The notes beneath the pieces were generated by a model. That model was not told the origin of the DNA and did no database searches. It saw only the letters and a list, made by a program, of their open reading frames with translations. Shown here in pieces: positions 1 to 64,000 of a stretch of DNA of 64,000 bases (positions are counted from its first letter, which is position 1; the number at the start of each line of letters is the position of its first letter). The stretch comes from Candidatus Aegiribacteria sp. MLS_C (GTDB taxonomy: Bacteria > Fermentibacterota > Fermentibacteria > Fermentibacterales > JCC-6): contig LQBI01000024.1 in assembly GCA_002030045.1 (NCBI GenBank), positions 202,848-266,847 on the forward strand, given 5' to 3'. A program made the position numbers and the translations under genes.

Positions 1-591
1 CGGCGAAGACCGGTATTCTGAAGTTGTCATCCAGAGGGAGGTAGAAGAGTTCTGAAAGCGTTGCCACCAGCGACCCCACGATGAGAGTGACGGGAGTGAA
101 CCTCCATCCGAACTCCGGCGACGCCCAGAGAGCAAAAAGACTTATTAGCAGGCAGGTGTTGAACGCGGCAAGGCTGCCTTCCAGCGTCCTCTGGCCCACC
201 AGCCTGATTCTTCCGAAGTGCTTGCCCACCAGAGCGGCCGCACTGTCCCCCAGGCTGAGGTACATCAGCGACACCACCGCTATCTCCTCGCGGAACACCA
301 GGATGGTGAAGGCGGCCGAGGCCACCAGGATGGTGGATGCGGTCATGCCGCCCTGCAGCTCGTTCTTTCGGAGCACCTTGCCGAAGAAACGCATCATGAA
401 GCTCTTGAATGGCCTGTAACGGGCCTTCAGGAAATCCAGGGCTAGAAGCACCACCGCCAGGAGGGCAAGCGATCCCGATAGATAGAGCCTGCCGCTGACT
501 GGATATGCGTTGTGAACGACTATGACGGCCATCGGAAAAACCGCGGACCCGATGTGTATGGTTTTCCTTATCGATTCCTCAAAATGCGGCA
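1..591 (-). CDS. Dolichol/phytol kinase-like CTP-dependent polyprenol kinase family membrane protein. Partial: the gene starts at 591 and its 3' end lies beyond the window start.
   Basis: My own minus-strand translation gives MPHFEESIRK...LSLGDSAAALVGKHFGRIRLVGQRTLEGSLAAF. The GDSxAAxVGKxFG motif plus several TM helices is typical of the dolichol-kinase/DGK1/VTE5 family. No stop codon before the window edge. Confidence 0.45.
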
Positions 592-621
592 TGGGAGCGC
601 CTCACGCGTCCTGCGAGGAGA

Positions 622-1701
622 TCAGAAACCGGCTCCGAGGGAAACTCTGTGAGTGGCATCGAGGTCCTGGTGGCCCAGATACGCATAGTCCAGTCCGACC
701 GGATGGTCCATGAGGCGGAAACTGAGACCGAGGCCGGCCGTCATGTTGCCCTCGGAGGAGCCTATCCTTAGAGCTACGAGGTCCTTCACCAGGAATTCCG
801 CACCTAAATGTGTGTCCAGGCTGACGCCGCTGAAATTGTACTGGGCGGAATACTCCCGGCCTTCGAAACGGAAGTCTCCATCGGCGGCGATGGTTGCTAC
901 AGTGGCGAACTTGCTGATAGGCCACTTCAGGGCAAGGCCCAGCTTGACGGTGGGCAGTACGCTCTCGCTGACGCCGTTGTTCCAGAAGAGATGGGTACCG
1001 GATATGTCCTGAAGGTTCACCCCGACGGAGAACGCGTCCGAAGGCTGGTACCTTGCTCCGATGTCGAGACCCAGACCGAAGGCGCTGTACCCCATCAGCC
1101 CTCTTCTTATGACCTTGGCGGATGCGCCTACTGAGAACTCCCCGCTCAGCATACGTGACCAGGAGAGGTAGAGGGCCCAGTCCACTGCGCTGTCGTAGGT
1201 TATCAGGCTCTCGTCGTAGACTATCTCCTCGCCGGGATCCCACTCGCCGTTGCCCTCGGTCCCGTCGGGATTGGAGACGGGATCCCAGTCATCGTCGCCT
1301 GCGTCCCCCGGAACGCCGGTGCCGTCCTCCCCGAAGACCCCGTCGGAGCCCGTGTCGTACCATGGAAGGCTGTTGGTGTTGGGGATGTCGCTTATGCCGG
1401 TCCTGAAGAGGCTGGCACCCAGCCCGGTCTCGCCGTCGGACCTCCCGTAACCCAGATAATCGTACTTGACCAGACCGCCGAAACGTTCAGAATGCATGAA
1501 CTGCGCCTGCTGCCCCCGCAGGAGATGCAGGCCGGCGGGATTCCAGTATCCCGAAGAAACGTCGTCCACCACTGCGCAGAAGGCTCCGCCCATGCCCAGT
1601 CCCCTGGCTCCGGCGCCTACGGAGAGGAACTCTCCCGCGTACTTGGCCGCGCCTGACACTGATACAGCAAGCAGCAGCGCCAGCAAGTATATGATCTTCA
1701 T
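622..1701 (-). CDS. Outer-membrane beta-barrel protein, PorV/PorQ/FadL-like (candidate T9SS-associated channel).
   Basis: Signal peptide MKIIYLLALLLAVSVSGAA. GYWNPAGL motif near the N-terminus. Alternating beta-strand pattern. C-terminal aromatic ...SLGAGF. Confidence 0.5.
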   Translation of the reverse strand: MKIIYLLALLLAVSVSGAAKYAGEFLSVGAGARGLGMGGAFCAVVDDVSSGYWNPAGLHLLRGQQAQFMHSERFGGLVKYDYLGYGRSDGETGLGASLFRTGISDIPNTNSLPWYDTGSDGVFGEDGTGVPGDAGDDDWDPVSNPDGTEGNGEWDPGEEIVYDESLITYDSAVDWALYLSWSRMLSGEFSVGASAKVIRRGLMGYSAFGLGLDIGARYQPSDAFSVGVNLQDISGTHLFWNNGVSESVLPTVKLGLALKWPISKFATVATIAADGDFRFEGREYSAQYNFSGVSLDTHLGAEFLVKDLVALRIGSSEGNMTAGLGLSFRLMDHPVGLDYAYLGHQDLDATHRVSLGAGF

Positions 1702-1722
1702 GTTACCAGCCCGTTCATGGTA

Positions 1723-2067
1723 TTACCCGGTGGATTCCATGTCGGAGGTGTACTTTACGATTGTCCTGCGACCATCCTCCGTGATCCTGGTGAAGAATAG
1801 ACCTATTCCGTAGGATCCGTCGGAGAGTTCCTCCTCCCTTATGACCACTGCCCGGGCAGGTATCTCGGGGCTTCCGTCTATCCTCAGGACAAGGTTGACC
1901 CTGGTCAGTTCGCCGAGGCTCCTTGAACTCACGCAGTAGATCCCCGAAGCGCTGATGTTTATGGCGGTCGCCGGAAGCATCGGCATGTCCTTCGGGCTGA
2001 CGCTCAGCTCGCAGTCGACACTGGCCCTGGAGAACAGTCTCTTCTCGGAGAGGGGGTTTTCGTGCAC
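1723..2067 (-). CDS. PilZ domain protein (c-di-GMP binding).
   Basis: RxxxR-like KRLFSR element and N-I-S-A-S-G matching the (D/N)xSxxG PilZ motif. 114 aa. Confidence 0.55.
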   Translation of the reverse strand: MHENPLSEKRLFSRASVDCELSVSPKDMPMLPATAINISASGIYCVSSRSLGELTRVNLVLRIDGSPEIPARAVVIREEELSDGSYGIGLFFTRITEDGRRTIVKYTSDMESTG

Positions 2068-2449
2068 TGTCGATCTGCCTTTCGATGCCGCATTAACCTT
2101 CGATCAGGATAATGCCAATGCTACCCCTGAAGTTCCGGCGTGTCAATGTTCACCCCAGTCTGAAGGCACTCCGCGCCTTCTTCCGGCAGTGCTTTACTGA
2201 ACGGCTCTATTCCGGTCCGCTCCCATTGGTTCCAGGCCAGTGAGCATACTTCCGATTCTGCGGCGGCAGGACAGCGGCACTTGCGGCCGGCGGATATTTT
2301 TCGATATTTCAGGTATTGTTCTGTTCACGGGGTGCTTCAGGACCTTCAGGAAGGTTGTCTGTAACAGGGTACGGTTCTACCGTCCAACCCTCGGTTCTTG
2401 TTCATGTCCTGGAGCGCAGTAAATAGTAGTTCTCAAACAGGAGGTGAAA

Positions 2450-2875
2450 ATGAGCTACCTCAGCGGTATTTGGCTGGTCGTACTGGGTATCCTTGCGGCG
2501 CCGAACCTCATCATATCCAGGAAGCCCGAGGCGAAGGAGATCATCGCAAAGATGGTCCCCTACCAGGGCTGGTTCGGTGCTATATCCGCAGTCTATGGGG
2601 TCATCGACATAATCAGGTTCATCGGCCGGCTCGACTGGTTCGAGTACATTCCCGTCGGAATGATAACCTTCATCGCGGGCGCCGTGGTCACACTTGCCCT
2701 GGGTCTTCTTCTCGGCATAGGCGTGATCAAGTCCTTCGTGAGTTCCGACGAAGCCAAGGCCAAGATGGACGAGATGATAGCCAAGCTCGCTCCGAAGCAG
2801 GGAACCCTCGGGCTCCTGGGTATCATCATCGGTCTCTGGATCATAGTCTACCGTCTTCTGGACCTCGCTCTCTAG
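2450..2875 (+). CDS. Small integral membrane protein, unknown function.
   Basis: Four predicted TM helices. GGAGG RBS 5 nt upstream of ATG 2450. Followed by a strong terminator. Confidence 0.5.
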   Translation: MSYLSGIWLVVLGILAAPNLIISRKPEAKEIIAKMVPYQGWFGAISAVYGVIDIIRFIGRLDWFEYIPVGMITFIAGAVVTLALGLLLGIGVIKSFVSSDEAKAKMDEMIAKLAPKQGTLGLLGIIIGLWIIVYRLLDLAL

Positions 2876-2897
2876 TTCTCAGGGACATGACACAGCC

Positions 2898-2929
2898 GGG
2901 AGCGGTCAACGACCGCTCCCGTTCTTTTT
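2898..2929 (+). terminator. Rho-independent terminator.
   Basis: GGGAGCGGTC-aac-GACCGCTCCC perfect 10-bp GC-rich stem followed by GTTCTTTTT. Confidence 0.75.
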
Positions 2930-3030
2930 CGGGCCTTCTCGTGCAGCGGCTGCAGGGAGTGTATTGACAGACGGCGGCCATCGAGTAGCTTCAGTCTGAT
3001 CACCGTCAAGAGCAATGAAGGGGGTGGAGA

Positions 3031-4383
3031 ATGCCGATAACGCAGCAGCAGGGCGACTACATCAGGAAGCTCATCGCCAGCGGCGCGCGGAGCAGGGCGG
3101 TGCTTGTGCTCAAGAAGATGCACCCGGCGGACATCGCCGACCTTTTCGGTACGCTGACCCCACCCGAAGCAACCATCCTGGTGGAACTCCTCTTCACGCA
3201 GAAAATGGCGGACAAGGTCCTTCTTGAACTGCCGGAAGGCATACTCCTCGAGGTTCTCGGCCGCATGGAGGATTCCAGGGCGGCGGAAATGCTCTCCCTC
3301 CTTGAATCCAACGACGCTCTGCTCTTCCTTCAGGCCCTTCCGGAGGATCGCAGGGACGAGATACTCCAGCTCCTGCCCCCTGTCCGGAAGCACCGAATAG
3401 AGCAGCTGCTCATCTATCCCGAGGATTCCGCCGGATACGTGATGAGCGACAGTTTCATGTCCATCAGCACCGAACTCACGGCCCAGCAGGCGGTGGAGGT
3501 AATCAGGGAGCAGAGCGAGGACGTGGACGTACCCTTCTACGTCTACGTTACCGGCGAGACGGGCAGGCTCACCGGGGTCGTCCCCCTACGCAGGCTGGTC
3601 ACCTGCCCGCCTGACACCCCCGTCAGGAGCCTGATGATGGCGGACCCATTCACGGTCAACGTGAATTCCGACCGCGAGGAAGCCGCCATTCTGGCCAGGA
3701 AGTACGACATCATGGCCATTCCGGTGGTGGACGACAACCACCGGCTGCTGGGGGTCATACCCGGCGACAGCCTGTTCGATGTAATGGAGGAGGAAGCCAC
3801 CGAGGACATGTACAGGATGGCCGGCCTCTCGGAGGACGACAGGATATTCAGCCCGGTCTCCACCGCATTCCGCCAGCGATTCCCCTGGATATGGGTCAAC
3901 CTGTTGACCGCCTTCGTGGCCTCGACTGTGGTCAGGGCCTTCCAGGGCACCATAGAGTCAGTGGCCACCCTTGTGGCCTTCATGCCCATAGTCGCCGGAA
4001 TGAGCGGCAACACCGGGAACCAGTCCCTGATCGTCATCACCAGGGGCATAGCCCTTGGAGAGATGGAATTCTCCTCCAGCCTCAGGGCCATCTTCAAGGA
4101 GGCCAGGGTCGGTGTCCTGCTGGGCCTGGTGGCGGGAACGATTGCCGCGGGCGTTGCCCTTGTCTTCCCGGGGAACACCGATCCCCTGCTCCTGGGCCTG
4201 GTGATTTTCATGGCCATAGTCGGCAACATGGGTCTCGCCGGGCTCCTGGGCGCCGCCATACCGCTGGTGCTGAGGTCCCTGGGCAGGGATCCTGCGCTGG
4301 GCAGCAACATCCTTCTGACCGCATTCACGGATTCCCTGGGCTACCTTCTGCTCCTCGGCCTGGGAATGCTCGTGATACTGTAG
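3031..4383 (+). CDS. mgtE: Magnesium transporter MgtE.
   Basis: MgtE N-domain, tandem CBS region (PFYVYVTGETGRLTGVVPLRRLV) and a C-terminal 5-TM divalent-cation-transporter domain. GGGGGTGGAG RBS. Confidence 0.85.
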   Translation: MPITQQQGDYIRKLIASGARSRAVLVLKKMHPADIADLFGTLTPPEATILVELLFTQKMADKVLLELPEGILLEVLGRMEDSRAAEMLSLLESNDALLFLQALPEDRRDEILQLLPPVRKHRIEQLLIYPEDSAGYVMSDSFMSISTELTAQQAVEVIREQSEDVDVPFYVYVTGETGRLTGVVPLRRLVTCPPDTPVRSLMMADPFTVNVNSDREEAAILARKYDIMAIPVVDDNHRLLGVIPGDSLFDVMEEEATEDMYRMAGLSEDDRIFSPVSTAFRQRFPWIWVNLLTAFVASTVVRAFQGTIESVATLVAFMPIVAGMSGNTGNQSLIVITRGIALGEMEFSSSLRAIFKEARVGVLLGLVAGTIAAGVALVFPGNTDPLLLGLVIFMAIVGNMGLAGLLGAAIPLVLRSLGRDPALGSNILLTAFTDSLGYLLLLGLGMLVIL

Positions 4384-6587
4384 TGATCCCCGCAACGATC
4401 CTTACCGGTGACGAGATCAGGAGAATCGAGGAAGCTACCCTTCCCGACCCCTTCATGTTACTCGGAATGCACCCCCTCGGACCGGAACACGGAAACCGGC
4501 TGGAGATCAGGGTCTTCTGTCCTCCCGCGGCGGGCATAGGGATAAGAGCGGAGGAGGGATCGCTGCTGGCCATGAAGAGGGTGACCGATTCCGGTCTCTT
4601 CGTCTGGGCTTCAAGAAATGCGGCGGACCCCTTCCCCTATACACTGGTAATAAGAACAGCGGATGGAGGCTGGGAGATGCCGGATCCCTACAGCTTCCTG
4701 CCACAGCTCGGCGAGCTGGACCTCCACCTCCTTGCAGAGGGGAACCACTACAGGCTCTACGAGAGACTCGGGGCAAGGTTGTGGACAGCGGGGAAAACAC
4801 GGGGCGTGCTCTTCTCGGTATGGGCCCCCAACGCAGCCGCAGTGAGCGTGATCTCCAGCTTCAACGACTGGGACAGGCGGCGACACCCGATGAGGACCAG
4901 GGGCAGCTCCGGCGTATGGGAACTCTTCGTCCCCGGAGCGGCACCCGGAGACCTCTACAAGTATTCGATCCTCTCCACCGGGGGCTCACTGCTGGAGAAG
5001 TCCGACCCGCTGGGCCTCGCCATGGAGTTCAGGCCCAGGACCGCCTCCGTGGTCGCTGACATCGACTCCTTCCAGTGGACAGACCAGGAATGGATGGAGG
5101 CGAGGCGAGGAAGGGACCACCGCACCTCGCCCCTCTCCATATACGAGATGCACGCCGGCTCCTGGAGGGGCACTTCGGACTGGAGGGATTTCACATCCTG
5201 GGAGGAACTGGCGGACCAGCTCATTCCCTACCTCACGGAATCCGGTTTCACTCACGTGGAACTCATGCCCGTCATGGAGCATCCCTTCGACGGTTCATGG
5301 GGCTACCAGACGCTGGGTTACTTCGCGCCCACCAGCCGCCTCGGGTCCCCCCGGGACTTCCAGGGGTTCGTGGACAGGCTGCACGGGGCATCCATCGGTG
5401 TGATACTGGACTGGGCTCCGGCGCATTTTCCATCCGACCCGTCCGGTCTGGCGTATTTCGACGGCACCTGCCTGTACGAGCACCAGGACCCCAGGATGGG
5501 CCGGCATCCCGACTGGGATACCCTGGTCTTCAACTACGACCGCAGGGAGGTCAGGAACTTCCTTGTCGCCAGCGGCCTCTTCTGGCTGGACAGGTACCAC
5601 ATCGACGGCCTGCGGGTGGACGCGGTGGCATCCATGCTTTACCTCGACTACTCGAGGAACGAGGGTGAGTGGGTCCCCAACGTCCACGGCGGCAGGGAGA
5701 ACCTTGGAGCCATCGAGTTCCTGAAGACTCTGAATTCCATCGCTTCCAGGGATTTCCCGGGAGCTATGACCATTGCCGAGGAGAGCACCTCATGGCCGGG
5801 AGTAACGGCACCCCTCGACAAGGGCGGGCTGGGCTTCACCTTCAAGTGGAACATGGGCTGGATGCACGATACTCTGAGTTTCTTCTCCAGGGAACCGGTG
5901 CACAGGAAGCACCACCTGGACGACCTGACCTTCTCGCTTCTCTACGCTTTCAGCGAGAGGTTCATACTTCCCTTCTCCCACGACGAGGTGGTGCACGGCA
6001 AGGCATCCCTCATCGGCAAGTGTCCCGGCGACCGGTGGCAGAAGTTCGCCAATCTCAGGCTGCTTCTCGCTTACCAGTGGTGCCATCCCGGCAAGCAGCT
6101 GTTATTCATGGGCTCAGAGTTCGGACAGTGGAGGGAATGGGACCACGACTCGGAACTGGACTGGGAGCTGCTCCGGTACGGTGAGCACTCGGGACTCAGA
6201 CTCCTGGTGGGGGACCTCAACCGTCTGCTCGCGTCGGACCCGGTCTTCAGCGGCAGCGACTGCGACCCGTCGGGCTTCCGCTGGATAGACTTCAGCGACA
6301 CCCTTTCCACGGTGGTCTCCTTCCTCAGGTTCTCATCCGGCGGCGATCATGCTGTGTGTGTGTTCAACATGACACCTGTCGTCAGGGAGGGTTACACCCT
6401 GGGCGTGCCCGGCCCGGGAAGCTATTCGGAGGTGCTGAACACCGACTCCGAGTCCTACGGGGGATCGGGCTCCGGGAACCTGGGCCGGGTGGACAGCAGG
6501 GAACAGGGAATGCACGGTCTCCCCTGCTCGGTCAGCCTTACCCTTCCCCCGCTGGCTGCCCTGGTTCTCAGACCGGAAAGGAGGTAG
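4383..6587 (+). CDS. glgB: 1,4-alpha-glucan branching enzyme GlgB (GH13). Probable GTG start overlapping the mgtE stop.
   Basis: LPDPFMLLGMHP corresponds to the ADPFSVLGMH N-terminal region of E. coli GlgB (recalled from memory). CBM48 region and GH13 catalytic core (GLRVDAVASMLY, FNYDRREVRNFL). The 898-aa ORF from 3891 is an upstream over-extension in the mgtE antisense frame. Confidence 0.85.
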   Translation: MIPATILTGDEIRRIEEATLPDPFMLLGMHPLGPEHGNRLEIRVFCPPAAGIGIRAEEGSLLAMKRVTDSGLFVWASRNAADPFPYTLVIRTADGGWEMPDPYSFLPQLGELDLHLLAEGNHYRLYERLGARLWTAGKTRGVLFSVWAPNAAAVSVISSFNDWDRRRHPMRTRGSSGVWELFVPGAAPGDLYKYSILSTGGSLLEKSDPLGLAMEFRPRTASVVADIDSFQWTDQEWMEARRGRDHRTSPLSIYEMHAGSWRGTSDWRDFTSWEELADQLIPYLTESGFTHVELMPVMEHPFDGSWGYQTLGYFAPTSRLGSPRDFQGFVDRLHGASIGVILDWAPAHFPSDPSGLAYFDGTCLYEHQDPRMGRHPDWDTLVFNYDRREVRNFLVASGLFWLDRYHIDGLRVDAVASMLYLDYSRNEGEWVPNVHGGRENLGAIEFLKTLNSIASRDFPGAMTIAEESTSWPGVTAPLDKGGLGFTFKWNMGWMHDTLSFFSREPVHRKHHLDDLTFSLLYAFSERFILPFSHDEVVHGKASLIGKCPGDRWQKFANLRLLLAYQWCHPGKQLLFMGSEFGQWREWDHDSELDWELLRYGEHSGLRLLVGDLNRLLASDPVFSGSDCDPSGFRWIDFSDTLSTVVSFLRFSSGGDHAVCVFNMTPVVREGYTLGVPGPGSYSEVLNTDSESYGGSGSGNLGRVDSREQGMHGLPCSVSLTLPPLAALVLRPERR

Positions 6588-6591
6588 CCGA

Positions 6592-7053
6592 ATGCCGGTT
6601 TCCGAAGGAGAGGACTTCGTTTTCACCGCGGAAATGACCTATACCGGCGCAGCGGGTACTGGCAGAGGCTGTCTGCTTGGAAGCCGGGACCTCATCCTCC
6701 AGCTTCCCGTCCGGACCTTCACGGGAAGCGAAAGGACCATGGGCACCAGGGACTGGTTCATCGAGGGCAGACCCGTGGTCGAGTACGTCAGGTCGCGACT
6801 GGAGGACCCGGCCATAGATGCTACGGGTCTGGACGGGCTCATGCGGGAACTGGCCTCCGCCGTCGAGGGAGCGGTACTGGTAGACCTATCCGTGGTCCGC
6901 CGCTTCAAAGTGAGGACCTCCCTCCTTTCAGGAGGCATCTACACAAGCCTCCGGGACAGCGGACCCGGCTGGAAGGGATTCCCTCTCAGGAAGGCGGACG
7001 CCGCCGGGTTCAGGGATTCCTACCGGGGCCATCCCGCCTCTGCGGGAGGCTGA
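6592..7053 (+). CDS. Hypothetical protein.
   Basis: 153-aa ORF 4 nt after the glgB stop, same strand. No recognisable motif. Confidence 0.3.
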   Translation: MPVSEGEDFVFTAEMTYTGAAGTGRGCLLGSRDLILQLPVRTFTGSERTMGTRDWFIEGRPVVEYVRSRLEDPAIDATGLDGLMRELASAVEGAVLVDLSVVRRFKVRTSLLSGGIYTSLRDSGPGWKGFPLRKADAAGFRDSYRGHPASAGG

Positions 7054-7377
7054 ATGAGACTGGACTACTCCATCGGACTTGTCAGAGCGGAACTCTATTT
7101 CAGGGGAGCCAGGACCCTGAAGGACAGGAGGTCCCACCTCCGCTCCCTCAGGGACAGGCTCGAGAACATGGGTTTCTCAGTGGCACAGACCGGTCCTCCC
7201 GACATTGTATCAAGGACCTGGCTGGTGGCTGTGACCGCATCGGGATCCAGGTCAATGGTAGGCAGGAACCTGGACAGGGCGCGGGAGCTGCTTGACCAGC
7301 CGGTCTGGGAACTGGTGTTCCTGAGCCTGGATATCATGGGAGACGGAGAGACACTTCCAGAATGGGAGACATCATGA
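7054..7377 (+). CDS. DUF503 (YlxP-like) family protein.
   Basis: [45 protein letters not shown] matches the DUF503 N-terminal pattern. Abuts the previous stop. Confidence 0.55.
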
Positions 7378-7793
7378 GATCTCACAGGAAATATCTGTGG
7401 TTCGACACCCCTTCGCGGAGGGACTATATCAACATCACTCCCGACGTGGAAAGGGAACTCAGGGACAGCGGAATAAGGGAGGGGCTCTGTCTGGTCAACG
7501 CCATGCACATAACGGCCAGCGTCTACATAAACGACGACGAACCCGGGCTCCTTGCGGACTACGACCGCTGGCTGGAGGAACTTGCGCCGCACGAGCCTCT
7601 GTCCAGGTACAGGCACAACAATACGGGGGAGGACAACGGTGACGCTCACCTGAAGAGGCAGATCATGGGCAGGGAGGTGGTGGTTGCGGTCACCGACGGA
7701 AAGCTGGACCTTGGACCATGGGAACAGATCTTCTACGGCGAATTCGACGGGCGAAGGCGCAAGCGGGTGATGGTCAAGATAATCGGGGAATGA
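7374..7793 (+). CDS. yjbQ: YjbQ/UPF0047 family protein (secondary thiamine-phosphate synthase-like).
   Basis: HITASV and [39 protein letters not shown] are hallmark UPF0047 motifs. Confidence 0.8.
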
Positions 7794-7820
7794 GCCGCAC
7801 TGTGCGGCTCTGTTCCGTAT
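7792..7820 (+). terminator. Possible terminator hairpin after yjbQ.
   Basis: GAGCCGCAC/GTGCGGCTC 9-bp inverted repeat overlapping the stop codon. The downstream T-run is weak (tgttccgtatgtagcgtttt). Confidence 0.3.
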
Positions 7821-7847
7821 GTAGCGTTTTCATGAAAGGACAGCGGC

Positions 7848-8570
7848 ATGAGAGTTCCAACAGCATTGCTGGCGGCCATAGCACTGATCACCGCGGCTCC
7901 CGTAGCCGGGCAGGAATACTGGGAGTATCCCGCAACCATCAGTTCGACCGGATTGGGCACGGCATCTGCGGAGCCTGACGTGGCTTCCGTGACATTCGGT
8001 GTGAGCATCACCCGGTCGACCCCGGACGGTGCGGTGGACGAGGCCGGAAGGCTGATGGAATCCGCCATGGCAGCCGCCCGCAGTGAGGGGGTCAGGGGAC
8101 AGGACATGCAGACCACCAGCTACAACCTCTGGGTGCAGGAGGTCTGGGACGACTACGATTACGCTTACACCGGCGAGATGGAATACGTCGTCACGCACTA
8201 CGTCCAGGCAGAGGTCACTGACATCAATTCAGTGGGCGACGTACTGGCGGCAGTGGTGGAGGCCGGGGCCAACTCCATAACCGGAGTCTACTTCCATGTG
8301 GAAGACACCGCGGCTCTCTACGAGGAGGCCCGGGTACTTGCGGCCCGCAACGCCGTGGAGAAGGCGGAACAGCTCGCGGAAGCCTTCGGTGTCGAGCTGG
8401 GAGAGCTCCAGTCCATCAGCGAATGGACCAACAGCAACTACGGTTACGGTTACGACAGCGCCTACTACAACTACGGCGGAGGGGCAGGCTACACCGAATC
8501 CCCTCCCGTCACTCCCGGCGCCTACTCCATAACCGTCGAGGTATCCGCCACCTACGAAATAGTCCAGTAG
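7848..8570 (+). CDS. SIMPL-domain (DUF541) secreted protein.
   Basis: Signal peptide MRVPTALLAAIALITAAPVAG. SIMPL-like core and a Tyr/Gly-rich C-terminal segment. Confidence 0.55.
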   Translation: MRVPTALLAAIALITAAPVAGQEYWEYPATISSTGLGTASAEPDVASVTFGVSITRSTPDGAVDEAGRLMESAMAAARSEGVRGQDMQTTSYNLWVQEVWDDYDYAYTGEMEYVVTHYVQAEVTDINSVGDVLAAVVEAGANSITGVYFHVEDTAALYEEARVLAARNAVEKAEQLAEAFGVELGELQSISEWTNSNYGYGYDSAYYNYGGGAGYTESPPVTPGAYSITVEVSATYEIVQ

Positions 8571-8571
8571 C

Positions 8572-9078
8572 ATGGTGCGGGGAACCCTCCTTCTGCTGGC
8601 CCTGCTCTCCGGCGGTACTCCCCGGGAGGCTCTCGAGAATACCTGGGCTGCCGTACAGGAGGGTTCCCCGCGCATCTTCCTCGGTTCTCTGACTCCTGAG
8701 ACCTCCAGCTCCATCCTTGACAGCTGCAGTGTCTATCTGGACTTGCTCAGGTCGTACAGCCGTGAACGGCTGGGTGAGATCTTCGCCTCGCTCCGCATCG
8801 AGGCCGCCCCGGACGAAGTGCTTCGCTGGGACTCACTGGCCGTCCTGGAGATGATCATGTCCTCCCCCGGGCACCATGCCCTGGTCAACGATACGGATGT
8901 ACTGGTGGACAGCGTGAGGACCATTGACAGCATGGCAGTGGTACACGTAACGGTGGTGCTGCCGGACGGCAGCCGGGAACCGGTGGTATTCCATACCGCC
9001 CTATCCCCTCTCGGCTGGCGCACAGGCGGACTGGAGCCCCTGATGGGAGAAATACTGGAGGCCGTGCTGGCCGAATAG
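8572..9078 (+). CDS. Hypothetical secreted protein.
   Basis: N-terminal hydrophobic leader. ATG 2 nt after the previous stop. Confidence 0.35.
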   Translation: MVRGTLLLLALLSGGTPREALENTWAAVQEGSPRIFLGSLTPETSSSILDSCSVYLDLLRSYSRERLGEIFASLRIEAAPDEVLRWDSLAVLEMIMSSPGHHALVNDTDVLVDSVRTIDSMAVVHVTVVLPDGSREPVVFHTALSPLGWRTGGLEPLMGEILEAVLAE

Positions 9079-9207
9079 GTCTTCTGCAGTTCATTCATCA
9101 TCGCTGATTCCAGGGTGATGACAGACATGCCGCCTGTTCTTATATCTATGAAGGAGAATGCCCCCGGGACAGCGAGAAACCCGCAGGTTCCCGAAGAAGG
9201 AGGCATC

Positions 9208-10074
9208 ATGCACGGGGAACGGGCGACCGGGAGTGCCAGGACTCTCAATGTGGCATCGGTGACGATGTCCTGTCACCAGGACCCGGCATCCAATCTCGAG
9301 AAGATATCCGCAACGGTACGGACCGTAATGGCGGAGCATCCCCACACGCAGCTGATGGTTTTCGGCGAGATGATACTCGGATGGTACGATCCCGCCGAGA
9401 TGGCCGAGTATCACAGGGAGATCTCCATTCATGTCTCCCACGAAAGCCTGGGGATGATATCCGACCTGGCATCGGCCTACGGTGTTTACATCTCCCTCGG
9501 TTTTTCCGAGAACGACGGGGGTTACCTCTACGATTCCCAGGTGCTGTTCGACCGTAAGGGCAACCCCAGGACGCTGCACCGCAAGAGCATCCTCAGTGAT
9601 GCGGAATTCGCCTGCGGCTACCATGCAGGCGACGAACCGTTCACCATGACAGGGATCATGGGCAGGAAGACGGCCATGGTCATCGGTTCGGACCTGGCCA
9701 GGTTCTCGACGGTGAGGAAACTGGCTCTGAAACGGCCGGAACTGATCATCCTGGCCCTTGCCGACGACTCCGACCCCGACATGCTGATGGCAGGATTCAA
9801 CGCACGCCTCTACGATGCATGGATAGTGTCCGCCAACAGGTTCGGCCTGGAGGACGACCGCTTCTGGGACGGCCACGCAGCCATATCCGACCCCTGGGGG
9901 AGGCTCAGGGCGTCCTCATCCGGAAGGGGTTCCGTGCTCTACCACAGCATCCGTTTCCCGTCACGGAGCATTCCGGCGAGGTGTTCCAGGAAGCTGCTCA
10001 CACGGCTCCCTCTCCCCTTCCTGCTCCTCTTCCGCTGGAAACGTATTCGAAGCTGGTTCTCCCCGTCCGGCTGA
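9208..10074 (+). CDS. Carbon-nitrogen hydrolase (nitrilase/amidase superfamily) homolog. Catalytic Cys not conserved. C-terminus uncertain.
   Basis: The E (LMVFGEM) and K (TLHRKSIL) motifs of the CN-hydrolase triad are present. The expected G-x-C-x-D position reads MVIGSDLA, with no Cys. GGAGG RBS before ATG 9208. The final 60 aa or so are low-complexity, so a frameshift or an overlong call is possible. Confidence 0.5.
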   Translation: MHGERATGSARTLNVASVTMSCHQDPASNLEKISATVRTVMAEHPHTQLMVFGEMILGWYDPAEMAEYHREISIHVSHESLGMISDLASAYGVYISLGFSENDGGYLYDSQVLFDRKGNPRTLHRKSILSDAEFACGYHAGDEPFTMTGIMGRKTAMVIGSDLARFSTVRKLALKRPELIILALADDSDPDMLMAGFNARLYDAWIVSANRFGLEDDRFWDGHAAISDPWGRLRASSSGRGSVLYHSIRFPSRSIPARCSRKLLTRLPLPFLLLFRWKRIRSWFSPSG

Positions 10075-10175
10075 AAACCCACCAACGGCCGTTCCCGGGT
10101 CTCCATTCATTCGACCCCTTATATTCGGCCGGAAAGCTTAACGATCGGCCTACGGTACCATGCGGGAGGATCGAA

Positions 10176-10664
10176 ATGGGCATCGATGCCGCCATGAGAC
10201 GTCTCGAACTTGTCAGGAAAAGCGTGGACCTGGTCCTTGGCAGGTATACAGCCGAACGCGGCTGTCCCTGCGATTACAGGCAGTTCGTCTACTGGGCGGG
10301 AAAGAACCAGGGGCCCGGGTGGCATGACACCGTTCAGAACTTCCTGGTCAAAGCGACACTGGAACTCGACTGCTTCGAGAAGACCGATTGCCAGAGCGGG
10401 AAATGGGGATACGAAGGTTCCTGGTTCTGCCGCAACTGCGGCGCTCTGTGGAGCCATATCTCGCTGGAATGGCGCATGCTTGCCTTCCATGAGCGGCTTT
10501 TCCGGCTCGGCGAGGAGGATCCGGACAGCCTCTACGATGGCATGATCTCCATGGATGTTGCCGCCACCGTCGGTCATGAACCGAATGGTCTGAAGCGCCT
10601 TTCGCTGGAACAGTGGGTGGAATTCATGCTGGACAGGAATGACAGCCCGGAAAAATGGGACTGA
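10176..10664 (+). CDS. Cys-rich hypothetical protein.
   Basis: GGAGG RBS before ATG 10176. Cys pattern CPCDY...DCFEKTDC...CRNC. Overlaps the GNAT start (ATGGGACTGA). Confidence 0.4.
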   Translation: MGIDAAMRRLELVRKSVDLVLGRYTAERGCPCDYRQFVYWAGKNQGPGWHDTVQNFLVKATLELDCFEKTDCQSGKWGYEGSWFCRNCGALWSHISLEWRMLAFHERLFRLGEEDPDSLYDGMISMDVAATVGHEPNGLKRLSLEQWVEFMLDRNDSPEKWD

Positions 10665-11149
10665 ACACCGCAGGGACCGGGACAGGGGACATTATCCTGC
10701 GGCACGCCGAGCCCGAGGACATTCCAGGGGTACGGAGTCTCTTCATGGAGTACCGGGAATTCCTCGAAGAAGACCTGGGCTTCCAGCACTTCCAGGAGGA
10801 GCTTGACTCCCTTCCCGGGGAATACGCACCTCCAGTAGGAGCCCTCCTTGTAGCCGGACATGGAGGCCGGACAGCCGGCTGCGTGGCCATGAGAAGGGTG
10901 GACGGGAAAACCTGCGAGATGAAGCGGCTTTTCGTAAGACCGGCCTTCAGGGGACACGGTATCGGCCGCGCCCTGGCGGAAGCCATCGTGAACGAGGCGA
11001 GAGCTGCGGGATACGCAACAATGGTCCTGGATACACTGGACAGGCTCCATGGTGCCATGAATCTGTACGAATCCATGGGATTCAGGCGCACAGGACCCTA
11101 CTACATCAACCCCCTGGATGGAGTGGTCTACTGGAGAATGGACCTCTGA
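10655..11149 (+). CDS. GNAT family N-acetyltransferase.
   Basis: Acetyl-CoA-binding motif RPAFRGHGIGRALAEAIVNEARAAG (R/Q-x-x-G-x-G/A). Confidence 0.8.
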   Translation: MGLNTAGTGTGDIILRHAEPEDIPGVRSLFMEYREFLEEDLGFQHFQEELDSLPGEYAPPVGALLVAGHGGRTAGCVAMRRVDGKTCEMKRLFVRPAFRGHGIGRALAEAIVNEARAAGYATMVLDTLDRLHGAMNLYESMGFRRTGPYYINPLDGVVYWRMDL

Positions 11150-11170
11150 ATCCCGAGTTACAATGAACCG

Positions 11171-12097
11171 GTGGAAAGTGACCTCATGGAAGACGATTTC
11201 GACTTACTGCTCAAGGACGAAGTATCCTCCCACGCACTCGCCTCCGACATAGCCGGCGGTCACTGTTTCGGACATGCCGGCAAGAGGATCCCAAAGGGTT
11301 CCAATATCCTGTACGGGCTCGGGAGCGGCAGCATCCTGAAGGTATTCCGCAGGGAGGAGCGGGATTTCAGGGACAACGAGGCCCTGTGCCTGGAAAGGCT
11401 TTCCGGAAGGCTGCGAGTTGATGTCCCGGAACTTCAGGCCACCGGCGAGCACGATGGCTACCCCTACCTGATCATGCGCAGGATGCTGGGGATCCCCCTG
11501 GATACAGTATACGACAGTATGGGCATCGCTGAACGGACCCTTGTGGCCGAAGCCGCGGGCGGACTGCTGAAGGAAATGCACTCGCTGCCGGTGAGCACTC
11601 TTGAAGGCTGTGTACCCGAATGGAGTACATTCATTGGATCGCAGAAGGACGACCTGGCGGATAACCATGCCGGATATGGACTTGAGCATTCCAGGATCGC
11701 CGAGGTCCTGGAGTTCGTGGATGACATGGAGCCGGTTGAGGAGTACCAGGAATTGGTTGTCTGCCATACCGAGATCATGCCGGATCACATGTTCATCTCC
11801 TCGGACAAGGGTTCTCCCCGCCTGACCGGTCTGATAGATTTCGAGCCCTCAATGCTGGCCGTCCCCCAGTACGAACTGTGCGCGGTGGGCCTCTTTCTGT
11901 CCGGTGGCGACCCCGACCTCTACGGTTCCCTCATCGATTCGCTGGAACCCAATTACGACCATTCCCCCTCCACCGTCATGAGAATGCTGCTGCTTCACAG
12001 GTACTCCAACATGAACCGTTTCATCGGCATGCTGCCGGAAAAACTCCGCGACGCCGACCTTATGACCATGGCGTACTTCTGGTTCGGTATCCGTTAA
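11171..12097 (+). CDS. Phosphotransferase (APH/choline-kinase-like) family protein.
   Basis: Brenner-type HTEIMPDHMF catalytic motif and LIDFEPS (DFE/DFG-like) motif. Confidence 0.6.
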   Translation: MESDLMEDDFDLLLKDEVSSHALASDIAGGHCFGHAGKRIPKGSNILYGLGSGSILKVFRREERDFRDNEALCLERLSGRLRVDVPELQATGEHDGYPYLIMRRMLGIPLDTVYDSMGIAERTLVAEAAGGLLKEMHSLPVSTLEGCVPEWSTFIGSQKDDLADNHAGYGLEHSRIAEVLEFVDDMEPVEEYQELVVCHTEIMPDHMFISSDKGSPRLTGLIDFEPSMLAVPQYELCAVGLFLSGGDPDLYGSLIDSLEPNYDHSPSTVMRMLLLHRYSNMNRFIGMLPEKLRDADLMTMAYFWFGIR

Positions 12098-12305
12098 GTG
12101 CATTATAGAAGCATTAGCGAACTAACGGACTAAAAGGGCATCCCTCCCCCCTTCTCTCGCTGGAAAACCCTTCATACTGCCGGGATGACCGAACTTCTTC
12201 CATTCCGCGGAACCCCTGAAGGACCGTCTTCCAGGTGATCCACTCCGGCGCGCACTCTGCAGCGCCGTTGAACGCCGCGCCGTCTTCGAGTAAACTGTAC
12301 GTGTT

Positions 12306-15300
12306 ATGGAAACGATACTGTTGATTCTGAACGTTCTGCTGGTCCGCGCCCCGGTGATAACTGAAGTCGCATCTAACCCGCTCATCGAGACCTCCGGCGA
12401 ATTCATCGAGATATTCAACCCCGACATCAATCCCGTGATCATAGAAGGATACTCGGTGACCGACGGCGACGCGCTGGACTTCCTCATTCCATGGGACGAG
12501 AGCCTTCACGGTACGTTCCCTCACGCCGGCATGGTCCTGGGTACCGACACCATTCCCGCCGAGGGCTTCGCCCTGCTCTTCGAACTGGACTACGCAGGTG
12601 ACGGCTGTTACGACATCCCGCCTGGCACAGTCATACTGACCACCGGCGACCATGCCCTTTGCAACGGTCTCTCGGCCTCGTCGGACCCGGTCACTCTGTT
12701 CGATGCCGGCGGCACCGCTGACAGCAATGCGGTCAGCACATACGGAACGCCCGTCCCTTCGGACATCTGGGAAGAGAGGGACGACGACGGTCTCGACGGA
12801 ATACCCTTCGATCCCGGAGAGAACATTACCGTGGAGAGGTACCCCTGGAGTTCCCCCGACACGGAGGGGGCCTGGTTCGCCGGGCCCGAGGGGGGCACTC
12901 CCGGCGCCCATGCCCAGGCCCCTCCCGATACCCTGAACATCTCCTGCGACTCCCTGTGGACCGTCCCCGTGGACCCGCTGCCGGGCCAACCCTTCGAGAT
13001 CCTCGCCCGATTCACCTGCTGGGGCAATGTTTCTCCGTCATCTGGAACCATCACCATCTTCCTGGATGCCGAAGGCGACTCGATACCCGACGCCGGGGAG
13101 ACCCTGGCCCAGTACCCGGCCACCTCCCTTCAACCCGGTGCCTCCATGACTTTCAGCGCCTTCACATCCCTTGAGCAGGGGTGGTACCTTCCCTCCGCCC
13201 TGTCGGAAGTCCCGGAGGACGAATACCCGCAGGACGATTTCCGGTCCGTCCCGGTGGCGGTTGGAGGCGGAATAGACCCCGTGGTCACAGAAGTGATGTG
13301 CAATCCCCTGGACGAGGACAGGGGCGAATACATCGAGATACACTTCCCCGGACCCGGCATCTTCCCGCTGTGCGGGTGCCGGTTCACGGACGGCGACGCC
13401 GTGGACATCATCGTTCCCTGGGACCAGTTACCGCTGACGGACCCCGACGCGGTCTACTCGGAATACCTCCCCGGTGGCTTCTACGGCGTCGTCCTCGATC
13501 CAGAGTACGTCTCGGGCATGCAGGAATACGATCTGGCCGATTCAACCTACGTATTCACCGTGGGCAACACCACCATCGGCAACGGGCTCACGGGAAACGA
13601 CCCGATAACGCTCTACGACTTCGAGGGGACCGCACAGGCCAACGTCATGTCCACCTACGGCACACCTCTCCTGAACGACGATCCTCTCATGTGCGACGAC
13701 GACGGCCTCGACGGCATTCCCTTCGATCCCGGGGAATTCCACAGCGTGGAGAGGAAATCGCACGAGCTGCCGGATGAGGAGTACTGCTGGGCTGTTTCAC
13801 CGGAGGGGGGAACACCGGGGGGCCCGGCAGTATTCTTCGATACTCTGGATGTTTCCGTCGATGCCATCCTGATAGAACCCGACACGCTCCAGCCCGGGCA
13901 GCCGGTGCAGATCTCGACGGTAGTGAGGAACACGGGCACGGCGACGGCCGCCGGGATCGAGCTGACCGTCTTTCTCGATTCCGACGCGGATTCCCTCCCG
14001 CAGCCGAACGAGATACTCCTGTCCCCGGTCATGGATTCACTTCTTCCCGGTCTCGAGGACACGATATCCGTCACGGTAACGGGACCGGAAGAGGGATACT
14101 ACCTGGCGGCTGCAAGGGTCTATCTTCCCGGAGACTCGGATCCGGACAACGACTTCGCGAACAGGAGCTTCAGGACAGGGGACGGGGTCCCGGTGATAAT
14201 CACCGAGGTGCTCTGCAACCCGGAGAACGAGGATACCGACGAATTCGTGGAGGTCCACTATCCCGGTCCCGGGGTGTTCGATGTCACCGGATGCTCCTTC
14301 ACCGACGGCGACGCACTGGACTGGCTCCAGACATGGGACCAGGGACTCGGGACCATAAACGACCCCGAAGCGGTAATATCCCCCTACCTGCCCGCCGGCA
14401 CATACGCGGTCATCCTCGACAGCGAGTACCCCCAGGGGACTCAGCCCTACGACCTCCCTTCCGGTACCCGCGTCCTCACCACCGGGAACACAACCCTGGG
14501 AGACGGACTCACGGGCACCGACCCGGTAACCCTGTACGGCCATGAGGGAACATCAATATCCAGCATCATGTCAACCTACGGCACTCCCCTTCTGAACGAC
14601 GATCCTCTGCTCTGCGACGACGACGGTCTGGACGGAATACCCTTCGACCCGGGAGAGGGCCTCAGCGTCCACCGGATCGACCCCGCCCTTCCGGACGCGG
14701 AGGAGAACTGGTTCGCCCCCCCGACTGGGCCAACTCCCGGGGGGCCTCCCCCCTTCTTCCAGGAGGGAATGAACGCATGCGGGCTTCTCCTGGACTGCTT
14801 CCCGCCAATGGGCCATGGCGGAAAGGAAACGGATCTGATGGCAGAATTCGTCAACACAGGCACCGACACCATTCCTTCGGGAACGATGCAGGTACTCTTC
14901 TTCGCGGACATCGACCAGAGCGGCACGCCTGCCCAGGGGGAGCTGATAGACAGCTTCCTGTGCGGTGCTCTGGCACCCGGCGACAGCCTCGTCGCCGACT
15001 GCGGATGGACCGCTCCGGAAGGCACGGTGGAACTTATTTCGGTCTCCGCCTGCCCCGGCGATTCCTTCCCCCAGGACGACACCCTCCGCTGCACATGGAA
15101 CCTGGCAGGGCCTGTCGTGGTGAACGAGATAATGTACGCTCCCGCTCCGGGGGAGCCGGAGTGGATAGAAATATTGAACAGGTCGGAGGTACCGGTGGAG
15201 ATAACGGGATGGACCACCGAGGACTCAAAGGACCGGGTTGTCTTCTGCCAGGACAGCATGGTCCTGCAGCCGGATTCCTTCGCCCTTATAGTGCCGGACC

Positions 15301-15926
15301 CGGACGAGTTCCTGCAGTTCTGGCCCCAGGTAACCTGCCCCCTGCTCCAGCCGTCATCCTGGCCTGTGCTCAACAACACCACGCAGTCCGGAGAGGAATG
15401 GGCCGACATCATCATCATTCGTGACAGCCAGACGCAGTCAATAGACTACGTCCCCTACGACGACGACTGGGGCGCCTCCCAGGGCGCAAGCCTGGAGAGG
15501 ATCGACCCTGACCAGCCGGGGTTCCCGGAAACCAACTGGACGGGGTGTTCGACGACGGCCACCCCTGGAGAGACAAACAGCTGCTCTGGAGGAGGGGAAG
15601 GGCCGGGGAGGTATCTCCACTACTTCCCCGACCCCTTCTCCCCCGACGGCGACGGCATGGACGACGTTCTGACAATAGAGATGCACTTCGGCCATTCCGA
15701 GAACGAGGTGACCCTGGAGGTATACAACGTGCAGGGCAGGCTCATTCTCAGGCTCCTCGACCGTGAAACCTGCGGCCCCTCCAGGACCGTTTTCTGGGAC
15801 GGCACGGGAGAGGGCGGCTCCAGACTGCCCGTAGGAAGGTACATCATCTACCTCTCATCGAGAGCTGAAGACACCAGAGAATACCGCGAGGACTGCGGAG
15901 TTGTGGTCCTGGCCAGGCGCCTGTGA
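12306..15926 (+). CDS. Giant secreted protein (1206 aa) with four lamin-tail domains (LTD), three tandem repeat units of about 310 aa each, and a C-terminal FlgD-Ig-like / T9SS-type sorting domain.
   Basis: LTD motifs: VITEVASNPLIETSGEFIEIFNP, VVTEVMCNPLDEDRGEYIEIHFPGPG, VIITEVLCNPENEDTDEFVEVHYPGPG, VVVNEIMYAPAPGEPEWIEILNRSEVPVEITGW. Repeated ...STYGTPLLNDDPLxCDDDGLDGIPFDPGE blocks. C-terminal FSPDGDGMDD...TVFWDGTGEGG...RYIIYL. Confidence 0.7.
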   Translation: METILLILNVLLVRAPVITEVASNPLIETSGEFIEIFNPDINPVIIEGYSVTDGDALDFLIPWDESLHGTFPHAGMVLGTDTIPAEGFALLFELDYAGDGCYDIPPGTVILTTGDHALCNGLSASSDPVTLFDAGGTADSNAVSTYGTPVPSDIWEERDDDGLDGIPFDPGENITVERYPWSSPDTEGAWFAGPEGGTPGAHAQAPPDTLNISCDSLWTVPVDPLPGQPFEILARFTCWGNVSPSSGTITIFLDAEGDSIPDAGETLAQYPATSLQPGASMTFSAFTSLEQGWYLPSALSEVPEDEYPQDDFRSVPVAVGGGIDPVVTEVMCNPLDEDRGEYIEIHFPGPGIFPLCGCRFTDGDAVDIIVPWDQLPLTDPDAVYSEYLPGGFYGVVLDPEYVSGMQEYDLADSTYVFTVGNTTIGNGLTGNDPITLYDFEGTAQANVMSTYGTPLLNDDPLMCDDDGLDGIPFDPGEFHSVERKSHELPDEEYCWAVSPEGGTPGGPAVFFDTLDVSVDAILIEPDTLQPGQPVQISTVVRNTGTATAAGIELTVFLDSDADSLPQPNEILLSPVMDSLLPGLEDTISVTVTGPEEGYYLAAARVYLPGDSDPDNDFANRSFRTGDGVPVIITEVLCNPENEDTDEFVEVHYPGPGVFDVTGCSFTDGDALDWLQTWDQGLGTINDPEAVISPYLPAGTYAVILDSEYPQGTQPYDLPSGTRVLTTGNTTLGDGLTGTDPVTLYGHEGTSISSIMSTYGTPLLNDDPLLCDDDGLDGIPFDPGEGLSVHRIDPALPDAEENWFAPPTGPTPGGPPPFFQEGMNACGLLLDCFPPMGHGGKETDLMAEFVNTGTDTIPSGTMQVLFFADIDQSGTPAQGELIDSFLCGALAPGDSLVADCGWTAPEGTVELISVSACPGDSFPQDDTLRCTWNLAGPVVVNEIMYAPAPGEPEWIEILNRSEVPVEITGWTTEDSKDRVVFCQDSMVLQPDSFALIVPDPDEFLQFWPQVTCPLLQPSSWPVLNNTTQSGEEWADIIIIRDSQTQSIDYVPYDDDWGASQGASLERIDPDQPGFPETNWTGCSTTATPGETNSCSGGGEGPGRYLHYFPDPFSPDGDGMDDVLTIEMHFGHSENEVTLEVYNVQGRLILRLLDRETCGPSRTVFWDGTGEGGSRLPVGRYIIYLSSRAEDTREYREDCGVVVLARRL

Positions 15927-16215
15927 AATCCATCAAAGGATTCCCGAATACCGGAACGAAACTCCCCAATCGAAAAGGCTCCCATGGGCATCAATGATAA
16001 CCTGAACCCCTTGTTATGCTGCTGCGGCATAACATCGAGAATTCCGGTGTTAACAAGCACAAGTGTATTGCCCTTGAACGTGTTATCGATATTGACTCGC
16101 ATATATCAATGCTTTTATTCTCTGTCAGCATAACCGGGCAACGGTGTTAACTTAACACGCTGCCGCATAATCATTGTTATGAAGAACCAGTTTGATTCTA
16201 CCGGAAAGGACCATT

Positions 16216-17940
16216 ATGAAAAAACTCTACTATGGAGACAATCTGGATGTTCTCCGAAGAGAGATAGCTAGCAATTCTATTGATCTTATATACTTAGATC
16301 CACCTTTCAACTCTAAAAAATCCTACAATGTGTTATTCTCTGGACCTACCGGTGAAGCAAGAGCACAAATACAGGCGTTCGACGATACTTGGAAATGGAC
16401 GCCAGAGACCGAGAGTATCTACATAGACATGCAAAACGGAAGCGTACCAGCAAGGGTTGCAGATGCGGCTCAAGCATTTCGCTCATTACTTGGTGAAAAT
16501 GATGTTCTCGCATACTTAATAACAATGGCTCCAAGATTAGTTGAGCTGCATAGAGTACTAAAATCAGAAGGATCCCTCTTTCTACATTGTGATCCTGCAG
16601 CAAGCCACTATTTAAAAGTGCTACTGGATGCAGTATTTGGAGGGCGGCGATTCCGAAATGAAATCGTGTGGAAAAGAACTGGTGCCCATACAACCCCAAG
16701 AAGGTTCGAAACAATACATGATATATTGTTGTTTTATGCAAAGGGCGATAATGCATACTTTAATCCAATTAAAACACCTTACACTAAGGATCATGTTGAT
16801 TCAAGATATACCGAAGACGAAAAAGGTAGGCTGAAATTCGTTACAGGCGGGAACATCCTTTCAGGACCTGGTGCTACAAACGGCGACTCGGGCCAACCAT
16901 GGAAAGGTTTTGATCCATCAAGCAAGGGTCGGCACTGGGCAGTACCAGGTTATCTTGCAGAGCAGATGCCAGAGGGATTCTCTGAATTGTCGGTAAGAGA
17001 AAGACTGGATGCTCTCTATGATGCCGATCTAATTGAAATAAAGAAAGGAGCTGAATGGCCGCATCCGGTTAAATACCTTGCGGATGATGATGGTAAATTT
17101 CTATCAGATATCTGGGCATACCAACCAGGTACAGAAGGCGTACTATACGGTACAGACCAAGGAATTGACGCAGATGTGCAATGGATCGGTCCAACAGATC
17201 CAGAAGATCTTGGATATCAGACTCAGAAACCGGAAGGTCTCTTGGATAGGATTATTAGCTCAACATGCCCGCCTGAAGGGATTGTGCTTGATCCATTCTG
17301 TGGTTGTGGAACCACAATTGCTTCCGCACAAAGGCTTGGTCGGAATTGGATTGGGATTGATATCACCTACCTAGCTATTGATTTAATCGAGAAAAGACTC
17401 GTTGCCCAGTACGGTGATAACATATCCGATGAATACGAGATCTTTGGTATTCCGAGAGACATGGATGGAGCAATGACTCTCTTCAACTCAAATCCATTTG
17501 ACTTTGAGAGATGGGCAGTTTCTATTGTAAATGGCCAGCCTAATGAAAAGCAAGTCGGTGATAGAGGTATAGATGGGATCGTGAGATTCCCACTTGATGT
17601 TGCTGGACGAAAGAGCGCGAAAGCAATTGTCTCTGTCAAAGGCGGAAAGTCACTCAACCCAGGAATGGTTAGAGATCTAATGGGTACAGTAGATGCAACA
17701 CAACAAGCAGAGATAGGTATTCTAATCTGCTTAGAAAATCCCACAAAAGGTATGCTTGATGCTGCGGCAAGAGCTGGGGTCTACGAATGGCCCTTAACAA
17801 GAGAGCGTTATCCAAAGGCTCAAGTCATAACAATAGAAGAGTTACTAGATGGCAAAAGACCACATATGCCTCCAACATTGCTCCCATACATTAAGGCTCA
17901 GAAATTTGAAGATCCGAGTGGGCAGATGAAGTTGCTATAG
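16216..17940 (+). CDS. Beta-class N6-adenine/N4-cytosine DNA methyltransferase with a C-terminal Mrr-cat-like restriction-endonuclease-fold domain.
   Basis: Motif IV DPPF (LIYLDPPFNS) precedes motif I (VLDPFCGCGTT). C-terminal GDRGIDGIV...VSVKGGKS resembles an Mrr_cat D...(E/Q)xK core. Low GC. GAAAGGA RBS. Confidence 0.75.
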   Translation: MKKLYYGDNLDVLRREIASNSIDLIYLDPPFNSKKSYNVLFSGPTGEARAQIQAFDDTWKWTPETESIYIDMQNGSVPARVADAAQAFRSLLGENDVLAYLITMAPRLVELHRVLKSEGSLFLHCDPAASHYLKVLLDAVFGGRRFRNEIVWKRTGAHTTPRRFETIHDILLFYAKGDNAYFNPIKTPYTKDHVDSRYTEDEKGRLKFVTGGNILSGPGATNGDSGQPWKGFDPSSKGRHWAVPGYLAEQMPEGFSELSVRERLDALYDADLIEIKKGAEWPHPVKYLADDDGKFLSDIWAYQPGTEGVLYGTDQGIDADVQWIGPTDPEDLGYQTQKPEGLLDRIISSTCPPEGIVLDPFCGCGTTIASAQRLGRNWIGIDITYLAIDLIEKRLVAQYGDNISDEYEIFGIPRDMDGAMTLFNSNPFDFERWAVSIVNGQPNEKQVGDRGIDGIVRFPLDVAGRKSAKAIVSVKGGKSLNPGMVRDLMGTVDATQQAEIGILICLENPTKGMLDAAARAGVYEWPLTRERYPKAQVITIEELLDGKRPHMPPTLLPYIKAQKFEDPSGQMKLL

Positions 17941-17947
17941 GAATCAT

Positions 17948-18018
17948 AACCACAGCGTGAACCAGACGCCTGTAAGAGTTCGGGGTAAATGCTAACGGCG
18001 CTGGTTACGCTGATTGTT
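17948..18018. repeat. Family-1 attC-like imperfect palindromic element, copy 1, immediately 3' of the methyltransferase.
   Basis: AACCACAGCGTGAACCAGACGCC ... GGCGCTGGTTACGCTGATTGTT: the arms are reverse complements. Bounded by AAC...GTT. About 85% identical to copy 2. Confidence 0.6.
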
Positions 18019-18034
18019 ATCTAGAAAGAAGACC

Positions 18035-18940
18035 ATGAATCAACTGCCACAGATGCTTTGTCCCGAGTGCTTAAGACCCATGGAGAATAACGGAAGTACA
18101 GTAAAACCAACAGCAAAGTACAAAGACTGTATTCGAAAGTGTCAAGCCTGTGGTATTGGTTACTCGAATTCAGTAGCAAAACCTTCACTGATTTTCGAAG
18201 ATCCTAGAAAGAACATTCCTGGTTTTGTGGACAGCTCAGATTTTCTCAAAATCCTGGAGAAATCCAATAACCGAAGGAATATCAGTAACAAGAAGTGCAA
18301 AGCGGGATTCTCAACATCAGAGGACGCAGTTACTTATACCTTCGTTAAATCCTTTTCTCAAGCTGATTCAATCGAGCGAATGATGAAAGTACTCGGACTT
18401 GAGATGAACAGCAACCATGTTGATTTGTTTCTATGGGGATGTCCTATTTCAAAAGGCACGGACATTACATTGATTAATAGGATGAATTCTTTGCTAAGTA
18501 ATGAGTTTGCGGAGAGGGCAAATTCTCTCACAGAGCCAGACATTATTCTGAGCGTTGAGGGCTACGGTATTGTCATTATTGAAGTGAAGTTGCACAGTTC
18601 TAACGAAGTTAAAGCAACTGAAAAGTTAAGCAATTATCTGGATCGCAGCTTCTATACTAATGTAGCAAAGGCAAAGTCCTCTCAGCATTATGAGCTAGTT
18701 AGAAACTGGTCAATTGGTAACGCCTTATCCGAGGGTTGCAACTTCACACTTATCAATTTAGGCAAAGAATCATTGTTTACAGACCGAAATGCATCAAAGC
18801 TACAGCTGTTTAAGGAATCACTAAACTGTAATAAGAGGCGCCAGTTTGCTCAGGTATCCTGGGAAGAAATTCTGAACAGATTAGAAGAGAGGGATTCTCA
18901 GTTAAAAGAATATCTGAAGAGGAAAACAAAGTATAGATAA
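18035..18940 (+). CDS. Putative restriction endonuclease: N-terminal Zn-ribbon plus a PD-(D/E)xK nuclease core.
   Basis: CPEC...CQAC ribbon. EPDIILSVEGYGIVIIEVK reads as PD-x13-EVK. Adjacent to the methyltransferase. Low GC. Confidence 0.55.
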   Translation: MNQLPQMLCPECLRPMENNGSTVKPTAKYKDCIRKCQACGIGYSNSVAKPSLIFEDPRKNIPGFVDSSDFLKILEKSNNRRNISNKKCKAGFSTSEDAVTYTFVKSFSQADSIERMMKVLGLEMNSNHVDLFLWGCPISKGTDITLINRMNSLLSNEFAERANSLTEPDIILSVEGYGIVIIEVKLHSSNEVKATEKLSNYLDRSFYTNVAKAKSSQHYELVRNWSIGNALSEGCNFTLINLGKESLFTDRNASKLQLFKESLNCNKRRQFAQVSWEEILNRLEERDSQLKEYLKRKTKYR

Positions 18941-19007
18941 CCACAGCATGAACCAGAAGCCTGCAAGGAAATGGGTAAGGTTAACGGCTCTGGTTACGCT
19001 GATTGTT
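18939..19007. repeat. Family-1 attC-like element, copy 2, immediately 3' of the endonuclease gene, overlapping its stop codon.
   Basis: AACCACAGCATGAACCAGAAGCC ... GGCTCTGGTTACGCTGATTGTT. Shares an 18-nt exact match (CTGGTTACGCTGATTGTT) with copy 1. Confidence 0.6.
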
Positions 19008-19050
19008 GTGCGTATAAATGCTATAGACACTTAACGCTAGTGGAGGAAGA

Positions 19051-19812
19051 ATGTCAGATGAAATGAAGGGGAAAGTGGCGCTGATTACCGGTGGTAGTTC
19101 TGGAATCGGTAAAGCAGCTGCCTTTGCGTTTGCCAACGAGGGAGCACAGGTAGTAATCGCCAGCAGATCAGAGGATACTGGAGAGAAAGCTGCCAGCGAT
19201 ATAAGACAATCCGGTGGAAATGCGAAATGGATTAGGGCAGACGTAACGCAGGAAGACCAAGTTAAGACATTGGTAACACTGATATTAGAGGAGTATGGCA
19301 GGCTTGATTATGCCTTCAATAACGCAGGATCAGGTGGAAAAGGCGGTTGGACTACTGAGATAGAGGAAGAGGACTGGGATAAGACAATATCAGGCTTTCT
19401 GAAGAGTGTATGGCTGTGCATGAAACACGAACTACCAGCAATGCTTGATAACGGACAAGGTTCGATAGTGAATAATTCATCTGTAGACGGTAAACGAGGT
19501 TTCCGTTGGGACCCCGTTTACTCAGCTGCGAAGCATGGAGTGATTGGGTTAACAAAATCATCTGCATTGCAGTATGCCCAGCAAGGAATCCGTATTAACG
19601 CAATCTGCCCTGGATGGATAATAACCCCTCCAGTTGAGAAGATACTAGAGCATAATCCCGAAGCAGGGAATGGTATGCTTCTTCACCAGCCAATTGGAAG
19701 ATTCGGTAAACCTGAGGAAGTAGCTCAGGCAGTTGTCTGGCTGTGTTCAGACAAGTCATCATTGATTACAGGCACAGTGCTTCCAATTGATGGAGGCTAT
19801 CTAGCGATATAA
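19051..19812 (+). CDS. SDR family oxidoreductase (3-oxoacyl-ACP reductase-like).
   Basis: TGGSSGIGKA (Rossmann motif), NNAG, YSAAK (YxxxK). GGAGGA RBS. Confidence 0.85.
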   Translation: MSDEMKGKVALITGGSSGIGKAAAFAFANEGAQVVIASRSEDTGEKAASDIRQSGGNAKWIRADVTQEDQVKTLVTLILEEYGRLDYAFNNAGSGGKGGWTTEIEEEDWDKTISGFLKSVWLCMKHELPAMLDNGQGSIVNNSSVDGKRGFRWDPVYSAAKHGVIGLTKSSALQYAQQGIRINAICPGWIITPPVEKILEHNPEAGNGMLLHQPIGRFGKPEEVAQAVVWLCSDKSSLITGTVLPIDGGYLAI

Positions 19813-19821
19813 ACCGCACGG

Positions 19822-19897
19822 CAACAGAATGCAGCAGAACAGCGTTTGGGAGTTTAACCTGGGTTTTTGCAGTCTGCTGATTCAGAGCGTTCAATAG
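19822..19897. repeat. Family-2 attC-like structured repeat, copy A, 3' of the SDR gene.
   Basis: ...AATGCAGCAGAACAGCG...(loop)...TTTTTGCAGTCTGCTGATT..GAGCGTTCAAT, with imperfect inverted arms CAGCAGAAC.GC / GCAGTCTGCTG. Confidence 0.55.
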
Positions 19898-20293
19898 AAA
19901 AGATAGAAGTCATATCAAACCGGACAGAGATTATCAAGGTAGATAATCATCATTTTAATGATGATATTACAGTCGGTCTTTTCGACAATTTGCAATCCTT
20001 AAGCGAATCTCCGAAAATCAGGTATTCTAATGCTTTGCTGATGCATCAAAAGCAGACTAACCAATTCCGACTAATTGGGTACATTGTCCGAATATAGAAA
20101 TAATAAAATAATTCACACACTCATGTAACTTGTTATTAAATTTTTAAAAGGTTATCATTGTAGTATGTGTGAAGAGTTAATTCTTTCACTGTGAAATCAA
20201 TCTGGGCTATGAAACAAGTCTAACTAACATCGTGTTACATCCTGTCAATAAGTTTACTTCTTTCGAGCTTATGATATTCGGAAGGAGAAAGTC

Positions 20294-22147
20294 ATGTGTT
20301 CACGGGTTATTTTCCTTGCTACTTATCTGGTTATGTTCGCGCCCTTTGAAGTTTACGCAGGTACCGCAACCCAGACTGACTGGTCCGGCGGTGACGGAAT
20401 CTTCGGACCGGTTATAGACTGGGGCAATGAGTTCTATTCTGATACAGACATTGAATGCTACAACAGTCCTTTCAATATTGTTCTCCAGAAAACAATGGCT
20501 CTGACTCCTCTGGAACATACCGTTTGCGGGGATTTCGTTATGCCTGCGGGAGTGTACTCTGCTGATGTCAACGGAGACGGCTATATGGATGTTCTCGGAG
20601 TATCCGTTGCTGCTAGTAATATTACCTGGTGGGAGAATCTGGATAGCTCGGGCACAAGCTGGGCTGAACACATTGTTGATGGAGATTTCGATGGTGCCCG
20701 ATCAGTGTATTCCGCTGATGTCAACGGAGACGGCTATATGGACGTCCTCGGAGCAGGCTGGACAGCCAACGACATCACCTGGTGGGAGAGTATTGACGGC
20801 TCGGGAACAAGCTGGACGGAACACATCGTAGATGGGGAATTCCATACCGCCGCCTCAGTGTATTCCGCTGATGTCAACGGAGACGGTTACATGGATGTCC
20901 TTGGAGCATCTTACAATGGCTCTTTGATCTCTTGGTGGGAGAATCTGGACGGTTCGGGTACCAGTTGGACGGAACATATTGTTGATGGGGCTATCAACAG
21001 TGCTATTTCAGTATGTGCTGCAGATGTCAACGGAGACGGCTACATGGATGTTCTCGGAGTTTCTCAAAATTCATCCTATGTTGCCTGGTGGGAGAATGTG
21101 GACGGCTCGGGCACAAGCTGGGCTGAACATACAGTTGACGCGTCTTTCGGGGGTGCCTATTGGGTATCCTTCGCGGATGTCAACGGGGACAGTTACATGG
21201 ATGTTCTGGGAGCTGCCGCTGATGATGACGAAATCACCTGGTGGGAGAACGTTGACGGCTCGGGCACAAGCTGGATGGAACATATCGTAGATGATAATTT
21301 TGATTATGCCTCATCAGTATACTCCGTGGATGTCAACAGAGACGGCTACATGGATGTCCTGGGCTCAGCTCAATATGCCAACGACATCACCTGGTGGGAG
21401 AACACTGACGGCTCGGGCACTAGCTGGACGGAACATACCGTAGATGGTGACTTCGGTGGTCCTTTCTCAGTGTTTTCCGCTGATATCAACGGAGACGGCT
21501 GGCTGGATGTCCTCGGAGCTGCATATCTTGATAACGACATAACCTGGTGGGATCTGACCGAATATCTCCCTGATGGTTCGCTTGAATCCAGCGTGCTAAA
21601 TGTACAGGAAAGCCCAGACTGGCAGACAATTGACTGGACCTGTACCGAGCCTGCCGGGACAAGTGTTGCTGTGCAGGTGAGGGCTTCGAACAATTCTTCC
21701 AGCATGGGAGCCTGGTCGGATACACTTACAGCTCCCTGTACCCTGGAAGGAATCCTGTCCGACGAAGACAACTATTTCCAGTACAGACTCATACTGAGCA
21801 CCACCGATTCGTTTCTTTCTCCCGTGCTTCACGATGTAGCTGTAGGCTGGGAGCCGTTCACCGGAACGCATGAAGGATCCCGGGTAGAGGTTTCCACATA
21901 CTCTCTATACGGCGCGCAGCCAAATCCGGCACTGGGTCATGCAACGCTGGTCTTTTCGCTGCCTGTTGATTCAAAAGCTGAACTGACAGTATACGACCTG
22001 ACCGGGCGAGTGGTTTACTCCATTAATGGTGTGTACAGTACAGGCGTGCACGAGGTGATACTCGAAGGTCTTGCAAGTGGTGTGTACATGGCCCTTATGA
22101 CCTCGGAAGAATTTGTGGCAACGCTCCAATTCGTTGTGATCGATTAG
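20294..22147 (+). CDS. Secreted FG-GAP/VCBS-repeat (beta-propeller) protein with a T9SS type-A C-terminal sorting domain.
   Basis: Signal peptide. Eight or more tandem repeats of about 60 aa (VYSADVNGDGYMDVLG...ITWWEN.DGSGTSWTEH.VD) carrying a DxNxDGxxD Ca-binding loop. C-terminal QPNPALGHATLVFSLP...LTVYDLTGRVV...SGVYMAL. Confidence 0.75.
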   Translation: MCSRVIFLATYLVMFAPFEVYAGTATQTDWSGGDGIFGPVIDWGNEFYSDTDIECYNSPFNIVLQKTMALTPLEHTVCGDFVMPAGVYSADVNGDGYMDVLGVSVAASNITWWENLDSSGTSWAEHIVDGDFDGARSVYSADVNGDGYMDVLGAGWTANDITWWESIDGSGTSWTEHIVDGEFHTAASVYSADVNGDGYMDVLGASYNGSLISWWENLDGSGTSWTEHIVDGAINSAISVCAADVNGDGYMDVLGVSQNSSYVAWWENVDGSGTSWAEHTVDASFGGAYWVSFADVNGDSYMDVLGAAADDDEITWWENVDGSGTSWMEHIVDDNFDYASSVYSVDVNRDGYMDVLGSAQYANDITWWENTDGSGTSWTEHTVDGDFGGPFSVFSADINGDGWLDVLGAAYLDNDITWWDLTEYLPDGSLESSVLNVQESPDWQTIDWTCTEPAGTSVAVQVRASNNSSSMGAWSDTLTAPCTLEGILSDEDNYFQYRLILSTTDSFLSPVLHDVAVGWEPFTGTHEGSRVEVSTYSLYGAQPNPALGHATLVFSLPVDSKAELTVYDLTGRVVYSINGVYSTGVHEVILEGLASGVYMALMTSEEFVATLQFVVID

Positions 22148-22295
22148 CACCGGCGATCCCGTAGAGTTCAACGAGCTTCACACTCTTCTGGCCTCAACTG
22201 CCAACTGGGAAAGCTTGTTAGCATTTTAAACGCAATGAAGTGAAGCTATAGAACATTTGCAGTATGCACATCTGGAGTATTACTTTGCGGATAAA

Positions 22296-22377
22296 ATTGA
22301 ACAAGCAAATGCAGCAGAACTGCGTCAGAACTATTGAAACTCAGGTTTTTGCAGTCTGCTGATTTAAGCGTTCAGTC
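22296..22377. repeat. Family-2 structured repeat, copy B, about 150 nt 3' of the FG-GAP gene.
   Basis: ATTGAAC-AAGCAA-ATGCAGCAGAACTGCG...GGTTTTTGCAGTCTGCTGATT-TAAGC-GTTCAGT. The R''-L''...L'-R' style layout has AAC/GTT boundaries. Confidence 0.55.
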
Positions 22378-22510
22378 GACCGCAGTCGGAAAAGAAATAA
22401 ACGGAAAATGAATATGAAAACGCTGCAGGAAAAGATAAACAAGTATGCGGAAAGCGGTCGACTGAATGGGCCGCGTATTACCACACGCTAGTTCATCCGC
22501 CTGCGGCGTC

Positions 22511-22551
22511 TGAACAAGCGTATGCAGCAGTCATTGAATCCGAACAAAATG
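22511..22551. repeat. Degenerate partial copy of the family-2 repeat (5' arm only).
   Basis: TGAACAAGCGTATGCAGCAGTCATTGAATCCGAACAAAATG resembles the 5' halves of copies B and C. Confidence 0.35.
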
Positions 22552-22647
22552 AAAGCAAGGCTTATACCTCCGCCGCCGGGAAACTCATCCCGGCTCAATT
22601 GCTGATCTTTTGCTTGTGGATCCATGTTTTTCTAGTCGTTGAATGAT

Positions 22648-23007
22648 CTAGGCTTTCTCGTTCTTTTCGTAGTGAACCCGTGCGTCTCGCAGAAGATGTA
22701 CACAATGGGTATTAAGGCTTTCTCCATGGCGCAGGGCGTCTATGGTAAGTTCTTTGTGTAGATCCTTGCCGACTCGAAGAACAAACTTGCCCGAGTAATC
22801 TTTGCCAGCGGTTTCAGCAGGAAGGGTTGCACCGTCTTGCCCGTATATCTCGATCCACTCTTCTACTACCTGGCAGAGTTCGCGATATACCTTAGCTTCA
22901 TCGTCTCCATGAACACCTCCAAGCATAAGCCCGGGACATGTGCCGATGTAGCAATGATCTTCTTCCGACCACTCGACAATCTTGAGATATCGGTCACTCG
23001 TTTTCAT
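22648..23007 (-). CDS. hicB: HicB family antitoxin.
   Basis: 119 aa. HicB-like fold features (YIGTCPGLMLGGVHGDDEAKVYRE). Overlaps hicA by 4 nt. Confidence 0.6.
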   Translation of the reverse strand: MKTSDRYLKIVEWSEEDHCYIGTCPGLMLGGVHGDDEAKVYRELCQVVEEWIEIYGQDGATLPAETAGKDYSGKFVLRVGKDLHKELTIDALRHGESLNTHCVHLLRDARVHYEKNEKA

Positions 23008-23198
23008 TCCATCACCTCGCGGATTGCTTTCTCTACCTCGCGCTCCTGATACTTCTTTGCGTCCTGCGAAAGGTAACCGCTTATTGTTATCTTCGCTCCC
23101 TTGGGGTGAGTGAAGTTTCGATGGCTACCTTTTCCGCCGCGGTTTATAAAACCCGCATTCTTCAGGTCGCGAATCAACTCTCTTACTTTCCTCGGCAT
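23004..23198 (-). CDS. hicA: HicA family mRNA-interferase toxin.
   Basis: MPRKVRELIRDLKNAGFINRGGKGSHRNFTHPKGAKITISG is the canonical HicA/YcfA sequence. Confidence 0.75.
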   Translation of the reverse strand: MPRKVRELIRDLKNAGFINRGGKGSHRNFTHPKGAKITISGYLSQDAKKYQEREVEKAIREVME

Positions 23199-23454
23199 AT
23201 CTATATAGTACTACAATGATACTACAAATGTCAATGGATCAGCCTAAGACAGAGCTGTATTCAGCAATCATCAGATCCTTTGGCAATACAACCCCTGCGA
23301 AGATTACAGGCATAAACGAGTATACCGAACAGAACCGAACATACCGAACCAATCCAAGCATATCCGCCCGCGAAAGTGTTCATCCAGAGATATTGTGTAT
23401 TGAAATCGGGCTGATTATCATCAATCCAACTGGCTGGGAGTATAACCAGATCCC

Positions 23455-23537
23455 GAACACAACAACAAAATGCAGTAGAACTGCGCAGCGGTGCCTGAAG
23501 GTTATGCTTTTGCAGTCTACTGATTTTGAGTGTTAAA
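23455..23537. repeat. Family-2 structured repeat, copy C, upstream of hicA on the opposite strand.
   Basis: AAAATGCAGTAGAACTGCG...GCTTTTGCAGTCTACTGATTTTGAGTGTTAAAA. Confidence 0.5.
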
Positions 23538-23630
23538 AAGCCAAGTAATTTGCCAATCATTGTAGGGGCTATTTTGTTCCTGATTGGTTTTATTATCGTA
23601 TTACTAAACTATATCGTAGGAGGGTAACAA

Positions 23631-23903
23631 ATGGAATCGATACAAGAGGTGCATCTGTTCATTGAAGGTGGTGGAGATCAGAGACTTGTTAATGAGATTA
23701 TTCAAGCACTACACCCTGAATTTCTTAGGATACCTGGCCTGAGAATACACAAGCATGATGTTGCAAATTGGCCAGAGGAGCCTTTTGTCTATGCAGCAAT
23801 CAGTTTGAAGACACAACACGGAATCAAGTTGACGACATCCAATTGCCTCACACAAGATGGATCAGCGTACGGAAAGAAATTGTACCTGATTATGGTCAGA
23901 TAG
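23631..23903 (+). CDS. Hypothetical small protein.
   Basis: GGAGGG RBS 7 nt upstream. 90 aa. Low GC. Confidence 0.35.
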   Translation: MESIQEVHLFIEGGGDQRLVNEIIQALHPEFLRIPGLRIHKHDVANWPEEPFVYAAISLKTQHGIKLTTSNCLTQDGSAYGKKLYLIMVR

Positions 23904-24028
23904 TAGGTTGCCATAACCAGGGACAACCCTGCCTTACACTCGGTCGGGAACTCCGCTGCGCTCCTTTCCCGCCGGTGAAGGCAACATTAAGTAGAAGAAT
24001 ATGGATGAAGGAACAAAATACAGAGTGA

Positions 24029-24433
24029 TTACTCAAGGTTTGGCACAAAGTCACAGAGATATGTGACCAGAATCGGGAAGAGGTCTTCATGACGATGATT
24101 ATACCTGAACTCCTGTTCCTTCAGGTAGAGCGGGAAATTTTTGTGTGAGACACCATGATGCTTTATAAGACGCTCCTTGGCAAAACTCCAGAACCCTTCG
24201 AGACCGTTGATGTAGACACGCCCCCGGGAGAACTCCTTTCCGTGGTCAACCTTGAGATGCCTGTAACCGCAGAACATCAGGCTGTCATATATCTGGAAGC
24301 GATCGTTGTATACAATGCTTCCCCGGCGGACCTTCTTCAAAGTCAGACCGAGCACGGTCTCGGCCCTGACAGCAGGCTCCGTTCTGCTCACAGTCCTCGC
24401 GGAATTCGTATTCGAACTGTTCCAGAGCATCAT
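24029..24433 (-). pseudogene. IS1595-family (ISXO2-like DDE) transposase, C-terminal fragment only. N-terminally truncated or decayed.
   Basis: GSIVYNDRFQIYDSL..YRHLKVDHGKEF..VYINGLEGFWSFAKERL matches the DDE_Tnp_IS1595 C-terminal half. An in-frame stop lies 5 codons upstream of the first Met. GC composition shifts to host-like immediately 5' of it. Confidence 0.6.
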
Positions 24434-24949
24434 CGTTGGAATCGTGGCTTATCCTGCCGAAACCCAGTGCACCCTCTGCTAACACGACGAAGTCTTCGCC
24501 CCAGTGGTGGAGTATGGGAACTGTCCGGAGGTGCTTGGGCGCCTCCGGTCTCCACCTCACCTGCTGAAGACAGGACTATCGCAGATGATAGAAGAAGAAC
24601 AACAACCGGTCGCTTCATTTCCATTGAGGACTCCTCGACGGTCGACCGTCATGCTGACAGATGCTGACCTCCCCTTTGGGAATGGCCCGTTCAGGCTTCC
24701 CCGATCCGCAATCCGGAATTTATTGAGCACCCGCGGGATTGCCATCTTTCCCGGCGACTCAGCTCCTTTGCCGAATGATAACCGAGCGGTTTCGACCGGT
24801 CAGAGAGAAGTGGACCGTCAAGGCGCACACAGTGATCCTGCCGCATCGCGCCGGAGGCCGGTGAGGTATGTGCGGTTATCGTATTGTCCGGGGCTTCTGC
24901 CACCGCCCCGACCGGATGCACCCGCAGGACGGATTCCGGGAAATACCCG

Positions 24950-25951
24950 TTAGAAACTGCTCAGGGCTATGCTGAGCCAGAGGGGCAGCGTCAGGAGGGC
25001 TGCGAGGTGGACCGCCAGCTGCAGCCCTGAGACCAGTTTCCACCTGCCTCCGTACCTTCTCGCGACAAGCGCGTGGTTCGTGGCGGGAGGAGCCGCGGCG
25101 ACCAGTACCAGGATCGTGGCAGCAAGCGGTTCTACCGGAAGGTTCCTCAGCACCGCATACACCGCCAGGGGGACCGCGATGAGCCTTATCAGGACAAGTG
25201 GTACCGTGTACCTGGAGGGTATCCCGCGAATGCTCCCGGCTCCAGCGATCATGCCGCCCAGTATGATCATTGCCATGGGCGAGAGCATTCGGCTCACGAA
25301 CTCCAGTACGGACATGATCGTCTCAACGGGAGCCATGCCTCCCTGGATCCCCCTCGCCGATTCACGCACCCCCGGTATGAAACTGATGAGGATACCAGCG
25401 AAGAACGAGACTATGGGGGGATTGAATATCCGTTTCAGCCTCTCTGCCGCGGTCAGGTCGGCTGACCTTCCGAGCAGCTTCACACCCGCGGTCCACATTA
25501 TCGCGATGGACGGTAGTGAGACCATTGAGATGTACATGACGGCCTGATCGTGCATGTGCCCTGGAGTCACGGCCAGGATGACGGGCAGCGGTAGATAGAG
25601 ACTGTTGGATATCATCATCATGGCCACCACCGACCGGTCGGCCTGCGGGTCTCCTCCGGGCAGGATCCTGTAGAGCATCGTCCCCGCCGCCCAGGAGAGG
25701 ACTATCCAGGCGGTGGAGAAGAGAACGAGCACGAGCCCCTCCTCCAGTATCTCCAGTGAGAAGGATCGGGCCATGGCCAGCACGAAGGTGCAGGGGATCA
25801 CCACGTCGATCAGGAACCTCACCAGATCCGAGAGGGTGTCTTCACGGATCCATTTCCGCCGGACCATCAGGAACCCCAGCAGCACCAGGAGCGCCATCTG
25901 CCCTATCACGTCGATTGATGTGTACAGACCCTGAAGGAATGATTCCGACAT
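24950..25951 (-). CDS. AEC (auxin efflux carrier / malate permease-like) family transporter.
   Basis: About 10 TM helices, two-repeat topology. Host-like codon usage. Confidence 0.6.
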   Translation of the reverse strand: MSESFLQGLYTSIDVIGQMALLVLLGFLMVRRKWIREDTLSDLVRFLIDVVIPCTFVLAMARSFSLEILEEGLVLVLFSTAWIVLSWAAGTMLYRILPGGDPQADRSVVAMMMISNSLYLPLPVILAVTPGHMHDQAVMYISMVSLPSIAIMWTAGVKLLGRSADLTAAERLKRIFNPPIVSFFAGILISFIPGVRESARGIQGGMAPVETIMSVLEFVSRMLSPMAMIILGGMIAGAGSIRGIPSRYTVPLVLIRLIAVPLAVYAVLRNLPVEPLAATILVLVAAAPPATNHALVARRYGGRWKLVSGLQLAVHLAALLTLPLWLSIALSSF

Positions 25952-26479
25952 CTTACACCCGTTCAGCTTTGTTCATTTGGCCTGAACTCTCCCTGTAAGG
26001 AACTCCGGGTTTCTCGCCGGGATACCGGTGGATCCGACATTGCCCTCCTCCAGGACGCCGTTCCATACGCGATCCGGCAATGACCGGCTGATGGCATCAC
26101 CACCTCGGCCGCACTGAAGAGAAATGCCTTCGGAAGCGACGCTGGTCCTGAGGACCAGTGCATACTAACAGGGTAGCGGCGTCAAGACCAGCGGCGACCT
26201 GACCTGTTGAGCCGTGACCTTCCAGGCTCCTTCCTGTTCGAAGTAATCTGGATAGCCTAATCAAGGGGTTGGATTCCGGGAATTCTAATTGTCGCCAAGC
26301 GGGAGTATTAAGTGTCGCTGATCACTTGTCATCCAGCAAAGGGCCAGCATATATCTGGAAGAAGGTGTTAAGGACCAGGTAGCGCTAACGACTGGACTAA
26401 CCTGATACAGCCGCTCCGGGACGGGTCTCGGTAATGCCTGTGCAGGTTATTCGGAGCGTCAGGCGGATTGAGAAGAAGA

Positions 26480-28312
26480 ATGACTGCACAGCAATGGATC
26501 ATACTGGGAATCCTTACCGTAACGATGGCCTTGTTCATCTGGAATCGCTGGCGGTACGATGTAGTGTCGCTGATGGCACTGCTGGTGGTCACTGTTACTG
26601 GAATCGTTCCGCCCGATGAGGTTTTTTCGGGGTTTGGCCATCCGGCGGTTATCACCGTTGTGGCGGTGCTTGTGGTGAGCAAGGCGCTGTTCAATGCCGG
26701 CGTGATTGATCTGATCGCGCGTCAACTGGGACGGGTCGGCGACCGGCCGACGGTTCAGGTGGCGGCCCTGACGGGACTGGTGACGGTGTTTTCGGGGTTT
26801 ATGAACAATGTCGGGGCGCTTGCGCTGCTGATGCCGGTGGCGACCTGGATGTCGCGCAATAGCGGTCGCTCACCGTCGCTGCTGCTGATGCCGCTGGCCT
26901 TCGGGTCGCTCTTGGGCGGGATGCTGACACTGATCGGGACACCGCCCAATATGATTATCGCTGCGTATCGAGCCAATGTTGCCGAGACGCAGTTCGGGAT
27001 GTTCGATTTTTTGCCGGTTGGCGTCAGCGTCGCCTTTGTCGGGGTGGTCTTCATCGCGCTGGTCGGCTGGCGGCTGATTCCCAAAAAACAGGATAGTGTC
27101 GCATCCGGGGAGCTGTTTGAGGTCAGCGAATATATCAGCGAGTTGCGCGTTCCCGAAGAATCCAAGTTTGTCGGGTTTCCGCTGCACGATCTGCTCTCGG
27201 TGATGCCGAACAAGGAGGATATTACGATTGTCGGTCTGGTGCGTAACGACAAGCGTTTTTTGGCGCCGTCGATGTATCGCGTCCTCAGAGCCGACGACAT
27301 CCTGATGGTCGAGACTGATTCGGACAGCCTCAAGAATTTGATCGACGACGGCGGGCTGGAGTTCATCGAGGGCGACAAGAACGATGAAAAAGACGAAGAA
27401 GGGGAAGAAGAAGAAGAGGACGAAAAAGAAAAACCCGACAAGTCGATTGAATCCGACGACGTCAGTGTTCTCGAGGCCATTGTCGCACCCGAATCGCTGC
27501 TGATCGGGAAGACCGCCTCCAGTCTGTTACTGCGTGAACGTTACGGGGTCAACGTCATCGCCGTCGCCCGTCGCGGAAAGCGTCTTCAGGAACGACTGGG
27601 GCGCATTCGATTCCAGGTCGCAGACATACTGCTGCTTCAGGGCGGGGCCAATTCGCTGCCGTCCACGTTATCGGAGTTGGGCTGTTTGCCCCTGGCCGAG
27701 CGCGGACTGCGCATCGGAAAGCCGCGCAAGGTGCTGCTGCCGGTCGGCATTTTCGCGGTTGCGATGACGCTGGTGGCGATAAATGTGCTGCCCGCCCAGA
27801 TCTCCCTGACCTGTGCGGCGGTGGTGATGATCGTTGCCGGGCTGCTGTCGCCGACCGACGCGTACAAAAGTATTGACTGGCCGGTGGTGGTGCTGCTGGG
27901 GGCGATGATTCCCATCGGTAACGCCTTTGAAACCACCGGCAGCGCGGACTTGATCGCCAGTCAGCTGCACGGCATCGCACAGGCCGCCACGCCGGCGGCG
28001 ATGCTGGCGATCCTGATGGTAGGAACGATGCTGTTGAGCAATATTGTCAACAATGCAGCGGCGGCTATTCTGATGGCACCGATTGCCGCCGGCCTGTCCC
28101 ACGCCATCGGCGCCAATGCAGACCCGTTTTTGATGTGTGTGGCGGTCGGCGCTTCCTGTGCGTTTCTGACGCCCATCGGCCACCAGTCCAACGCGATGGT
28201 CATGGCGCCGGGCGGGTACAGGTTCAGCGACTACTGGCGAATGGGTCTGCCCGTCTCCGTTCTGGTGGTGGTCGTGGGTGTCCCGACGATTCTTCTGTTC
28301 TGGCCCTTATAG
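26480..28312 (+). CDS. SLC13/DASS-type anion permease with two central TrkA-C (RCK_C) domains.
   Basis: N- and C-terminal CitMHS-like TM bundles. Two TrkA-C-like segments (YISELRVPEESKFVGFPL, IVAPESLLIGKTASSLLLRERYGVNVIAVARRGK). Acidic insert DKNDEKDEEGEEEEEDEKEK. Codon usage differs from the rest of the contig. Confidence 0.75.
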   Translation: MTAQQWIILGILTVTMALFIWNRWRYDVVSLMALLVVTVTGIVPPDEVFSGFGHPAVITVVAVLVVSKALFNAGVIDLIARQLGRVGDRPTVQVAALTGLVTVFSGFMNNVGALALLMPVATWMSRNSGRSPSLLLMPLAFGSLLGGMLTLIGTPPNMIIAAYRANVAETQFGMFDFLPVGVSVAFVGVVFIALVGWRLIPKKQDSVASGELFEVSEYISELRVPEESKFVGFPLHDLLSVMPNKEDITIVGLVRNDKRFLAPSMYRVLRADDILMVETDSDSLKNLIDDGGLEFIEGDKNDEKDEEGEEEEEDEKEKPDKSIESDDVSVLEAIVAPESLLIGKTASSLLLRERYGVNVIAVARRGKRLQERLGRIRFQVADILLLQGGANSLPSTLSELGCLPLAERGLRIGKPRKVLLPVGIFAVAMTLVAINVLPAQISLTCAAVVMIVAGLLSPTDAYKSIDWPVVVLLGAMIPIGNAFETTGSADLIASQLHGIAQAATPAAMLAILMVGTMLLSNIVNNAAAAILMAPIAAGLSHAIGANADPFLMCVAVGASCAFLTPIGHQSNAMVMAPGGYRFSDYWRMGLPVSVLVVVVGVPTILLFWPL

Positions 28313-29455
28313 CCGTGTGTCTGTTGAACAATGATTCAGAAGGACCGCCCGATAGCAGCATGAAGCGGACGGCGCCAGGCGCCGCCGCTGATGCTGAGCG
28401 TTGACGAGATGGAAACGGCGGGTCAGGTCCGAATCAGTGTGAGATTCATGAGCCTTTTCCGGAACGGGATCGGGGACATCCTCGGATGATGTCTTCGATT
28501 CCATCCAGTCCCAGTACTCCTCCATATCGAAGTATTCTCTGCCTTCCGTCCAAGCAACGTCCTGTTCGACCAGCAGCGCTCCGATAAACCCGAACGCCGA
28601 TGCCTGATTGGGAAAAATCCTGATTGCTCTCTCCCTCCTGCGGATCTCCTGGTTCAATCTCTCAATTGAATTAGTCGTTCTGAGTCTCTTGCGGTACTTC
28701 TCCGGAAGAGCCATGACCGCAGGAGCATCATCAAGGCGCTCTTCGAGTTTCGATACAGCCTTCGGCGCTGTTATTCCAAACCTGTCGAAAACATCACCGG
28801 CAAGCTCCCTGGCCGTCTCCTCGTCCGGAGCATCGAAGACAGGGCGTATCCTGTTCTTGAGCTCCTTCTTACGACGCTTGGGCGCGCTGTCCAGAATGTT
28901 CTTCATCAGGTGTGTCTGACAAGCCGCCAGCTGCTTCCGGGCAGCTGACTCCTTATGGCTTTTACAAGGCCTGCGTGGTTGTCTGACACAACAGGGTCCG
29001 CTCCGCTGAGACTTCTGCCGACAAGCCACCTCAGGAACTCCTCCCAGGATACCTCGCTCTTCGGGAACTCCATCCCCCGCATCTCCTCAACGACCTCCTC
29101 ACCCTGAGGGTGCTTACCCCGTTGATCACCATCTCGATAATGGCCAGCAGGAAGGCCTGCTCGCTGCGCTGAAGCCTGCAGAACGTCTCCGTATCGAACT
29201 GGCCGTCACGAAGCCGTGGCACCTGCAGCTCCAGCCTGCCGAACCCGGTCTTGATAAACCTCGACCGGTAACCACTCCTGTAGGCCGTTAGGCTCTCAGA
29301 ACGCTTGTGCTTCACAGCCCCGACCTGTTAAGCCGCCTGCTGGTCAAGGACCTGATTGGCCACCTTCTCCATCAGCCGGCCGACTCCTTCGTCGGAACTG
29401 AACAGGCCTTGCACATCTTCCGAATCAAGTGTAATGTTGTATTGGGTCATCGGAC
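28307..29455 (-). mobile_element. IS256-family transposase gene, disrupted into three frames (frameshifted or pseudogenised).
   Basis: N-terminal MTQYNITLDSEDVQGLFS, middle YRSGYRSRFIKTGFGRLELQVPRLRDGQF...GVSTLRV, and C-terminal TNSIERLNQEIRRRERAIRIFPN. The pieces are ORFs 29328..29576, 29031..29315 and 28307..29029. Confidence 0.7.
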
Positions 29456-29799
29456 ATCCCTTCCTAGTTGGTAGAACAAAGTAGGAGCAATAAGGGATTA
29501 GGGTGACCCATTCCTCCTTCCTGGGCAACCCCGGGGAAAGTGCACACCATATCGGATACAACCTTGGCGGCATCATTCTTCATGATTTTCAATGCATTGT
29601 TCTCAAAACAATGAAGGGGTCTGACAACCGCATCGACTCGGACAGGCAATTCCGCTGCGCTCCATTTCCAGACGGTTATGCGAAGCGTTGTCTTCAGAAA
29701 GGAATACTAGCATATAGCGTTATGCGTTATCGCACGTACTCATGATACGCAGCTTCAAGTGCCGGGAAACCGAACAACTATTCAATCGGGAAAGACCTG

Positions 29800-30762
29800 T
29801 CAGAGGAACTTGTCCCTGAGCTTCTCCAGCATGTCGGCTGTCATCGAGTCCAGGTCCCATTCAGGCTTCCAGCCCCACTCTTCGCGTGCGGCGCTGTCGT
29901 CCACGCTCATGGGCCAGGTGTCGGCGATGGCCTGGCGGTAGTCCGGCTCGTAATCCACGCTGAAACCGGGTATGTGCTTCCTTATGCTGCCGGCTATGTC
30001 GCCTGCGGTTACCGACAGGGCTCCAACGTTGAAGTCGCTGTGGTGAACCAGTGAGCCGAAATCCGCCTCTGCAAGGTCCAGGGTGGCCTTGATGCAGTCG
30101 GGCATGTACATCATGGGGAGCATGGTGTCTTCCCTGACGAAACAGGTGTAGCGTCCCTCCTGGACCGCCTTGTAGTAGATGTCCACCGCGTAGTCAGTGG
30201 TGCCTCCGCCGGGAAGCGTCTCCGAGGAGATGATGCCGGGGTACCGGAGCCCTCTGACGTCGAGGCCGTACTTCCTGACGTAGTAGTCGCAGACCAGCTC
30301 CCCGGATACCTTGGTTACCCCGTACATGGTCTTGGGGCGGAGCACGGTCTCCTGCGGAGTATCCTTCCTGGGTGTCTCCGGTCCGAAGGCTGCTATCGAA
30401 CTGGGTATTATGACCCTGCTTATTTCGTGCTTCCGGGCGGCTTCCAGAACGTTGATGGTACCGTCCATGTTGACCTTCCAGCAGAGCTGGGGGTTCTGCT
30501 CACCGGTGGCGGAGAGTATCGCGGCCATGTGGAATACGGCGTCGATGTCCAGTTCGATGACGGTTTTCTCCACCGCATCGGCGTCCGTGACATCCAGCAG
30601 TGTCCAGGGCCCCCCCTCCATCACAGTGCTGTCCTTAACCGTCTTGATGTCGGAAGCTATAACGTTGTCCCTGCCGTAGCGGTCTCGGAGTTCAGCAGTC
30701 AGTTCCGAGCCTATCTGGCCCAGGGCGCCGGTAACCAGTATCCTCTTGAAGTCCTTGGTCAT
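29800..30762 (-). CDS. tdh: NAD-dependent epimerase/dehydratase family protein; probable SDR-type L-threonine 3-dehydrogenase.
   Basis: ILVTGALGQIGSEL Rossmann motif typical of SDR-type TDH. 320 aa. YxxxK present (YGVTK). Confidence 0.55.
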   Translation of the reverse strand: MTKDFKRILVTGALGQIGSELTAELRDRYGRDNVIASDIKTVKDSTVMEGGPWTLLDVTDADAVEKTVIELDIDAVFHMAAILSATGEQNPQLCWKVNMDGTINVLEAARKHEISRVIIPSSIAAFGPETPRKDTPQETVLRPKTMYGVTKVSGELVCDYYVRKYGLDVRGLRYPGIISSETLPGGGTTDYAVDIYYKAVQEGRYTCFVREDTMLPMMYMPDCIKATLDLAEADFGSLVHHSDFNVGALSVTAGDIAGSIRKHIPGFSVDYEPDYRQAIADTWPMSVDDSAAREEWGWKPEWDLDSMTADMLEKLRDKFL

Positions 30763-30840
30763 GGCTGGCCTTTCGGGGAAGCTATTGTCAGTTTTCCATC
30801 AGCCTGGAAATTACCAAATCGGAAAGCCCGCTGCAAGGTG

Positions 30841-32517
30841 TCAGCGGTGTATCGGCACCACGCCTTTGATGACCGTGCCCACGGTTATCCTGTCCAGGTA
30901 CTCGGTGTTCATGACCCTCCCGAAGGCCGTGTACCTCCCGTCCAGCCTCCCGTGAGAGTCCAGCATTATGAAGAACTGGCTTCCGGCGGTATTGAGCCCC
31001 GCATCGGCCATGCCAATCGTTCCCCTGGCGTAGTGGCTGGGACTTCTCTCGTTGGGAAGGCAGTAGCCGGGGCCTCCGGCACCGTTGCCCTCGGGGCAGC
31101 CGGCCTGCGCGACAAAACCGGGGATTACCCTGTGAAAAGCCACTCCATCGTAGAAACCCGTCTCCGCCAGATGGACGAAGTTCCTGCATGCCAGCGGGGC
31201 CGTTGCGGGCCACAGCTTGATGAGGTAGTCGCCGTCGGAGGTACTGAGCATCACCTTCTCGGGAATGGGGCTTTCTAGATCGAAGGGAAGCCGGTACCTC
31301 ACCCATACGTCCCCGTCCTCGGGAGCATCCGCTGCCCCCGTAAGGCTGTTGCGGAGGAATCCGGTGTACTCGTCTACGGCGAGCGTGTCCGAGTAGGTGT
31401 CTCTCTGTTCCTCTATCCTCGCGACGGCGGCCAGGGCCCCCGTGGTGTCAGCTGTATCGGTGAGATGCCAGGCCCACGAGACAGGGACCAGCCAGTAGGT
31501 ATCGGACATCCACTCCTCCTCCATCTCCGCCGTTACAGGAAGGGAATCGGACAGCCATGCGGTCTGGGCCGCGGCCCTTCTGCCCGGTTCCGCGTGCTCC
31601 ATGAGCTCCCTCAGCAGAAGACTGTCCTCTGCTCCCAGGTTCTCCGCCGCCATATGGCCCACGGGGCCATCTATAAGGGCGAGCTCCCGCAGCGTCGCAT
31701 TACCCGCCGGGTTGCCGGTCTCTTCGAGGCCGATGGCAGCCCTGAGCCTCACGAAAGGAACGGGGTCCCAGAGGAGCTGTTCCAGTGCCTCAGGATCGAC
31801 CCGTCCGGCGGCTGCGTACCGAACCGCCCAAAGCGGGTCCTGCATGAGTTCAGCTGCCTCCTCAGCAGGGGAGCAGGATGCGGCATATATACGCAGGAGC
31901 GGCGGGTCGATGATCTCCGTATAGAAGACCTCCTCCCTGCCTATCTCGACGAAGTACCTGGCCACGGCGGTCCGGCCCGCCCCGGCCAGACGGTCTGCAG
32001 TGAGTTCGCCAGTGGCGTCTATGCCCAGTCTGCCAAGGACCTGGAGGATGAGGGACCTTGATTCCCGCGGTACCTCGTCCCATACGGAAACCGCAAGTTG
32101 CAGTACAGCTTCCAGGTCCGGGACCTCTTCCTCCTCGGACAATGTGTGTAGAATTCGGCGCATGAAGGCGTCCAGAAGTCCGTGGTCGGCGGAGACGGCC
32201 ACAGGGTCCGGCTGGGTCCACTGATCGCCGTACTCGATCAGCAGCGGTGTCATTCCCGAAGAAAACGGTGTACCAATCATCGATGCAGCCCATACTATGG
32301 TGACCGAATCGGAGGGCTGCCGCCATATGAGGGACTGTACGAACTCACCGCCGTCCATCCATTCGGGCAGGTGGCCGCTCCTTGCCATGAAGACGAGTAC
32401 GTCCACGGGATTCTCCTCGAGAGCGGCCGAGAAGGAGACCGAATCAGGAGGCCGGGCCTCCGTGTACCAGCCGCCTGCGGAAGCCAGAAGCGCCAGGGCG
32501 ATGCATGGGCCGGTCAC
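30841..32517 (-). CDS. Secreted protein with a C-terminal cyclophilin-type peptidyl-prolyl isomerase domain and a long N-terminal extension.
   Basis: Signal peptide. C-terminal FHRVIPGFVAQAGCPEGNG...GTIGMADAGLNTAGSQFFI. Confidence 0.7.
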   Translation of the reverse strand: MTGPCIALALLASAGGWYTEARPPDSVSFSAALEENPVDVLVFMARSGHLPEWMDGGEFVQSLIWRQPSDSVTIVWAASMIGTPFSSGMTPLLIEYGDQWTQPDPVAVSADHGLLDAFMRRILHTLSEEEEVPDLEAVLQLAVSVWDEVPRESRSLILQVLGRLGIDATGELTADRLAGAGRTAVARYFVEIGREEVFYTEIIDPPLLRIYAASCSPAEEAAELMQDPLWAVRYAAAGRVDPEALEQLLWDPVPFVRLRAAIGLEETGNPAGNATLRELALIDGPVGHMAAENLGAEDSLLLRELMEHAEPGRRAAAQTAWLSDSLPVTAEMEEEWMSDTYWLVPVSWAWHLTDTADTTGALAAVARIEEQRDTYSDTLAVDEYTGFLRNSLTGAADAPEDGDVWVRYRLPFDLESPIPEKVMLSTSDGDYLIKLWPATAPLACRNFVHLAETGFYDGVAFHRVIPGFVAQAGCPEGNGAGGPGYCLPNERSPSHYARGTIGMADAGLNTAGSQFFIMLDSHGRLDGRYTAFGRVMNTEYLDRITVGTVIKGVVPIHR

Positions 32518-32816
32518 AGGTCCATGTCCTCGTCAGCGTATTCTTCGCAGTCGAGCTCCTGGCTCCTGTCGCATGAATCCAGATACTCGACTATCAGCTG
32601 TTCGGCCTTCTCACGATCCTCCTCCATGACCATCACGTATCCCCAGACAGGGTTCCAGACTTTCGCTATGCCGTCGTACATGGGTATCTGCCTGCTCCGT
32701 ATCGCGGCATCTATGCCCTGGCTCTCGAGGAAAGCCTGAATGGTGATTGCCTCAAGCTCGTTCCTGGCCTCCAGGACCGAGACCAGTCTGCTCCCTTCGC
32801 TACCGTTCTCTGTCAT
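32514..32816 (-). CDS. DUF2007-like small protein.
   Basis: 100 aa. Acidic C-terminus. ATGA overlap with the downstream gene. Weak family assignment. Confidence 0.35.
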   Translation of the reverse strand: MTENGSEGSRLVSVLEARNELEAITIQAFLESQGIDAAIRSRQIPMYDGIAKVWNPVWGYVMVMEEDREKAEQLIVEYLDSCDRSQELDCEEYADEDMDL

Positions 32817-32899
32817 GCGTCACCTCCGGCAGGAAAATAATGAAAATGGGGAGGGAGTGCACTTGACTTCACAGCCAAACGGTTAAGAATAGACTGTGG

Positions 32900-32985
32900 G
32901 AAGCGTATGCGAAGGGGTGCCCCGAAGGAGGGCTGAGAACAGACCCTAGGAACCTGATCTGGTTAGCACCAGCGGAGGGAGAACG
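32900..32985 (+). promoter_or_regulatory. TPP (THI-box) riboswitch in the thiC leader.
   Basis: GGGGUGCCCCGAAGGAGGGCUGAGA...ACCCUAGGAACCUGAUCUGGUUAGCACCAGCGGAGGGA matches the THI element core (CUGAGA, ACCUGAUCUGGUUAAUACCAGCGUAGGGA). Lies directly 5' of thiC. Confidence 0.85.
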
Positions 32986-32996
32986 GAAAAAGGACG

Positions 32997-34295
32997 ATGT
33001 ACACACTCATAGAAGCAGCGACTAAAGGGCAGTCGACGGATCTGGTCAGAAGAGTAGCCGAGCTGGAAGGGGTTCCGGAGGACCTGCTGGTACGTGGGCT
33101 TGCGGATGGTACACTGGTAATACCGGCAAACACCACCAGGGAGATCAGGAGACCGGTGGCCATTGGACGAGGTGTCACGGTCAAGATAAACGCCAACATA
33201 GGCAGTTCCGAGGACCTCGAGTCGATCGACAACGAGATCGAGAAGCTCATGGTAGCCGTCTCCCACGGAGCTCATACCGTGATGGACCTTTCCACCGGAC
33301 CCCGATGGCGGTCGATACTCACCAGGATACTCAAGAGGAGCCCCGTTCCCCTGGGAACGGTACCGCTTTACCAGATCTTCGGTGAAGCCATGAGAAGCGG
33401 CAGGGACGTGGCGGATGTCACCGAGGAGGAGATGTTCTCGGCGGTGGAGGACCACTGCCGTATGGGCGTCGATTACCTCACCCTGCACTGCGGAGTGACC
33501 AGGAGGGCGCTAGAACTGCTCAAGGCGCAGGGAAGGAAACTGGGTATCGTCTCCAGGGGCGGTTCTCTCCTGGCCGAGTGGATGAGCAAGAACCGCAGGG
33601 AGAACCCTTTCTACGAGCACTTCGACAGGCTTATCGAGATACTGCACGGATACGATGCAACATTCTCTCTGGGGGACGGGCTTCGGCCGGGATGCCTGGC
33701 GGATGCGTCCGACCATGCTCAGATAGAGGAGCTGATATCCCTGGGGGAACTCCAGCGCCGTTCCCACAGTGCCGGGGTCCAGGTGATGATAGAGGGTCCC
33801 GGACACGTTCCCATGGACAGGATCGAGGAAAACGTCAGGATGCAGAAGAGCCTCTGCAACGGAGCACCCTTCTACGTTCTCGGCCCCATAGTAACTGACA
33901 TAGCTCCCGGGTACGACCATATAACCTCCGCAATCGGTGGGGCCATGGCGGCATGGTTCGGCGCGGACTTCCTGTGCTACGTGACTCCCGCTGAGCATCT
34001 GAGGCTTCCCGATGCGGACGACGTCCGGGTAGGTGTTATCTCCGCCAGGATAGCGGCGCATGCCGCGGATATAGCCAGGGGTATTCCCGGCGCCAGGAAC
34101 TCCGACGACATGATGGCCGAGGCCAGGGAGAACTTCGACTGGGAGGCCCAGTACGGACTTGCAATGGATCCGGTCACCGCCCGTCGGGAAAGGGACGAGG
34201 CCCTTCCGTCGGACGGCGATGTCTGCTCCATGTGCGGACATCTGTGTGCTCTGAAGACTTCCAAGAGGGCTTTCGAGGATGATCGGGGGGAATGA
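32997..34295 (+). CDS. thiC: Phosphomethylpyrimidine synthase ThiC.
   Basis: Conserved ThiC core and a C-terminal CSMCGHLC cluster motif. Confidence 0.9.
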   Translation: MYTLIEAATKGQSTDLVRRVAELEGVPEDLLVRGLADGTLVIPANTTREIRRPVAIGRGVTVKINANIGSSEDLESIDNEIEKLMVAVSHGAHTVMDLSTGPRWRSILTRILKRSPVPLGTVPLYQIFGEAMRSGRDVADVTEEEMFSAVEDHCRMGVDYLTLHCGVTRRALELLKAQGRKLGIVSRGGSLLAEWMSKNRRENPFYEHFDRLIEILHGYDATFSLGDGLRPGCLADASDHAQIEELISLGELQRRSHSAGVQVMIEGPGHVPMDRIEENVRMQKSLCNGAPFYVLGPIVTDIAPGYDHITSAIGGAMAAWFGADFLCYVTPAEHLRLPDADDVRVGVISARIAAHAADIARGIPGARNSDDMMAEARENFDWEAQYGLAMDPVTARRERDEALPSDGDVCSMCGHLCALKTSKRAFEDDRGE

Positions 34296-34299
34296 GCTT

Positions 34300-35655
34300 A
34301 TGAGGAAGCCTGTAACCTTTGTCGCCGCAGCCGCGATAGCTTCACTGCTGGTAATAGTATCCGGGTGCGGCGGTAGCGATGAGAGAACCGGTCCGCCGGA
34401 CGTGGTGATGGTAATCGTTGATGCCGTAAGGACCGATCATCTTTCACTGAATGGATACCATCGTCCCACCACTCCGGTCATGGACAGTCTTGCCGGAGAA
34501 GGGAGCGTGTGGGGCAGGATGCAGGCCCAGAGCTGCTGGAACATGCCCGGAGTGGCATCAGTGCTTACCGGCCTGCCCCAGAGGTCGATTGCCGTCGGGT
34601 ATTCAGAAGACAGGCTTTACGGCATCGACCAGTCGCTGATGACCATTCCGAACATCCTGAAACGCAGTGCCCGGTACCAGACCGCCGGGTTCTTCAATTC
34701 AGGCGTCTTCGGTGAGGAATACGGGTTCCATATCGGATTCGACCACTTCGACAGCAGGGGCGTCCTGGGCAAGGACCAGCTCAGGGATGCCGGTCAGACC
34801 GTCTCGGATTTCCTGGAATGGTACGAAAGTGCCCGCGATGATGAAAGACCGCTGTTCGCTGTCATCCACTTCCAGGACCTGCATCTTCCCTACTCCCCGC
34901 CGGCGGGCTACGATGAACTCTACGCCGACCCCAAGTTCGACCCGCTCTTCAACTGCAGATGGGGACGCCGGAGCCAGGTGGATGACGTGAACTCGGGAAG
35001 GGTGGCACCTACTGCCGAGCAGCTGGGAATACTCATCGGTCTCTACGACGGTGAGCTCGAGTACGTGGACTCCTGCATTGGGACCCTGGTCCGGGCTCTG
35101 AGGGAACGCAACGCCGCGGAGAACACGGTCTTCCTGGTGGTAGGGTCCCACGGCGAGGAGTTCATGGACCACGGGTGTCTCGGTCATGGTCATACTCTTT
35201 TCCAGGAGCTTCTCAGCGTCCCGCTGGTGATGTGCGGACCGGGAATACCCTCGGAAGTGCAGTGGCAGGTGGCGGCCCATATGGACCTGCTCCCAACGGT
35301 CCTCGGGCTGGCCGGCCTGGAAGAACCCATGTGGGCGGAGGGCCGCGACCTTCTTTCCGATTCCTCCAGTTCCGACTCCAGGTACGTTCCTGCCGGCGGT
35401 CTGCTCTGGTCGGACAGGGACCTTCTAGCCCTCAGGTACGAGGAGAGAGTGATAATAGGCAATCCCGTTACCATGGAGGCATCACTGTACGACCTGGAGA
35501 CGGACCCCACGGAGACCTCTCCGATCACTCCCTCAAGGGATAGCAGGGACCAGCTCTACTATCACTGGTCAATACCTCCCAGGGGCGATCCACTGCCTGC
35601 AGGACCCGAGGGCGGTTCACCGGGAATGCTGAGGGACCTGGGCTATATCAATTGA
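34300..35655 (+). CDS. Sulfatase-like (alkaline-phosphatase superfamily) lipoprotein.
   Basis: Lipobox LLVIVSGC. Metal-site motif VVMVIVDAVRTDHL. No canonical CxPxR formylglycine motif. Confidence 0.6.
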   Translation: MRKPVTFVAAAAIASLLVIVSGCGGSDERTGPPDVVMVIVDAVRTDHLSLNGYHRPTTPVMDSLAGEGSVWGRMQAQSCWNMPGVASVLTGLPQRSIAVGYSEDRLYGIDQSLMTIPNILKRSARYQTAGFFNSGVFGEEYGFHIGFDHFDSRGVLGKDQLRDAGQTVSDFLEWYESARDDERPLFAVIHFQDLHLPYSPPAGYDELYADPKFDPLFNCRWGRRSQVDDVNSGRVAPTAEQLGILIGLYDGELEYVDSCIGTLVRALRERNAAENTVFLVVGSHGEEFMDHGCLGHGHTLFQELLSVPLVMCGPGIPSEVQWQVAAHMDLLPTVLGLAGLEEPMWAEGRDLLSDSSSSDSRYVPAGGLLWSDRDLLALRYEERVIIGNPVTMEASLYDLETDPTETSPITPSRDSRDQLYYHWSIPPRGDPLPAGPEGGSPGMLRDLGYIN

Positions 35656-35703
35656 GGCCTGCTTGATTGCGCGTCTCCGTGGTGCTATTATCCCTGGAAT
35701 GGA

Positions 35704-36039
35704 GTGGAGGTACGGTTGAAGCACCTTATGATACCCGCTTCCTGGAAGAGCGCTGCGGCCATGCGGAAGACCATCGAGGATAAGGAAAAGGAGAACTGGA
35801 GCGTCGTTGCCCTGGGCGACATATCCGGTGCCAACACGCTTATTCTCGCCGACGACGGCCACAGGTACGAACACCAGGTTATTCAGATATTCTGGAGCCT
35901 CAGGAGCAGGGTCCAGGACATCATCGCCGAGAAGCAGGAGGAGGGATGGAAGGTCGCCACTGTTGGAGCATGTCTGGGAAGCACCCTCATGATCCTGAAG
36001 AGGGTCGTGGATACAGCGGAGAAAGACCGGGAGTCCTAA
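35704..36039 (+). CDS. DUF4177-like small protein.
   Basis: Two ...EGWKVATVG / ENWSVVALG segments resembling the DUF4177 GWelv core. Confidence 0.3.
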   Translation: MEVRLKHLMIPASWKSAAAMRKTIEDKEKENWSVVALGDISGANTLILADDGHRYEHQVIQIFWSLRSRVQDIIAEKQEEGWKVATVGACLGSTLMILKRVVDTAEKDRES

Positions 36040-37274
36040 TCTGACCTTTCCCTCGATATCCTCAAAGGTACCATGAGAATGAGCATCATAACTCCGGCTG
36101 CGGCTATCATAGGTCCTATGCCTGTCCTGTCGGCGACGTAACCGAACAGAGGGGCCAGAACGGCCATCATAAGTGTCTTTGCCAGTGACTCCACTGACAG
36201 ACCTACCGACATCACCCTGTTGTGGACCATGTCGCTTATGAGGCTTACGCACAGCGGCCTCCTGAGGTTCTGCACGGCGTAGAGCGCAACGTATGCGATT
36301 ATCGTGACCGCGAAAAGGCCCAGTCCCTGGAACAGCCCGGCTGCTGCAACAAGCAGTGCGCCGGCGGCCCATGTTATATCCAGTGCTCTCCGCGGCCCCC
36401 TGAACCGCCTGCCGAAGCCTCCGGATCCTCTGGATACCGAGCTTGCGAGCAGGAAGAGCACCGAATAGACCGCACCCGCAAGTAGCGCGGTCCGCCTGTC
36501 CACGGCGAGGGCCGTGAGGAACGGCAATCCCAGAGCTGCAGCCCTCAAGACCGGCTGGAGATACTCCTTGAGAACCTTGAAGAATGAATCGAAGGCTGCG
36601 GAGTTCAGTATGCTCCTCCTTGCAGCGGGATCGCGGAGCATTCTGATGGAATGCCCAATGCTCTCCCTTATTCCGGGTCTTTTCTCCCCCCTGTCCAGAC
36701 CTGCCCAGTTCAGCCTGGATGGATACGACGCCAGGTTCAGCATGTTCAGAAGGCAGGGAAGCGCTGCGGCGATGAAAACGTACCTGTAACCGCCCGTGAA
36801 GAAGACCAGTGCGGCTGCGATCAGGGCGTTGAGCGAGGAGCCAAGCAGAGAAGCGGACCTGGTTGCTCCGTAGTAATCCGGTTTCCACTCCTCCTGGCCT
36901 GTTATTCTCAGGTACTCTAGGATCATCGCCTTGTGGGTGCCTGTCCTGAAGGCCTCGCCGCAGGCGAAGAGCACCATTGCCCCGGCGGCCGCAGCGTAAG
37001 ATCTGAAAAGGAAGAAGACCACGAAACTGACAATGTACGCCAGCATGGAGAAGACCATGGAGGTCTTCCTTCCACCGATATCGGCTACGAACCCCGTCGG
37101 GACCTCGAGGAGGACCGTGGAAAGCTCCCTGATGGAGAACAGCACGCCTATCTGCAGGAAGGTCAGGCCGATCTCCCTGAAATAGAGTATTATGAACGGT
37201 TCGAAGAACCTGAGGTTCTTCAGGAATCCGTACATGGAGAACCGGTAGAACTGCCGGTCCCTGAGAAAGCTCAA
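36036..37274 (-). CDS. MFS transporter.
   Basis: 12-TM topology. Motif-A-like GGRKTS loop between TM2 and TM3. Confidence 0.7.
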   Translation of the reverse strand: MSFLRDRQFYRFSMYGFLKNLRFFEPFIILYFREIGLTFLQIGVLFSIRELSTVLLEVPTGFVADIGGRKTSMVFSMLAYIVSFVVFFLFRSYAAAAGAMVLFACGEAFRTGTHKAMILEYLRITGQEEWKPDYYGATRSASLLGSSLNALIAAALVFFTGGYRYVFIAAALPCLLNMLNLASYPSRLNWAGLDRGEKRPGIRESIGHSIRMLRDPAARRSILNSAAFDSFFKVLKEYLQPVLRAAALGLPFLTALAVDRRTALLAGAVYSVLFLLASSVSRGSGGFGRRFRGPRRALDITWAAGALLVAAAGLFQGLGLFAVTIIAYVALYAVQNLRRPLCVSLISDMVHNRVMSVGLSVESLAKTLMMAVLAPLFGYVADRTGIGPMIAAAGVMMLILMVPLRISRERSD

Positions 37275-37286
37275 CCCCCGCTTTCC

Positions 37287-37937
37287 CTACCAGTCGAGGC
37301 CCAGGCCGGAGAAGAGGTCAGGTTCGCCATCCAGCTCCTTGCCCGCGGGTTCTGTCGGCATCATGTCCTCGGGACTACCCAGGATGTAGACCGCAGCAGG
37401 GGCTAACACCCAGTCGGTCTCCGGTATGGACCCCGTTATGCCTTTGACGCTCTCCGGCTTCATCAGGACGGTCTCCAGAGAGGTGCCGGTCATGATCTCC
37501 AACCTCTCAAGATCTTCCTGGAGCGAATCGGGAACATCTTCGGCGACGATCATCAACCGTGTCTTCCCGTGGCGTGTTTCCGCCGCGGATCCATCCACCA
37601 CGGCGACTTGAATACTGCGACGGTGATCCCTCAGAACAACCTCGAGGGCAGCACCTGTGTCCGTTACAGCTCTGAGCAGAGCTTCGAGTTCCCCTGCCGC
37701 CGGGCAGTCCTCCGCCAGACTGAACAGGACCCTGACACCTTCCCGTCTTCTGCTCACGAGCCCTGCGGAAACGAGGTTGCCGAGTTCGCGCTGAACGCCT
37801 CCCCTGCCCGTACGGAGCAGAGATACAAGTTCGAGCAGGTAGAAAGACGTGGAGGGATTGAAGAGGAAGACGGAAAGCAACTCCCTCCTGATCCTGCCGA
37901 AGAGGGCCTCGTCCACCGGTCTGCGGTCTTTACTCAT
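37287..37937 (-). CDS. Putative winged-helix transcriptional regulator.
   Basis: N-terminal wHTH-like YLLELVSLLRTGRGGVQRELGNLVSAGLV. 216 aa. Confidence 0.4.
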   Translation of the reverse strand: MSKDRRPVDEALFGRIRRELLSVFLFNPSTSFYLLELVSLLRTGRGGVQRELGNLVSAGLVSRRREGVRVLFSLAEDCPAAGELEALLRAVTDTGAALEVVLRDHRRSIQVAVVDGSAAETRHGKTRLMIVAEDVPDSLQEDLERLEIMTGTSLETVLMKPESVKGITGSIPETDWVLAPAAVYILGSPEDMMPTEPAGKELDGEPDLFSGLGLDW

Positions 37938-37985
37938 ATAGGGTATCTGTATAGAGGTCAGTGGCTTGTCAATAGGCCCGTTCCG

Positions 37986-39188
37986 TCATACTACACCCAG
38001 TTCTTCCCCCGTCTCCCTGAATGCCCCGATGCACCTGTCCACTTGTTCGGTGGTATGGGCCGCCGAGAGCTGCACTCGAATCCTGGACTCACCTCTTGGA
38101 ACCACCGGGTAGAAGAACCCGATGGCGTAGATACCCTTTGCAAGCAGCCTGTCCGCAAACTCCTGCGCGAGGGCGGCGTCGTCCCGAAGGTGTCCGAAGA
38201 GAACGGGCACGATAGGGTGGTCTCCTTCCCGTATGCGGAACCCCGCCTCTTTCATGCCTCTCCTGAACCTTCTCTGGTTCTCTCGGAGCCTGTCCCTCTC
38301 GCTGCTGGAGCCCTCTATGATGTCCAGAACCGCCAGGGTCGTCCCGGTGATCACTGGAGCCAGGGTGTTCGAGAAGAGGTAGGGCCTTGACCTCTGTCGA
38401 AGCATCTCTATGATTTCCGACGGCCCGGATGTGAATCCTCCCGACGCTCCTCCGAGTGCCTTGCCGAAGGTCGACGTGACTATGTCGACCCTGTCGGTGA
38501 CCCCATGGTACTCCAGGGTCCCTCTCCCGGTATCCCCGATGAAGCCCGTGGCATGGGAATCGTCCACTATCACGAGCGCGCCGTACTTCTCTGCGAGGTC
38601 GCATATGGCGGGAAGCGGCGCTATGTCACCGTCCATGGAGAAGACCCCGTCGGTCACCACAGCCTTCGTCCTGCAACCCCTGGCGGTAATTAGTGCCTCC
38701 TCCAGGTCCTCCATGTCCGCGTGAGCGTACCTGAACCTCTTGGCTTTGCAGAGCCTTATTCCGTCGATGATCGAGGCGTGGTTGAGCTGGTCAGAGATGA
38801 TGGCGTCATTATCTGTTAGCAGTGGCTCGAAGAGACCCCCGTTGGCGTCGAAACAGCTGGAATAGAGGATGGTGTCTTCCTTGGACAGAAATCCCGATAC
38901 CCTTCCTTCAAGCTCCCTGTGCAGGTCCTGCGTCCCGCAGATGAACCTCACCGAGGAAAGCCCGAATCCCCGTTCCTGGAGGATACTGCAGGCTCTGTCC
39001 ACTAGACGCTGGTCCCCCGAGAGTCCCAGGTAATTGTTGGCGCAGAAGTTCAGGACCTCCCCGGTGGTCATCACCCCCACCCTTGTGCCCTGCCTTGTGG
39101 TGATGATCCTTTCCTTCTTGAACGTGCCGGATTCCCTGGCCCTCTCCAGGTTCTCCAGAAGAAGCGATCTCAGTTCGTCCGTATACAT
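37986..39188 (-). CDS. kbl: Glycine C-acetyltransferase / 2-amino-3-ketobutyrate CoA ligase (alpha-oxoamine synthase family).
   Basis: LNFCANNYLGL, SVRFICGTQDLH, YSSCFDANGG and DDSHATGF are near-identical to E. coli Kbl motifs (recalled from memory). The PLP lysine region is present. Confidence 0.8.
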   Translation of the reverse strand: MYTDELRSLLLENLERARESGTFKKERIITTRQGTRVGVMTTGEVLNFCANNYLGLSGDQRLVDRACSILQERGFGLSSVRFICGTQDLHRELEGRVSGFLSKEDTILYSSCFDANGGLFEPLLTDNDAIISDQLNHASIIDGIRLCKAKRFRYAHADMEDLEEALITARGCRTKAVVTDGVFSMDGDIAPLPAICDLAEKYGALVIVDDSHATGFIGDTGRGTLEYHGVTDRVDIVTSTFGKALGGASGGFTSGPSEIIEMLRQRSRPYLFSNTLAPVITGTTLAVLDIIEGSSSERDRLRENQRRFRRGMKEAGFRIREGDHPIVPVLFGHLRDDAALAQEFADRLLAKGIYAIGFFYPVVPRGESRIRVQLSAAHTTEQVDRCIGAFRETGEELGVV

Positions 39189-39272
39189 GCTGCCGCCCTT
39201 CACAGGCTGGTTCCAATGGTCAGACGGGATGCAAACATACTACCTGAAAAGGTAGTTGGCATGGAAAGGGGA

Positions 39273-39839
39273 TCACCGGCTAACGGTGAGCATCAGACGG
39301 TCCGACGAGGTGAAGACCGCTCCTTCCATGCGAAGCAGGGCCAGCTTCATCCGCGTGCCTCCCTGGTAGCCTCCCGGACTTCCGTCGGACTTCACGGTCC
39401 TGTGGCATGGGATGATGACGGGGAAAGGATTCGCCGATAGAACCCTGCCTACGGCCCTGTACATGCCTGAATGGCCGGATTCCTCCGCCAGTCTGGAATA
39501 GCTCCACACTTCTCCCCTCGGAATGCGGCTCTCGGTGAGGAGCACGCTCCTCTGGAAGTCGCTGCATACCGAGAGATCGGCAATTGAAAGGTTGAATTCC
39601 GCGGCCCCTCCTTCCAGGGTGTGGCAAATCCTTCCCGCCAGCCCAGTCGTCACTGGATCGGAACCGGGCACCGGACAGCCGCGACAGGCAGCTGCCGCCA
39701 CACCGGCGGATAGCCCCGGGGAACTGAGGAAGACCCTCCTCACCTTCGTCGATCCGCTCTCTTCGGACCAGACCAGTGCAACCTCGCCGAAGGCCGTCCC
39801 GAAAGCATGCACGAAGGGACCTGAACGGGACCTACTCAT
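39273..39839 (-). CDS. ogt: Methylated-DNA--protein-cysteine methyltransferase.
   Basis: IIPCHRTV active-site motif (PCHR). Confidence 0.8.
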   Translation of the reverse strand: MSRSRSGPFVHAFGTAFGEVALVWSEESGSTKVRRVFLSSPGLSAGVAAAACRGCPVPGSDPVTTGLAGRICHTLEGGAAEFNLSIADLSVCSDFQRSVLLTESRIPRGEVWSYSRLAEESGHSGMYRAVGRVLSANPFPVIIPCHRTVKSDGSPGGYQGGTRMKLALLRMEGAVFTSSDRLMLTVSR

Positions 39840-41112
39840 TCTCCGGGTCTGTGACGCCGGAGCGCGTATGGCTGCCGATCAGGTCAAGTATGCGGTTGGA
39901 ACCGTGAAAGAGCATATCCGGCGTTAGTGGCACCTCGAAGTCCGGGGTCATGGTCCTTCCCGGACTGTCAACCGTCTCGAAGTACTTGGTGGGATATGAT
40001 ACGGTCAGACCCGAGTAGGGCAGTACAGCAGTCCTGACCTCACCAAGGTGATTGGGGGAACCTCCGGTCCTCTCGCCGTACACCGTCACGCCGGGTATGG
40101 CGGCTATCTCCTGGGCATTCAGTATTCCGGAGGAATATGTCCATCTTCCCACGATGAGGCTTGTTCTCGGTCCTCCGGATACCGGGAGTCCTCTCAGCCA
40201 CTGTATTAGGGGCGTCGCCACGAGGGAGTTGCCCCCGCCGTTCCTTCGGAGGTCCACCACCAGGTCGGCGACACGGTTGACCCGAAGCGTTGAATCCAGC
40301 TGTTCCACGAATCGTTCCATGGGATACCCCTGCATAAGACCGCATGAATTATAGGCGCAGTAGAGCATTCTGCGATCAGGAAGGTAACGGAACCAGTAGC
40401 AGTCGTCCGAGGATAGCCAAATGGGAAGCTCCACTCCCGGAGCAGTGTTGAAGTAGAGCATGTTCGAATAGGTAAAATCCATAGGTGCAAGGGAAAGCTT
40501 GGTGGTGTCCCCTGAGTCTCTTATGAAAACAAAATCCGTGGTTCCCTCCGGGTTCCCGTATCCCAGTGCCGACATACAGGTGGATAGCATCATGAACCGC
40601 TCCGCGCTGGTCCTCGTCGCAGTCTCGTTCGTTGAGGAAAACAGTCCGGCCATGGCGGCTGCAGCCTCCTCCGCCTGCCGGCCGTCGTAGCCCGTGAGCC
40701 TCGAACCGATCAGTTCCGCAAAGGAAGTGTCCGCTGCGGTAACGAAGATGCCCTCTTCCAGCCATATTACCGACAGGGGAAATGCCCGTATCTCGCACTG
40801 GTCCCAGAAAGCTATGCCCGTATGACTGCACTCCATGGACGCAAGCACACCGGTCAGCCCGAGGGCCGCCTCCATGTCCCCGATGCTGTCGATACGGGCT
40901 TCGAGCCGTTCGAGCCTGACCAACAGGCTCTCCCGTGGCTGGTACATGAAAAGGTCGTAGTGAAGAAGGGGAAGTGAATCCCTGATCCAAGCCATGTCCG
41001 TACGCCAGCCCTCGGCAGCGTCCGCCGGCTGCTGACGATCCCCGCAGGAAGGCAGCGCCGCCGCACCAACGGAAAGCATCGCAAGCATCATGGTCATTTT
41101 ATACTTGCTCAA
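39832..41112 (-). CDS. S41 family peptidase lipoprotein.
   Basis: Lipobox ALPSCG. VVDLRRNGGGNS is the S41 catalytic-region signature. Confidence 0.6.
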   Translation of the reverse strand: MSKYKMTMMLAMLSVGAAALPSCGDRQQPADAAEGWRTDMAWIRDSLPLLHYDLFMYQPRESLLVRLERLEARIDSIGDMEAALGLTGVLASMECSHTGIAFWDQCEIRAFPLSVIWLEEGIFVTAADTSFAELIGSRLTGYDGRQAEEAAAAMAGLFSSTNETATRTSAERFMMLSTCMSALGYGNPEGTTDFVFIRDSGDTTKLSLAPMDFTYSNMLYFNTAPGVELPIWLSSDDCYWFRYLPDRRMLYCAYNSCGLMQGYPMERFVEQLDSTLRVNRVADLVVDLRRNGGGNSLVATPLIQWLRGLPVSGGPRTSLIVGRWTYSSGILNAQEIAAIPGVTVYGERTGGSPNHLGEVRTAVLPYSGLTVSYPTKYFETVDSPGRTMTPDFEVPLTPDMLFHGSNRILDLIGSHTRSGVTDPENE

Positions 41113-41136
41113 GAATTAAAATGCCTCCGTCCCCGA

Positions 41137-42534
41137 TTATTTCCAGTCGTTGGATAAAACGGCTTTTATGTCGTCCCAGAGCTGGCCCATTCTGATGTCC
41201 CTCCAGAACCGCTTCCAGATGTAGGAGGGTCTGAAGTAGAACTTCCTGTGGAAAAGGGAATAGTACCTCTGTATCGTATCCCAGTCCAGGTTCTCGTGCT
41301 TCCAGACCTCCGAGGTGGAATGGAAATTGTACTTCCTCCAGTCCTCGGAGAGGATCCTTCCATCCATCTTCACCTGTCTGTAGAGGGCCGAAGAGGGGAA
41401 CGGCAGGGTCATGGAAGCCTTGGCGTAGGTCAGGGGAAGGCTCCGGGCGAAGGATATGCTCCTGTTCATGGTCTCCACCGTATCTCCCGGAAGTCCCATC
41501 ATGAAGAAACCCACGGTCTCGAGTCCCGAGGCGTGCGCCATCTCTACAGCCTGTCGAATGCGCTCCGGCGACTGCCTCTTGTTCACCCCGGCAAGTATCT
41601 CCGGCACACCGCTCTCTATTCCGAAGGAGATCTGGTAGCAGCCCGCCTCCCTAGCGAGCTTGAAGAACTCCAGGTCCACGTCCGCCACGTTGACTCCCGT
41701 GGGAAGGGCCCAGGGCGCGGGGAACTCCTCCTCGATAAGGAGCCTGCAGGTCTCCTTGGCCCTTTCGATATCGGCGGTGAAATTGTCGTCCTTGATGTGG
41801 ATGTCATTGAAGCCCAGTTCCAGCATGCGGAACATCTCGTCCACCACCCTGCGCGAGGTCTTGGACCTCACGTTATGCCCGAAGATCCTCTGACTGCAGA
41901 ATGTGCAGAAATGATTGCACCCCCTGTTGGTCTCCATGTACCCTACCGGATTCTTCCTGCTGGCTATGTGGGGCGATCTGTAGCGGCTCAGGTCGTGCAG
42001 CTGCCAGGCCGGCAGCGGAAGCGAATCGAGGTCCTCTATGAGTTCCCTGGGAGGAGTCTCGGTGTAGTCGCTCCCCCTTCCGAAGGCGATGCCCATTATG
42101 CTTCCGGGATCCTTCCCGGCGGCTATCTCCCCCAGTGTCCTCTCCCCCTCCCCCATGACGACCAGGTCGAAACCGCCCTCTTCCAGGGATTCCCTGGGAA
42201 GGCTGGTGGCATGAATGCCACCCGCCACCGTAATACAATCCGGAAGTTCCGAGTGGGCGATCCCCGCCAGTTCCGCCGCCTCGTGGAAAAGTGGAGTGGT
42301 GAAGGTGATCCCCACGATGTCGGGACGGAACTCACGAAGCAGCGCGCGGTAGGCGCCGAAGGGATCCATCTCCACCATCAGGTCCGCTATCCTGGCCTCG
42401 TGCCCGTCCCTCAGCAGCTCGCCGGCCAGAGTGGCAAGGGTGATGAAGGGAGCGCTCGTGATAGCCACCCTTATCTTGCTGCTGTAGTAGACCTCGACGG
42501 CCGACGGAGGGTTGACGAGAAGTACGCGGCTCAA
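41137..42534 (-). CDS. B12-binding domain radical SAM protein.
   Basis: N-terminal B12-binding Rossmann region. CNHFCTFCS is a CxxxCxxC radical SAM motif. Confidence 0.75.
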   Translation of the reverse strand: MSRVLLVNPPSAVEVYYSSKIRVAITSAPFITLATLAGELLRDGHEARIADLMVEMDPFGAYRALLREFRPDIVGITFTTPLFHEAAELAGIAHSELPDCITVAGGIHATSLPRESLEEGGFDLVVMGEGERTLGEIAAGKDPGSIMGIAFGRGSDYTETPPRELIEDLDSLPLPAWQLHDLSRYRSPHIASRKNPVGYMETNRGCNHFCTFCSQRIFGHNVRSKTSRRVVDEMFRMLELGFNDIHIKDDNFTADIERAKETCRLLIEEEFPAPWALPTGVNVADVDLEFFKLAREAGCYQISFGIESGVPEILAGVNKRQSPERIRQAVEMAHASGLETVGFFMMGLPGDTVETMNRSISFARSLPLTYAKASMTLPFPSSALYRQVKMDGRILSEDWRKYNFHSTSEVWKHENLDWDTIQRYYSLFHRKFYFRPSYIWKRFWRDIRMGQLWDDIKAVLSNDWK

Positions 42535-42559
42535 CTGGCCTCCATGACGATGATGCGCA

Positions 42560-43936
42560 TCAGACCCTCCTGGCCTTGATCAGTGTTCTCCTGATGTTCC
42601 TGGGTCCCAGTGCGGTCCTGAGGGTCCGGAAAACCCTCGACGGGTGAAGGTAGAACCTCCAGAAAGCCCGCTTTTTCAGCCTCTCTATCTCCGAGGGCCG
42701 GAAGCCCTCCAGCTGGTAGACCGACCTCTGGAAGCAGTCGAACTCGGTGTAGTCCTCCCTGACAAGATGCTTCGTCCTCTCCCACAGCTCGGTGTGAGGA
42801 AAAGGGGTCGTTATGTCGAATACGGCATCGTCGAAGGGTTCCCTGGTGGCGAACCTGATAGTCTCCTCCATCTCCTCCCTGGTCTCTCCCGGAGCCCCGA
42901 GCATGAAGTAGCCCTGCACCCTGATACCCCTTTCCCTGGCCATTGCCAGGGCTCGCCTGACCCCCTCGACCGTTATTCCCTTGTCGTAAATGTCGTCCAG
43001 AACTCTCTGTGAGGCGGATTCCACTCCCATGTTGATCTTTGCCAGTCCGGCCTCCACCATGTGGTCCAGCAGGTCCTCCTTCAGCAGGTCGGCTCTCACG
43101 TTGCAGCACCACCTGAGTCCCAGGCCGCTTCCCGTGAGTCCGTCACATACCGTGTGCACCCATTCGGCGTCCACTATGAAGGTGGAGTCCTCGAACATGA
43201 ACGCATCTATTGAATAATCCGCCACCAGGGCTTCGAGTTCGGAGATGATGGAGGAAGCCGTCCTCTTCCGCATCCTCTTGCCGAAGATCTCGCTCAGGGT
43301 GGGCTGGCAGAAGGTGCAGGTGAACGGACACCCCCTGGTGGCCATGACCGACGTGCCCCTGAGATCGGGGTCAACCCTGTCCATGGAGTACCAGGTGGAG
43401 AAGTACTTCTCCATGTCGAATACCGAACGGTCCGGGAGGGGAAGCGTGTCAAGGTCCTCGGTAAGCAGGAGACCCGGAGCCCTGTGCAGCTTCCCGTCGC
43501 GAATCATGCTGAATCCGGGTATCCTCGAGGGATCCTCCCCGTCAAGGAGCCTGGCCCATGCCATCTCGGCCTCCCCGGAATAGACCAGGTCGGCCCCGGT
43601 CCTGGCCAGCGTGTCCTCCGGCAGGACAGTGGCGTGGGGTCCTCCGGCGATCAGCAGGACTTCAGGGAGCACATCCCTGCATATCGAAGCCGCCGCGGAC
43701 GCATCCGCCAGCTGAGGGGTCATGAGGGAAATGCCCACGGTATCCGGTCTGTAGTTCGCGAGCTCCCGTCTCATCTCCCTGAAGGGATCCTTCATGAAGG
43801 ACATGTCGAATACCCTGACATCCCTGCCCCTCTGACGGGACACCGCCGCCAGCATGCCCAGCCCTATGGGCGGCTGTCCGGACGGGTACCGTGTCTCCGG
43901 GAAAACAAAGAGGATTCTCTCCATTGCTCTGCTCAT
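42560..43936 (-). CDS. B12-binding domain radical SAM protein (second, tandem).
   Basis: CPFTCTFCQ motif. AAGGAGAG RBS before the Met of MSRAMERILF. The upstream part of ORF 42560..44236 is an over-extension. Confidence 0.7.
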   Translation of the reverse strand: MSRAMERILFVFPETRYPSGQPPIGLGMLAAVSRQRGRDVRVFDMSFMKDPFREMRRELANYRPDTVGISLMTPQLADASAAASICRDVLPEVLLIAGGPHATVLPEDTLARTGADLVYSGEAEMAWARLLDGEDPSRIPGFSMIRDGKLHRAPGLLLTEDLDTLPLPDRSVFDMEKYFSTWYSMDRVDPDLRGTSVMATRGCPFTCTFCQPTLSEIFGKRMRKRTASSIISELEALVADYSIDAFMFEDSTFIVDAEWVHTVCDGLTGSGLGLRWCCNVRADLLKEDLLDHMVEAGLAKINMGVESASQRVLDDIYDKGITVEGVRRALAMARERGIRVQGYFMLGAPGETREEMEETIRFATREPFDDAVFDITTPFPHTELWERTKHLVREDYTEFDCFQRSVYQLEGFRPSEIERLKKRAFWRFYLHPSRVFRTLRTALGPRNIRRTLIKARRV

Positions 43937-44281
43937 CAGGGTGACTCTCCTTAGATGGCTCGAGGATCCCGCAGCCAGCGATGGTGGATGATAGGAGAAG
44001 CCGGTACCGCAAGTCAAGCTGGAACCGGGAATTCCCGGCAGCAGGGGGGCCTGGGTCCTGAACAGCGTCCAGCCGGCGAACTGCGGGAAGAACTGCCGAC
44101 CGCTGCCCCATGGCCTGGCTGATGTCTCCGATATCTTCCTTCTGCATCGAGCCGTCCCGTATCGGGCAGCTTCCATGCTTCCGTGCCGACGGTCCTTTCC
44201 CGTGCGCCGTACTGAGGATGGACCGGCACTGTTCATTCATTCGATTCACGCCCTGAATGGAGGGCGAAGGGTCTCAGCAGG

Positions 44282-44806
44282 TCATTCCTCGGGTCTACCG
44301 ACGTCCCTGAGTTCGTGGATCGACCTTTTCAGCTCTCTCATGAGCCTCCGTATCTCGTACCTCTGCCGCAGGTCGCTGTCGTCGGCAAGGAGGCTCAGGG
44401 TAGAATCGGCATGCTTGAGCCTGTCCGAGAGCATCCCTGCCAGAGTGCAGCCCACGTGTATAGCCAGATCCGGATCACTCCTGTGAAGCTCCCTGAAGGA
44501 CTCCCTGCTCATCACGTACAGCTCTCCCGGAGCCACGCAGGTGACCGTGGCCGACCTTATGCCGCTCTTGAAGAAAGCCATCTCACCGAAGACGTCGCCT
44601 GATCCCAGGGCCGCCAGGACGAATTCCTCCCCCTTCGAGTCGCTGACCACGAAACGGCCGCTCCTGATCACGTAGAGGTCGTTGCTGAACGAACCCTGGT
44701 CGATTATCACCTCCTGCTCTTCCGTCGTACGGAATTCACAGGCATCTACGAAGTTCTTCTCCTTCAGGAAGTCCACCGGCTTGAACAGATTGTCTTCGCG
44801 GTCCAT
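44282..44806 (-). CDS. Cyclic-nucleotide-binding domain protein.
   Basis: cNMP-binding signature GSGDVFGEMAFF...RSATV. Confidence 0.7.
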   Translation of the reverse strand: MDREDNLFKPVDFLKEKNFVDACEFRTTEEQEVIIDQGSFSNDLYVIRSGRFVVSDSKGEEFVLAALGSGDVFGEMAFFKSGIRSATVTCVAPGELYVMSRESFRELHRSDPDLAIHVGCTLAGMLSDRLKHADSTLSLLADDSDLRQRYEIRRLMRELKRSIHELRDVGRPEE

Positions 44807-44822
44807 GCAGCAGTCCTTTCAG

Positions 44823-45353
44823 CTATTCTATCCTGTCCATCCTGGCGAAAACGGGTGGAGCCTTCACCGAATGGTCACGGGCATCTATTCTTCGGGACAG
44901 TATCCCAACCATCTCCTCCACGGCGCGGGAGACTTCCGGTGAGAGACCTTCCCCGAGAATTTCAGGCATTTCTATGGTCACTCCCCAGATGCTCCACTCC
45001 AGGTCATTCAGGCCCCGGAGTTCCGAGAGGTGTCCTACTACCGTGGGCAGGTCCATGTGATGAAGCGAGGCCGGGTACGCCCTGAGGGCGCTGTTCCTGC
45101 CCAGTTCGACCAGCATCCCCGAGGGTCTGCCGGCCACGGCGTCCAGGAAGATGAACCTGCCGCTCAGGGGGAGGAGTTCCCAGAGTTCCAGGGGATCGGT
45201 CTCCAGGCTGTGGATGAACACATCTCCCCTGTCACCGTGCATCTCCCTCAACCGTGCCGCAGCAACGTTCCCCGCGCCGTCGTCACCGGCAAGTGTATTG
45301 CCTACTCCAACGATGCAGAGGTCGTACCTCCCCTCCCGGGCACGCGGACCCAT
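44823..45353 (-). CDS. [NiFe] hydrogenase maturation endopeptidase (HycI/HyaD/FrhD family).
   Basis: CIVGVGNTLAGDDGAGNVAAARL motif. TAATG overlap with the upstream gene. Confidence 0.75.
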   Translation of the reverse strand: MGPRAREGRYDLCIVGVGNTLAGDDGAGNVAAARLREMHGDRGDVFIHSLETDPLELWELLPLSGRFIFLDAVAGRPSGMLVELGRNSALRAYPASLHHMDLPTVVGHLSELRGLNDLEWSIWGVTIEMPEILGEGLSPEVSRAVEEMVGILSRRIDARDHSVKAPPVFARMDRIE

Positions 45354-46075
45354 TATTTCGTGTACACCTCGACCTTGTAGGTACACTGGCTGTCGCCCGG
45401 AATCGACTCCTTGAGCTTCAGACGAGCGCTGCCCATCTTTCCCAGGTATCCGGCCAGGTAGTTGTAGAAGAGTACGCACAGGTCTCCGCCCAGCTCTATG
45501 CCCTCCTCCTTGCAGAGTTCCCTTATGAAACACGTCCCGACCTTGATGTCCAGTCCCGATGAACCGTCATAGTCCGGTTTCAGGTCCCATGCGGGAGCGA
45601 ACTGCTTCACCGCCATGTCCAGGGCTTCCTGGAAATCCTCGGGGACCCTGTACCTCGGAAGCTGCGTCGCCAGTGTCATTCCGGCCATGGTGCCCACAGC
45701 CGGAAGACTGCCACCCAGTGTCTGCCTGAAGACGGACGCCACGGAAAGGAGCCTAATTCCCAGGTCCTCCAGTGCGGCTTTCCTGTGCTCGTCGTCCGAT
45801 GGAGCGTGAAGCAGCGGGATATCAATCCCCAGCCTGGAGGCCAGGCGTATGTTCTCCTCGTCATGGTAGTGGTCCTCGGAGTGGACGATGTCCTCGTGGG
45901 TTATGGCCGATGCCGGGCAGATCTGGCTGCAGCTCAGACATCCGAAGCACTCCTTCTCCCTCACGACCCTGGGGATACGTTTCTCCTCGTCGAACTCGAA
46001 GACGTCGGTGGGACATTCGTCGACGCAGAGAGAGCATCCGACGCAAGCTTCCTCGTCGATCGCTATCCTGATCAT
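45353..46075 (-). CDS. 2x[4Fe-4S] ferredoxin domain fused to a V4R-like domain; putative hydrogenase electron-transfer subunit.
   Basis: CVGCSLCVDECP and CFGCLSCSQICP. C-terminal GGDLCVLFYNYLAGYLG is V4R-like. ATGA overlap with the large-subunit stop. Confidence 0.55.
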   Translation of the reverse strand: MIRIAIDEEACVGCSLCVDECPTDVFEFDEEKRIPRVVREKECFGCLSCSQICPASAITHEDIVHSEDHYHDEENIRLASRLGIDIPLLHAPSDDEHRKAALEDLGIRLLSVASVFRQTLGGSLPAVGTMAGMTLATQLPRYRVPEDFQEALDMAVKQFAPAWDLKPDYDGSSGLDIKVGTCFIRELCKEEGIELGGDLCVLFYNYLAGYLGKMGSARLKLKESIPGDSQCTYKVEVYTK

Positions 46076-47487
46076 CCCTCTGCCCCCCTTCTCACGGTAC
46101 TGAAGACCTTCCCGTCCTTTCTGAACTCCAGCTCCATCGGCATGCAGCCGGCGGCGTGGGTGGCGCAGGCAAGACAGGGATCGAAACACCTGAGGGCGAA
46201 CTCCGCACTGTTCATGATGAGGTTCTCGTCCCCGGTCGGTTTGTAGTGCTTCGCAAGCGCCGTGATGGCATGATCGATTGCGTCGTAGTTGTTCTGAGTG
46301 GCGACGATGAGGTTGGCAGACAGTATCTTTCCATTGTCGTCAGCCTCGTAGTCGTGTATCAGGACTCCCCTGGGCGCTTCGATCATTCCGGTGAAACGGC
46401 CTCCTCCGGGCCCGGCTTCCACCCTTATGGGGCCGTCGCCGAGTTCGCTTCCGCAGATATCGGCGATTCTCTCTGCACAGTACATCATCTCTATCAGCCT
46501 CGCCCTGAGGTAGTCTATCGCCGAGAGCCTCGGGCTTCCGCCGGCCTTGAACTCCTCCAGGAGCCTGTCCGCTTCGGGCGTCGAGAAGTGTTCGTTGACG
46601 TTGAGCCTGGCCAGCGGACCAACGAAGTACTTCTTCTCCTCGCTCCCCGCCTTCAGCCTGACGGAGCGCATGTAGGAGCCCTGCATGGGGTGCTCGACCA
46701 GGTTGTCCGCGTACTCCACTGCGGTGAAGGTCCTCTCCTCTTTCCCGGAGGGATCCACCACCCTGCAGACGTTCTCCATGAAGGTCACCCTGCCTCCGTC
46801 GGTGAGGGCCATGGAATGGAAGGGTACCTCGGCGACCTCGTTTATTTCAGCGATGTTCTCCAGTTTCTTCAGCAGGACGTCGGACAGCTCCTTGATCAGA
46901 CCGGCAGCCTCTACGCCCCACTGGCCCATCTTCACAACCTCTTCCGACTCCGGTCTGGAAGCCTGTCCCCCAGGGACCGAGGTGACCGGGTGCACACCCC
47001 TGCCGCCAACTATCTCAACGGTCTTCTGGCCGATGCTCCTGAGGCGCAGGATCTTCTTGACTATCTCCGGTGCCATTTTCAGAAGGGCAAGAACGTTGCG
47101 GTCCTGGGGTTTCGCCCCGATGCCCACCAGCACGTCGGGTCCAGTCAGAACGAAGGTGCTCAGCGAGTGGGAATGGAGTATGTGACCCATGTACATAAGC
47201 TCCCGCAGAAGTTTTGCATCGGCGGGGACCTTCACTCCCAGACCGTTCTCGATGGAGGTCACCGAGACAAGGTGGTGGGCGGCGGGACAGACTCCGCAGA
47301 TTCGGCCGGTTATCAGGGGGAGTTTGAACAGTTCCATACCCTCCAGGAGCTTCTCGAACCCGCGGATCTCAAGCACCTGCAGGTGGCCGCTCGTGATACC
47401 GCCGGAATCGTTCACGTCCAGCACTATCTTCGCGTGACCCTCTATCCTGGTCACCGGATCCACGTAGATCTTCTCTTTCATCATCAA
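46072..47487 (-). CDS. [NiFe] hydrogenase large subunit (cytoplasmic, group-3-like).
   Basis: N-terminal RIEGH and RICGVCPAAH. C-terminal DPCLACATH followed by a cleavable tail. Confidence 0.9.
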   Translation of the reverse strand: MMMKEKIYVDPVTRIEGHAKIVLDVNDSGGITSGHLQVLEIRGFEKLLEGMELFKLPLITGRICGVCPAAHHLVSVTSIENGLGVKVPADAKLLRELMYMGHILHSHSLSTFVLTGPDVLVGIGAKPQDRNVLALLKMAPEIVKKILRLRSIGQKTVEIVGGRGVHPVTSVPGGQASRPESEEVVKMGQWGVEAAGLIKELSDVLLKKLENIAEINEVAEVPFHSMALTDGGRVTFMENVCRVVDPSGKEERTFTAVEYADNLVEHPMQGSYMRSVRLKAGSEEKKYFVGPLARLNVNEHFSTPEADRLLEEFKAGGSPRLSAIDYLRARLIEMMYCAERIADICGSELGDGPIRVEAGPGGGRFTGMIEAPRGVLIHDYEADDNGKILSANLIVATQNNYDAIDHAITALAKHYKPTGDENLIMNSAEFALRCFDPCLACATHAAGCMPMELEFRKDGKVFSTVRRGAEG

Positions 47488-47518
47488 CCTCTTAATCCAA
47501 ACCCCGTTGTCAGACGGT

Positions 47519-48430
47519 TCACTTCCCGGCCCATTCCCTCATCTCCACGGTAGGCTTCTTGTAGATGACGGGAGACGATAGAGCATAGGCGTAGAAAGTC
47601 TTTGCTTCGCTCTCCATGTAGTCGATGATCTCCTGCTGGTCTATTCCGGTGAGCAGGTTCATCCTCCTGGCGATCATCGTCCTTATATCCAGATGGGGTT
47701 CGGTTATCAGGTCGACCGATGGGCCCGCACAGCCGGCGCAGGCCACTCCCTTGTTGGGACACTGGGCCTGGCAGCGGTCGAGTGTCACGGAACCCAGGCA
47801 GACCACACCCTGGCTCAGAAGGCATACATCCTCTTCGAGCGCCACGGAGACGCCTCTCTGGAGTTTGACACCCTCCCTCTTCTCCATTCTCCGCCTGCAC
47901 GCGGAGCAGACGGTCCTGGCCTTCAACTCCGGTGCCTTGGCTCCGATCAGCGTCTTGAGAGCAAGCGCTATATAGTAGGGATGAGGGGGACAGCCGGGTA
48001 CGTAGAAATCGACGTCCACCGCCTCGTCGATGGGGATGACGCTCTGCTCGAGTTCCGGGGCTCCCTCGGGCATGGCGCCGTCCCTGGAGGCTGTGACGGT
48101 GCCCTTGTAGATCTTGTCCAGAATCACACCCTTGCGGTAGAGCCAGCCGATCCCCGACGGGCCTCCATAGACCGCACAGGTTCCGAAGGCCACCAGCTTC
48201 TTGCAGCTCTCCCTCATCTTCATCAGACAGTGCCTGTCGTGTTCGCTCCTTACGGCGCCCTCGACTATTCCCACGTCGGCTTCGGGATAACCCTTCTCGT
48301 CCATCAGGACGGGTATTCTGACGAACTCGACATCCTCCACGAGATTGAGGAGTTTCTCATGCAGGTCCACCATGGCAACATGGCAGCCCGAGCACCCCGA
48401 CAGCCACTCGGTCGATATCCTGGTTTTCAT
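47519..48430 (-). CDS. [NiFe] hydrogenase small subunit.
   Basis: N-terminal LSGCSGCH proximal-cluster motif. GCPP and C-terminal Cys clusters (CQAQCPNKGVACAGC). ATGA overlap with the upstream gene. The longer ORF 47519..48817 is an over-extension. Confidence 0.85.
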   Translation of the reverse strand: MKTRISTEWLSGCSGCHVAMVDLHEKLLNLVEDVEFVRIPVLMDEKGYPEADVGIVEGAVRSEHDRHCLMKMRESCKKLVAFGTCAVYGGPSGIGWLYRKGVILDKIYKGTVTASRDGAMPEGAPELEQSVIPIDEAVDVDFYVPGCPPHPYYIALALKTLIGAKAPELKARTVCSACRRRMEKREGVKLQRGVSVALEEDVCLLSQGVVCLGSVTLDRCQAQCPNKGVACAGCAGPSVDLITEPHLDIRTMIARRMNLLTGIDQQEIIDYMESEAKTFYAYALSSPVIYKKPTVEMREWAGK

Positions 48431-48915
48431 CCTTTGTCCTCCAGTATCATTTCCTTCAGGCATGCGTTGGGTCCGGCATGAAGGATCTCCAGATGGACTT
48501 TCTTGTCGGGCATGACCTTCTCCATGGCGCCCGCGAAGACGCCGTGGGCCATGTAGCAGAGTGATTCCTTCTGTTCGTGGGCGTAGCGGAACAGAGCGTT
48601 CCTGACCATGCAGGTATTGAATGTGAGGCGCATCACCTCTGTCCCGTCCCTGTTCTCGATCAGCTGGTCCCGCTCGCCCTTGAACGGCCGGAAGTCCCAG
48701 ACTATGCCCCGCTTCTCCAGCGCCTGCCTCAGCAGCTCGACCGCCTTGACCGGATCGTCGGTATGCTGAACGTCCTGCACCGCCTCCCGGCCGAACTTCT
48801 TGCCGGCCAGCATGCATATTGAATGGCTGCTCTGGCCCAGGTTCTTCTCCGAAGCGTGCGCCAGCGCACCCAGCAGATATGCCACTCCGTGAAGCCGATC
48901 CAGCATTTCTGCCAT
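48427..48915 (-). CDS. V4R-domain (COG1719-like predicted hydrocarbon-binding) protein.
   Basis: 162 aa. LCYMAHGVFAGAMEKV V4R-like CxxxxGxxxG pattern. First gene of the hydrogenase string. Confidence 0.45.
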   Translation of the reverse strand: MAEMLDRLHGVAYLLGALAHASEKNLGQSSHSICMLAGKKFGREAVQDVQHTDDPVKAVELLRQALEKRGIVWDFRPFKGERDQLIENRDGTEVMRLTFNTCMVRNALFRYAHEQKESLCYMAHGVFAGAMEKVMPDKKVHLEILHAGPNACLKEMILEDKG

Positions 48916-48953
48916 GTCGCCCTCCTAATCTGTTGTCCCTGAAAGGACGCCCG

Positions 48954-50453
48954 TCAAGGCCGAAGAGCCTTCATGGCCGATTCGAGCTTTCCCTGGTTCA
49001 GGAAATCCAGGGCGTTCCTCAGTTTTTCTATCTCCTTCGAATCGGTCCTCTTCTGCTGCAGCTGCTCTATCCGGTCGGCGACTGCCAGCTTCAGGGTCTC
49101 TATCTGGTTCTCCACCGACTGGGCGGACTCCACCATGGAACGGTACTTCTGGGTACCGGCCGCCGCCCCTCCCCCCCCTGTCTGTCCTGTCTCCTCCTCG
49201 AAGATGTGTTCGTCCGGTATCTCCGGAGGTTCCCGGCGGTCCTCGAGGTCCATGGCCGGCATGCGAGCATCTGTCCGGTCCCGCTGCGTCTCAGCGACGT
49301 CCTCGGTTCCCGGTTCCGCAGTTACGGTTTCCTCGGGTTCCTGCGGCGAAGCATCCGGCAGAACGGTTACGACCGGCTCCTCGGGTATAACCGCGGCATC
49401 CTCCTCATAACCCCCGGATGCTCCCCCGCGGTTCTCCTCGTCTATGTCGACAACGATGTAAGGCGTGTGTGTGACGGAGGCGTGCTCGATCTCGGGAGCC
49501 TCGTGCACGTTAAGCTCCGAGGCTTTGGGCCGCGGCTGGTCCCTCCTGCTCACCTGCATGAAGTTAAGTATATCCTTCACTATCTCGAGAGTTACTTCGT
49601 GGCCGGGTCCCAGCATCTGGGCCAGGACCATCCTTCCCGCAGCCTTCAGCTGCCTGACGTTCAGCTTCACGTTGGTCGCGATGTATTCGATTATCTCATC
49701 GTCAGTCTTTATCCCCGTCTGACTGAAAAGATTGCTCAGTATCTCCTTCCTGCCCTCCAGGTTCACTGTCTCCAGCTTGATCACCAGACCCGAAGTGAGC
49801 CTCGAGTAGAAAGAGGCGTCTATGTCCAGCAGTTCGCCGGGATGGACGTCGGACGAGGTGATGATGCCGTGTTTCCCCCTGGGCATCCTGTTGATCACGG
49901 AAATGATGAACTTCTGGAACATCATGTCTCCCTGGGAGAACTGGATGTCATCGAGAAGAAGCAGGTCGAAGGTGGTTATCCAGTCCCGGAGTTCCCTTTC
50001 TATGCCGGCTTTCAGGCACTGCTGGTACTCGATGTGCAGGTCGACGGTGTTGAGGATGAGGGTACGTTTGTGCGTAGCCCTGGAGATAGCGGCCAGGAGA
50101 TGCGTCTTCCCCTGCCCGGTATTCGCGTGCAGCATGACCGGAGTAATACTCTTCCAGACCCTGGGAATAAGTGCGATGGTGCGTGCTATCTCGGTGGCGT
50201 AGTAGTTCTCTTCGGTGGTCACGTAGTTGTTGAAGGTCATGTCCTCGGGGTAGGTGCTGACCAGGGTGGCCGCGAAGTCGTCGGTGCTGTGGAGCTGCTT
50301 TCCGGTCAGCCTTGGTACCGCCCCCACACCGCCTATTGCCTTGGCGAAGTTTATGATCTCCCTGGCCACCTCCTCCCCTACGAGTCCCGAATCCGAACAG
50401 ATCTCCAGGAATTCCTCGAAGTGCAATTCACTGAGGTGGTCCAGTTCCTTCAT
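48954..50453 (-). CDS. DnaA-like AAA+ ATPase lacking the DnaA-box-binding domain IV; acidic/coiled-coil C-terminal tail.
   Basis: TFNNYVTTEENYYATEIARTIAL, Walker A ANTGQGKTHLL, LLLDDIQF (Walker B), FYSRLTSGL (sensor/box VII). No HTH domain IV. C-terminus EEDAAVIPEEP...coiled coil. Confidence 0.65.
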   Translation of the reverse strand: MKELDHLSELHFEEFLEICSDSGLVGEEVAREIINFAKAIGGVGAVPRLTGKQLHSTDDFAATLVSTYPEDMTFNNYVTTEENYYATEIARTIALIPRVWKSITPVMLHANTGQGKTHLLAAISRATHKRTLILNTVDLHIEYQQCLKAGIERELRDWITTFDLLLLDDIQFSQGDMMFQKFIISVINRMPRGKHGIITSSDVHPGELLDIDASFYSRLTSGLVIKLETVNLEGRKEILSNLFSQTGIKTDDEIIEYIATNVKLNVRQLKAAGRMVLAQMLGPGHEVTLEIVKDILNFMQVSRRDQPRPKASELNVHEAPEIEHASVTHTPYIVVDIDEENRGGASGGYEEDAAVIPEEPVVTVLPDASPQEPEETVTAEPGTEDVAETQRDRTDARMPAMDLEDRREPPEIPDEHIFEEETGQTGGGGAAAGTQKYRSMVESAQSVENQIETLKLAVADRIEQLQQKRTDSKEIEKLRNALDFLNQGKLESAMKALRP

Positions 50454-50467
50454 AGCCTCTACATCCG

Positions 50468-51160
50468 TTACTCTCCGCCAAGTTCACGTGTTATCCTGCC
50501 CAGCACCATGGAAAGTCTTCCCAGCTTGATCTCGGGTCCGGTGGCGATCACCACGGTCTTCTCCGTATCGATCCCGGCTATGGCGAGGGAGACGCTGTCA
50601 CCCTCGATGAAAGCCTTGCCCGTAAGACCTCCCGGATACTCCGCCACGAATCCCTTTACGGAGCCCATGAAAGGCTCCAGCATCTGCATGAATCTCTCAT
50701 CGACCCCGGACCTGGCAAGGAGCTGTCCTTCAGGGGTCATCATGCATATGTAACCTATGCCGGGAATGGTTCCCAGGAGCTGGTCCAGTTTCGAGGACAG
50801 CACCCTGTCGATCTCGACGGAGAGACCGGCAGAGCTTGCAACGCCATCCTTCTTCCTCTCGTCGCGTTCCTTCAGGGCCCACATCAGTATATGGTGGAGG
50901 TCCTCCTGAATACTTGTCTCATCGGGTTCTATACCGGATTCGAAACTGAACTGGCCCTCGCTCCAGTCGACTATGTCCACCAGCACGTCACGGCCCTTCT
51001 TCTTGCCGTAACGGGCATGGATGAGTTCGCCCTTTCGGTAGAAGAACTCGGCCTTGCCATCGATGGATATGACCGTGAGCAACCCCGTCTTGCGGCTGGA
51101 ATTGGGGAACTGCAGGAGGGAGACGAAGCCGATGTCGCTCAGTGTCCCGTTAATGGGCAT
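50468..51160 (-). CDS. DUF4388 (PatA-N-like) domain fused to a roadblock/LC7-like domain.
   Basis: N-terminal GTLSDIGFVSLLQFPNSSRKTGLLTV...GELIHARYG. The C-terminal half has a roadblock-like fold pattern. Confidence 0.55.
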   Translation of the reverse strand: MPINGTLSDIGFVSLLQFPNSSRKTGLLTVISIDGKAEFFYRKGELIHARYGKKKGRDVLVDIVDWSEGQFSFESGIEPDETSIQEDLHHILMWALKERDERKKDGVASSAGLSVEIDRVLSSKLDQLLGTIPGIGYICMMTPEGQLLARSGVDERFMQMLEPFMGSVKGFVAEYPGGLTGKAFIEGDSVSLAIAGIDTEKTVVIATGPEIKLGRLSMVLGRITRELGGE

Positions 51161-51170
51161 TCAGTTCCTC

Positions 51171-51755
51171 TCAAAGTATTCGAAAACGGTTGATTATCTC
51201 CTTGCTTATCAGCTGAAGGGTCCTCATTACGCCTCTGCCCTCGGTGGCTATGGACTCAGTGACCGGTATGCCCTCGATGCCGAGTTCCTTCTCGAGGATC
51301 CCCAGTCTAAGCCTGGGATTGCAGTCCCTCTTGTTGTACTGCAGCACTACCGGGAAACCGTCGGGGTCGATTCCGTGGCTTACCAGGTTCTCGTTCATCA
51401 GCCTGTACATCTGGATGTTATCCTCGAGGCACTCGACCCTGGAATCGGCCACGAAGACGATGCCATCGGCTCCCTCGAGGATGATCCTCCTGCTGGCCTC
51501 GTAGTATATCTGCCCGGGTATGGTGTACAGGTGGAACTTGAGGGAGTAGCCCTGAACCGTCCCGAGGGATACCGGAAAGAAATCAAAGAAGAGCGTCCTT
51601 TCCTTCTCTGTGTCCAGCACCAGCATATCACCCTTGTACCTGTCCGTCAGCGTCCTGTGTATGAACAGAAGGTTCGTCGTCTTGCCGCTCATGCCCGGAC
51701 CGAAGTACACTATCTTGAAGACGATCTGCTTCTCAGCCGGATCCAGATGAGGCAT
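51171..51755 (-). CDS. mglA: MglA-like Ras-superfamily small GTPase.
   Basis: KIVYFGPGMSGKTTNL (P-loop), LYTIPGQIYY (switch II), DGIVFVADS, LQYNKRD (NKxD). Confidence 0.8.
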   Translation of the reverse strand: MPHLDPAEKQIVFKIVYFGPGMSGKTTNLLFIHRTLTDRYKGDMLVLDTEKERTLFFDFFPVSLGTVQGYSLKFHLYTIPGQIYYEASRRIILEGADGIVFVADSRVECLEDNIQMYRLMNENLVSHGIDPDGFPVVLQYNKRDCNPRLRLGILEKELGIEGIPVTESIATEGRGVMRTLQLISKEIINRFRIL

Positions 51756-52245
51756 CGTCCTCTTCACCAACCACGAAGATCCTGTCGATCAGGTTGAGAG
51801 CGTACTCCCGGAACTCGGGCACCGAAAGATCCTCCGCGTCCTCCTTCCTGGTCCTTTCCCTGTTCTCCAGTATCCTCAACAGGTCCGGTACTATGGACCT
51901 GGCCTCGTGTCTCACCCTGCCGATCCTTGTGTAGTCCTCGAAGACCACCACCATCATGTACCTCTGGCCGATGAGGGAGATGTGAATGTGCCTCTTCTCG
52001 CCCTGCTGAAGAAGTATCGAGAACTGCTCCTCGCCTACTATGTTAGCCACTTCCCGGGTTGCAGCGAACATCCCAGCCACCAGGGCGGCCAGGGCGGTGG
52101 AGTTGAGGCTCTCGGTGCTTCCGGCCTTGCCAACGCACATGCCTTCCCTGCTGATGAGAAGCGCCGTGACTGCCTCGGACCGCTCCACCAGACTGGACAG
52201 CAGTGTCGTGAGAGCCTGTGCATTACCGCTTCCGGGTAACTGCAT
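51733..52245 (-). CDS. Roadblock/LC7 domain protein (MglB-like).
   Basis: VTALLISREGMCVGKAG...MMVVVF roadblock pattern. Confidence 0.6.
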   Translation of the reverse strand: MQLPGSGNAQALTTLLSSLVERSEAVTALLISREGMCVGKAGSTESLNSTALAALVAGMFAATREVANIVGEEQFSILLQQGEKRHIHISLIGQRYMMVVVFEDYTRIGRVRHEARSIVPDLLRILENRERTRKEDAEDLSVPEFREYALNLIDRIFVVGEEDDASSGSG

Positions 52246-52268
52246 TCGATCCTCTCTCGTTCTTTCGA

Positions 52269-52625
52269 TCAGAGGGCGGCTTCGAGCTTGGGTACGCTTC
52301 TCCTGACCTGAAGACGGATACCGCCGAGGTTCGCGTCCTTGACGGCCACGATGGCCAGCAGTGCGTCCCGGCCGAGTGCCGTCATCATGACTATTCCACC
52401 CTTGTACTCCATCATGGCCTGGTCCATCTCCTCCAGACCCAGTTCACGTCCCACGCTCTCGGCGGAACCCATGCCGGTGGACACCATAGCGCCGATAGCC
52501 TCGGTGTCGGAGGATCCCGCGGAGGCCGCATCGATGACAAATCCATCACGGCCGACGCATACGGCCACATCTATGCCGCTCACCTCGACGAGTCCTTCAA
52601 GGATCTTGTGGAGTTCTTCCATTTT
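52269..52625 (-). CDS. Roadblock/LC7 domain protein (MglB-like), second copy.
   Basis: GIDVAVCVGRDGFVIDAAS...ALLAIVAV. AAAGGAAG RBS before the Met of MEELHK. Confidence 0.6.
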   Translation of the reverse strand, partial: KMEELHKILEGLVEVSGIDVAVCVGRDGFVIDAASAGSSDTEAIGAMVSTGMGSAESVGRELGLEEMDQAMMEYKGGIVMMTALGRDALLAIVAVKDANLGGIRLQVRRSVPKLEAAL

Positions 52626-53011
52626 GCTTCCTTTCCGTAGTTGTACCGAGCAAGCCTGCTCTGTAAGAGAACCTTTCGTACATTCCACAATTCAGTGTAC
52701 ATATTCTTCACAGCCGGGGGTTGAATGTCCAGTGCCTCCAGCAGCCCGATTGAAGCGCCCGGGCAGTCGGTGTACCCAATTCGGGGTCTAGCCTTCTCCC
52801 TTTTCCTGAGTATAGTAATGAAAGCTGAGAATGAATCTCGAAGCAGCGCTGAAACGACAGGAGGCTTATTTACGTACAAATTCCCGAACAGCAGTATGAT
52901 GCGCTTTTCAGGGAGTTTGCGCCGGAATAATCGATTCATGTTGTTTGAAGAGCAGGCAAGCGCCTGCGCAGGACCGTTCCCGGTACACCAGCTGAATATG
53001 GAGGTTGCAGC

Positions 53012-53452
53012 ATGGCTCTTACCATTATACTCGCGTTACTGGTCTCCTCTCCCGGTGAGGGAACCTTTGAACTCGGCGGAATACTGGGTGAACCCTCCGG
53101 CATCTCGCTGAAGTACTGGCTGGGAAGCCACACCGCATTCGACGGCGCCGTTTCCTGGTCCCTCAGGGATGACCGCGGCGACGACTTATATCTGCACGGT
53201 GACTTCCTGTGGCACGATTTCGGTATCATCGAGGACGAGAGCGGCGACGTGCCTCTCTTCTACGGGATCGGCGGAAGGGTAATACTCGATGAGGACGATA
53301 CCAGGCTGGGAGCCCGTTTCCCGGTGGGGTTCTCCTGGCTTCTGGGAGGAGCGCCGCTGGACTTCTTCGTGGAGATAGCCGGGGTCATCGATCTGGTACC
53401 CGACATGGATTTCGACGTTAACGGCGGCATAGGGATCAGGTACGTCTTCTGA
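53012..53452 (+). CDS. Small outer-membrane beta-barrel protein (OmpW/opacity-like).
   Basis: Signal peptide. Alternating beta pattern. C-terminal ...GIGIRYVF. Confidence 0.45.
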   Translation: MALTIILALLVSSPGEGTFELGGILGEPSGISLKYWLGSHTAFDGAVSWSLRDDRGDDLYLHGDFLWHDFGIIEDESGDVPLFYGIGGRVILDEDDTRLGARFPVGFSWLLGGAPLDFFVEIAGVIDLVPDMDFDVNGGIGIRYVF

Positions 53453-53471
53453 GACCGGCTGGCCGATGCGG

Positions 53472-53987
53472 TCAGGTTAGGTCCCTGAGACCCACGCTCA
53501 GAATCGAGGCCAGTTCCTCCGCCACCCGAAGTGCCTCCTCCCTGCTTCCAAGACGGGCGACGCTGAGGGTGGAGGCGGGAGAAACCGCCAGGATCCGGTA
53601 GACTATCCCGGCGAACGAGCCCGATGCGGCAGGGGAGCCGGGACCGTGCAGTTCCAGCCGCTCAACATCGGCGGTGCTGAGTTCGCCTTCACTCGATCTC
53701 AGGGTCCCCCCCATGTAATCAACGCTCACGGTGCCTGACCCGGAGAACCTCTTCCTGAGCAGGACTATCAGAAGAACGTCCATCGGCAGGACCATGAAGA
53801 GGATCACGGGTACGATGTATATCTGTTCGGTGTTCCCGGACCTTCTCATCAGAAGATAGATCACCGCCGCTATGGCGATGGTGATGAAGGCGGAGAACAC
53901 CAGTGCGAAGGTTACGATCCTGCCAGTCCTGGAGGCAGAGGCCGGTCTGTAGACATATTGTCCGCCGTTTTCGGCGAAATACCTCAT
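53472..53987 (-). CDS. Hypothetical membrane protein.
   Basis: Two TM helices. Confidence 0.35.
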   Translation of the reverse strand: MRYFAENGGQYVYRPASASRTGRIVTFALVFSAFITIAIAAVIYLLMRRSGNTEQIYIVPVILFMVLPMDVLLIVLLRKRFSGSGTVSVDYMGGTLRSSEGELSTADVERLELHGPGSPAASGSFAGIVYRILAVSPASTLSVARLGSREEALRVAEELASILSVGLRDLT

Positions 53988-54051
53988 GATTCGCCTTTCA
54001 GATGGATGGGAATCCCGGGGGCGCCTGAGCCCGCGGGATTCCCACGGGCTC

Positions 54052-54615
54052 TCAGCCCCTGGGGCAGACGGGAAGCACAGTCCTGCCCCTGGAGCCGTTG
54101 ATGACCTCTGCTGCCGCCAGGTATATGGCCGACGTTCCGCAGATGATACCCTCCAGGCCCGTCATTACGGTGAACCACCCGGGCATGGGGAACCAGTGCC
54201 CCAGCGCGAGCAGCCAGAACAGGACCGTGAGACTCAGGAAGACGAACTGAAGGGCCACATTGGTCTTCCACGATGCGAACCACATGTAGAATGTGAATAC
54301 ACCCCACATGAACAGGTACCATCCCAGAAAGACGGGATCGTAGTCGAACCAGCCAAAGCGGGCGCCCAGGAATATGAACACCAGGGACAGCCAGAAGAGG
54401 CCATAGCTGGTGAAGGCTGTGGTACCGAAGGTATTGCCCCTCCTGAACTCCATGATCCCCGCGAAGACCTGCGCCAGTCCGCCGTAGAAGATCCCCATGG
54501 CGAGTATCATGATGTCGTTGCCGAAGAAGCCGGCATTGTGGATGTTGAGCAGCACGGTGGTCATACCGAATCCCATGAGGCCCAGGGGGGCCGGATTGGC
54601 CAGTCTTTCGCTCAT
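54052..54615 (-). CDS. satP: GPR1/FUN34/YaaH family acetate (succinate-acetate) channel.
   Basis: NPAPLGL signature. Six TM helices. Confidence 0.85.
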   Translation of the reverse strand: MSERLANPAPLGLMGFGMTTVLLNIHNAGFFGNDIMILAMGIFYGGLAQVFAGIMEFRRGNTFGTTAFTSYGLFWLSLVFIFLGARFGWFDYDPVFLGWYLFMWGVFTFYMWFASWKTNVALQFVFLSLTVLFWLLALGHWFPMPGWFTVMTGLEGIICGTSAIYLAAAEVINGSRGRTVLPVCPRG

Positions 54616-54694
54616 ATTACCTCCATTCGACCTGTCACAGGAGTGCCCGGCGCGGCACGCCAGGTACTGCGCCGGGCTTTCCTGATCGTATCCG

Positions 54695-55942
54695 CTAGGT
54701 GCCGTACCTGGCTATTATCTCGTCCTTGCCCAGTCCGAGTATGCCGTACTTCTCCCCTACCTTGCGGAAGGCGTCCACGCACTTGTCTATGTGTTCCTTC
54801 TCGTGGGCCGCGGAGAGCTGTACCCTGATGCGGGCCTTCCCGGCGGGCACCACAGGGAAGAAGAAGCCTATGACGTAGATTCCCTCGGCGTACATGTCCC
54901 TGGCCATGTCATTGGCCAGTCTGGCGTTGTAGAGCATCACGGGTACAATGGGAGTCTCGCCCGGCCTCATGTCCAGTCCCGCCTCCCCCATCCTCTTCCT
55001 GAAGTACCCTGTGTTCCATTCCAGCTTGTCCCTGCGCTCGGTACTCTTAGAGATAAGGTCGATGACCTTTATGGAGGCGCTCACGATGGGGGGCGCCAGG
55101 GAATTGCTGAAGAGATAGGGCCTGGCTTTCTGCCTGCACAGCTCCACCAGCTCGCTTCTTCCGGAGACGCAGCCACCTGAGGCTCCGCCGAGACCCTTGC
55201 CGAAGGTGGTGGTGATCAGGTCGACTCCGTCCATCACGCCGAAGTGCTCATGGGTTCCCCTTCCGGTTTTCCCTATGAAGCCCGAGGCATGCGAATCGTC
55301 CACCAGGAGCATGGCGTCGTACTCGTTGCATAGGGCCACCATCTCGTCGAGGGGTGCCAGATCGCCGTCCATGGAGAAGACACCGTCCGTGACCACCATT
55401 CTGGTCCGCTTGTCCTGGTGGTGCTCCAGCTTCTTTCTGAGGTGGTCCGTGTTCATGTGCTTGAAGGTGTCGTACTCAGCGGAACAGAGCCTTATTCCGT
55501 CCACGAGGGATGCGTGTATGAGCCTGTCGGCGATGATCACGTCCTCCTGCCCCAGTACCGCCTCGAAGACGCCGGAGTTGGCGTCCATGCAGGATGGGAA
55601 CAGCAGGGTGTCCTCCATTCCAAGGAACTCGGAAACCCTGTTCTGGAGTTCCCTGTGAATATCCTGCGTACCGCAGATGAACCTCACCGAACTCATGCCG
55701 TAACCCCTGGTGTCCAGCCCCTCGTGAGCCGCCTTTATCACCTCGGGATGGCTGGAGAGCCCGAGGTAGTTGTTGGCGCAGAAGTTGAGCACCCGCTTGT
55801 GCGGAGCGCCCTCGGGGTATTCCACCTCGATCTCGGCGTCCTGCTGGGAGCAGATGAACCTCTTCTCCTTATAGAGACCGTCGTCCCGAATACGCTGAAT
55901 CTCATCGGTGAAAATGGACCTCGTCTTTTCGGTGAACGCCAT
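54695..55942 (-). CDS. Alpha-oxoamine synthase (KBL/BioF/SPT-like) paralog.
   Basis: LNFCANNYLGL, SVRFICGTQDIH and DDSHASGF. It is the second AOS in the window. GGAGG RBS. Adjacent to a dedicated ACP. Confidence 0.8.
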   Translation of the reverse strand: MAFTEKTRSIFTDEIQRIRDDGLYKEKRFICSQQDAEIEVEYPEGAPHKRVLNFCANNYLGLSSHPEVIKAAHEGLDTRGYGMSSVRFICGTQDIHRELQNRVSEFLGMEDTLLFPSCMDANSGVFEAVLGQEDVIIADRLIHASLVDGIRLCSAEYDTFKHMNTDHLRKKLEHHQDKRTRMVVTDGVFSMDGDLAPLDEMVALCNEYDAMLLVDDSHASGFIGKTGRGTHEHFGVMDGVDLITTTFGKGLGGASGGCVSGRSELVELCRQKARPYLFSNSLAPPIVSASIKVIDLISKSTERRDKLEWNTGYFRKRMGEAGLDMRPGETPIVPVMLYNARLANDMARDMYAEGIYVIGFFFPVVPAGKARIRVQLSAAHEKEHIDKCVDAFRKVGEKYGILGLGKDEIIARYGT

Positions 55943-55956
55943 GGATCCTCCTTCCT

Positions 55957-56205
55957 TCAGCCCAGGTGCTTCTGAACGAGCCTGCAGATGGAGTTCACGG
56001 TATCAAAGGCCTCAGGCGTGGCTTCCTCGTCGGGAAGGGTGATCCTGTACTTGCTCTCCAGGAATCTCTTCAGGGATACCATGGAGAAACTGTCCACTAT
56101 ACCCGATGATATCAGCGGGGAGTCGTAGGAGACCTCATCCCCCTCGTCCTCGTCGAGGTACTCGTCGACTATGTACTCCAGCACGATCTCCTTCATCTCG
56201 TCCAT
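55957..56205 (-). CDS. Acyl carrier protein (dedicated).
   Basis: GIVDSFSMVSL phosphopantetheine-attachment Ser motif. AAAGGAG RBS before the Met of MDEMKEI. ORF 55957..56277 is an over-extension. Confidence 0.7.
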   Translation of the reverse strand: MDEMKEIVLEYIVDEYLDEDEGDEVSYDSPLISSGIVDSFSMVSLKRFLESKYRITLPDEEATPEAFDTVNSICRLVQKHLG

Positions 56206-56289
56206 TCCGGCTCCTTTCATCCTCTGCCTGTGGAAGAGTATCCATTTCCCGATACTCGTCGGTGTTCTCTGGTCCAACAGCTCCAGTGC

Positions 56290-58035
56290 TCATTCATCCG
56301 AAAGGGTCGACAGGTCGCCGACCTCCTCGCCCCATTCGAGAGCCTTCAGGTACCTGCGGACGATCTTTCCCGAACGGGTCTTTGGAAGCCTGTCACGGTA
56401 CTCTATCTCCTGCGGCATGGCCAGCGGAGACAGTCTCTTGCGTATGAAGTTCATGATGTCCAGCTCAAGCTCATCGGAGGGTTCGTAGCCCGGCTTTAAA
56501 GTGACGAAGGCCTTGACGACCTCCATGTTCACCTCGTCGGGCTTGCCCACTGCGGCAGCTTCCGCGATGGCCTCGTGTTCTACCAGTGCCGATTCGATCT
56601 CGAAGGGACCCACCAGGTGTCCGCCGGTGTTGATCACATCATCATCCCTTCCCACGAACCAGAAGTAACCGTCGGCGTCTATGCTGGCCCTGTCCCCCGA
56701 TACGTACCAGAGGTCGCCGCCGGTCCTGAGTTCCTCGGGCATGGCGTCATCGGGGGCTCCGACGAACTTGCTCCTGTAGACATCCGGCTTCTTCCAGTAC
56801 TCCCTGAACATGGACGGCCAGCCGGGACGGAACGCTATCAGACCCACCTTGCCGGGATCCTGCAGGGGCTCATGGGTGGCCAGGTCCAGGACGGTGGCCT
56901 CAATGCCGGGGAAGGGTTTCCCCATGGAACCAGGCTTTATCTCCATGCCCGGGTAGTTGCAGATCATCATGGCACCGGTCTCGGTCTGCCAGAAGGTATC
57001 GTGGAACTTGAGCCCGAAGACCTCGCCGCTCCAGATAACCGCTTCCGGGTTGAGGGGCTCACCCACCGATGCCAGGTGCCTGAGGGAGGAGAGGTCGTAG
57101 TTCCTGACCACCTCGTCCCCGTCCTTCATGAGGGCCCTTATTGCGGTAGGAGCCGAGTACCACACCGTGACCCTGTTGTCCTGTATGAACCGGTACCACC
57201 TGCTGGTGGTGAAACCTGAATCCAGCACGCACTGGGTGATGCCCAGGGACCATGGTCCTATTATTCCGTAGCTGGTGCCGGTAACCCATCCCGGGTCTGC
57301 TGTGCACCAGTAGACGTCATCGTCGCGCAGGTCCAGGACCCAGCTGGCGGTCAGGGCCTGTCCCCAGACCGAGTTGTGTACGTGAAGGGCGCCCTTGGGC
57401 TGGCCCGTGGTCCCGGAAGTGTAGTGCAGTACGGACGGGGTTTCCGGACCGGACGGATAGACCTCGAAGGTGTCCACCCTGGGACCGGCCTCAACATCGA
57501 AGAAAACCTCGTCCTCCCTGACCCTGTCCGGATTCCCCTCCACGACCACCACGGTCTTCAGTTCGGGAAGGCGCTCCCTGACCTTGCGCACCTTCTTCAC
57601 GTGCTTTGAGGTGGTGAGTATGGCCTTCGTTCCCGCGCTGGCAAGCCTCACTTCCAGCGACTCGTCACCGAACGCGGAGAAGAGAGGCTGGGCGATGGCG
57701 CCCATCTTGAGTATTCCGAGGAATGAGAAGTACAGGCTGGGGATCTTGTCCATGAAGATGCATACCCTGTCCCCGGGCTGAATGCCCAGATCCTTCAGGA
57801 ATCTGGCGAAACCGTTGGAGTATGCCCTGAGATCCTCGAAAGTGTAAACGGACCTGCGGTCACCGAAACCTTCCCATATGAGTGCTGGTTTGTCGCCCCT
57901 GCCCATCCTGCATATCCTGTCGGAACAGATAGCCCCGATGTTAAGCAGCTCGCCTTCCTTCCAGTTCAGGATCTCCCTGGCAGTGTCCCAGCTGAAATCC
58001 TCCACCCGCTTCTCGTAGGATCCGATGTTGCTCAA
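56290..58035 (-). CDS. Acs-family AMP-forming acyl-CoA/ACP ligase (acetyl/propionyl/acetoacetyl-CoA synthetase-like). TTG start.
   Basis: YTSGTTGQPKG, WYSAPTAIRAL, DTFWQTETG, C-terminal SGKIVRR. GGAGGAG RBS before TTG. Confidence 0.8.
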   Translation of the reverse strand: MSNIGSYEKRVEDFSWDTAREILNWKEGELLNIGAICSDRICRMGRGDKPALIWEGFGDRRSVYTFEDLRAYSNGFARFLKDLGIQPGDRVCIFMDKIPSLYFSFLGILKMGAIAQPLFSAFGDESLEVRLASAGTKAILTTSKHVKKVRKVRERLPELKTVVVVEGNPDRVREDEVFFDVEAGPRVDTFEVYPSGPETPSVLHYTSGTTGQPKGALHVHNSVWGQALTASWVLDLRDDDVYWCTADPGWVTGTSYGIIGPWSLGITQCVLDSGFTTSRWYRFIQDNRVTVWYSAPTAIRALMKDGDEVVRNYDLSSLRHLASVGEPLNPEAVIWSGEVFGLKFHDTFWQTETGAMMICNYPGMEIKPGSMGKPFPGIEATVLDLATHEPLQDPGKVGLIAFRPGWPSMFREYWKKPDVYRSKFVGAPDDAMPEELRTGGDLWYVSGDRASIDADGYFWFVGRDDDVINTGGHLVGPFEIESALVEHEAIAEAAAVGKPDEVNMEVVKAFVTLKPGYEPSDELELDIMNFIRKRLSPLAMPQEIEYRDRLPKTRSGKIVRRYLKALEWGEEVGDLSTLSDE

Positions 58036-58068
58036 AGGTTCTCCTCCGTTCCCCGGCAGAGCCGGCGC

Positions 58069-58482
58069 TCAGCCGGATGCTGTTGCGATGGCTATTGCAT
58101 TATCCCTTGTATGGCTGATGGATATCTCCATTCGTCCGACTCCCATCGTGCGGGCCCTGTCCAGAACGGCCCCACTGAGTTCCACCGTTACCCGTCCGGA
58201 AACCTCTCTCAGTATCTCCACGCATTTCCAGCCCATGCCCTGGGACAAACCCGCTCCCAGGGCCTTGAAGACGGCTTCCTTGGCCGCGAACCGGGCTGCA
58301 TAGCTCTCCCAGGGCCTTGCTCTGGAGTCGCAGTACTCGATCTCCCCCGGCAGGAACAGCTCGTCGATCATAGCGGCGTCAAGCCGTTTTCTGAAAGTCT
58401 TCAGATCGACGATATCGACCCCGACACCGATGAGTCTCAAACAGGCAGTCTCCCGGGATGAACGATATAGGGTCAAATACAC
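58069..58482 (-). CDS. acpS: Holo-ACP synthase (4'-phosphopantetheinyl transferase AcpS type). Start uncertain.
   Basis: GVDIVDL...FAAKEAVFKALG...EISISHTRDNAIA. Confidence 0.7.
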   Translation of the reverse strand: MYLTLYRSSRETACLRLIGVGVDIVDLKTFRKRLDAAMIDELFLPGEIEYCDSRARPWESYAARFAAKEAVFKALGAGLSQGMGWKCVEILREVSGRVTVELSGAVLDRARTMGVGRMEISISHTRDNAIAIATASG

Positions 58483-58590
58483 GGCTTAACCTTAATACCA
58501 TGCAGGGTCCATGTCCACATCCACTCCCGGAGCATCCCCGCTGCTGACCGGTCACTTGACGGGAAGACACCGGAGGAGAATAGAATCCCC

Positions 58591-59970
58591 ATGACAAGAG
58601 ACTCATTCTCCCGTATCCGAAGGCGGATCGCGGCACCGGCCATGCTCCTGGCCGCCACGACGGTCCTCGCTGCAGCAGGCGGCAGCGTCATGACCGTTCC
58701 GCCCATGGATGATACATACATCCATCTCGTGTACGGAGAAAGCCTGATTTCCGGAGAACCCATGGTATACAGCGGAAGCGAACCATCCTCAGGCCTGACC
58801 AGCCCGCTATGGCTGCTCCCCTCGGCCCTCTCCGCTCTTGCAGGCAGGTCAGCGGGGCCCCTGATCCTCATGGGCTGTTCACTGGTCCTCTCCCTGCTGC
58901 TCCTGTACTCAATGGGAACGCTTTCCGCAATGGTGATGGTCCTTGCAGGTCCTTTCCTGTTCCATTCCGGAAGCGGTATGGAGACATCCCTTTCCTGCCT
59001 GCTTGTCTTCCTCGTCTGGAAGTGGATAGATGAAGGCAGAGGCAGAACGGGCCCCGGAGGTCTGCTGCTGGCCGCGGCATTCCTCACCAGACCCGAACTG
59101 ATCCTTCTGGTCATTCCCATGACACTCTCGATGGACCGGCGCACGCCCGGAAGCATCGCGGCCCTGGCTGCTCCCTCGATTGCAGCCGGTCTGATCTGGG
59201 CAGCATGGAACATGTGGTCCACGGGCCTTCCGCTTCCATCGACCTTCTACGCAAAGCTGTCGGTATCCTGGTTCACTTCGCTGAGGAACGGGCTTCCCGG
59301 GCTGGCCTACTCCCTCCTGATCACATCCCCCCTTCTGCTCTTTTCCACCGTCTCCGGCGTTCTCATGCTGTTCTCCAGGAGGAGGACGGACAGGAGGTCC
59401 CTGGCCCTGGGACTGACGGTGGTCCTCCTGTTCCTGGTGACCTTCGCCCTGCAACCGAACAGTTATTTCCAGATGAGATACTACCTTCCGGCACTGACGG
59501 CCTCGGTCATGTCATCATCCGTCTGGCTCTCCGGACTTGGAGGACGGAAGCGGCTCAATACCGCTCTGCTGGTGCTTTCGATGCTGCCGGGCCTGATCGT
59601 CTACGGGGAAAGGAGGACAGGGGCGTCCCGGGACGTCATGTGCATCGACGTCGCCCCTGCGAGGTACCTGGAGGAGATAGCCCTGGCGGGTGAGAAGGTG
59701 GCGGCGGCGGACATTGGAGCGGTCGGGTGGATATCCGGCCTGGAGATCGTCGACCTCGACGGACTGGTCACTCCTGAAAGGCTTCCGGGTCCTGGCCGGC
59801 AGGGCTGGGAATGGATCGGTAACAGTGCGGACTATCTTCTGGCGTTCCCCCGCCAGTACTCGGGACTCATTCAGGAGGCAGGGGACGACATAAGCTTCCT
59901 GAGGGGGTTCGGCACTCAGTCCAGCGTGATCTGCGGAGAGGACTCGGTGGCTCTCTGGCGCATAGAATAG
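58591..59970 (+). CDS. GT-C-fold glycosyltransferase-like polytopic membrane protein.
   Basis: At least 10 TM helices. DDxY-type motif MDDTYIH in the first periplasmic loop. Confidence 0.4.
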   Translation: MTRDSFSRIRRRIAAPAMLLAATTVLAAAGGSVMTVPPMDDTYIHLVYGESLISGEPMVYSGSEPSSGLTSPLWLLPSALSALAGRSAGPLILMGCSLVLSLLLLYSMGTLSAMVMVLAGPFLFHSGSGMETSLSCLLVFLVWKWIDEGRGRTGPGGLLLAAAFLTRPELILLVIPMTLSMDRRTPGSIAALAAPSIAAGLIWAAWNMWSTGLPLPSTFYAKLSVSWFTSLRNGLPGLAYSLLITSPLLLFSTVSGVLMLFSRRRTDRRSLALGLTVVLLFLVTFALQPNSYFQMRYYLPALTASVMSSSVWLSGLGGRKRLNTALLVLSMLPGLIVYGERRTGASRDVMCIDVAPARYLEEIALAGEKVAAADIGAVGWISGLEIVDLDGLVTPERLPGPGRQGWEWIGNSADYLLAFPRQYSGLIQEAGDDISFLRGFGTQSSVICGEDSVALWRIE

Positions 59971-60039
59971 CTGGACGCGGACGCTTCGTGCCGATATTGT
60001 ATAAAATTCCGCGGGTCGGCGGCATCGGAAGGCGAGGCT

Positions 60040-61248
60040 ATGACGGAGCAGGATAACAGGTCCCATAATCCCGGAATGATCCAGGACAGCATTCCCAGCG
60101 CGGCTAACAGGTTCGTCATCATCTGTGTTCTCGTTGCCGTGTTCGTGCTCCTTTCGGCCTATTTCAATCTCGACCGCAGGCAGTCGATAAGCTACGCCCA
60201 TTTCGCATACATACCGATAATATTCGCCGGCTTCTGGTGGGGCAGGAAAGCCATACTCGTGGCACTGGTTCTCGGTGCTGACGTGCTTGCCTTCAGCATA
60301 TTCAGCAGCGTGGGCGGGCCTGTCTGGGCAGACATCATAAGGGTGGTCGCGTTCCTCATAGTCGCATTCGTCATAGGTGAGCTGAGCACGGAGCTGACCA
60401 ATACCCACAGGGCGCTCCGCGAGAGGGAGGAAAGGCTCAGGAAGACCAACGCCGCCCTGAGGAAGTTCTCGAAACTGAGGAAGGCCTTCCTTCACATAGC
60501 CATACATGACATGAAATCTCCGGTGTCCGCCACCACAATGCTCCTTCACAGCCTTCAGACCCTCCTGGGCGACAGCATTAACGAACAGCAGGAGCACATC
60601 ATCGAGAGGATGCACGCAAGACTCGAGGAAGCGGTATCCTTCCTCAGGGACTTCCAGCTCTTCGCCCAGCTGGAGGATACCTCGCAGATACGCAAACAGG
60701 CCTCCGAGCTTGACCTGAACAGAGTAATAAGTGATGCGGTCTCGGCGAACATGGACCTTGCGGGCGAGAAGAAGCAGCTCATGGACACGGACCTTGACCC
60801 CGACCTGCCGATCGTCGCCGGAGTGGAGAGACTCATCCGGGAGGTGATAGGCAACCTGATCACCAACGCCATCAAGTACACTCCCGAGGGAGGCCACGTG
60901 ACGGTCAGGAGCATGACCAAGGGGAAATCGGTCGTTACCGTCGAGGTGGAGGACAACGGAATAGGCATATCCCCGAAGAACCAGAAGAAGCTCTTCAGGG
61001 AGTTCGTAAGGATAAAGGACAACGATGTCAACGGTCAGAAGGTCGGCGGTATAGGTCTCGGTCTCTCCATAGTCAAGCGGATAATTGACATGCACGGAGG
61101 AAGGGTATACGTGATAAGCGCACCCGGCAGGGGCAGCATCTTCGGTTTCGACCTCAGAGTGCTCCCCCCGGATGAGGACCCGCTAATAAGACCGGCCAGG
61201 AGAGTCTCTCCGGAGCAGGTCCCGAGGGAAGGCTACGTCCCGGAGTAA
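60040..61248 (+). CDS. Sensor histidine kinase.
   Basis: Four N-terminal TM helices. H-box AFLHIAIHDMKSP. N, G1 and G2 boxes (LITNAIKYT, GGIGLGLSIVKRIIDMHGG). Confidence 0.85.
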   Translation: MTEQDNRSHNPGMIQDSIPSAANRFVIICVLVAVFVLLSAYFNLDRRQSISYAHFAYIPIIFAGFWWGRKAILVALVLGADVLAFSIFSSVGGPVWADIIRVVAFLIVAFVIGELSTELTNTHRALREREERLRKTNAALRKFSKLRKAFLHIAIHDMKSPVSATTMLLHSLQTLLGDSINEQQEHIIERMHARLEEAVSFLRDFQLFAQLEDTSQIRKQASELDLNRVISDAVSANMDLAGEKKQLMDTDLDPDLPIVAGVERLIREVIGNLITNAIKYTPEGGHVTVRSMTKGKSVVTVEVEDNGIGISPKNQKKLFREFVRIKDNDVNGQKVGGIGLGLSIVKRIIDMHGGRVYVISAPGRGSIFGFDLRVLPPDEDPLIRPARRVSPEQVPREGYVPE

Positions 61249-61283
61249 GAGGCAGGCTGCCGGTAATACCCCCGACACAATCC

Positions 61284-62747
61284 TTACGGTCCGGACCTCT
61301 GCGTTGTCATGTCGCAGTTCTGGAAAGTCCTCTGCACTCTCCATGTCCTTCCGTCGTACACGTAGAGAGCGGGCGATGTCTTCGGCCCGACGAGCATCCT
61401 GTCACCTGTACGGACCATTCCGGGGAAAGGCTGGCACTGTACCAGGTTCCCGTCGAAGTACATCCTGTTGTAGCTCTCTATTCTCTGGGGTCTGAAACCA
61501 AAGGCTCCGATGTACAGCGTACCGCTGCCGTCCCAGCATTCCAGGGCCGCATCAACGAGGCACCTGTCCGTCGATGCGCCCTCCTGCATAGGCTTCACGG
61601 CCTCCCTTGTCCAGATGACACCTCCTGTCCCCAGAGCCGCGAACAGGATACAGGCAGCTGCCCACGAAGCGGTCCTGCCGATCCTGTCACGCATCATCAT
61701 CACGAACCCGGCCATGACGAATGCCGCGCCTATCGACGGCAGGTTGAAATACCTCGAGGGTATGTCGCAAAGCCCGGGAAAGAATCCCTGGAAACCCATG
61801 GTCCATGGAAGGAAGGGGAGAGAAACCGTTGCGATCCAGAGGAACCCCTGCAGCACCAGCCTCCTTGCGTCCCTGGACCCCAGGAACAGCGTCGACAGCC
61901 AGAGAAGAGGGTAGAGGACCATCTTCAGTACGGTGTACTCACCGGTGTCCGGGGGCATGGAAGCGACGAGGGGGTAGACCACGAAGTGCAGAAGGTTCCT
62001 GGGTATCATCCAGCTGAGACCGTACCTGGTGAAATTGGCGTCGTCCGGATAGGAAAGCTGCACCATCACGACATTCAGTACGAAGAATCCGGTCAGGATA
62101 TAGAACGGCAGGAGCCTTTTGAGCCTGCCCTCTCTTCCCCTGTCGACGGTGAAGTCCAGTACCGTCAGCAGGATCGGAAGGGACAGCGCCGACTCCTTGG
62201 AACCCATCGCCAGAAGTGCGGCAACCAGCGCTAGTATTCTGACGCGAAGGCTGGAAGCGTATTCATGTCGCGTGTAGAGGTCTGCGGTGAGGAGCACGAG
62301 GAACCCGGAGAGGAAACCGGTCGCCCCGGCGGCCACCCAGTACAGGTTGTCGGTGGCGCAGGGAGAAAGCAGGTAGAAGAGAGCGGCCGCAGCACCGACT
62401 GTCATCCTTCCCGTCAGGTTTTCCACAAGCCTCAGGACCAGCACCGCGGATCCAGCATAGAGGAGCAGGTTCGCAAGGAAATACGGCCAGGGGGTCGGAC
62501 CCGAGAAGACGGAGAGGACCCAGAAGTACAGATGGGTTACAGGTCTCGGGAACATCTGCACATAGTAACTCCGGTCGAATATATATGTAGGGGCATCGTG
62601 ATCGACCGCGACCGAAACGTAGGTGAAGTCGTCCTCGTCCCAGAAGGAATGGGAGAGTATGGAACCGTAGGACAGCAGCAGGAAAACGGCGGCGAACAGG
62701 AATCCGGCCACCTGCCGGGTAACGCCGGTTCGATCGATGAGTCTCAT
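61284..62747 (-). CDS. GT-C-fold glycosyltransferase-like polytopic membrane protein (second).
   Basis: Multi-TM. WDEDDFTY DE-motif near the N-terminus. Confidence 0.4.
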   Translation of the reverse strand: MRLIDRTGVTRQVAGFLFAAVFLLLSYGSILSHSFWDEDDFTYVSVAVDHDAPTYIFDRSYYVQMFPRPVTHLYFWVLSVFSGPTPWPYFLANLLLYAGSAVLVLRLVENLTGRMTVGAAAALFYLLSPCATDNLYWVAAGATGFLSGFLVLLTADLYTRHEYASSLRVRILALVAALLAMGSKESALSLPILLTVLDFTVDRGREGRLKRLLPFYILTGFFVLNVVMVQLSYPDDANFTRYGLSWMIPRNLLHFVVYPLVASMPPDTGEYTVLKMVLYPLLWLSTLFLGSRDARRLVLQGFLWIATVSLPFLPWTMGFQGFFPGLCDIPSRYFNLPSIGAAFVMAGFVMMMRDRIGRTASWAAACILFAALGTGGVIWTREAVKPMQEGASTDRCLVDAALECWDGSGTLYIGAFGFRPQRIESYNRMYFDGNLVQCQPFPGMVRTGDRMLVGPKTSPALYVYDGRTWRVQRTFQNCDMTTQRSGP

Positions 62748-62759
62748 TCAATCTCCTTG

Positions 62760-63809
62760 TCAGCAGATCCTCGGAAGCTGCTCCCCGCTTATCATGTCCA
62801 CGATCCTGTCCGATCCTATGAGGCTCCTCATGATGACTCCGGAGCCGGTCCGGGGTCCGACGCTGCCTATCCTGCAGGCCCCCTTCCCGTCATCGTGGTT
62901 CTTCAGGATCTCGACGGCCCTGTCAGCATGCTCCTGCGGAAGGAAGGTCACGAATCGGCCCTCGTTGGGCACGTAGAGTGGATCGAACCCCAGCAGCTCG
63001 CAGGCCCCCGCAACCTGTTCGGTGACCGGAATGGAGGCCTCGTCAATGAACACGGTCAGGCCCGCCTGATCGGCGATCTCGTTCAGTCCGCTGGCAAGTC
63101 CGCCCCTGGTCAGGTCCCTCATGCAGTGGATATCCAGGCCTTCCCGAAGGAGTCCCGACACCATGCCCGAAAGGGGAGCAAGGTCGCTGTTCACCGGTAT
63201 TTCCAGACCTATCCCTTCCCTGGCGGCCATTATGGCCATGCCGTGCCTTCCGATGTCCCCGCTGAGTATCACCGCATCCCCGTCCCTCAAGGAGGATGGA
63301 TGGATGCTGAGCCCTTCCGGCACTATCCCCACGCCAGAGGTGTTGATGAAGATTCCGTCGCCCTTTCCTCTGTCCACGACCTTCGTATCGCCGGTCACGA
63401 TCTGAACGCCCGCGCGTGCGGCAGCTTCGGCCATGGAGCGGATCACACGCCAGAGGTCCTCCATTGAGAAACCTTCCTCTATTATCAGACCTGCGGAAAG
63501 CCAGAGGGGTCTGGCCCCGCACATTGCGAGGTCGTTCACGGTGCCGTACACGGAAAGGGAACCGATGTCGCCGCCGGGAAAGAACAGGGGCGTGACCACA
63601 TGGGAATCAGTGGCGAAGGCCAGGGTGCCTCCGTCAAGCTCCATGACCGCTCCGTCGTGCCTCCGGTCCAGAAAGCTGTTGGAAAACGTACCGATGATCA
63701 TGCGGTCGATCAGCTGGTTCATGAGCCTTCCGCCGCCTCCGTGCGCCATGGTTACCTTCGGATAATCGGAGATCGGTATCGGACATGCCATATCGTTCAA
63801 TTCAGTCAT
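62760..63809 (-). CDS. hypE: Hydrogenase maturation factor HypE.
   Basis: AIR-synthase-like fold. C-terminal ...GEQLPRIC (PRIC end). GGAGG RBS before MTELND. Confidence 0.85.
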
Positions 63810-64000
63810 CTTTCCAACCTCCAGGTCTGTACCGGTAGTAGGCTGCACAGGCCCCCTCCGAGGAGACCATCGGCGCTCCGAGCGGATGCTCCGGTGTACA
63901 CTCCGTACCGAAAGCGGGACACTGATCGGGTTTTATTACACCTCTCAGGACCTTGCCGGAAAGACACCTGCCGGATTCCTCGACCCTCATGTGGTCGACA
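63802..64000 (-). CDS. hypD: Hydrogenase maturation factor HypD. Partial: the 5' end lies beyond the window.
   Basis: C-terminal [31 protein letters not shown] matches the HypD C-terminal CxxC...CTPExP region. Confidence 0.75.

Follow-up and report, generated by a model that had tools for sequence, protein, structure and literature searches.

Composition and cassette genes

The DNA analyzed (the window) is a 64-kb stretch of Candidatus Aegiribacteria sp. MLS_C (Fermentibacterota). It gives a 100% match to AVO35_04680 of MLS_C, located on a scaffold of 335,466 bp, and both sample and GC are consistent with PMC4846661. Beyond an LTD/T9SS gene, it carries plus-strand palindromes interspersed with genes for a DNA methyltransferase, a nuclease-like protein, a short-chain dehydrogenase (SDR), a secreted FG-GAP protein and HicAB, followed by remnants of two insertion sequences, two transporter genes and a truncated higB-like gene (Table 1). 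Everything listed in a preliminary description of the locus (methyltransferase, nuclease-like, SDR, FG-GAP, hicAB and truncated IS1595 transposase genes) is present.

In 1-kb bins, GC content is 0.57-0.63 up to 16.0 kb, 0.40-0.52 at 16-24 kb and 0.55-0.60 thereafter. The drop begins directly past the LTD stop codon (15926) and host GC is regained at ~24.2 kb, in agreement with the earlier claim of a fall between 15926 and ~24.4 kb: from ~0.60, GC decreases to 0.40-0.52 over 15.93-24.2 kb. Tetranucleotide composition, suggested there as a check, also gives a foreign signal at 16-24 kb, where the correlation with the rest of the window is -0.21 to 0.26 compared with ~0.9 for host DNA. In host genes, 51% of Arg codons are AGG and 12% are AGA (GC3 0.75), while the corresponding values for the island genes are 20% and 40% (GC3 0.44). 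Hence, the reported lack of the host AGG/AGA bias applies to AGG, whereas AGA rises.

Table 1. Features of the MLS_C element in window coordinates (a slash within a sequence marks the crossover point)
Feature	Position	Strand	Evidence or remark
Low-GC spacer, LTD/T9SS gene stop to attI	15927-16025	+	GC fall; without IntI similarity on either strand
attI region	16026-16178	+	Homologous to intI-proximal regions of integrase-bearing relatives
Distal IntI-site-like repeat GGCATAACATCGAG	16026-16039	+	Within attI region
Promoter-like TTGACT-18-TATTCT, cassette-facing	16092-16121	+	Promoter scan
Proximal repeat TAACACGCTGCC	16153-16164	+	Within attI region
attI core GCATAATCATTG/TT	16165-16178	+	Within attI region
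Cassette 1: N6/N4 DNA methyltransferase with C-terminal Mrr/NA-iREase1-like domain, attC E1	16177-18016 (ORF 16216-17940)	+	Pfam PF01555 1.5e-39; PADLOC MTase_II 1.8e-50
attC E1, family A	17946-18020	+	30.6 bits R1 (not trained on E1), 58 bits R2
Cassette 2: Zn-ribbon and PD-ExK nuclease-like protein, attC E2	18017-19005 (ORF 18035-18940)	+	Pfam REase-ARP 26.7 bits (cut-off 27); HSDR_N also weak
attC E2, family A	18937-19009	+	41 bits, E=8.6e-9, R2 (not trained on E2)
Cassette 3: short-chain dehydrogenase, attC E3	19006-19889 (ORF 19051-19812)	+	Pfam adh_short_C2 5e-66
attC E3, family B	19821-19893	+	66-70 bits
Cassette 4: AT-rich leader, secreted FG-GAP protein, attC E4	19890-22370 (ORF 20294-22147)	+	Pfam FG-GAP_3 1.6e-53, Por_Secre_tail; NCBIfam TIGR04183
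attC E4, family B	22298-22374	+	79-87 bits
Cassette 5: hicB/hicA, E5 and E6	22371-23532	+ (genes -)	
Decayed attC E5, family B, without GTT	22507-22620	+	12 bits, E=1.5
hicB	22648-23007	-	Pfam HicB
hicA	23004-23198	-	Pfam HicA
hicBA promoter-like site TTGACA-18-TACTAT	23234-23205	-	10/12
attC E6, family B	23459-23536	+	79-81 bits
Cassette 6, truncated: 90-aa ORF, hairpin E7	23533-24024 (ORF 23631-23903)	+	
Hairpin E7: R''-like GGACAAC, three bulges, without R' GTT	~23919-23990		Fold z=-3.15; not detected by R2
IS1595-family transposase remnant, C-terminal half only	24025-24433 (ORF 24029-24433)	-	PF12762 positions 47-153 of 153; NF033547 positions 108-215 of 215
Host-like-composition segment inside element	24434-26380	-	AGG 50% of Arg codons; tetranucleotide r 0.88
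Signal-peptide gene, 5' fragment	24430-24624	-	
Auxin-efflux-carrier-type transporter	24950-25951	-	Pfam Mem_trans
Decayed attC	26381-26466	+	R2 16.9 bits, E=0.07 in 64 kb
DASS/CitMHS-TrkA_C anion transporter	26468-28312	+	TIGR00785 1.4e-41
GC-rich family-A-like attC	28345-28408	+	R2 28.8 bits, E=2.9e-5 in 64 kb; fold z=-4.7
IS256-family transposase fragments, frameshifted	28565-29073	-	NF033543 2.4e-30, positions 213-337 of 338; JGI Transposase_mut
Last attC, R'' GACAAC, R' GTTGTC, G29687/T29688	29617-29695	+	R2 17 bits, E=0.07 in 64 kb
Truncated last cassette: leader and first 18 codons of higB-like toxin gene (ATG 29742)	29688-29796	+	

The cassette 2 protein shows a Zn-ribbon and an EPD...EVK motif, and the stop codon of its ORF overlaps R'' of E2. 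Window positions 18016-19007 are 87.7% identical to positions 2746-3741 of array L211, with homology that starts and ends at the G/TT crossovers. In L211, the array context is different and the nuclease gene is not beside a DNA methylase gene. The occurrence of an exactly G/TT-bounded cassette in another array shows cassette mobility, while its occurrence without an adjacent methylase undermines the "RM system" of the preliminary description; the methylase gene lies in one cassette and the nuclease-like gene in another. The cassette 4 protein carries seven FG-GAP repeats (seen as 153-nt repeats in the DNA) and a T9SS sorting tail, and its leader has a GC content of ~0.31. Cassette 5 probably represents two fused cassettes. 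Profile searches with the 90-aa ORF of cassette 6 gave no family matches.

attC sites, attI region and missing integrase

The attC bottom strand folds into a hairpin in which an AAC/GTT R box is followed by an unpaired spacer, by an L stem from which two bases bulge out, and by a variable loop. The integron integrase recognizes the shape of this hairpin and cuts between G and TT of R'. Recombination between attC sites excises cassettes as circles, and insertion occurs at attI. In the window, the bottom strands of E1-E4 and E6 fold into an R box, an internal loop and three helices of 4-6, 6-7 and 4-5 bp, separated by bulges and closed by a loop, with AAC/GTT R boxes and two bulged bases.

Two covariance models, R1 and R2, were built for this analysis from sites in relatives. 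With R2, E1-E4 and E6 score 41-79 bits, and R1, trained only on family B, detects the family-A sites E1 (E=4e-5) and E2 (E=1e-3). All matches with E<0.1 in the 64 kb are on the plus strand at 17.9-29.7 kb, except for weaker signals on the reverse strand at E4 and E6 (E=0.005 and 0.03). Across 29 attC sites, with the alignment (A4) fitted to the model, 91.6% of cells are paired relative to at most 41% in slid controls; compensatory changes occur at 13 of 20 pairs and AAC/GTT is near-invariant. As a positive control, R2 was run on a clinical class 1 integron: its six attCs were all recovered, on the cassette strand, and no other match reached E<1. Among the 80 integrase-bearing loci listed, 18 of 22 R2 matches have the classical position, on the upstream side of intI and in divergent orientation. 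Arrays of family-B attCs occur in Fermentibacterota metagenome-assembled genomes (MAGs), and one of these arrays, L102, adjoins an IntI gene whose partial product scores 256 bits on TIGR02249 (331 bits for the L009 IntI; cut-off 265). Collectively, these data identify E1-E4 and E6 as genuine integron attC sites.

E5 and E7 fall below the model threshold and are decayed. The proposal that an attC-like element follows every plus-strand ORF consequently holds for four of the five ORFs (E1-E4), the 90-aa ORF being followed only by the decayed E7. E6 is a fifth model-supported site, closing the hicBA cassette. At least three attC families are mixed in the array: A, B and the type represented by E7 and the site at 29617, which have the loop motif TCCGCTGCGCTCC in common. 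Like class 1 attCs (59-base elements), the MLS_C sites have the order R''-L''-loop-L'-R' with AAC/GTT, are matched by the same covariance model, and carry two bulges on the R''/L'' arm with 6-7 bp between them, the distal one a T on the bottom strand. They differ in the proximal bottom-strand bulge (C or A instead of G), in the helix from spacer to first bulge (4-6 bp instead of 3 bp) and in having no link to transposon or resistance genes.

The leftmost "palindrome" (16130-16180), previously counted as attC-like, corresponds instead to the attI core together with an IntI-site-like repeat. When the attI region is aligned with the intI-proximal regions of six loci that carry an integrase, the order of elements is identical, with TTGAC and AATCATTGTT invariant. 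The best window match of an nhmmer profile of these six regions is 16153-16186 on the plus strand, marginal by itself (E=0.074; 128 kb searched). The crossover point would lie between G16176 and T16177. The core, AATCATTG/TT, is presumably unrelated to attI1. As the preliminary description had it, no integrase is visible: in tblastn searches of the 64 kb with IntI1 and two Fermentibacterota-type IntI proteins, nothing was found below E=1. In relatives, ~55-215 nt separate the IntI start codon from the attI elements; the place to expect intI and its promoter region would thus be 15927-16025, where we presume an end point of the deletion.

Right-hand part of the element

The MLS_C element is longer than first described. 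Rather than ending at 24.45 kb, it continues through the IS1595 remnant, with host-like GC to its right, as far as the truncated higB cassette at ~29796. The remnant is a repeat in the sample, and other assemblies break there: JGI contig 102 ends at window position 24120 and contig 52 begins at 24307, while a Logan contig ends at 24054. The join at 24121-24306, within the IS repeat, is missing from the JGI assembly, and hence the contiguity of the two attC clusters rests on one assembly and on plausibility.

The segment at 24.4-26.4 kb may be a cassette or translocated host DNA; host-like codons and minus-strand genes are unusual for cassettes. The three weak right-hand sites have E ~0.07 or miss the canonical AAC or GTT. 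The attC at 26381 retains the helix AACCTG/CAGGTT and two bulges, has GTC in place of GTT as R', and matches attCs in three Fermentibacterota arrays (L052, L038 and L022) along its 3' arm. The site at 28345 (CAGCAT-G-AAGCGG-A-CGGCGCC...) has R' GTT at 28400-28402 and a decayed R'', and matches the L009 attC that adjoins an IntI gene. Between these two attC-like sites lies the DASS transporter gene, the codons of which are foreign despite its host-like GC (AGG 3%, CGC 33%, tetranucleotide r 0.55); it is a probable cassette gene. The attC at 29617 shares 91% identity over 66 nt with an attC of L196 that lies ~700 nt upstream of an IntI gene, in divergent orientation. Homology of the higB fragment to L211 (positions 2029-2141; 85% identity) extends from the R' GTT to ~29796, and the element ends 4 nt from the stop codon of a host epimerase gene (29800-30762, minus strand).

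Identity and origin of the array

We consider it probable that ~15.93-29.80 kb constitutes a decayed sedentary chromosomal integron of MLS_C that has kept attI, a promoter-like site and attC-closed cassettes, and from which intI was deleted. Since the 64-kb window contains neither intI nor a remnant of it, the array is formally a CALIN, i.e., a cluster of attC sites lacking an integron-integrase as defined for IntegronFinder (Cury et al. 2016, PMC4889954). The first of the three readings offered initially, a CALIN-type cassette array, is in this respect borne out by the attC, attI and cassette evidence; the other two, an integrative-element remnant and another cassette-capture system, gained no support. 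In common with CALIN, the array has two or more attC sites on the same strand with less than 4 kb between them, no intI nearby, mostly unknown or non-resistance cargo, and IS elements in or near it. It differs in keeping a recognizable attI and a cassette-facing promoter-like site at its head, which makes it an integron platform minus intI and not a free-standing attC cluster. Nearby intI pseudogenes are lacking in 95% of CALIN (PMC4889954). The retained attI and promoter-like site suggest a particular origin, in which intI was lost in place; most CALIN bear no such trace.

Could the low-GC block be an assembly or binning chimera, in which an Aegiribacteria contig was fused with DNA from an organism of lower GC? 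The abrupt compositional change at 15.93 kb, related cassette sequences from Fermentibacterota of 40-46% GC, and a right join at 24.1-24.3 kb in an IS repeat broken in the JGI and Logan assemblies would be compatible with this. However, the 81-kb JGI contig MLSed_10000102 independently joins the island, up to 24120, to the LTD gene and other host genes as in the NCBI MLS_C scaffold, attC clusters of the same orientation flank the IS join, and a truncated cassette at the right end lies 4 nt from a host gene. Moreover, it is usual for integrons to carry low-GC cassette arrays in a host of higher GC. A chimera is accordingly very unlikely. We assign a still lower probability to a genomic island with some attC-bearing cargo that arrived by another route than integron recombination, as an integrative element, a transposon or an IS1595/IS256 composite. 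Two IS remnants are present and the low-GC part lies between the arms of a 16/17 inverted match (15879-15895 and 24391-24407), but ~0.1 such matches are expected by chance (an estimate), and these arms lie inside the LTD gene and IS1595-homologous coding sequence, respectively. The truncated IS fragments aside, genes for an integrase, a transposase or conjugation are absent; no tRNA was found in the window and no direct repeats flank the island, whose left end is attI and right end a cut cassette. Least credible of all, to the point of being negligible, is that the palindromes are REP/BIME-like repeats or terminators of an acquired island unrelated to integrons. They are imperfect and located after ORFs, with modest fold z-scores for several (-1.1 to -2), and a simple terminator scan overlaps some of them. 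Yet they lack a T-run, all lie on the same strand, have invariant AAC/GTT ends with bulged bases on one arm only, and are restricted to this locus within the 64 kb. In addition, R2 also detects clinical attCs and sites correctly placed relative to IntI in many loci, and cassette homology ends at G/TT.

The array might instead be a detached part of a complete integron, with a working intI and attI elsewhere in MLS_C, an IS-mediated split and shuffling in trans. This route is named among the origins of CALIN in PMC4889954. It is in keeping with the IS1595 and IS256 fragments within the array, with five well-preserved attCs, and with an intact IntI in a relative, L126 (~76% nucleotide identity), beside genes syntenic with window 54.1-58.4 kb. 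On the other hand, the array has an attI of its own immediately upstream of the first cassette, as expected if intI was lost in place rather than if a distal part was split off. The 120 best IntI homologues, which extend to ~40% identity, include none labeled MLS_C, although this bin is reported to be 98% complete; the two closest candidates examined derive from other samples, and no MLSed contig is among the best 80 IntI loci listed. We therefore regard a detached part as unlikely.

If intI was deleted while attI, the promoter-like site and the attC array remained, the array would be frozen unless IntI comes in trans, which would account for the presence of well-kept attCs next to decayed sites, IS fragments and truncated ends. 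Transcription of the plus-strand cassettes might start from the promoter-like site embedded in attI or result from read-through from the LTD gene. By analogy with other integrons, hicAB with its own promoter-like site probably stabilizes the array. The low-GC cassettes would have been taken from the cassette pool of lower-GC Fermentibacterota.

Integrons that have lost their integrase are well known as a kind of element, and the present one would belong to a phylum that has been little studied; decayed integrons with a lost or inactivated intI are common in Xanthomonas. With sedentary chromosomal integrons (the Vibrio cholerae superintegron, Xanthomonas), the MLS_C array shares its chromosomal location, cassette GC below host GC, lineage-typical attC families (family B occurs across Fermentibacterota MAGs) and toxin-antitoxin cassettes (here hicAB and the higB fragment), some reversed with their own promoter. 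Those integrons, in contrast, hold tens to hundreds of cassettes (~6-10 in MLS_C) and one homogeneous attC family (at least three in MLS_C). In MLS_C, the integrase is wholly absent and not pseudogenized.

Composition and attC sites

Foreign composition begins abruptly after the LTD gene. In 1-kb bins the GC content is 0.57-0.63 up to 16.0 kb, 0.40-0.52 at 16-24 kb, and 0.55-0.60 beyond, and 200-nt bins place the start of the drop directly 3′ of the stop codon of the LTD/CHU_C protein (1206 aa; 15926), where the preliminary description had put it, and the return to host values at ~24.2 kb. Tetranucleotide usage, which that description had proposed as a check, correlates with that of the remaining window at -0.21 to 0.26 for 16-24 kb vs. 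~0.9 elsewhere, with 0.55 at 26-28 kb and 0.74 at 28-30 kb. Host genes use AGG for 51% of their Arg codons (GC3 0.75), and island genes use it for 20% (GC3 0.44). Hence, the reported loss of the host AGG/AGA bias stands for AGG and not for AGA, which makes up 40% of the Arg codons in the island genes. The compositional break is real and sharp. An inverted 16/17 match (15879-15895 and 24391-24407) brackets the low-GC part, its left arm falling in the terminal LTD codons and its right arm inside IS1595-homologous sequence. It was discarded as an island boundary, as about 0.1 such matches are expected by chance (an estimate), and it is probably a coincidence.

The five palindromes E1-E4 and E6 (see table) are integron attC sites. 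In their shared bottom-strand fold, an R box closed by AAC/GTT leads into a small, asymmetric internal loop and then into successive helices of 4-6, 6-7, and 4-5 bp, which are set apart by two bulges and capped by a loop of variable sequence and length; the total length is 73-78 nt. Both bulges are single bases, 6-7 bp apart, and both lie on the 3′ arm once the bottom strand is folded; extrahelical bases confined to the R''-L'' arm set the strand choice of attC. Families A (E1 and E2) and B (E3, E4, and E6) differ in sequence and have the same geometry. The AAC...GTT R''/R' boxes are also present in the site at 29617 and are absent in canonical form from those at 26381 (GTC) and 28345 (R'' lost) and from the hairpins E5 and E7. 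The earlier statement that every + strand ORF is followed by an attC-like element thus applies to E1-E4, each at the 3′ end of its ORF and oriented like it, with R'' placed from an overlap with the stop codon (E2) to 151 nt past it (E4), and fails for E7, which is decayed and falls outside the models.

Two covariance models were built. The first, R1, was trained on family B only (three window sites and eight from Fermentibacterota MAGs) and recovers the family-A sites at full length, E1 with 30.6 bits (E=4e-5) and E2 with 24.7 bits (E=1e-3); the broader model, R2, scores E1-E4 and E6 at 41-79 bits. In an alignment of 29 sites gathered with R1, the three R-box pairs A-U, A-U, and C-G occur in 25-28 of 28 distinct sites, and 11 of 15 L-stem pairs covary. 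The alignment has 91.6% of its cells paired, compared with at most 41% in slid-partner controls, and compensatory changes in 13 of 20 pairs, the AAC/GTT pairs being near-invariant; this alignment was fitted to the model and is therefore biased towards it, but the slid controls and the double-change count are still far apart. Fold energy alone discriminates poorly (z of -1.1 to -2 for several good attC sites).

Features of the element and its attI region
Feature	Position	Strand	Description
Distal repeat			GGCATAACATCGAG in the window; GGCATAACACGACTC in L206
TTGAC element	16092-16121 (TTGACT-18-TATTCT)		Invariant among relatives; part of TTGACT-18-TATTCT, facing the cassettes
Proximal repeat			TAAC.CG...C; precedes the attI core
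attI core	16165-16178	+	GCATAATCATTG/TT; 14/14 nt identical to L206
E1	17946-18020	+	Family A attC; R'' 6 nt past stop codon
E2	18937-19009	+	Family A attC; R'' overlaps stop codon
E3	19821-19893	+	Family B attC; R'' 9 nt past stop codon
E4	22298-22374	+	Family B attC; R'' 151 nt past stop codon
E5	22507-22620		Decayed site; rejected by models
E6	23459-23536	+	Family B attC
E7	~23919-23990		Decayed site; rejected by models
IS1595 remnant	24025-24433		Inside element
2-kb segment	24.4-26.4 kb		Minus-strand genes with host-like codon usage; inside element
attC-like	26381-26466	+	R2 16.9 bits, E=0.07; R' = GTC
attC-like	28345-28408	+	R2 28.8 bits, E=3e-5; family-A-like CAGCAT-G-AAGCGG-A-CGGCGCC; R'' decayed
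IS256 fragments	28.57-29.07 kb		Inside element
attC	29617-29695	+	R2 17 bits, E=0.07; R'' GACAAC, R' GTTGTC

The sites are tied to integrons by several controls. In a clinical class 1 integron (estX-psp-aadA2-cmlA1-aadA1-qacL), R2 finds 6/6 attC sites, all on the strand of the cassettes, with E-values of 2.5e-6 to 7e-3; the 2/2 attC sites found in a second class 1 integron score more weakly, and neither integron gives another match at E<1. Class 1 and window attC sites agree in the distal bulge, a bottom-strand T, and in the 6-bp spacing, whereas the proximal bulge is G in the former and C or A in the latter. Moreover, family-B arrays are present in MAGs of Ca. Sabulitectum, Ca. Aegiribacteria, and Ca. 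Fermentibacteria. In a Fermentibacteraceae BB12 locus (L102), three family-B attC sites follow a divergently transcribed integron integrase, and in L009 there are two; the L009 IntI scores 331 bits with TIGR02249 (cut-off 265), and the L102 copy, clipped by the locus edge, 256 bits. Among the best 80 metagenomic IntI loci listed, picked solely for encoding a relative of that IntI, 18 of the 22 R2 matches have the classical layout, being upstream of intI and on the strand opposite to it. E1 and E2 match an attC adjoining the IntI of L129, and E6 is 94% identical to an attC of L127. A 16-mer scan of genome contigs (596 Gb) returned mostly chance matches, as expected, and the Fermentibacterota loci alone were informative. 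Recombination of E1-E4 and E6 by an integron integrase, as folded single-stranded DNA, is predicted, and the position relative to IntI of those 18 of 22 matches is indirect evidence for it.

The divergent layout is found in most loci of this IntI clade. In L127 (12-3290) and L213 (3325-6982), the attC sites lie 3′ of the end of intI and in the same orientation as intI. Such an "inverted" layout is that of Treponema-type integrons.

The attI region and the missing integrase gene

That no integrase is visible in the window was confirmed with three queries: tblastn with IntI1 (a query sequence confirmed as 100% correct) and with the L102 and L009 IntI proteins gave nothing below E=1 in the 64 kb. 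In addition, the minus-strand translation of 15800-16110 contains no IntI N-terminus, and the window has no tRNA gene. A candidate N-terminal remnant on the minus strand (15928-15991; MPMGAFSIGEFRSG...DGF) was rejected, having only a loose [LI]xxFxxx[LI] pattern.

The ~150 nt preceding cassette 1, the DNA methylase cassette, align with the intI-proximal regions of six relatives (L206, L207, L126, L102, L128, and L129), with the same order of elements. The hairpin at 16130-16180, at first taken as a short attC and named E0, fails both R1 and R2 and aligns with the attI cores of the relatives, and it was therefore re-assigned as attI. An nhmmer profile of the six relatives, with the window left out, has its best window match on the + strand at the expected place (16153-16186), with an E-value (0.074; 128 kb searched) that is marginal alone. 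The attI alignment, together with the lack of any IntI match, makes the element an integron platform without intI. TTGACT-18-TATTCT is a 9/12 promoter match and a candidate cassette promoter (Pc); promoter-like sites overall are not enriched in the region.

In L206, L207, L126, L128, and L129, the palindrome GTATACAWWTGTATAC is conserved in the stretch that separates the intI start from the TTGAC element, and it may serve as a LexA-like repressor box for the control of intI; a weak, degenerate copy is left in the window at ~16050-16075. The IntI proteins of the clade are 394-414 aa long (L126 175-1419, L206 756-1940, L207 270-1502, and L009 5983-7227) and carry an N-terminal extension of ~95 aa that is absent from IntI1, with the conserved motifs VPFF..WV..YL and GK..WQIRQALDAVKLY ahead of the SAM-like domain. 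A second attI-core-like string (GAATCATTGTTCAAC / AATCATTGTT; nhmmer E=1.1) lies on the minus strand at 28317-28341, between the stop codon of a transporter gene and the attC-like site at 28345.

Cassette genes and the right-hand part

The gene content is as first described, except that the "endonuclease" amounts to a sub-threshold Pfam match with a Zn-ribbon and a PD...ExK motif in the translation. The methylase identification of cassette 1 is solid by family searches. The nuclease-like protein of cassette 2 has no match in PADLOC, NCBIfam, or the PDB sequences, and is 100% identical to AVO35_04680 (Candidatus Aegiribacteria sp. MLS_C). At the nucleotide level, 18016-19007 is 87.7% identical over 997 nt to positions 2746-3741 of L211, a locus from an unrelated sequencing run, where the unit stands in a six-attC array between higBA-like and small-molecule methyltransferase cassettes. 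The homology spans from the G/TT of E1 to the R' of E2, so that both ends coincide with crossover points. This bounded homology is direct evidence that the cassettes here are mobile units.

A type II RM system would need a DNA methyltransferase and a cognate restriction endonuclease that work together as a unit; of the proposed pair the methylase is there, and its pairing with a cognate nuclease is unproven. In the window, the methylase and nuclease-like genes are separate cassettes with a full attC between them; the two are followed by sister attC sites whose arms are ~90% identical. Elsewhere, in L211/L212 and L213, the nuclease-like gene forms a cassette by itself and no DNA methylase adjoins it, which weakens the RM reading; a classical restriction enzyme would hardly occur as a lone cassette without a DNA methylase. 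The hicAB genes (PF07927 2.7e-10 and PF05534 1.8e-10) overlap by 4 nt, with a promoter-like site upstream, and as adjacent small HicA toxin and HicB antitoxin genes they constitute a HicAB toxin-antitoxin pair. The FG-GAP cassette protein is made up of six to seven tandem 153-nt (51-aa) repeats (20463-21518) that are 63-75% identical, and its terminal T9SS sorting domain has a counterpart at the end of the host LTD protein, whose gene directly precedes the element.

The end originally placed at ~24.4 kb did not hold, since attC sites and a cut higB cassette reach ~29796. The three right-hand sites are embedded in DNA of host-like GC, and each resembles attC sites of integrase-linked or Fermentibacterota arrays; the one at 29617 is 91% identical to the attC adjoining the IntI of L196. 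Between the first two lies a DASS/CitMHS-TrkA_C transporter gene (26468-28312) with AGG at 3% of Arg codons (host 51%), CGC at 33%, a host-like GC3 of 0.74, and a tetranucleotide r of 0.55. By these values it resembles a gene acquired from a different donor of high GC, which a GC plot would miss. From the R' GTT of the last site onward, 29684-29796 shares 85% identity with the beginning of the L211 higB-like toxin cassette, and the homology ends 4 nt short of the host epimerase stop codon. These limits place the right end of the element at a truncated cassette at ~29796. On the minus strand, a 64-codon ORF with a clear signal peptide (MKRPVVVLLLSSAIVLSSAG...; 24430-24624) runs into the IS1595 remnant; it probably represents the 5′ part of a gene for a secreted protein that the IS has interrupted.

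Nature of the array and its alternatives

By the definition of PMC4889954, a CALIN has two or more attC sites that share a strand and are spaced by less than 4 kb, and it lacks a neighboring intI. Here, five strong and three weaker sites lie on the + strand, with a largest gap of 2.8 kb (23536-26381) and no IntI in the 64 kb. The suggestion of a CALIN-type array was therefore right, though incomplete, given the attI and the extension to 29.8 kb. As to a complete integron, no intI, the gene of a tyrosine recombinase with an extra IntI-specific domain, lies beside attI, and an attI is found at the head of the array by the alignment of core, repeat, and TTGAC element, with the profile match of E=0.074. 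We consider it probable that the element is an integron that lost its intI in place; the end point of the deletion must then fall between the LTD stop at 15926 and ~16025.

The array might instead be a detached part of a complete integron residing elsewhere, which we judge unlikely. In L126 (LQAJ01000031.1), a relative at ~76% nucleotide identity, 4175-8811 is syntenic with window 54067-58362 (73-77% nucleotide identity), and the contig has an intact IntI 3 kb left of the syntenic block, where the window has unrelated genes. Several of the best 120 homologues of the L126 IntI are labeled Ca. Aegiribacteria sp., Sabulitectum, or Fermentibacteria, and none of these 120 is labeled MLS_C; no MLSed contig is among the best 80 metagenome IntI loci listed, and the two closest IntI candidates looked up came from other samples. 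These searches suggest that MLS_C is without any intI. An assembly chimera is improbable. The encoded proteins were found in IMG 3300001533 and SRR2989655, from the Mahoney Lake sediment sample, the source of the MLS_C bin (GC 59.6%; PMC4846661). JGI contig 102 covers host genes, the LTD gene, and the island as far as window position 24120, JGI contig 52 begins at 24307, and a Logan contig ends at 24054; hence, the left junction is seen in two assemblies (JGI contig 102 and the window) and the join across the IS1595 remnant in one only, while none of the Logan contigs spans the left junction. The join across the remnant is plausible, with attC clusters of the same orientation on both sides.

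A non-integron island is very improbable. REP-like repeats or terminators are extremely improbable: REP/BIME elements are expected as many copies scattered over the intergenic regions of a genome, on both strands, whereas in the 64 kb the arm patterns, R1, and R2 match only 17.9-29.7 kb on the + strand, save for weaker reverse-strand echoes of E4 and E6, and the arm sequences of E1-E4 and E6 have no further copies elsewhere.

For an integron that lost its intI in place, a mechanism can be proposed from established integron biology (definitions in PMC4889954). IntI would recognize the folded bottom strand of attC, excise cassettes by attC x attC recombination, and insert them at attI, cutting between G and TT. 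With the DNA sites present (five of them intact) and the enzyme gene missing, the array would be fixed unless IntI is supplied in trans. A frozen array would fit the mix of intact and decayed sites, the IS fragments, and the cut ends. The + strand cassettes may be expressed from the promoter-like site embedded in attI or by read-through from the LTD gene, and hicAB from its own promoter-like site.

A broader reading, which we regard as unlikely, joins a phylum-wide Fermentibacterota integron system, an MLS_C array active in trans, and a methylase/nuclease lock. The traits of the system would be the IntI extension of ~95 aa, the conserved attI core AATCATTG/TT, the likewise conserved GTATACAWWTGTATAC palindrome between intI and attI, and intI/cassette layouts that are both divergent and co-directional. 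The intI-less MLS_C array would still be an active reservoir whose cassettes are swapped in trans with co-resident relatives, and such exchange would have left the near-identical copy of the nuclease cassette seen in an unrelated sample. The methylase and nuclease cassettes, with their sister attC sites, would act together as a modular defense/addiction pair of two cassettes that locks the head of the array.

NCBI-annotated integron integrases are already known in this phylum, and intI-less arrays are a described class; the general understanding of integrons is unchanged. A documented integron platform (attI and array, no integrase) is now placed in Candidatus Aegiribacteria/Fermentibacterota, a metagenome-only phylum, with a cassette cargo of T9SS-secreted proteins, transporters, toxin-antitoxin pairs, and DNA-modification genes, and with a clean case of one cassette in two arrays bounded exactly at crossover points. 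The attC families of the lineage and the candidate attI core can be used for finding arrays and for repairing assemblies broken at them.

Assembly breaks fall at integron sites. The L126 contig ends exactly inside the attI core (position 1), and two long contigs, of 139 kb and 163 kb, begin less than 300 nt from IntI (L207, 270). In the window's own sample, Logan contigs begin or end at attI (16150), E5 (22505), and the IS1595 remnant (24054).

Follow-up and report, generated by a model that had tools for sequence, protein, structure and literature searches.

Two genes that lie side by side on the same strand of the Candidatus Aegiribacteria sp. MLS_C chromosome, one for a predicted DNA methyltransferase and the other for a predicted nuclease, raise the question of whether they make up a new restriction-modification (RM) system or are simply neighbours. 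The window analysed here is the stretch of 64,000 nt between positions 202,848 and 266,847 of the forward strand of contig LQBI01000024.1 (assembly GCA_002030045.1), and all coordinates are given relative to its first base. The host is an uncultured lake bacterium. The initial annotation had taken the two genes for a candidate novel Type II RM pair separated by an attC-like element. Our analysis favours another explanation, which we hold to be quite probable: the methyltransferase and the nuclease are two independent single-gene integron cassettes, each one with its own attC site, and they do not form an RM operon. Each of the two genes is an unremarkable representative of a kind already known.

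The low-GC island and its attC sites

The pair is located in a low-GC island that covers approximately 16.0 to 24.1 kb of the window, with 40-45% GC against about 60% in the genome; past 24-25 kb the GC content is back to about 60%. A covariance model scan of the window detected five strong attC sites, all of them co-oriented and confined to this island. The first (17944-18022, plus strand, R1 71.6 bits) closes the methyltransferase cassette, with the R' box GTTATCT and the crossover between G18016 and T18017. Its bottom strand forms a hairpin that has two bulged bases and a folding energy of -17.3 kcal/mol (z = -4.4). The attC-like element that had been noticed between the genes is a real attC site. 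One extrahelical base, read from the fold, is a C on the bottom strand, as against a G in the classic attC(aadA7). The attC of the nuclease cassette (18935-19011, plus strand, R1 70.3 bits) has an R'' box that overlaps the stop codon of the nuclease gene and a crossover between G19005 and T19006. It showed only a weak fold by itself (z = -1.65), and it is kept together with the nuclease gene in another array (L001). The presence of an attC between the two genes means that methyltransferase and nuclease are separate cassettes.

The next cassette (19006-19889) carries a short-chain dehydrogenase gene (19051-19812, plus strand; Pfam adh_short_C2, 5e-66) and then its attC (19816-19895, plus strand, R1 72.7 bits). 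The following one encodes a protein that combines FG-GAP repeats with a sorting domain for type IX secretion (20294-22147, plus strand; Pfam FG-GAP_3 1.6e-53 and Por_Secre_tail 5.9e-7), after which there is an attC site at 22296-22376 (plus strand, R1 66.8 bits). A hicB-hicA toxin-antitoxin pair (22648-23198, minus strand; Pfam HicB and HicA_toxin on identical JGI gene calls) is reversed within a cassette, and this region has 78% nucleotide identity to locus L059. The last attC of the array in the window is at 23457-23538 (plus strand, R1 77.3 bits), and a fragment of an IS1595-family transposase (24029-24433, minus strand; Pfam DDE_Tnp_IS1595, 3.9e-20) stands at the right edge of the island. 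At the other end, the left limit of the methyltransferase cassette is uncertain. It may correspond to a possible degenerate attC at 16127-16184 (plus strand), where CATAAC...GTTATG was read from the sequence, with a putative crossover between G16176 and T16177 and a bottom-strand hairpin of z = -2.2; the attC covariance model did not detect this element, giving only 8 bits and on the wrong strand.

The same attC family makes arrays, the longest with about 14 sites, in contigs of Aegiribacteria, Fermentibacteria and Sabulitectum, and in one locus (L089) the array is divergent from an IntI homologue with the integron-specific ALERKYP...W.W patch. Compensatory changes were found in 13 of the 16 pairs among 10 such attC elements, together with two bulged columns. 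For 83 further distinct sites of other genomes, in an alignment that was fitted to the model and in which pairing is therefore favoured, 94.7% of the cells were paired as against 70.8% in shuffled data, and none of 500 shuffles reached the observed value. The covariation score of these sites was 0.553 versus 0.150, and paired cells dropped to 21-41% when the partners were slid. The AAC/GTT box pairs (R'' and R') are formed in 75-80 of the 83 sites and are present in all five sites of the window. A shared origin of the methyltransferase and nuclease cassettes, on the ground of the 90% similarity of their attC sites, was rejected, as other genomes have dozens of attC sites, on unrelated cassettes, with 80-89% identity to both.

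No integrase was found in the 64-kb window by a search for tyrosine-recombinase motifs or by tblastn with an IntI1 query, which fits a CALIN, an attC cluster that has no integrase, or the distal part of a chromosomal integron. In a promoter and terminator scan, the real sequence was no better than the shuffled one. The cluster of attC sites, with the integrase absent within the window, points to this region being the beginning of an integron cassette array in the chromosome of Ca. Aegiribacteria MLS_C, as part of the two-cassette reading that, as a whole, we consider likely. Ca. Aegiribacteria and related Fermentibacteria-like lineages bear large chromosomal integron arrays with an attC family of their own.

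The predicted zinc-ribbon nuclease and its family

The stand-alone nuclease gene begins with the ATG at 18035 and ends at 18940 (plus strand), within a whole cassette of 18017-19005, and its product was identified by motif. It has 301 aa, close to the 302 first given, and the CxxC...CxxC and PD-x13-EVK motifs described at the outset are present. With M1 at 18035, C9xxC12 and C36xxC39 make up an N-terminal Cys4 zinc ribbon, and P168-D169 is separated by 13 residues from E183-V-K185; a CGxGYSN motif is also conserved. Residues C36, C39, E96, P168-D169 and E183-x-K185, as well as YELVRNW, are invariant in 20 homologues. In the AF2 model of the protein (pLDDT 93), the order of the secondary structure elements and the motif fit the alpha-beta-beta-beta-alpha-beta core of the PD-(D/E)xK superfamily. 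Foldseek searches of this model against PDB and BFVD gave nothing at E <= 1e-3, only weak matches of PD-(D/E)xK type (e.g., Card1, Bse634I, SfsA, and EcoO109I). PDB searches by sequence and profile returned only generic zinc-finger patterns, and NCBIfam, PADLOC and PHROGs had no match for the window nuclease itself. The Pfam family REase-ARP matched it with 26.7 bits, under the cutoff of 27. By profile search the family comprises about 990 clusters and is uncharacterised; in its longer members, a Pfam scan found few accessory domains (LMWPc, Ada_Zn_binding), which were uninformative on function. A literature search on REase-ARP, and on the NA-iREase1 family discussed below, found nothing.

Distant homologues have AIPR, Qat, Type I RM or DUF1156/DUF499/helicase genes in their vicinity, and no partner is constant among them. 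Judged from its motifs and from these contexts, the downstream protein is a member of an uncharacterised nuclease family found in defence islands, and its predicted active site is intact. It could be proposed instead that it is a nuclease serving repair or recombination, or that its gene is cargo of a toxin-like kind, present in the arrays by chance and not for defence, and one homologue that adjoins AddAB-like helicase-nuclease genes goes in that direction, as do the lack of PADLOC or PHROGs matches and of any significant structural neighbour in PDB and BFVD. We consider this rather unlikely, taking into account that several homologues are in clear defence islands (AIPR; Qat with Type I RM; DUF1156/DUF499/helicase), that 9 of 20 family members match REase-ARP at E <= 0.01, and that 7 of 20 match, weakly, the PADLOC candidate PDC-M15A. 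Its occurrence both as a single-gene cassette and in defence islands makes this zinc-ribbon PD-(D/E)xK family a reasonable candidate to screen for phage defence. A less radical proposal than that of an RM pair would make the window nuclease the founding member of a family of single-gene anti-phage nucleases that integrons disseminate.

The methyltransferase and the question of pairing

The methyltransferase gene (16216-17940, plus strand) codes for a protein of 574 aa. Its assignment to the beta class by the initial annotation was borne out by Pfam N6_N4_Mtase (1.5e-39, residues 22-391) and by the order of the motifs, with DPPF at residues 27-30 before FCGCGTT at about 360-366. The catalytic motifs are intact, and the catalytic and target-recognition part covers approximately residues 1-395. 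PADLOC MTase_II matched at 1.8e-50. The relatives in PDB are M.MboIIA, CcrM and EcoP15I Mod, in matches that stop by about residue 410 of the query, none of them entering the C-terminal domain. By the DPPF motif, the target is probably N6-adenine. The methyltransferase family has at least 8000 candidates, each with E <= 1e-20; of the 120 best matches listed, nearly all span the full length (at least 95% of the query), so that the two-domain architecture is common, occurring also in phages and plasmids, and the novelty that had been attributed to it did not hold.

The contexts in which each gene is found elsewhere bear directly on the proposed pairing. Two further arrays contain the nuclease cassette, L001/L002 (85% amino acid and 88% nucleotide identity) and L109/L110 (63% amino acid identity). 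In L001/L002 it has a higBA cassette on one side and a cassette for a UbiE-type methyltransferase on the other, and in L109/L110 the homologue is flanked by attC sites, between DUF3024 and GIY-YIG-like cassettes, so three arrays give three different sets of neighbours. The homology between the window and L001 is limited to 18016-19007, with unrelated flanks, and runs exactly from G/TTATCTAG to GATTG/TT (the slash marks the crossover), that is, between canonical G/TT crossovers. It is a clean natural case of a cassette defined to the exact base by comparison of arrays. No DNA methyltransferase was found beside the nuclease cassette in L001/L002 or L109/L110, in contigs that are short (2.0-4.6 kb), and one may lie elsewhere in those genomes. 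Among the loci examined, no other organism has both proteins in one locus; only L107/L108, from the same organism, does. In 8 contexts of nuclease homologues, a methyltransferase was adjacent in at most two, it was from other families, and there was no conserved methyltransferase partner. As regards the methyltransferase, homologues are found solitary and adjoining integrases in Streptomyces and Mycobacterium phages (temperate actinophages), and solitary on a Microbacterium plasmid, while others adjoin unrelated nucleases (a protein with a weak HNH match in L005, a Mrr_cat protein on pTL2A). The neighbour of an 80% homologue is a different gene, and there is no attC there.

In a functional Type II system assembled from adjacent cassettes, the methyltransferase would protect a motif that the nuclease would cut when unmethylated, the attC between them being incidental. 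Such a system would be in agreement with the adjacency of the genes on one strand with the methyltransferase first, with the invariant catalytic residues of the nuclease, with the varied putative nucleases that adjoin close methyltransferase homologues, and with the occurrence of RM systems among integron cassettes (PMC10661359). It is opposed by the two arrays where the nuclease is an attC-bounded unit of its own with no DNA methyltransferase beside it, by the 80% homologue with another neighbour, by the lack of other organisms with both proteins among the loci examined, and by the at most 2 of 8 contexts with an adjacent methyltransferase; besides, a Type II nuclease that moved alone would kill its new host. 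We regard this explanation as quite unlikely, and the same improbability applies to the idea of a working RM pair whose two halves the integron integrase can move one without the other. If it were true, cassette shuffling could build, break and re-pair RM systems.

The preferred reading, that of two independent cassettes, has each gene in its own mobile unit, so their adjacency would most likely come from shuffling and is no evidence of a new RM operon. The integron integrase would move each cassette singly, recombining at the G/TT of the R' box. The methyltransferase, as an orphan enzyme, may methylate the host DNA for protection or epigenetic marking, and the nuclease would need no methyltransferase dedicated to it; most plausibly it would be a defence nuclease of Type IV kind, complete in itself, or else be under another form of regulation. 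Against the two-cassette reading it can be said that a nuclease with intact catalytic residues next to a methyltransferase on one strand has the look of an RM system, that the methyltransferase family pairs with varied nucleases elsewhere, that the left boundary of its cassette was not confirmed by the attC model, that the integrase is absent from the 64-kb window, and that the short contigs of the other two arrays leave room for a cognate methyltransferase elsewhere in their genomes.

The extra domain of the methyltransferase, residues 398-574 (17407-17937, plus strand), was identified by Pfam, AF2 and Foldseek as a Mrr/MspJI-type restriction-endonuclease fold, in accordance with the resemblance first proposed. 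Its approximately 175 aa (GDRGIDG...SVKGG) matched Pfam NA-iREase1 with 34 bits (cutoff 27; 3.1e-8), and Mrr_cat with 18 bits, below the cutoff of 21 (E 0.003). With the AlphaFold (AF2) model (pLDDT 86.6), Foldseek retrieved the nuclease domain of MspJI (E 6e-5, probability 1.0, TM 0.53 on the query) and AspBHI (E 3e-3). The active site is non-canonical, made up of D449, D453 and S473-V-K475. Residues D449, G451, D453, G454 and K475 do not vary among the homologues, and 117 of 118 have S473, which gives SxK for (E/Q)xK. Because SxK stands where (E/Q)xK is expected, the domain is probably not a nuclease; having lost the canonical residue, it would most likely act as a DNA-binding or regulatory module. 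Profile-profile comparison revealed no relationship between this domain and the nuclease family. That the methyltransferase might be a bifunctional enzyme of Type IIG/IIL kind, cutting through this domain, is highly improbable, since, although the domain does have the fold of a nuclease and the invariant D449, D453 and K475 denote a site under selection, Ser occupies the (E/Q)xK position, the Pfam family that matches best bears the name "inactive REase", the methyltransferase family is solitary in temperate phages and is also found beside separate nucleases, and in known Type IIG enzymes the nuclease is N-terminal and the methyltransferase belongs to the gamma class. Had the evidence supported it, which is not the case, a new RM pair whose methyltransferase is bifunctional would have added modestly to REBASE.

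Comparison with known systems

By comparison with the beta-class methyltransferases (PF01555; M.MboIIA, CcrM, and Type III Mod), the window enzyme has the same order of motifs, IV (DPPF) and then I (FxGxG), on either side of the target-recognition region, and it differs by the additional C-terminal domain of Mrr-type fold. This domain shares the fold and the GDxGxDG and xK motifs of the catalytic domains of Mrr, MspJI and AspBHI (Mrr_cat PF04471, NA-iREase1 PF22722). It departs from them in the Ser that replaces the Q/E of (Q/E)xK and in its fusion partner, which is a methyltransferase in place of a modification-reading domain.

The nuclease has an E...PD...ExK core in common with REase-ARP (PF22558), PDDEXK_13 (PF20796) and the PADLOC candidate PDC-M15A. 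The sub-threshold match to REase-ARP covers the C-terminal two-thirds of the protein. PDDEXK_13 matches 3 of 20 family members, and neither it nor PDC-M15A matches the window nuclease. With respect to these three families, the window protein adds the Cys4 zinc ribbon and the CGxGYSN motif, and it occurs as a lone single-gene cassette.

With regard to the array, there is neither an integrase nor an attI within the 64-kb window, unlike in sedentary chromosomal integrons, and the host belongs to a little-studied lineage of the FCB superphylum. The locus resembles sedentary chromosomal integrons and CALINs, among which are some whose cassettes bear defence genes, in several features: promoterless single-gene units with a terminal attC (AAC...GTT boxes and a bulged hairpin), co-oriented attC sites in array, a reversed toxin-antitoxin cassette, G/TT boundaries and, in the related genome of L089, an IntI beside the same attC family.

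attC sites and cassettes of the low-GC island

The GC content of the window is about 58-63% and falls to 40-45% across 16.0-24.1 kb. This island carries on the plus strand the genes of the methyltransferase (16216-17940), the nuclease-like protein (18035-18940), a short-chain dehydrogenase (19051-19812) and an FG-GAP protein (20294-22147) that also contains a sorting domain for type IX secretion. On the minus strand are a hicBA pair (22648-23198) and, at the right edge, a truncated IS1595-family DDE transposase (24029-24433). The same gene order occurs on contigs in JGI and Logan; their sample carries the label 'MLSed'.

The elements at 17944-18022 and 18935-19011, with about 90% similarity to each other, are built like attC sites: they have an ...AAC box at one end and a GTT... 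box at the other, a spacer that does not pair, a variable loop and a long imperfect stem, one arm of which carries two bulged bases. Folding of the bottom strand gave -17.3 kcal/mol (z = -4.4) for the first element; the second alone folds weakly (z = -1.65), and its near-identical counterpart in L001, a short contig that also has the nuclease cassette, reaches z = -4.4. The common hairpin of ten elements from the window and L001 showed compensatory changes in 13 of 16 pairs; boxes, bulged hairpin and compensatory changes together bear out the attC-like element noted between the two genes in the initial annotation. The covariance model built from these ten elements detected only five strong sites in the window (17944, 18935, 19816, 22296 and 23457), all on the plus strand and within the island. 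It also gave a weak attC-like hairpin at 28347-28405 (plus strand, 27 bits, GC 0.69), directly after a 614-aa transporter gene and 4 kb beyond the island. This may be a solitary attC site, or just a terminator hairpin rich in GC.

The IS1595-family insertion sequence may have truncated the array, since the covariance model found no attC site closing it after the final small ORF (23631-23903). On the other side, the 290-nt gap between a 1206-aa LTD-repeat gene and the methyltransferase (15927-16215) contains small palindromes (GTTATGC...GCATAAC at about 16013-16034, CATAAC...GTTATG at 16130-16181); it had no homology to any of the fetched arrays. Any left end of the array placed here would be tentative. 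The FG-GAP gene includes a 153-nt unit repeated six times in tandem (20463-21518), corresponding to 51-aa FG-GAP repeats of a secreted protein, and its cassette, of 2.5 kb, is large. The segments 22531-22597 and 23261-23535 are 88-95% identical to the comparison contigs L043 and L047, where only about 165 nt lie between them, in a single cassette bounded by attC sites; in the window they are separated by the hicBA pair, in reverse orientation. It thus looks as if the toxin-antitoxin module entered a small conserved cassette with no obvious ORF, by insertion or by a swap.

Domains of the methyltransferase and the nuclease

In the methyltransferase, DPPF (residues 27-30) precedes FCGCGTT (about 360-366). 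This is the beta-class order, and with the match to Pfam N6_N4_Mtase (1.5e-39) the class originally proposed stands. PADLOC classified the protein as a Type II methyltransferase (1.8e-50), and the closest solved structures were M.MboIIA, CcrM and EcoP15I Mod. Its extra domain, residues 398-574, scored 34 bits with Pfam NA-iREase1 (cutoff 27) and 18 bits with Mrr_cat, under the cutoff of 21. The AlphaFold model of this segment (pLDDT 86.6, with 20 homologous segments as input) resembled the nuclease domain of MspJI (E 6e-5, prob 1.0) and also that of AspBHI. The proposed Mrr-like fold is confirmed by the NA-iREase1 score and this model. The suggestion that the enzyme is bifunctional fared worse: D449, G451, D453, G454 and K475 are invariant among 118 homologues, of which 117 carry Ser where active Mrr-type enzymes have E or Q. 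Invariant residues together with this serine indicate a site under selection yet non-canonical, and the domain would serve in DNA binding or regulation rather than in cleavage.

The nuclease ORF, 301 aa from the ATG at 18035, contains C9xxC12, C36xxC39 and P168-D169-x13-E183-V-K185 (residue numbers are those of an alignment of 20 homologues minus 1). The second CxxC, E96, EPD169, E183xK185 and a YELVRNW motif are invariant in these homologues. The NCBI entry is a hypothetical protein of Candidatus Aegiribacteria sp. MLS_C, 100% identical across the annotated portion. The gene start was annotated too late by NCBI (237 aa) and JGI (295 aa); the 301-aa start is backed by homologues and takes in the first CxxC of the zinc ribbon. 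The AlphaFold model had a pLDDT of 93, with no significant structural neighbours in PDB and BFVD, so that the assignment as a putative PD-(D/E)xK protein draws on the invariance of the motif, on how the secondary-structure elements are ordered and on profile matches below threshold: REase-ARP at 26.7 bits (cutoff 27), matched by 9 of the 20 family members too, and PDDEXK_13 in 3 of the 20. With both CxxC pairs and PD-x13-EVK present, the initial annotation's call of a zinc ribbon and a PD-(D/E)xK motif holds. A profile search over 1.84 billion representative proteins gave 990 clusters at E ≤ 1e-3 and 288 at E ≤ 1e-30, mostly of proteins of about 300 aa standing alone; there was no match among plasmids. 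The PADLOC candidate PDC-M15A matched weakly 7 of the 20 family members, the window protein not among them.

One system or two cassettes

The nuclease cassette recurs in the short contigs L001/L002 with 85% protein and 88% DNA identity. The homology between window and L001 starts between a G and TTATCTAG (18016) and stops between GATTG and TT (19007); both limits are canonical crossover points and the flanks are unrelated. In L001 the cassette comes after a higBA cassette and before one with a UbiE-type small-molecule methyltransferase, and the remainder consists of toxin-antitoxin cassettes. A 63% homologue in L109/L110, also short contigs, is attC-flanked, with a DUF3024 cassette on one side and a GIY-YIG-like one on the other. 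More distant homologues were found with AIPR, with a Qat system and a Type I RM system, in a DUF1156/DUF499/helicase cluster, with AddAB-like genes and in an unknown four-gene cluster. A methyltransferase of any kind was adjacent in at most 2 of 8 contexts, and one of the window's family in none of the 8.

For the methyltransferase, at least 8000 candidates were scored, every one at E ≤ 1e-20, and nearly all of the best 120 listed aligned full length (at least 95% of the query). Temperate phages of Streptomyces and Mycobacterium carry full-length relatives of about 48% identity as solitary genes beside the integrase, and another is solitary amid toxin-antitoxin genes on a Microbacterium plasmid. 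On plasmid pTL2A a relative adjoins an Mrr_cat nuclease, and in the comparison locus L005 a weak HNH match. The closest homologues (80%, 69% and 67% identity) have neighbours different from those in the window, with no attC sites around the 80% one.

By tblastn, no locus with both proteins was found in another organism. Together with the attC-bounded recurrence of the nuclease, this evidence says that the two genes are separate mobile units, against the novel RM pair first postulated. A working pair arisen through chance adjacency of the cassettes, which do stand side by side here, is unlikely. The similarity between their attC sites does not tie the two cassettes together in particular: dozens of such sites, carried by unrelated cassettes, share 80-89% identity with both.

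Integrons in related genomes

We scanned public contigs with an 18-mer from the 3' arm of attC, which matched many contigs from Aegiribacteria, Fermentibacteria, Hyd24-12 and Ca. Sabulitectum; on these the covariance model gave 171 sites, in arrays of up to about 14. In an independent set of 83 distinct sites, none used for model building, 94.7% of cells were paired vs 70.8% in shuffles (0 of 500 as high), in an alignment fitted to the covariance model, which favours pairing. Sliding the partners dropped pairing to 21-41%, and the covariation score was 0.553 vs 0.150. Metagenome contigs and Ca. Sabulitectum silens (L033, L043, L054, L024, L074/L100) had 9-14 sites per 8-15 kb. Arrays of such length suggest that these bacteria of the FCB superphylum have large sedentary chromosomal integrons. 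A complete integron of the Ca. Aegiribacteria lineage is present in L089 (Ca. Aegiribacteria GLR63, WTBT01000041.1), where an IntI1 homologue (7248-8000; approximately 34% identity) with the integron-specific ALERKYP...W.W patch is divergent from an array at 118-4870 with four attC sites of the window's family. As a motif search and tblastn with an IntI1 sequence detected no tyrosine recombinase in the 64-kb window, its array is a CALIN, a cluster of attC sites lacking an integrase, or a part of a chromosomal integron distant from its integrase.

The data show two cassettes, their attC sites and a nuclease cassette that also occurs independently; beyond this, an integron integrase would excise and insert each cassette via the folded bottom strand of its attC. 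The methyltransferase would work as an orphan enzyme. The nuclease would be tolerated without a dedicated methyltransferase. A classical Type II enzyme is for this reason less likely than a modification-dependent or otherwise self-limiting defence nuclease.

Beta-class methyltransferases and Mrr-type folds are both well known. What is new here is modest: an attC family of integrons from a lineage that has received little study, and an uncharacterised nuclease family observed moving as a cassette. RM systems and other defence genes have already been documented in integron cassettes (PMC10661359).

Follow-up and report, generated by a model that had tools for sequence, protein, structure and literature searches.

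Two palindromes enclosing a nuclease gene in Candidatus Aegiribacteria sp. MLS_C as probable attC sites of an integron cassette array

Two attC-like sites and their fold

Two imperfect palindromes that flank a nuclease gene in Candidatus Aegiribacteria sp. MLS_C (Fermentibacterota) are very probably attC sites of an integron cassette array, each closing a cassette at its 3' end. The assignment rests on sequence, fold, covariation, cassette boundaries, the occurrence of the nuclease cassette in a second array, and the linkage of the same site family to integron integrase genes (intI) elsewhere. A preliminary description of this DNA had recognised an attC architecture, and geometry, a covariance model, further copies and the evidence against terminators all favour that reading. 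The sites lie in a stretch of 64 kb (hereafter the window), are 77-79 nt long and have the nuclease gene between them:

17944..18022, + strand: attC1 (family 1), R'' TCATAAC, R' GTTATCT, crossover G18016/T18017, 91.6 bits with covariance model R1
18935..19011, + strand: attC2 (family 1), R'' AGATAAC, R' GTTGTGC, crossover G19005/T19006, 88.2 bits with model R1

The palindromes originally placed at 17948-18018 and 18939-19007 are real, but the full elements are slightly longer. The two copies were said to be about 85% identical and to share an exact 18-mer, and they do: mean column identity is 85% over the 97 columns of their alignment, and the 18-mer CTGGTTACGCTGATTGTT has two exact copies in the window (18001-18018 and 18990-19007), whereas none of 100 shuffles matched it with up to two mismatches permitted. 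The estimate of a loop of about 25 nt is close to the 26 nt of copy 1 and the 24 nt of copy 2, but the arms CAGCGTGAACCAGACGCC and GGCGCTGGTTACGCTG, described as reverse complements, are complementary except for two extra bases in the 5' arm. The observation that each copy starts within 10 nt of a stop codon also holds, since attC1 starts 3 nt after the methylase stop TAG (17938-17940) and the nuclease stop TAA (18938-18940) falls within AGATAAC, the opening 7-mer of attC2.

Folding of the bottom strand, proposed earlier as a check, showed an R box, a spacer and a loop, with two extrahelical bases in the stem. As single-stranded DNA, the bottom strand of attC1 folds at -17.1 kcal/mol (z = -4.75 versus shuffles) into ATAAC paired with GTTAT, a spacer of 3/2 nt, two 6-bp segments that are followed by a bulged C and a bulged T, respectively, and then 4+2 bp and the loop. 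The unpaired central spacer is just 3/2 nt because four extra pairs form. Folded alone as single-stranded DNA, attC2 is marginal (-9.8 kcal/mol, z = -1.65 versus shuffles), because it has one G.T pair and because its R' 7-mer is owned by the neighbouring cassette; compared with attC1 it carries one compensatory change, from CGCC/GGCG to AGCC/GGCT. Known attC sites carry their extrahelical bases opposite the AAC arm: the first, usually a G, is at position 16, a conserved T follows at position 23/24, and 6 bp of stem separate the two (PMC5027507). The geometry of attC1 agrees with these rules, its extrahelical bases being C16 and T23 with 6 bp separating them, except that position 16 is C instead of the usual G. 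C is also the first extrahelical base in all three family-2 sites of the window, and in family 1 the C at this position is fixed by selection of the sequence set. The 7-mers of attC1 and attC2 (e.g. TCATAAC and AGATAAC) conform in part to the RYYYAAC/GTTRRRY consensus.

Covariation, cassette boundaries and occurrence in other genomes

The covariance-model search, also suggested at the outset, yielded the scores listed above with a model (R1) that was built from 12 family members and is partly circular for attC1 and attC2 themselves. Model R1 gives seven matches in the window, all on the same strand, with the additional sites lying behind other genes. An Rfam 15 scan of the window returned no attC match, a TPP riboswitch being its sole match. 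Across 54 distinct members of the family, pairing holds in 87.3% of cells, and both sides have changed in 84 cells spread over 11 pairs. The covariation score of this set is 0.188, compared with 0.073 +/- 0.007 for 500 shuffles, none of which attains it, and no more than 0.080 for slid partners, and the 12-sequence set gives the same picture. Each of the three AAC/GTT pairs shows standard pairing in 45 to 50 of the 54 members, and 44 of the 54 sites have T as the distal extrahelical base of the bottom strand.

Cassette boundaries provide a separate line of evidence. Under the circular-cassette rule, which compares the four variable bases of R' with the reverse complement of the next R'', 25 adjacent pairs from 10 arrays agree at a mean of 3.32 of 4 positions, with 17 of the 25 perfect, against a mean of 1.38 of 4 for random cross-array pairs (P < 1e-5). 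Examples in the window include attC2 R'' AGATAAC, which is the exact reverse complement of attC1 R' GTTATCT, the pair GTTCAAT and ATTGAAC, and GTTATGA (16176) at the left end of the array, which is the reverse complement of attC1 R'' TCATAAC. Furthermore, positions 2746-3741 of contig L019 match window positions 18016-19007 at 87.7% nucleotide identity over 997 nt, running from G/TT to G/TT (the slash marks the crossover point) with unrelated flanks. There attCs lie on either side of the nuclease gene, the array being one of toxin-antitoxin cassettes, and contig L021 has a 63% nuclease homologue with attCs on both sides. The rule for R' and R'' together with this homology block bears out the earlier proposal that the methyltransferase and endonuclease genes are separate cassettes. 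The nuclease gene is a self-contained mobile cassette, usually found alone.

The attC family was found in about 40 contigs. A search for further copies, likewise recommended beforehand, recovered at least eight contigs of Fermentibacterota genomes and about 31 metagenome contigs, chance matches to the search pattern inside coding regions of unrelated bacteria (8 of 16 genome and about 8 of 39 metagenome matches) having been removed by eye; plasmid and phage collections gave no match. This sequence family is specific to Fermentibacterota, and in several of these contigs it is accompanied by an integrase. Contig L011 has an intI scoring 330.9 bits on TIGR02249 (cutoff 265) that is divergent from a family-1 attC, and its attI junction GTTAGGT is the reverse complement of R'' ACCTAAC of the adjoining attC. 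Contigs L031-L033 (Ca. Aegiribacteria) carry intI and at least 10 attCs, families 1 and 2 among them; their IntI homologue P0221 is an integron integrase by its NCBI name, and many Fermentibacterota MAGs encode proteins so named. A separate integron, in L023, has an intI of 453.5 bits on TIGR02249. The recombinase beside an attC in L018 was considered as an integron integrase and rejected as Xer-like.

Hairpins located just behind stop codons might instead be conserved intrinsic terminators or REP-like intergenic repeats that follow genes, and the preliminary description had itself named terminators as the competing reading. However, the stems lack a following T-run, the loops are 24-26 nt long, and a scan of 15900-20300 gave three terminator-like matches where 3.4 were expected. 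Since this reading also leaves unexplained the complementarity of R' and R'', the homology blocks that end at G/TT and the linkage to integron integrases, we regard it as extremely improbable. We give just as little credence to the palindromes being the ends of a transposon- or MITE-like unit, or a local duplication around the nuclease gene. Two similar copies in direct orientation do flank a single gene, but each copy is nearer to sites of other contigs (85%), its partner ranking only 20th of 53, target-site duplications and a transposase are absent, and the mobile unit common to L019 has one copy, at its 3' end, and not two.

Organization of the cassette array

The attC sites belong to an array of ~13.8 kb, extending from 16013 to about 29795, that comprises at least 7-10 cassettes and two insertion sequence (IS) remnants:

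16013..16182, + strand: left end of the array, probably an attI remnant or an ORF-less cassette; low-GC DNA starts at ccccttG/TTATGC (16013), with GCATAAC at 16027 and 16109, a short hairpin, and ATAATCATTG/TTATGA at 16167-16182
16216..17940, + strand: cassette 1 gene, methyltransferase of 574 aa (cassette 16177-18016)
18035..18940, + strand: cassette 2 gene, nuclease of 301 aa (cassette 18017-19005)
19051..19812, + strand: cassette 3 gene, short-chain dehydrogenase (Pfam adh_short_C2 5.2e-66)
19816..19895, + strand: attC3 (family 2, partly degenerate), R'' GCACGGC (GCACAAC expected), R' GTTCAAT, R1 15.2 bits, direct-repeat families D8 and D17
20294..22147, + strand: cassette 4 gene, FG-GAP repeat protein with type IX secretion sorting domain (Pfam FG-GAP_3 1.6e-53, Por_Secre_tail)
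22296..22376, + strand: attC4 (family 2), R'' ATTGAAC, by the cassette rule the exact reverse complement of attC3 R', R' GTTCAGT, R1 20.1 bits
about 22510-22620: attC5, bounds uncertain, two candidate R' boxes, model R1 silent
22648..23198, - strand: HicB/HicA toxin-antitoxin pair, inverted cassette (Pfam HicB 1.8e-10, HicA_toxin 2.7e-10)
23457..23538, + strand: attC6 (family 2), R'' ACACAAC, R' GTTAAAA, R1 26.3 bits, bottom-strand fold z = -3.33
23905..23995, + strand: probable attC7, after a 90-aa ORF (23631-23903), bottom-strand fold -20.2 kcal/mol, z = -3.41
24029..24433, - strand: IS1595-family transposase remnant, C-terminal 134 aa only (NCBIfam transpos_IS1595 1.4e-17; Pfam DDE_Tnp_IS1595)
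26383..26464, + strand: attC8, GC-rich relative, R'' CGCTAAC, R' GTCAGGC (GTC for GTT), R1 21.1 bits
26468-28312: CitMHS transporter gene, attC9 directly downstream
28347..28406, + strand: attC9, 60 nt, GC-rich, family-1-like, R1 23.7 bits, fold -19.7 kcal/mol, z = -3.64
28307..29576, - strand: IS256/Mutator-family transposase pseudogene in three reading frames (Pfam Transposase_mut 8.3e-28 and 4.4e-17, two fragments)
29612..29795, + strand: right end of the array, a degenerate attC (~29612-29691, TGACAAC...GTTGTCT) and then the first 110 nt of a HigB-type toxin cassette

At 16000 the GC content falls from 0.61 to 0.43. The sequence AATCATTG/TT at 16167-16178 is identical to the crossover sequence adjacent to intI in L011 and L031-L033; its surroundings have no further similarity to those attI regions, and the motif also occurs in L037 without intI. 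Degenerate sites in the array are attC3, attC5, attC7 and attC10. In the attC7 hairpin the 5' arm of the top strand has three additional bases, the 3' end of the site lacks a clear GTT, and a TCCGCTGCGCTCC core is common to attC7 and 29600-29695. The GC-rich attC8 aligns without gaps to attCs of L011, L048 and L039, with 43 invariant columns. At the right end the hairpin (~29612-29691) folds no better than shuffles, and the HigB-type toxin cassette is truncated against a host epimerase gene (29800-30762, - strand), with window positions 29684-29795 matching L019 2029-2141 at 85%.

A search of the 64-kb window by tblastn with seven Fermentibacterota IntIs and IntI1 (an approximate query) gave nothing better than E = 0.01 for intI, and among the best 120 IntI homologues are several Ca. 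Aegiribacteria entries, none labelled MLS_C. A 333-aa ORF at 24950-25951 (- strand) was evaluated as an integrase and is a Mem_trans transporter. Because the window is without intI, the array is a CALIN, which is defined as two or more attCs on one strand, less than 4 kb apart, with neither an integron integrase gene nor its pseudogene lying within 10 kb (Cury et al. 2016, PMC4889954), and this is the arrangement found here.

The methylase and nuclease genes

The methyltransferase of cassette 1 is of the N6/N4 type with a C-terminal restriction-endonuclease-like domain (Pfam N6_N4_Mtase 1.6e-39 and NA-iREase1 2.8e-08; PADLOC MTase_II 1.8e-50). The nuclease combines a Zn-ribbon with a PD-(D/E)xK domain in 301 aa and has a weak Pfam REase-ARP match of 26.6 bits, just below the 27-bit cutoff. 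Its predicted catalytic motif, E167-P168-D169...E183-x-K185, is invariant in 39 nuclease homologues, and its AlphaFold2 model has a pLDDT of 95. No PADLOC model and no solved structure matched the nuclease; its weak structural neighbours are the type II enzymes Bse634I, BstEII and EcoO109I.

Immediately behind the MTase_II-type methyltransferase gene, in the same orientation, comes that of a PD-(D/E)xK nuclease with weak structural similarity to type II enzymes. This arrangement invites the view that the two form a cognate type II restriction-modification (RM) system spread over two separately excisable cassettes. Loss of the methylase cassette by itself would then be lethal, and the pair would act as an addiction module stabilising the array. 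Integron cassettes are, moreover, reportedly enriched in restriction-modification and defence genes (bioRxiv 10.1101/2024.07.02.601686). However, the reading of methylase and nuclease as one RM system is not supported by gene neighbourhoods elsewhere. The neighbourhoods of seven nuclease and four methylase homologues show no conserved pairing of the two genes: an N6_N4 methylase adjoins the nuclease homologue in none of seven other contexts (85% to ~30% identity), among them L019, L021, L023, L028, L029 and L030, the last of which has its homologue after a type I RM operon. Of the methylase homologues, the nearest (80%, 69% and 67%) have unrelated neighbours and no attC, and the intergenic DNA behind the 80% homologue (L024) contains no palindrome. 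The methylase family numbers thousands of members in different phyla, and neither gene is present in ~31 further family-1 loci. The attI-proximal cassette of an integron is normally the latest insertion. The methylase appears to occupy this place, and the nuclease would therefore be the earlier resident. Taken with these points, a cognate RM pair seems unlikely to us. A somewhat better, still tentative, possibility is that the nuclease is the founder of an undescribed family of stand-alone, cassette-borne nucleases, such as a modification-dependent restriction enzyme or another single-gene defence, that moves among the integrons of three or more lineages (the window, L019/L021, and L023 with its linked intI). 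The adjoining methylase would then be either a coincidence or part of a newly assembled two-cassette RM module that makes the array addictive.

Comparison with known integrons and proposed history

The sites share several features with attC-aadA7 of class 1 integrons and the VCRs of the Vibrio cholerae superintegron: AAC...GTT ends; an imperfect hairpin of the bottom strand, made up of R box, spacer, L-region stem and a loop that varies; extrahelical bases at positions 16 and 23, on the arm facing AAC and separated by 6 bp, the distal one being a conserved T; a location directly behind an ORF; and crossover at G/TT, which assigns the final 6 nt of R' to the following cassette. In contrast, they have C for the usual G at the first extrahelical base, a 3/2-nt spacer, a partial fit to RYYYAAC and a Fermentibacterota-specific sequence. 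Similarity from site to site within a lineage is shared with sedentary chromosomal integrons. The closest parallels are the Fermentibacterota integrons of L011 (Ca. Fermentibacteraceae BB12) and L031-L033 (GCA_023138735), which share attC families 1 and 2, an apparent attI crossover motif and a cassette content of toxin-antitoxin pairs, methyltransferases and small ORFs of unknown function. These integrons differ from the window in having a TIGR02249 integrase oriented divergently to the array, which the window lacks, and in the GC content of their hosts, about 0.42-0.47 against 0.60. Compact single-gene nuclease and methyltransferase cassettes amid toxin-antitoxin cassettes are also shared with the defence cassettes of chromosomal integrons (Darracq et al., bioRxiv 10.1101/2024.07.02.601686).

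Recombination at the sites, an earlier loss of intI and expression of the cassettes are inferred, and for recombination the established integron pathway serves as the model. The bottom strand (the - strand of the window), once single-stranded, would fold as a hairpin in which an integron integrase would recognise the R box, the short unpaired spacer and the bulged C16 and T23. The integrase would cut the bottom-strand AAC between A and C, corresponding to G/TT on the top strand, and recombination between neighbouring sites would release a circular cassette that could reinsert at attI. With intI absent from the window, the array would be mobilisable in trans only.

The present array probably arose from a complete integron that lost intI. 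Most cassettes have 41-49% GC in a host genome of 60% GC, which points to import from low-GC Fermentibacterota that have the same attC families beside intI. Like other CALINs, the array has same-strand attCs, associated IS elements and cassettes unrelated to resistance cassettes. It differs in keeping an apparent attI crossover core, AATCATTG/TT, at its left end and in mixing low-GC with GC-rich cassettes; therefore it resembles a decapitated, IS-eroded chromosomal integron and not a group of cassettes dropped at a secondary site.

Significance

Among the papers searched, none contained both 'Fermentibacteria' and 'integron', and the sequence comparisons made here would document integron cassette exchange in this candidate phylum to base-pair resolution. 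For integron biology the findings confirm a known system with little surprise, and constitute a clean but ordinary case from a little-studied phylum. The tempting annotation of the adjacent methylase and nuclease as a single RM system is corrected, and the array serves as a detailed case of a CALIN, a decapitated integron with erosion by two insertion sequences. Within Fermentibacterota, the integrases may have co-evolved with their sites to read C, and not G, as the first extrahelical base.

The palindromes and their fold

The nuclease-like gene of the window is bracketed by two imperfect palindromes of family 1, attC1 and attC2, that are both on the + strand and 85% identical across 97 alignment columns.

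Features of the methylase-nuclease region
16216-17940, N6/N4 DNA methyltransferase (methylase), 574 aa
17944-18022, +, attC1
18035-18940, nuclease-like gene, 301 aa
18935-19011, +, attC2

The preliminary description, of two similar palindromes that share an 18-mer, lie close to stop codons and bracket the nuclease, is correct, because alignment, 18-mer and stop-codon positions all agree. The 18-mer CTGGTTACGCTGATTGTT is exact in both (18001-18018 and 18990-19007; 0 of 100 shuffles matched), attC1 starts 3 nt past the methyltransferase stop codon, and the nuclease stop codon falls within the opening 7-mer of attC2. Position and pairing were borne out, and only the extents needed correction from 17948-18018 and 18939-19007 to those listed.

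Folding of the bottom strand, the proposed check, revealed extrahelical bases. Folded as ssDNA, the - strand of attC1 reaches -17.1 kcal/mol (z = -4.75) and consists of ATAAC/GTTAT, a 3/2-nt unpaired spacer, 6 bp, a bulged C, 6 bp, a bulged T, 4+2 bp and a loop, with the bulged bases at positions 16 and 23 from the R'' end (R'' and R' are the AAC- and GTT-bearing end 7-mers). According to Nivina et al. (PMC5027507), the extrahelical bases of attC sites sit opposite the AAC arm; G is usual at position 16, the last of them is a conserved T at 23 or 24, and IntI1 needs the 6 bp of stem that separate the first one from the last. Given that its bulge placement and 6-bp stem match these rules, the bottom-strand geometry of attC1 is canonical, with the same positions 16 and 23 and the distal T; the sole departure is the identity of the first extrahelical base, C. 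This C is a point of modest interest. attC2 has the same architecture plus one G.T pair, with one compensatory change (CGCC/GGCG to AGCC/GGCT), and folded alone is marginally better than shuffles (z = -1.65). The bulge-to-R-box distances of attC1 also equal those of the aadA attC sequence.

A search for further copies, also proposed earlier, found them in both collections scanned. Of the 16 hits from a pattern scan that covered one genome per species, eight are true family members, all from Fermentibacterota (hosts include Ca. Fermentibacteraceae, Ca. Sabulitectum and Ca. Aegiribacteria) or unnamed MAGs; about 31 of 39 metagenome hits are also true. The other eight genome hits lie within genes of unrelated bacteria and match by chance. 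Alignments were made of 12, and later 54, distinct family-1 sequences. Across the 54, the proposed structure pairs 87.3% of cells, with both-side changes in 84 cells across 11 pairs. The covariation score is 0.188; shuffles give 0.073 +/- 0.007, with none of 500 as high, and sliding the partners by 1-3 columns gives at most 0.080. In 42 of the 54 sites one stem pair (alignment columns 14 and 70) is A.C on the top strand and thus G.T on the bottom strand, an asymmetry that fits the reported bias favouring bottom-strand folding (PMC5027507) and would help the recombinogenic strand to fold. The six AACCAG/CTGGTT pairs and the first bulge are uninformative, because they were fixed by how the set was selected, and the signal comes from the remaining pairs.

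Cassette boundaries and integrases

GTTATCT after attC1 is the exact reverse complement of AGATAAC opening attC2; likewise, GTTATGA (16176-16182) is that of TCATAAC opening attC1 and GTTCAAT (19889-19895) that of ATTGAAC at 22296. Integron crossover takes place at G|TT, and therefore the last six bases of R' are part of the next cassette and are expected to complement its R''. At the four variable positions, the mean match between R' and the next R'' is 3.32 (25 adjacent site pairs from 10 arrays), compared with 1.38 for random cross-array pairs (P < 1e-5) and 1.63 for each site against its own present R'.

The Logan contig L019 encodes a nuclease 85% identical to that of the window. The DNA match (L019 2746-3741 with window 18016-19007; 87.7% over 997 nt) begins at the G of a GTT and extends to the following GTT, and the flanks are unrelated. 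Two attCs flank the L019 gene, in an array of PhdYeFM/YoeB, BrnT/CopG and HigB/HTH cassettes and a UbiE-type methyltransferase. A 63% homologue in contigs L021 and L022 is likewise bracketed by attCs, and a 41% homologue in L023 is the second gene past an integron integrase (453.5 bits, TIGR02249). Because of the G|TT-to-G|TT match and these attC-bracketed or integrase-linked homologues, the nuclease gene with its attC is a discrete mobile unit. The recurrence of this solitary cassette is of modest interest.

Integrases adjoin such sites directly. Contig L011 (Ca. Fermentibacteraceae BB12) has an ORF that reaches 330.9 bits with the TIGR02249 'integron integrase' model (cutoff 265). This ORF is divergent from a cassette array in which a family-1 attC closes the first cassette; the integrase-side junction reads ...AATCATTG|TTAGGT, and the first attC opens with its reverse complement, ACCTAAC. 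Contigs L031-L033 (Ca. Aegiribacteria GCA_023138735) combine an integrase gene (intI) and the junction ...AATCATTG|TTCACT with at least 10 attCs on one strand, families 1 and 2 among them, and many Fermentibacterota MAGs carry proteins named integron integrase. No intI, whole or fragmentary, lies within the 64-kb window, and as an attC cluster without intI the array is a CALIN as defined by Cury et al. (PMC4889954).

That the palindromes are conserved terminators, as the preliminary description allowed, or REP elements is excluded: no T-runs follow the stems, the loops are long, a terminator scan was at chance level, and both the R'/R'' complementarity of neighbors and the G|TT boundaries in L019 speak against it. 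Local duplication or transposon ends, which would account for two similar copies around one gene, are excluded as well, given that each copy has closer relatives in other contigs (its partner ranks 20th of 53) and that the mobile unit common to L019 and the window has a single palindrome copy. The reading as integron attC sites is supported by bottom-strand fold, covariation, cassette boundaries, the L019 cassette and linkage to intI. The array is of a known kind, integron cassettes without an integrase, in the candidate phylum Fermentibacterota; in the literature searched, we found no paper combining 'Fermentibacteria' and 'integron'.

Methylase and nuclease

The methylase and endonuclease had been proposed to be separate cassettes, and indeed each has its own attC and G|TT boundary, and L019 shares the nuclease unit alone. 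A cognate restriction-modification pair is improbable, with gene neighborhoods speaking against it: in seven other contexts the nuclease never adjoins an N6_N4 methylase (in one of them a type I RM operon precedes it), and the closest methylase homologues (80%, 69% and 67%) have unrelated neighbors and no attC nearby. The methylase family is also widespread, with thousands of members in many phyla. The window comes from Candidatus Aegiribacteria sp. MLS_C, under which name a protein 100% identical to part of the nuclease is recorded, and its methylase is present on JGI contig 3300001533 MLSed_10000102. The nuclease has an invariant EPD...ExK motif and a confident structure model (pLDDT 95), with no match in PADLOC or PDB sequences and no significant one among PDB folds. 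From these contexts, a nuclease acting alone seems likelier than a cognate pair, and can be likened to the several single-gene nuclease cassettes reported to work alone in the Vibrio cholerae integron (bioRxiv 10.1101/2024.07.02.601686).

Methylase residues ~434-553 form a C-terminal restriction-endonuclease-fold domain (motif GDRGIDG...VSVKGG) that the 'inactive' NA-iREase1 model fits better than Mrr_cat. Mrr-type enzymes have Q or E in place of the S of VSVKGG. The architecture is kept at 55-60% identity in thousands of proteins, actinobacterial ones included.

Extent and history of the array

Both palindromes belong to an island of low GC (0.40-0.52) whose left edge, at ~16000, is abrupt; the genome has ~0.60 GC. 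The island encodes the methylase, the nuclease, a short-chain dehydrogenase (SDR), an FG-GAP/T9SS protein, an inverted HicAB pair and a 90-aa ORF, and a + strand palindrome follows every gene.

Further features of the array
19816-19895, +, family-2 palindrome after the SDR cassette
22296-22376, +, family-2 palindrome after the FG-GAP cassette
23457-23538, +, family-2 palindrome after the HicAB cassette
24029-24433, -, IS1595 transposase remnant, C-terminal 134 aa
Between the IS1595 remnant and 26383, Mem_trans gene
26383-26464, +, GC-rich attC (GC 0.60), GTC in place of GTT; aligns gap-free with attCs of contigs L011, L048 and L039
Between 26383-26464 and 28347-28406, CitMHS transporter gene, host-like GC
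28347-28406, +, GC-rich family-1-like site, 60 nt, GC 0.70
28307-29576, -, IS256/Mutator transposase pseudogene, split over three frames, inside the array
29612-29795, +, degenerate attC, then the opening 110 nt of a HigB-type toxin cassette (85% identity to the start of the L019 HigB cassette, 2029-2141)

The family-2 sites, a second attC sequence family, have a common arm, TTTTGCAGTCTGCTGATT, and a first bulged base that is also C on the bottom strand; relatives occur in the intI-linked array of L031/L032. The FG-GAP gene holds six tandem repeats of 153 nt (20463-21518), and an LTD/CHU_C gene (1206 aa) three repeats of ~920 nt (12447-14675).

At the left end, low-GC DNA opens at ccccttG|TTATGC (16013) and closes with ATAATCATTG|TTATGA (16167-16182). 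The 10-mer AATCATTGTT at the first junction is common to the intI-adjacent junctions of two complete integrons, L011 (~2599) and L032 (~9816), which makes it a candidate for an attI crossover core conserved across Fermentibacterota. It is also found in contigs L059 (112) and L037 (3341, -), and in L037 a promoter-like TTGACA...GATAAT precedes it. At the window's left end this attI reading is tentative, because nothing beyond the 10-mer aligns with the intI-adjacent junctions and L037 also has no intI; if it holds, the methylase would be the first cassette and intI would since have been lost. The JGI assembly of the same organism (L001 ~9940-9955) lacks ~14 nt (TTAACACGCTGCCG) of a small hairpin immediately left of the first junction (window ~16143-16160), which reflects either polymorphism in the population or collapse of the palindrome during assembly.

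On the right side the array runs on past the rise in GC, and the JGI contig stops at the IS1595 remnant. The HigB fragment is cut off near 29800, where it meets the 3' end of an epimerase gene of the host; this is the right boundary of the array. The whole array is about 13.8 kb, since attC and cassette remnants reach this gene, although we infer its extent and history in part. Beyond it, a TPP riboswitch (Rfam RF00059, 61.7 bits; 32903-32999, +) lies directly upstream of an ORF (32997-34295), and a diverged paralogous gene pair (38425-39057 and 55161-55793) lies 16.7 kb apart.

The GC contrast between cassettes and host is of modest interest. The GC-rich attC relatives may be old cassettes native to the genome, or ameliorated to its GC. 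Because the attC families of the low-GC cassettes are native to low-GC Fermentibacterota, their sequences suggest that these cassettes were imported by an integrase that is now lost or is located elsewhere in the genome.
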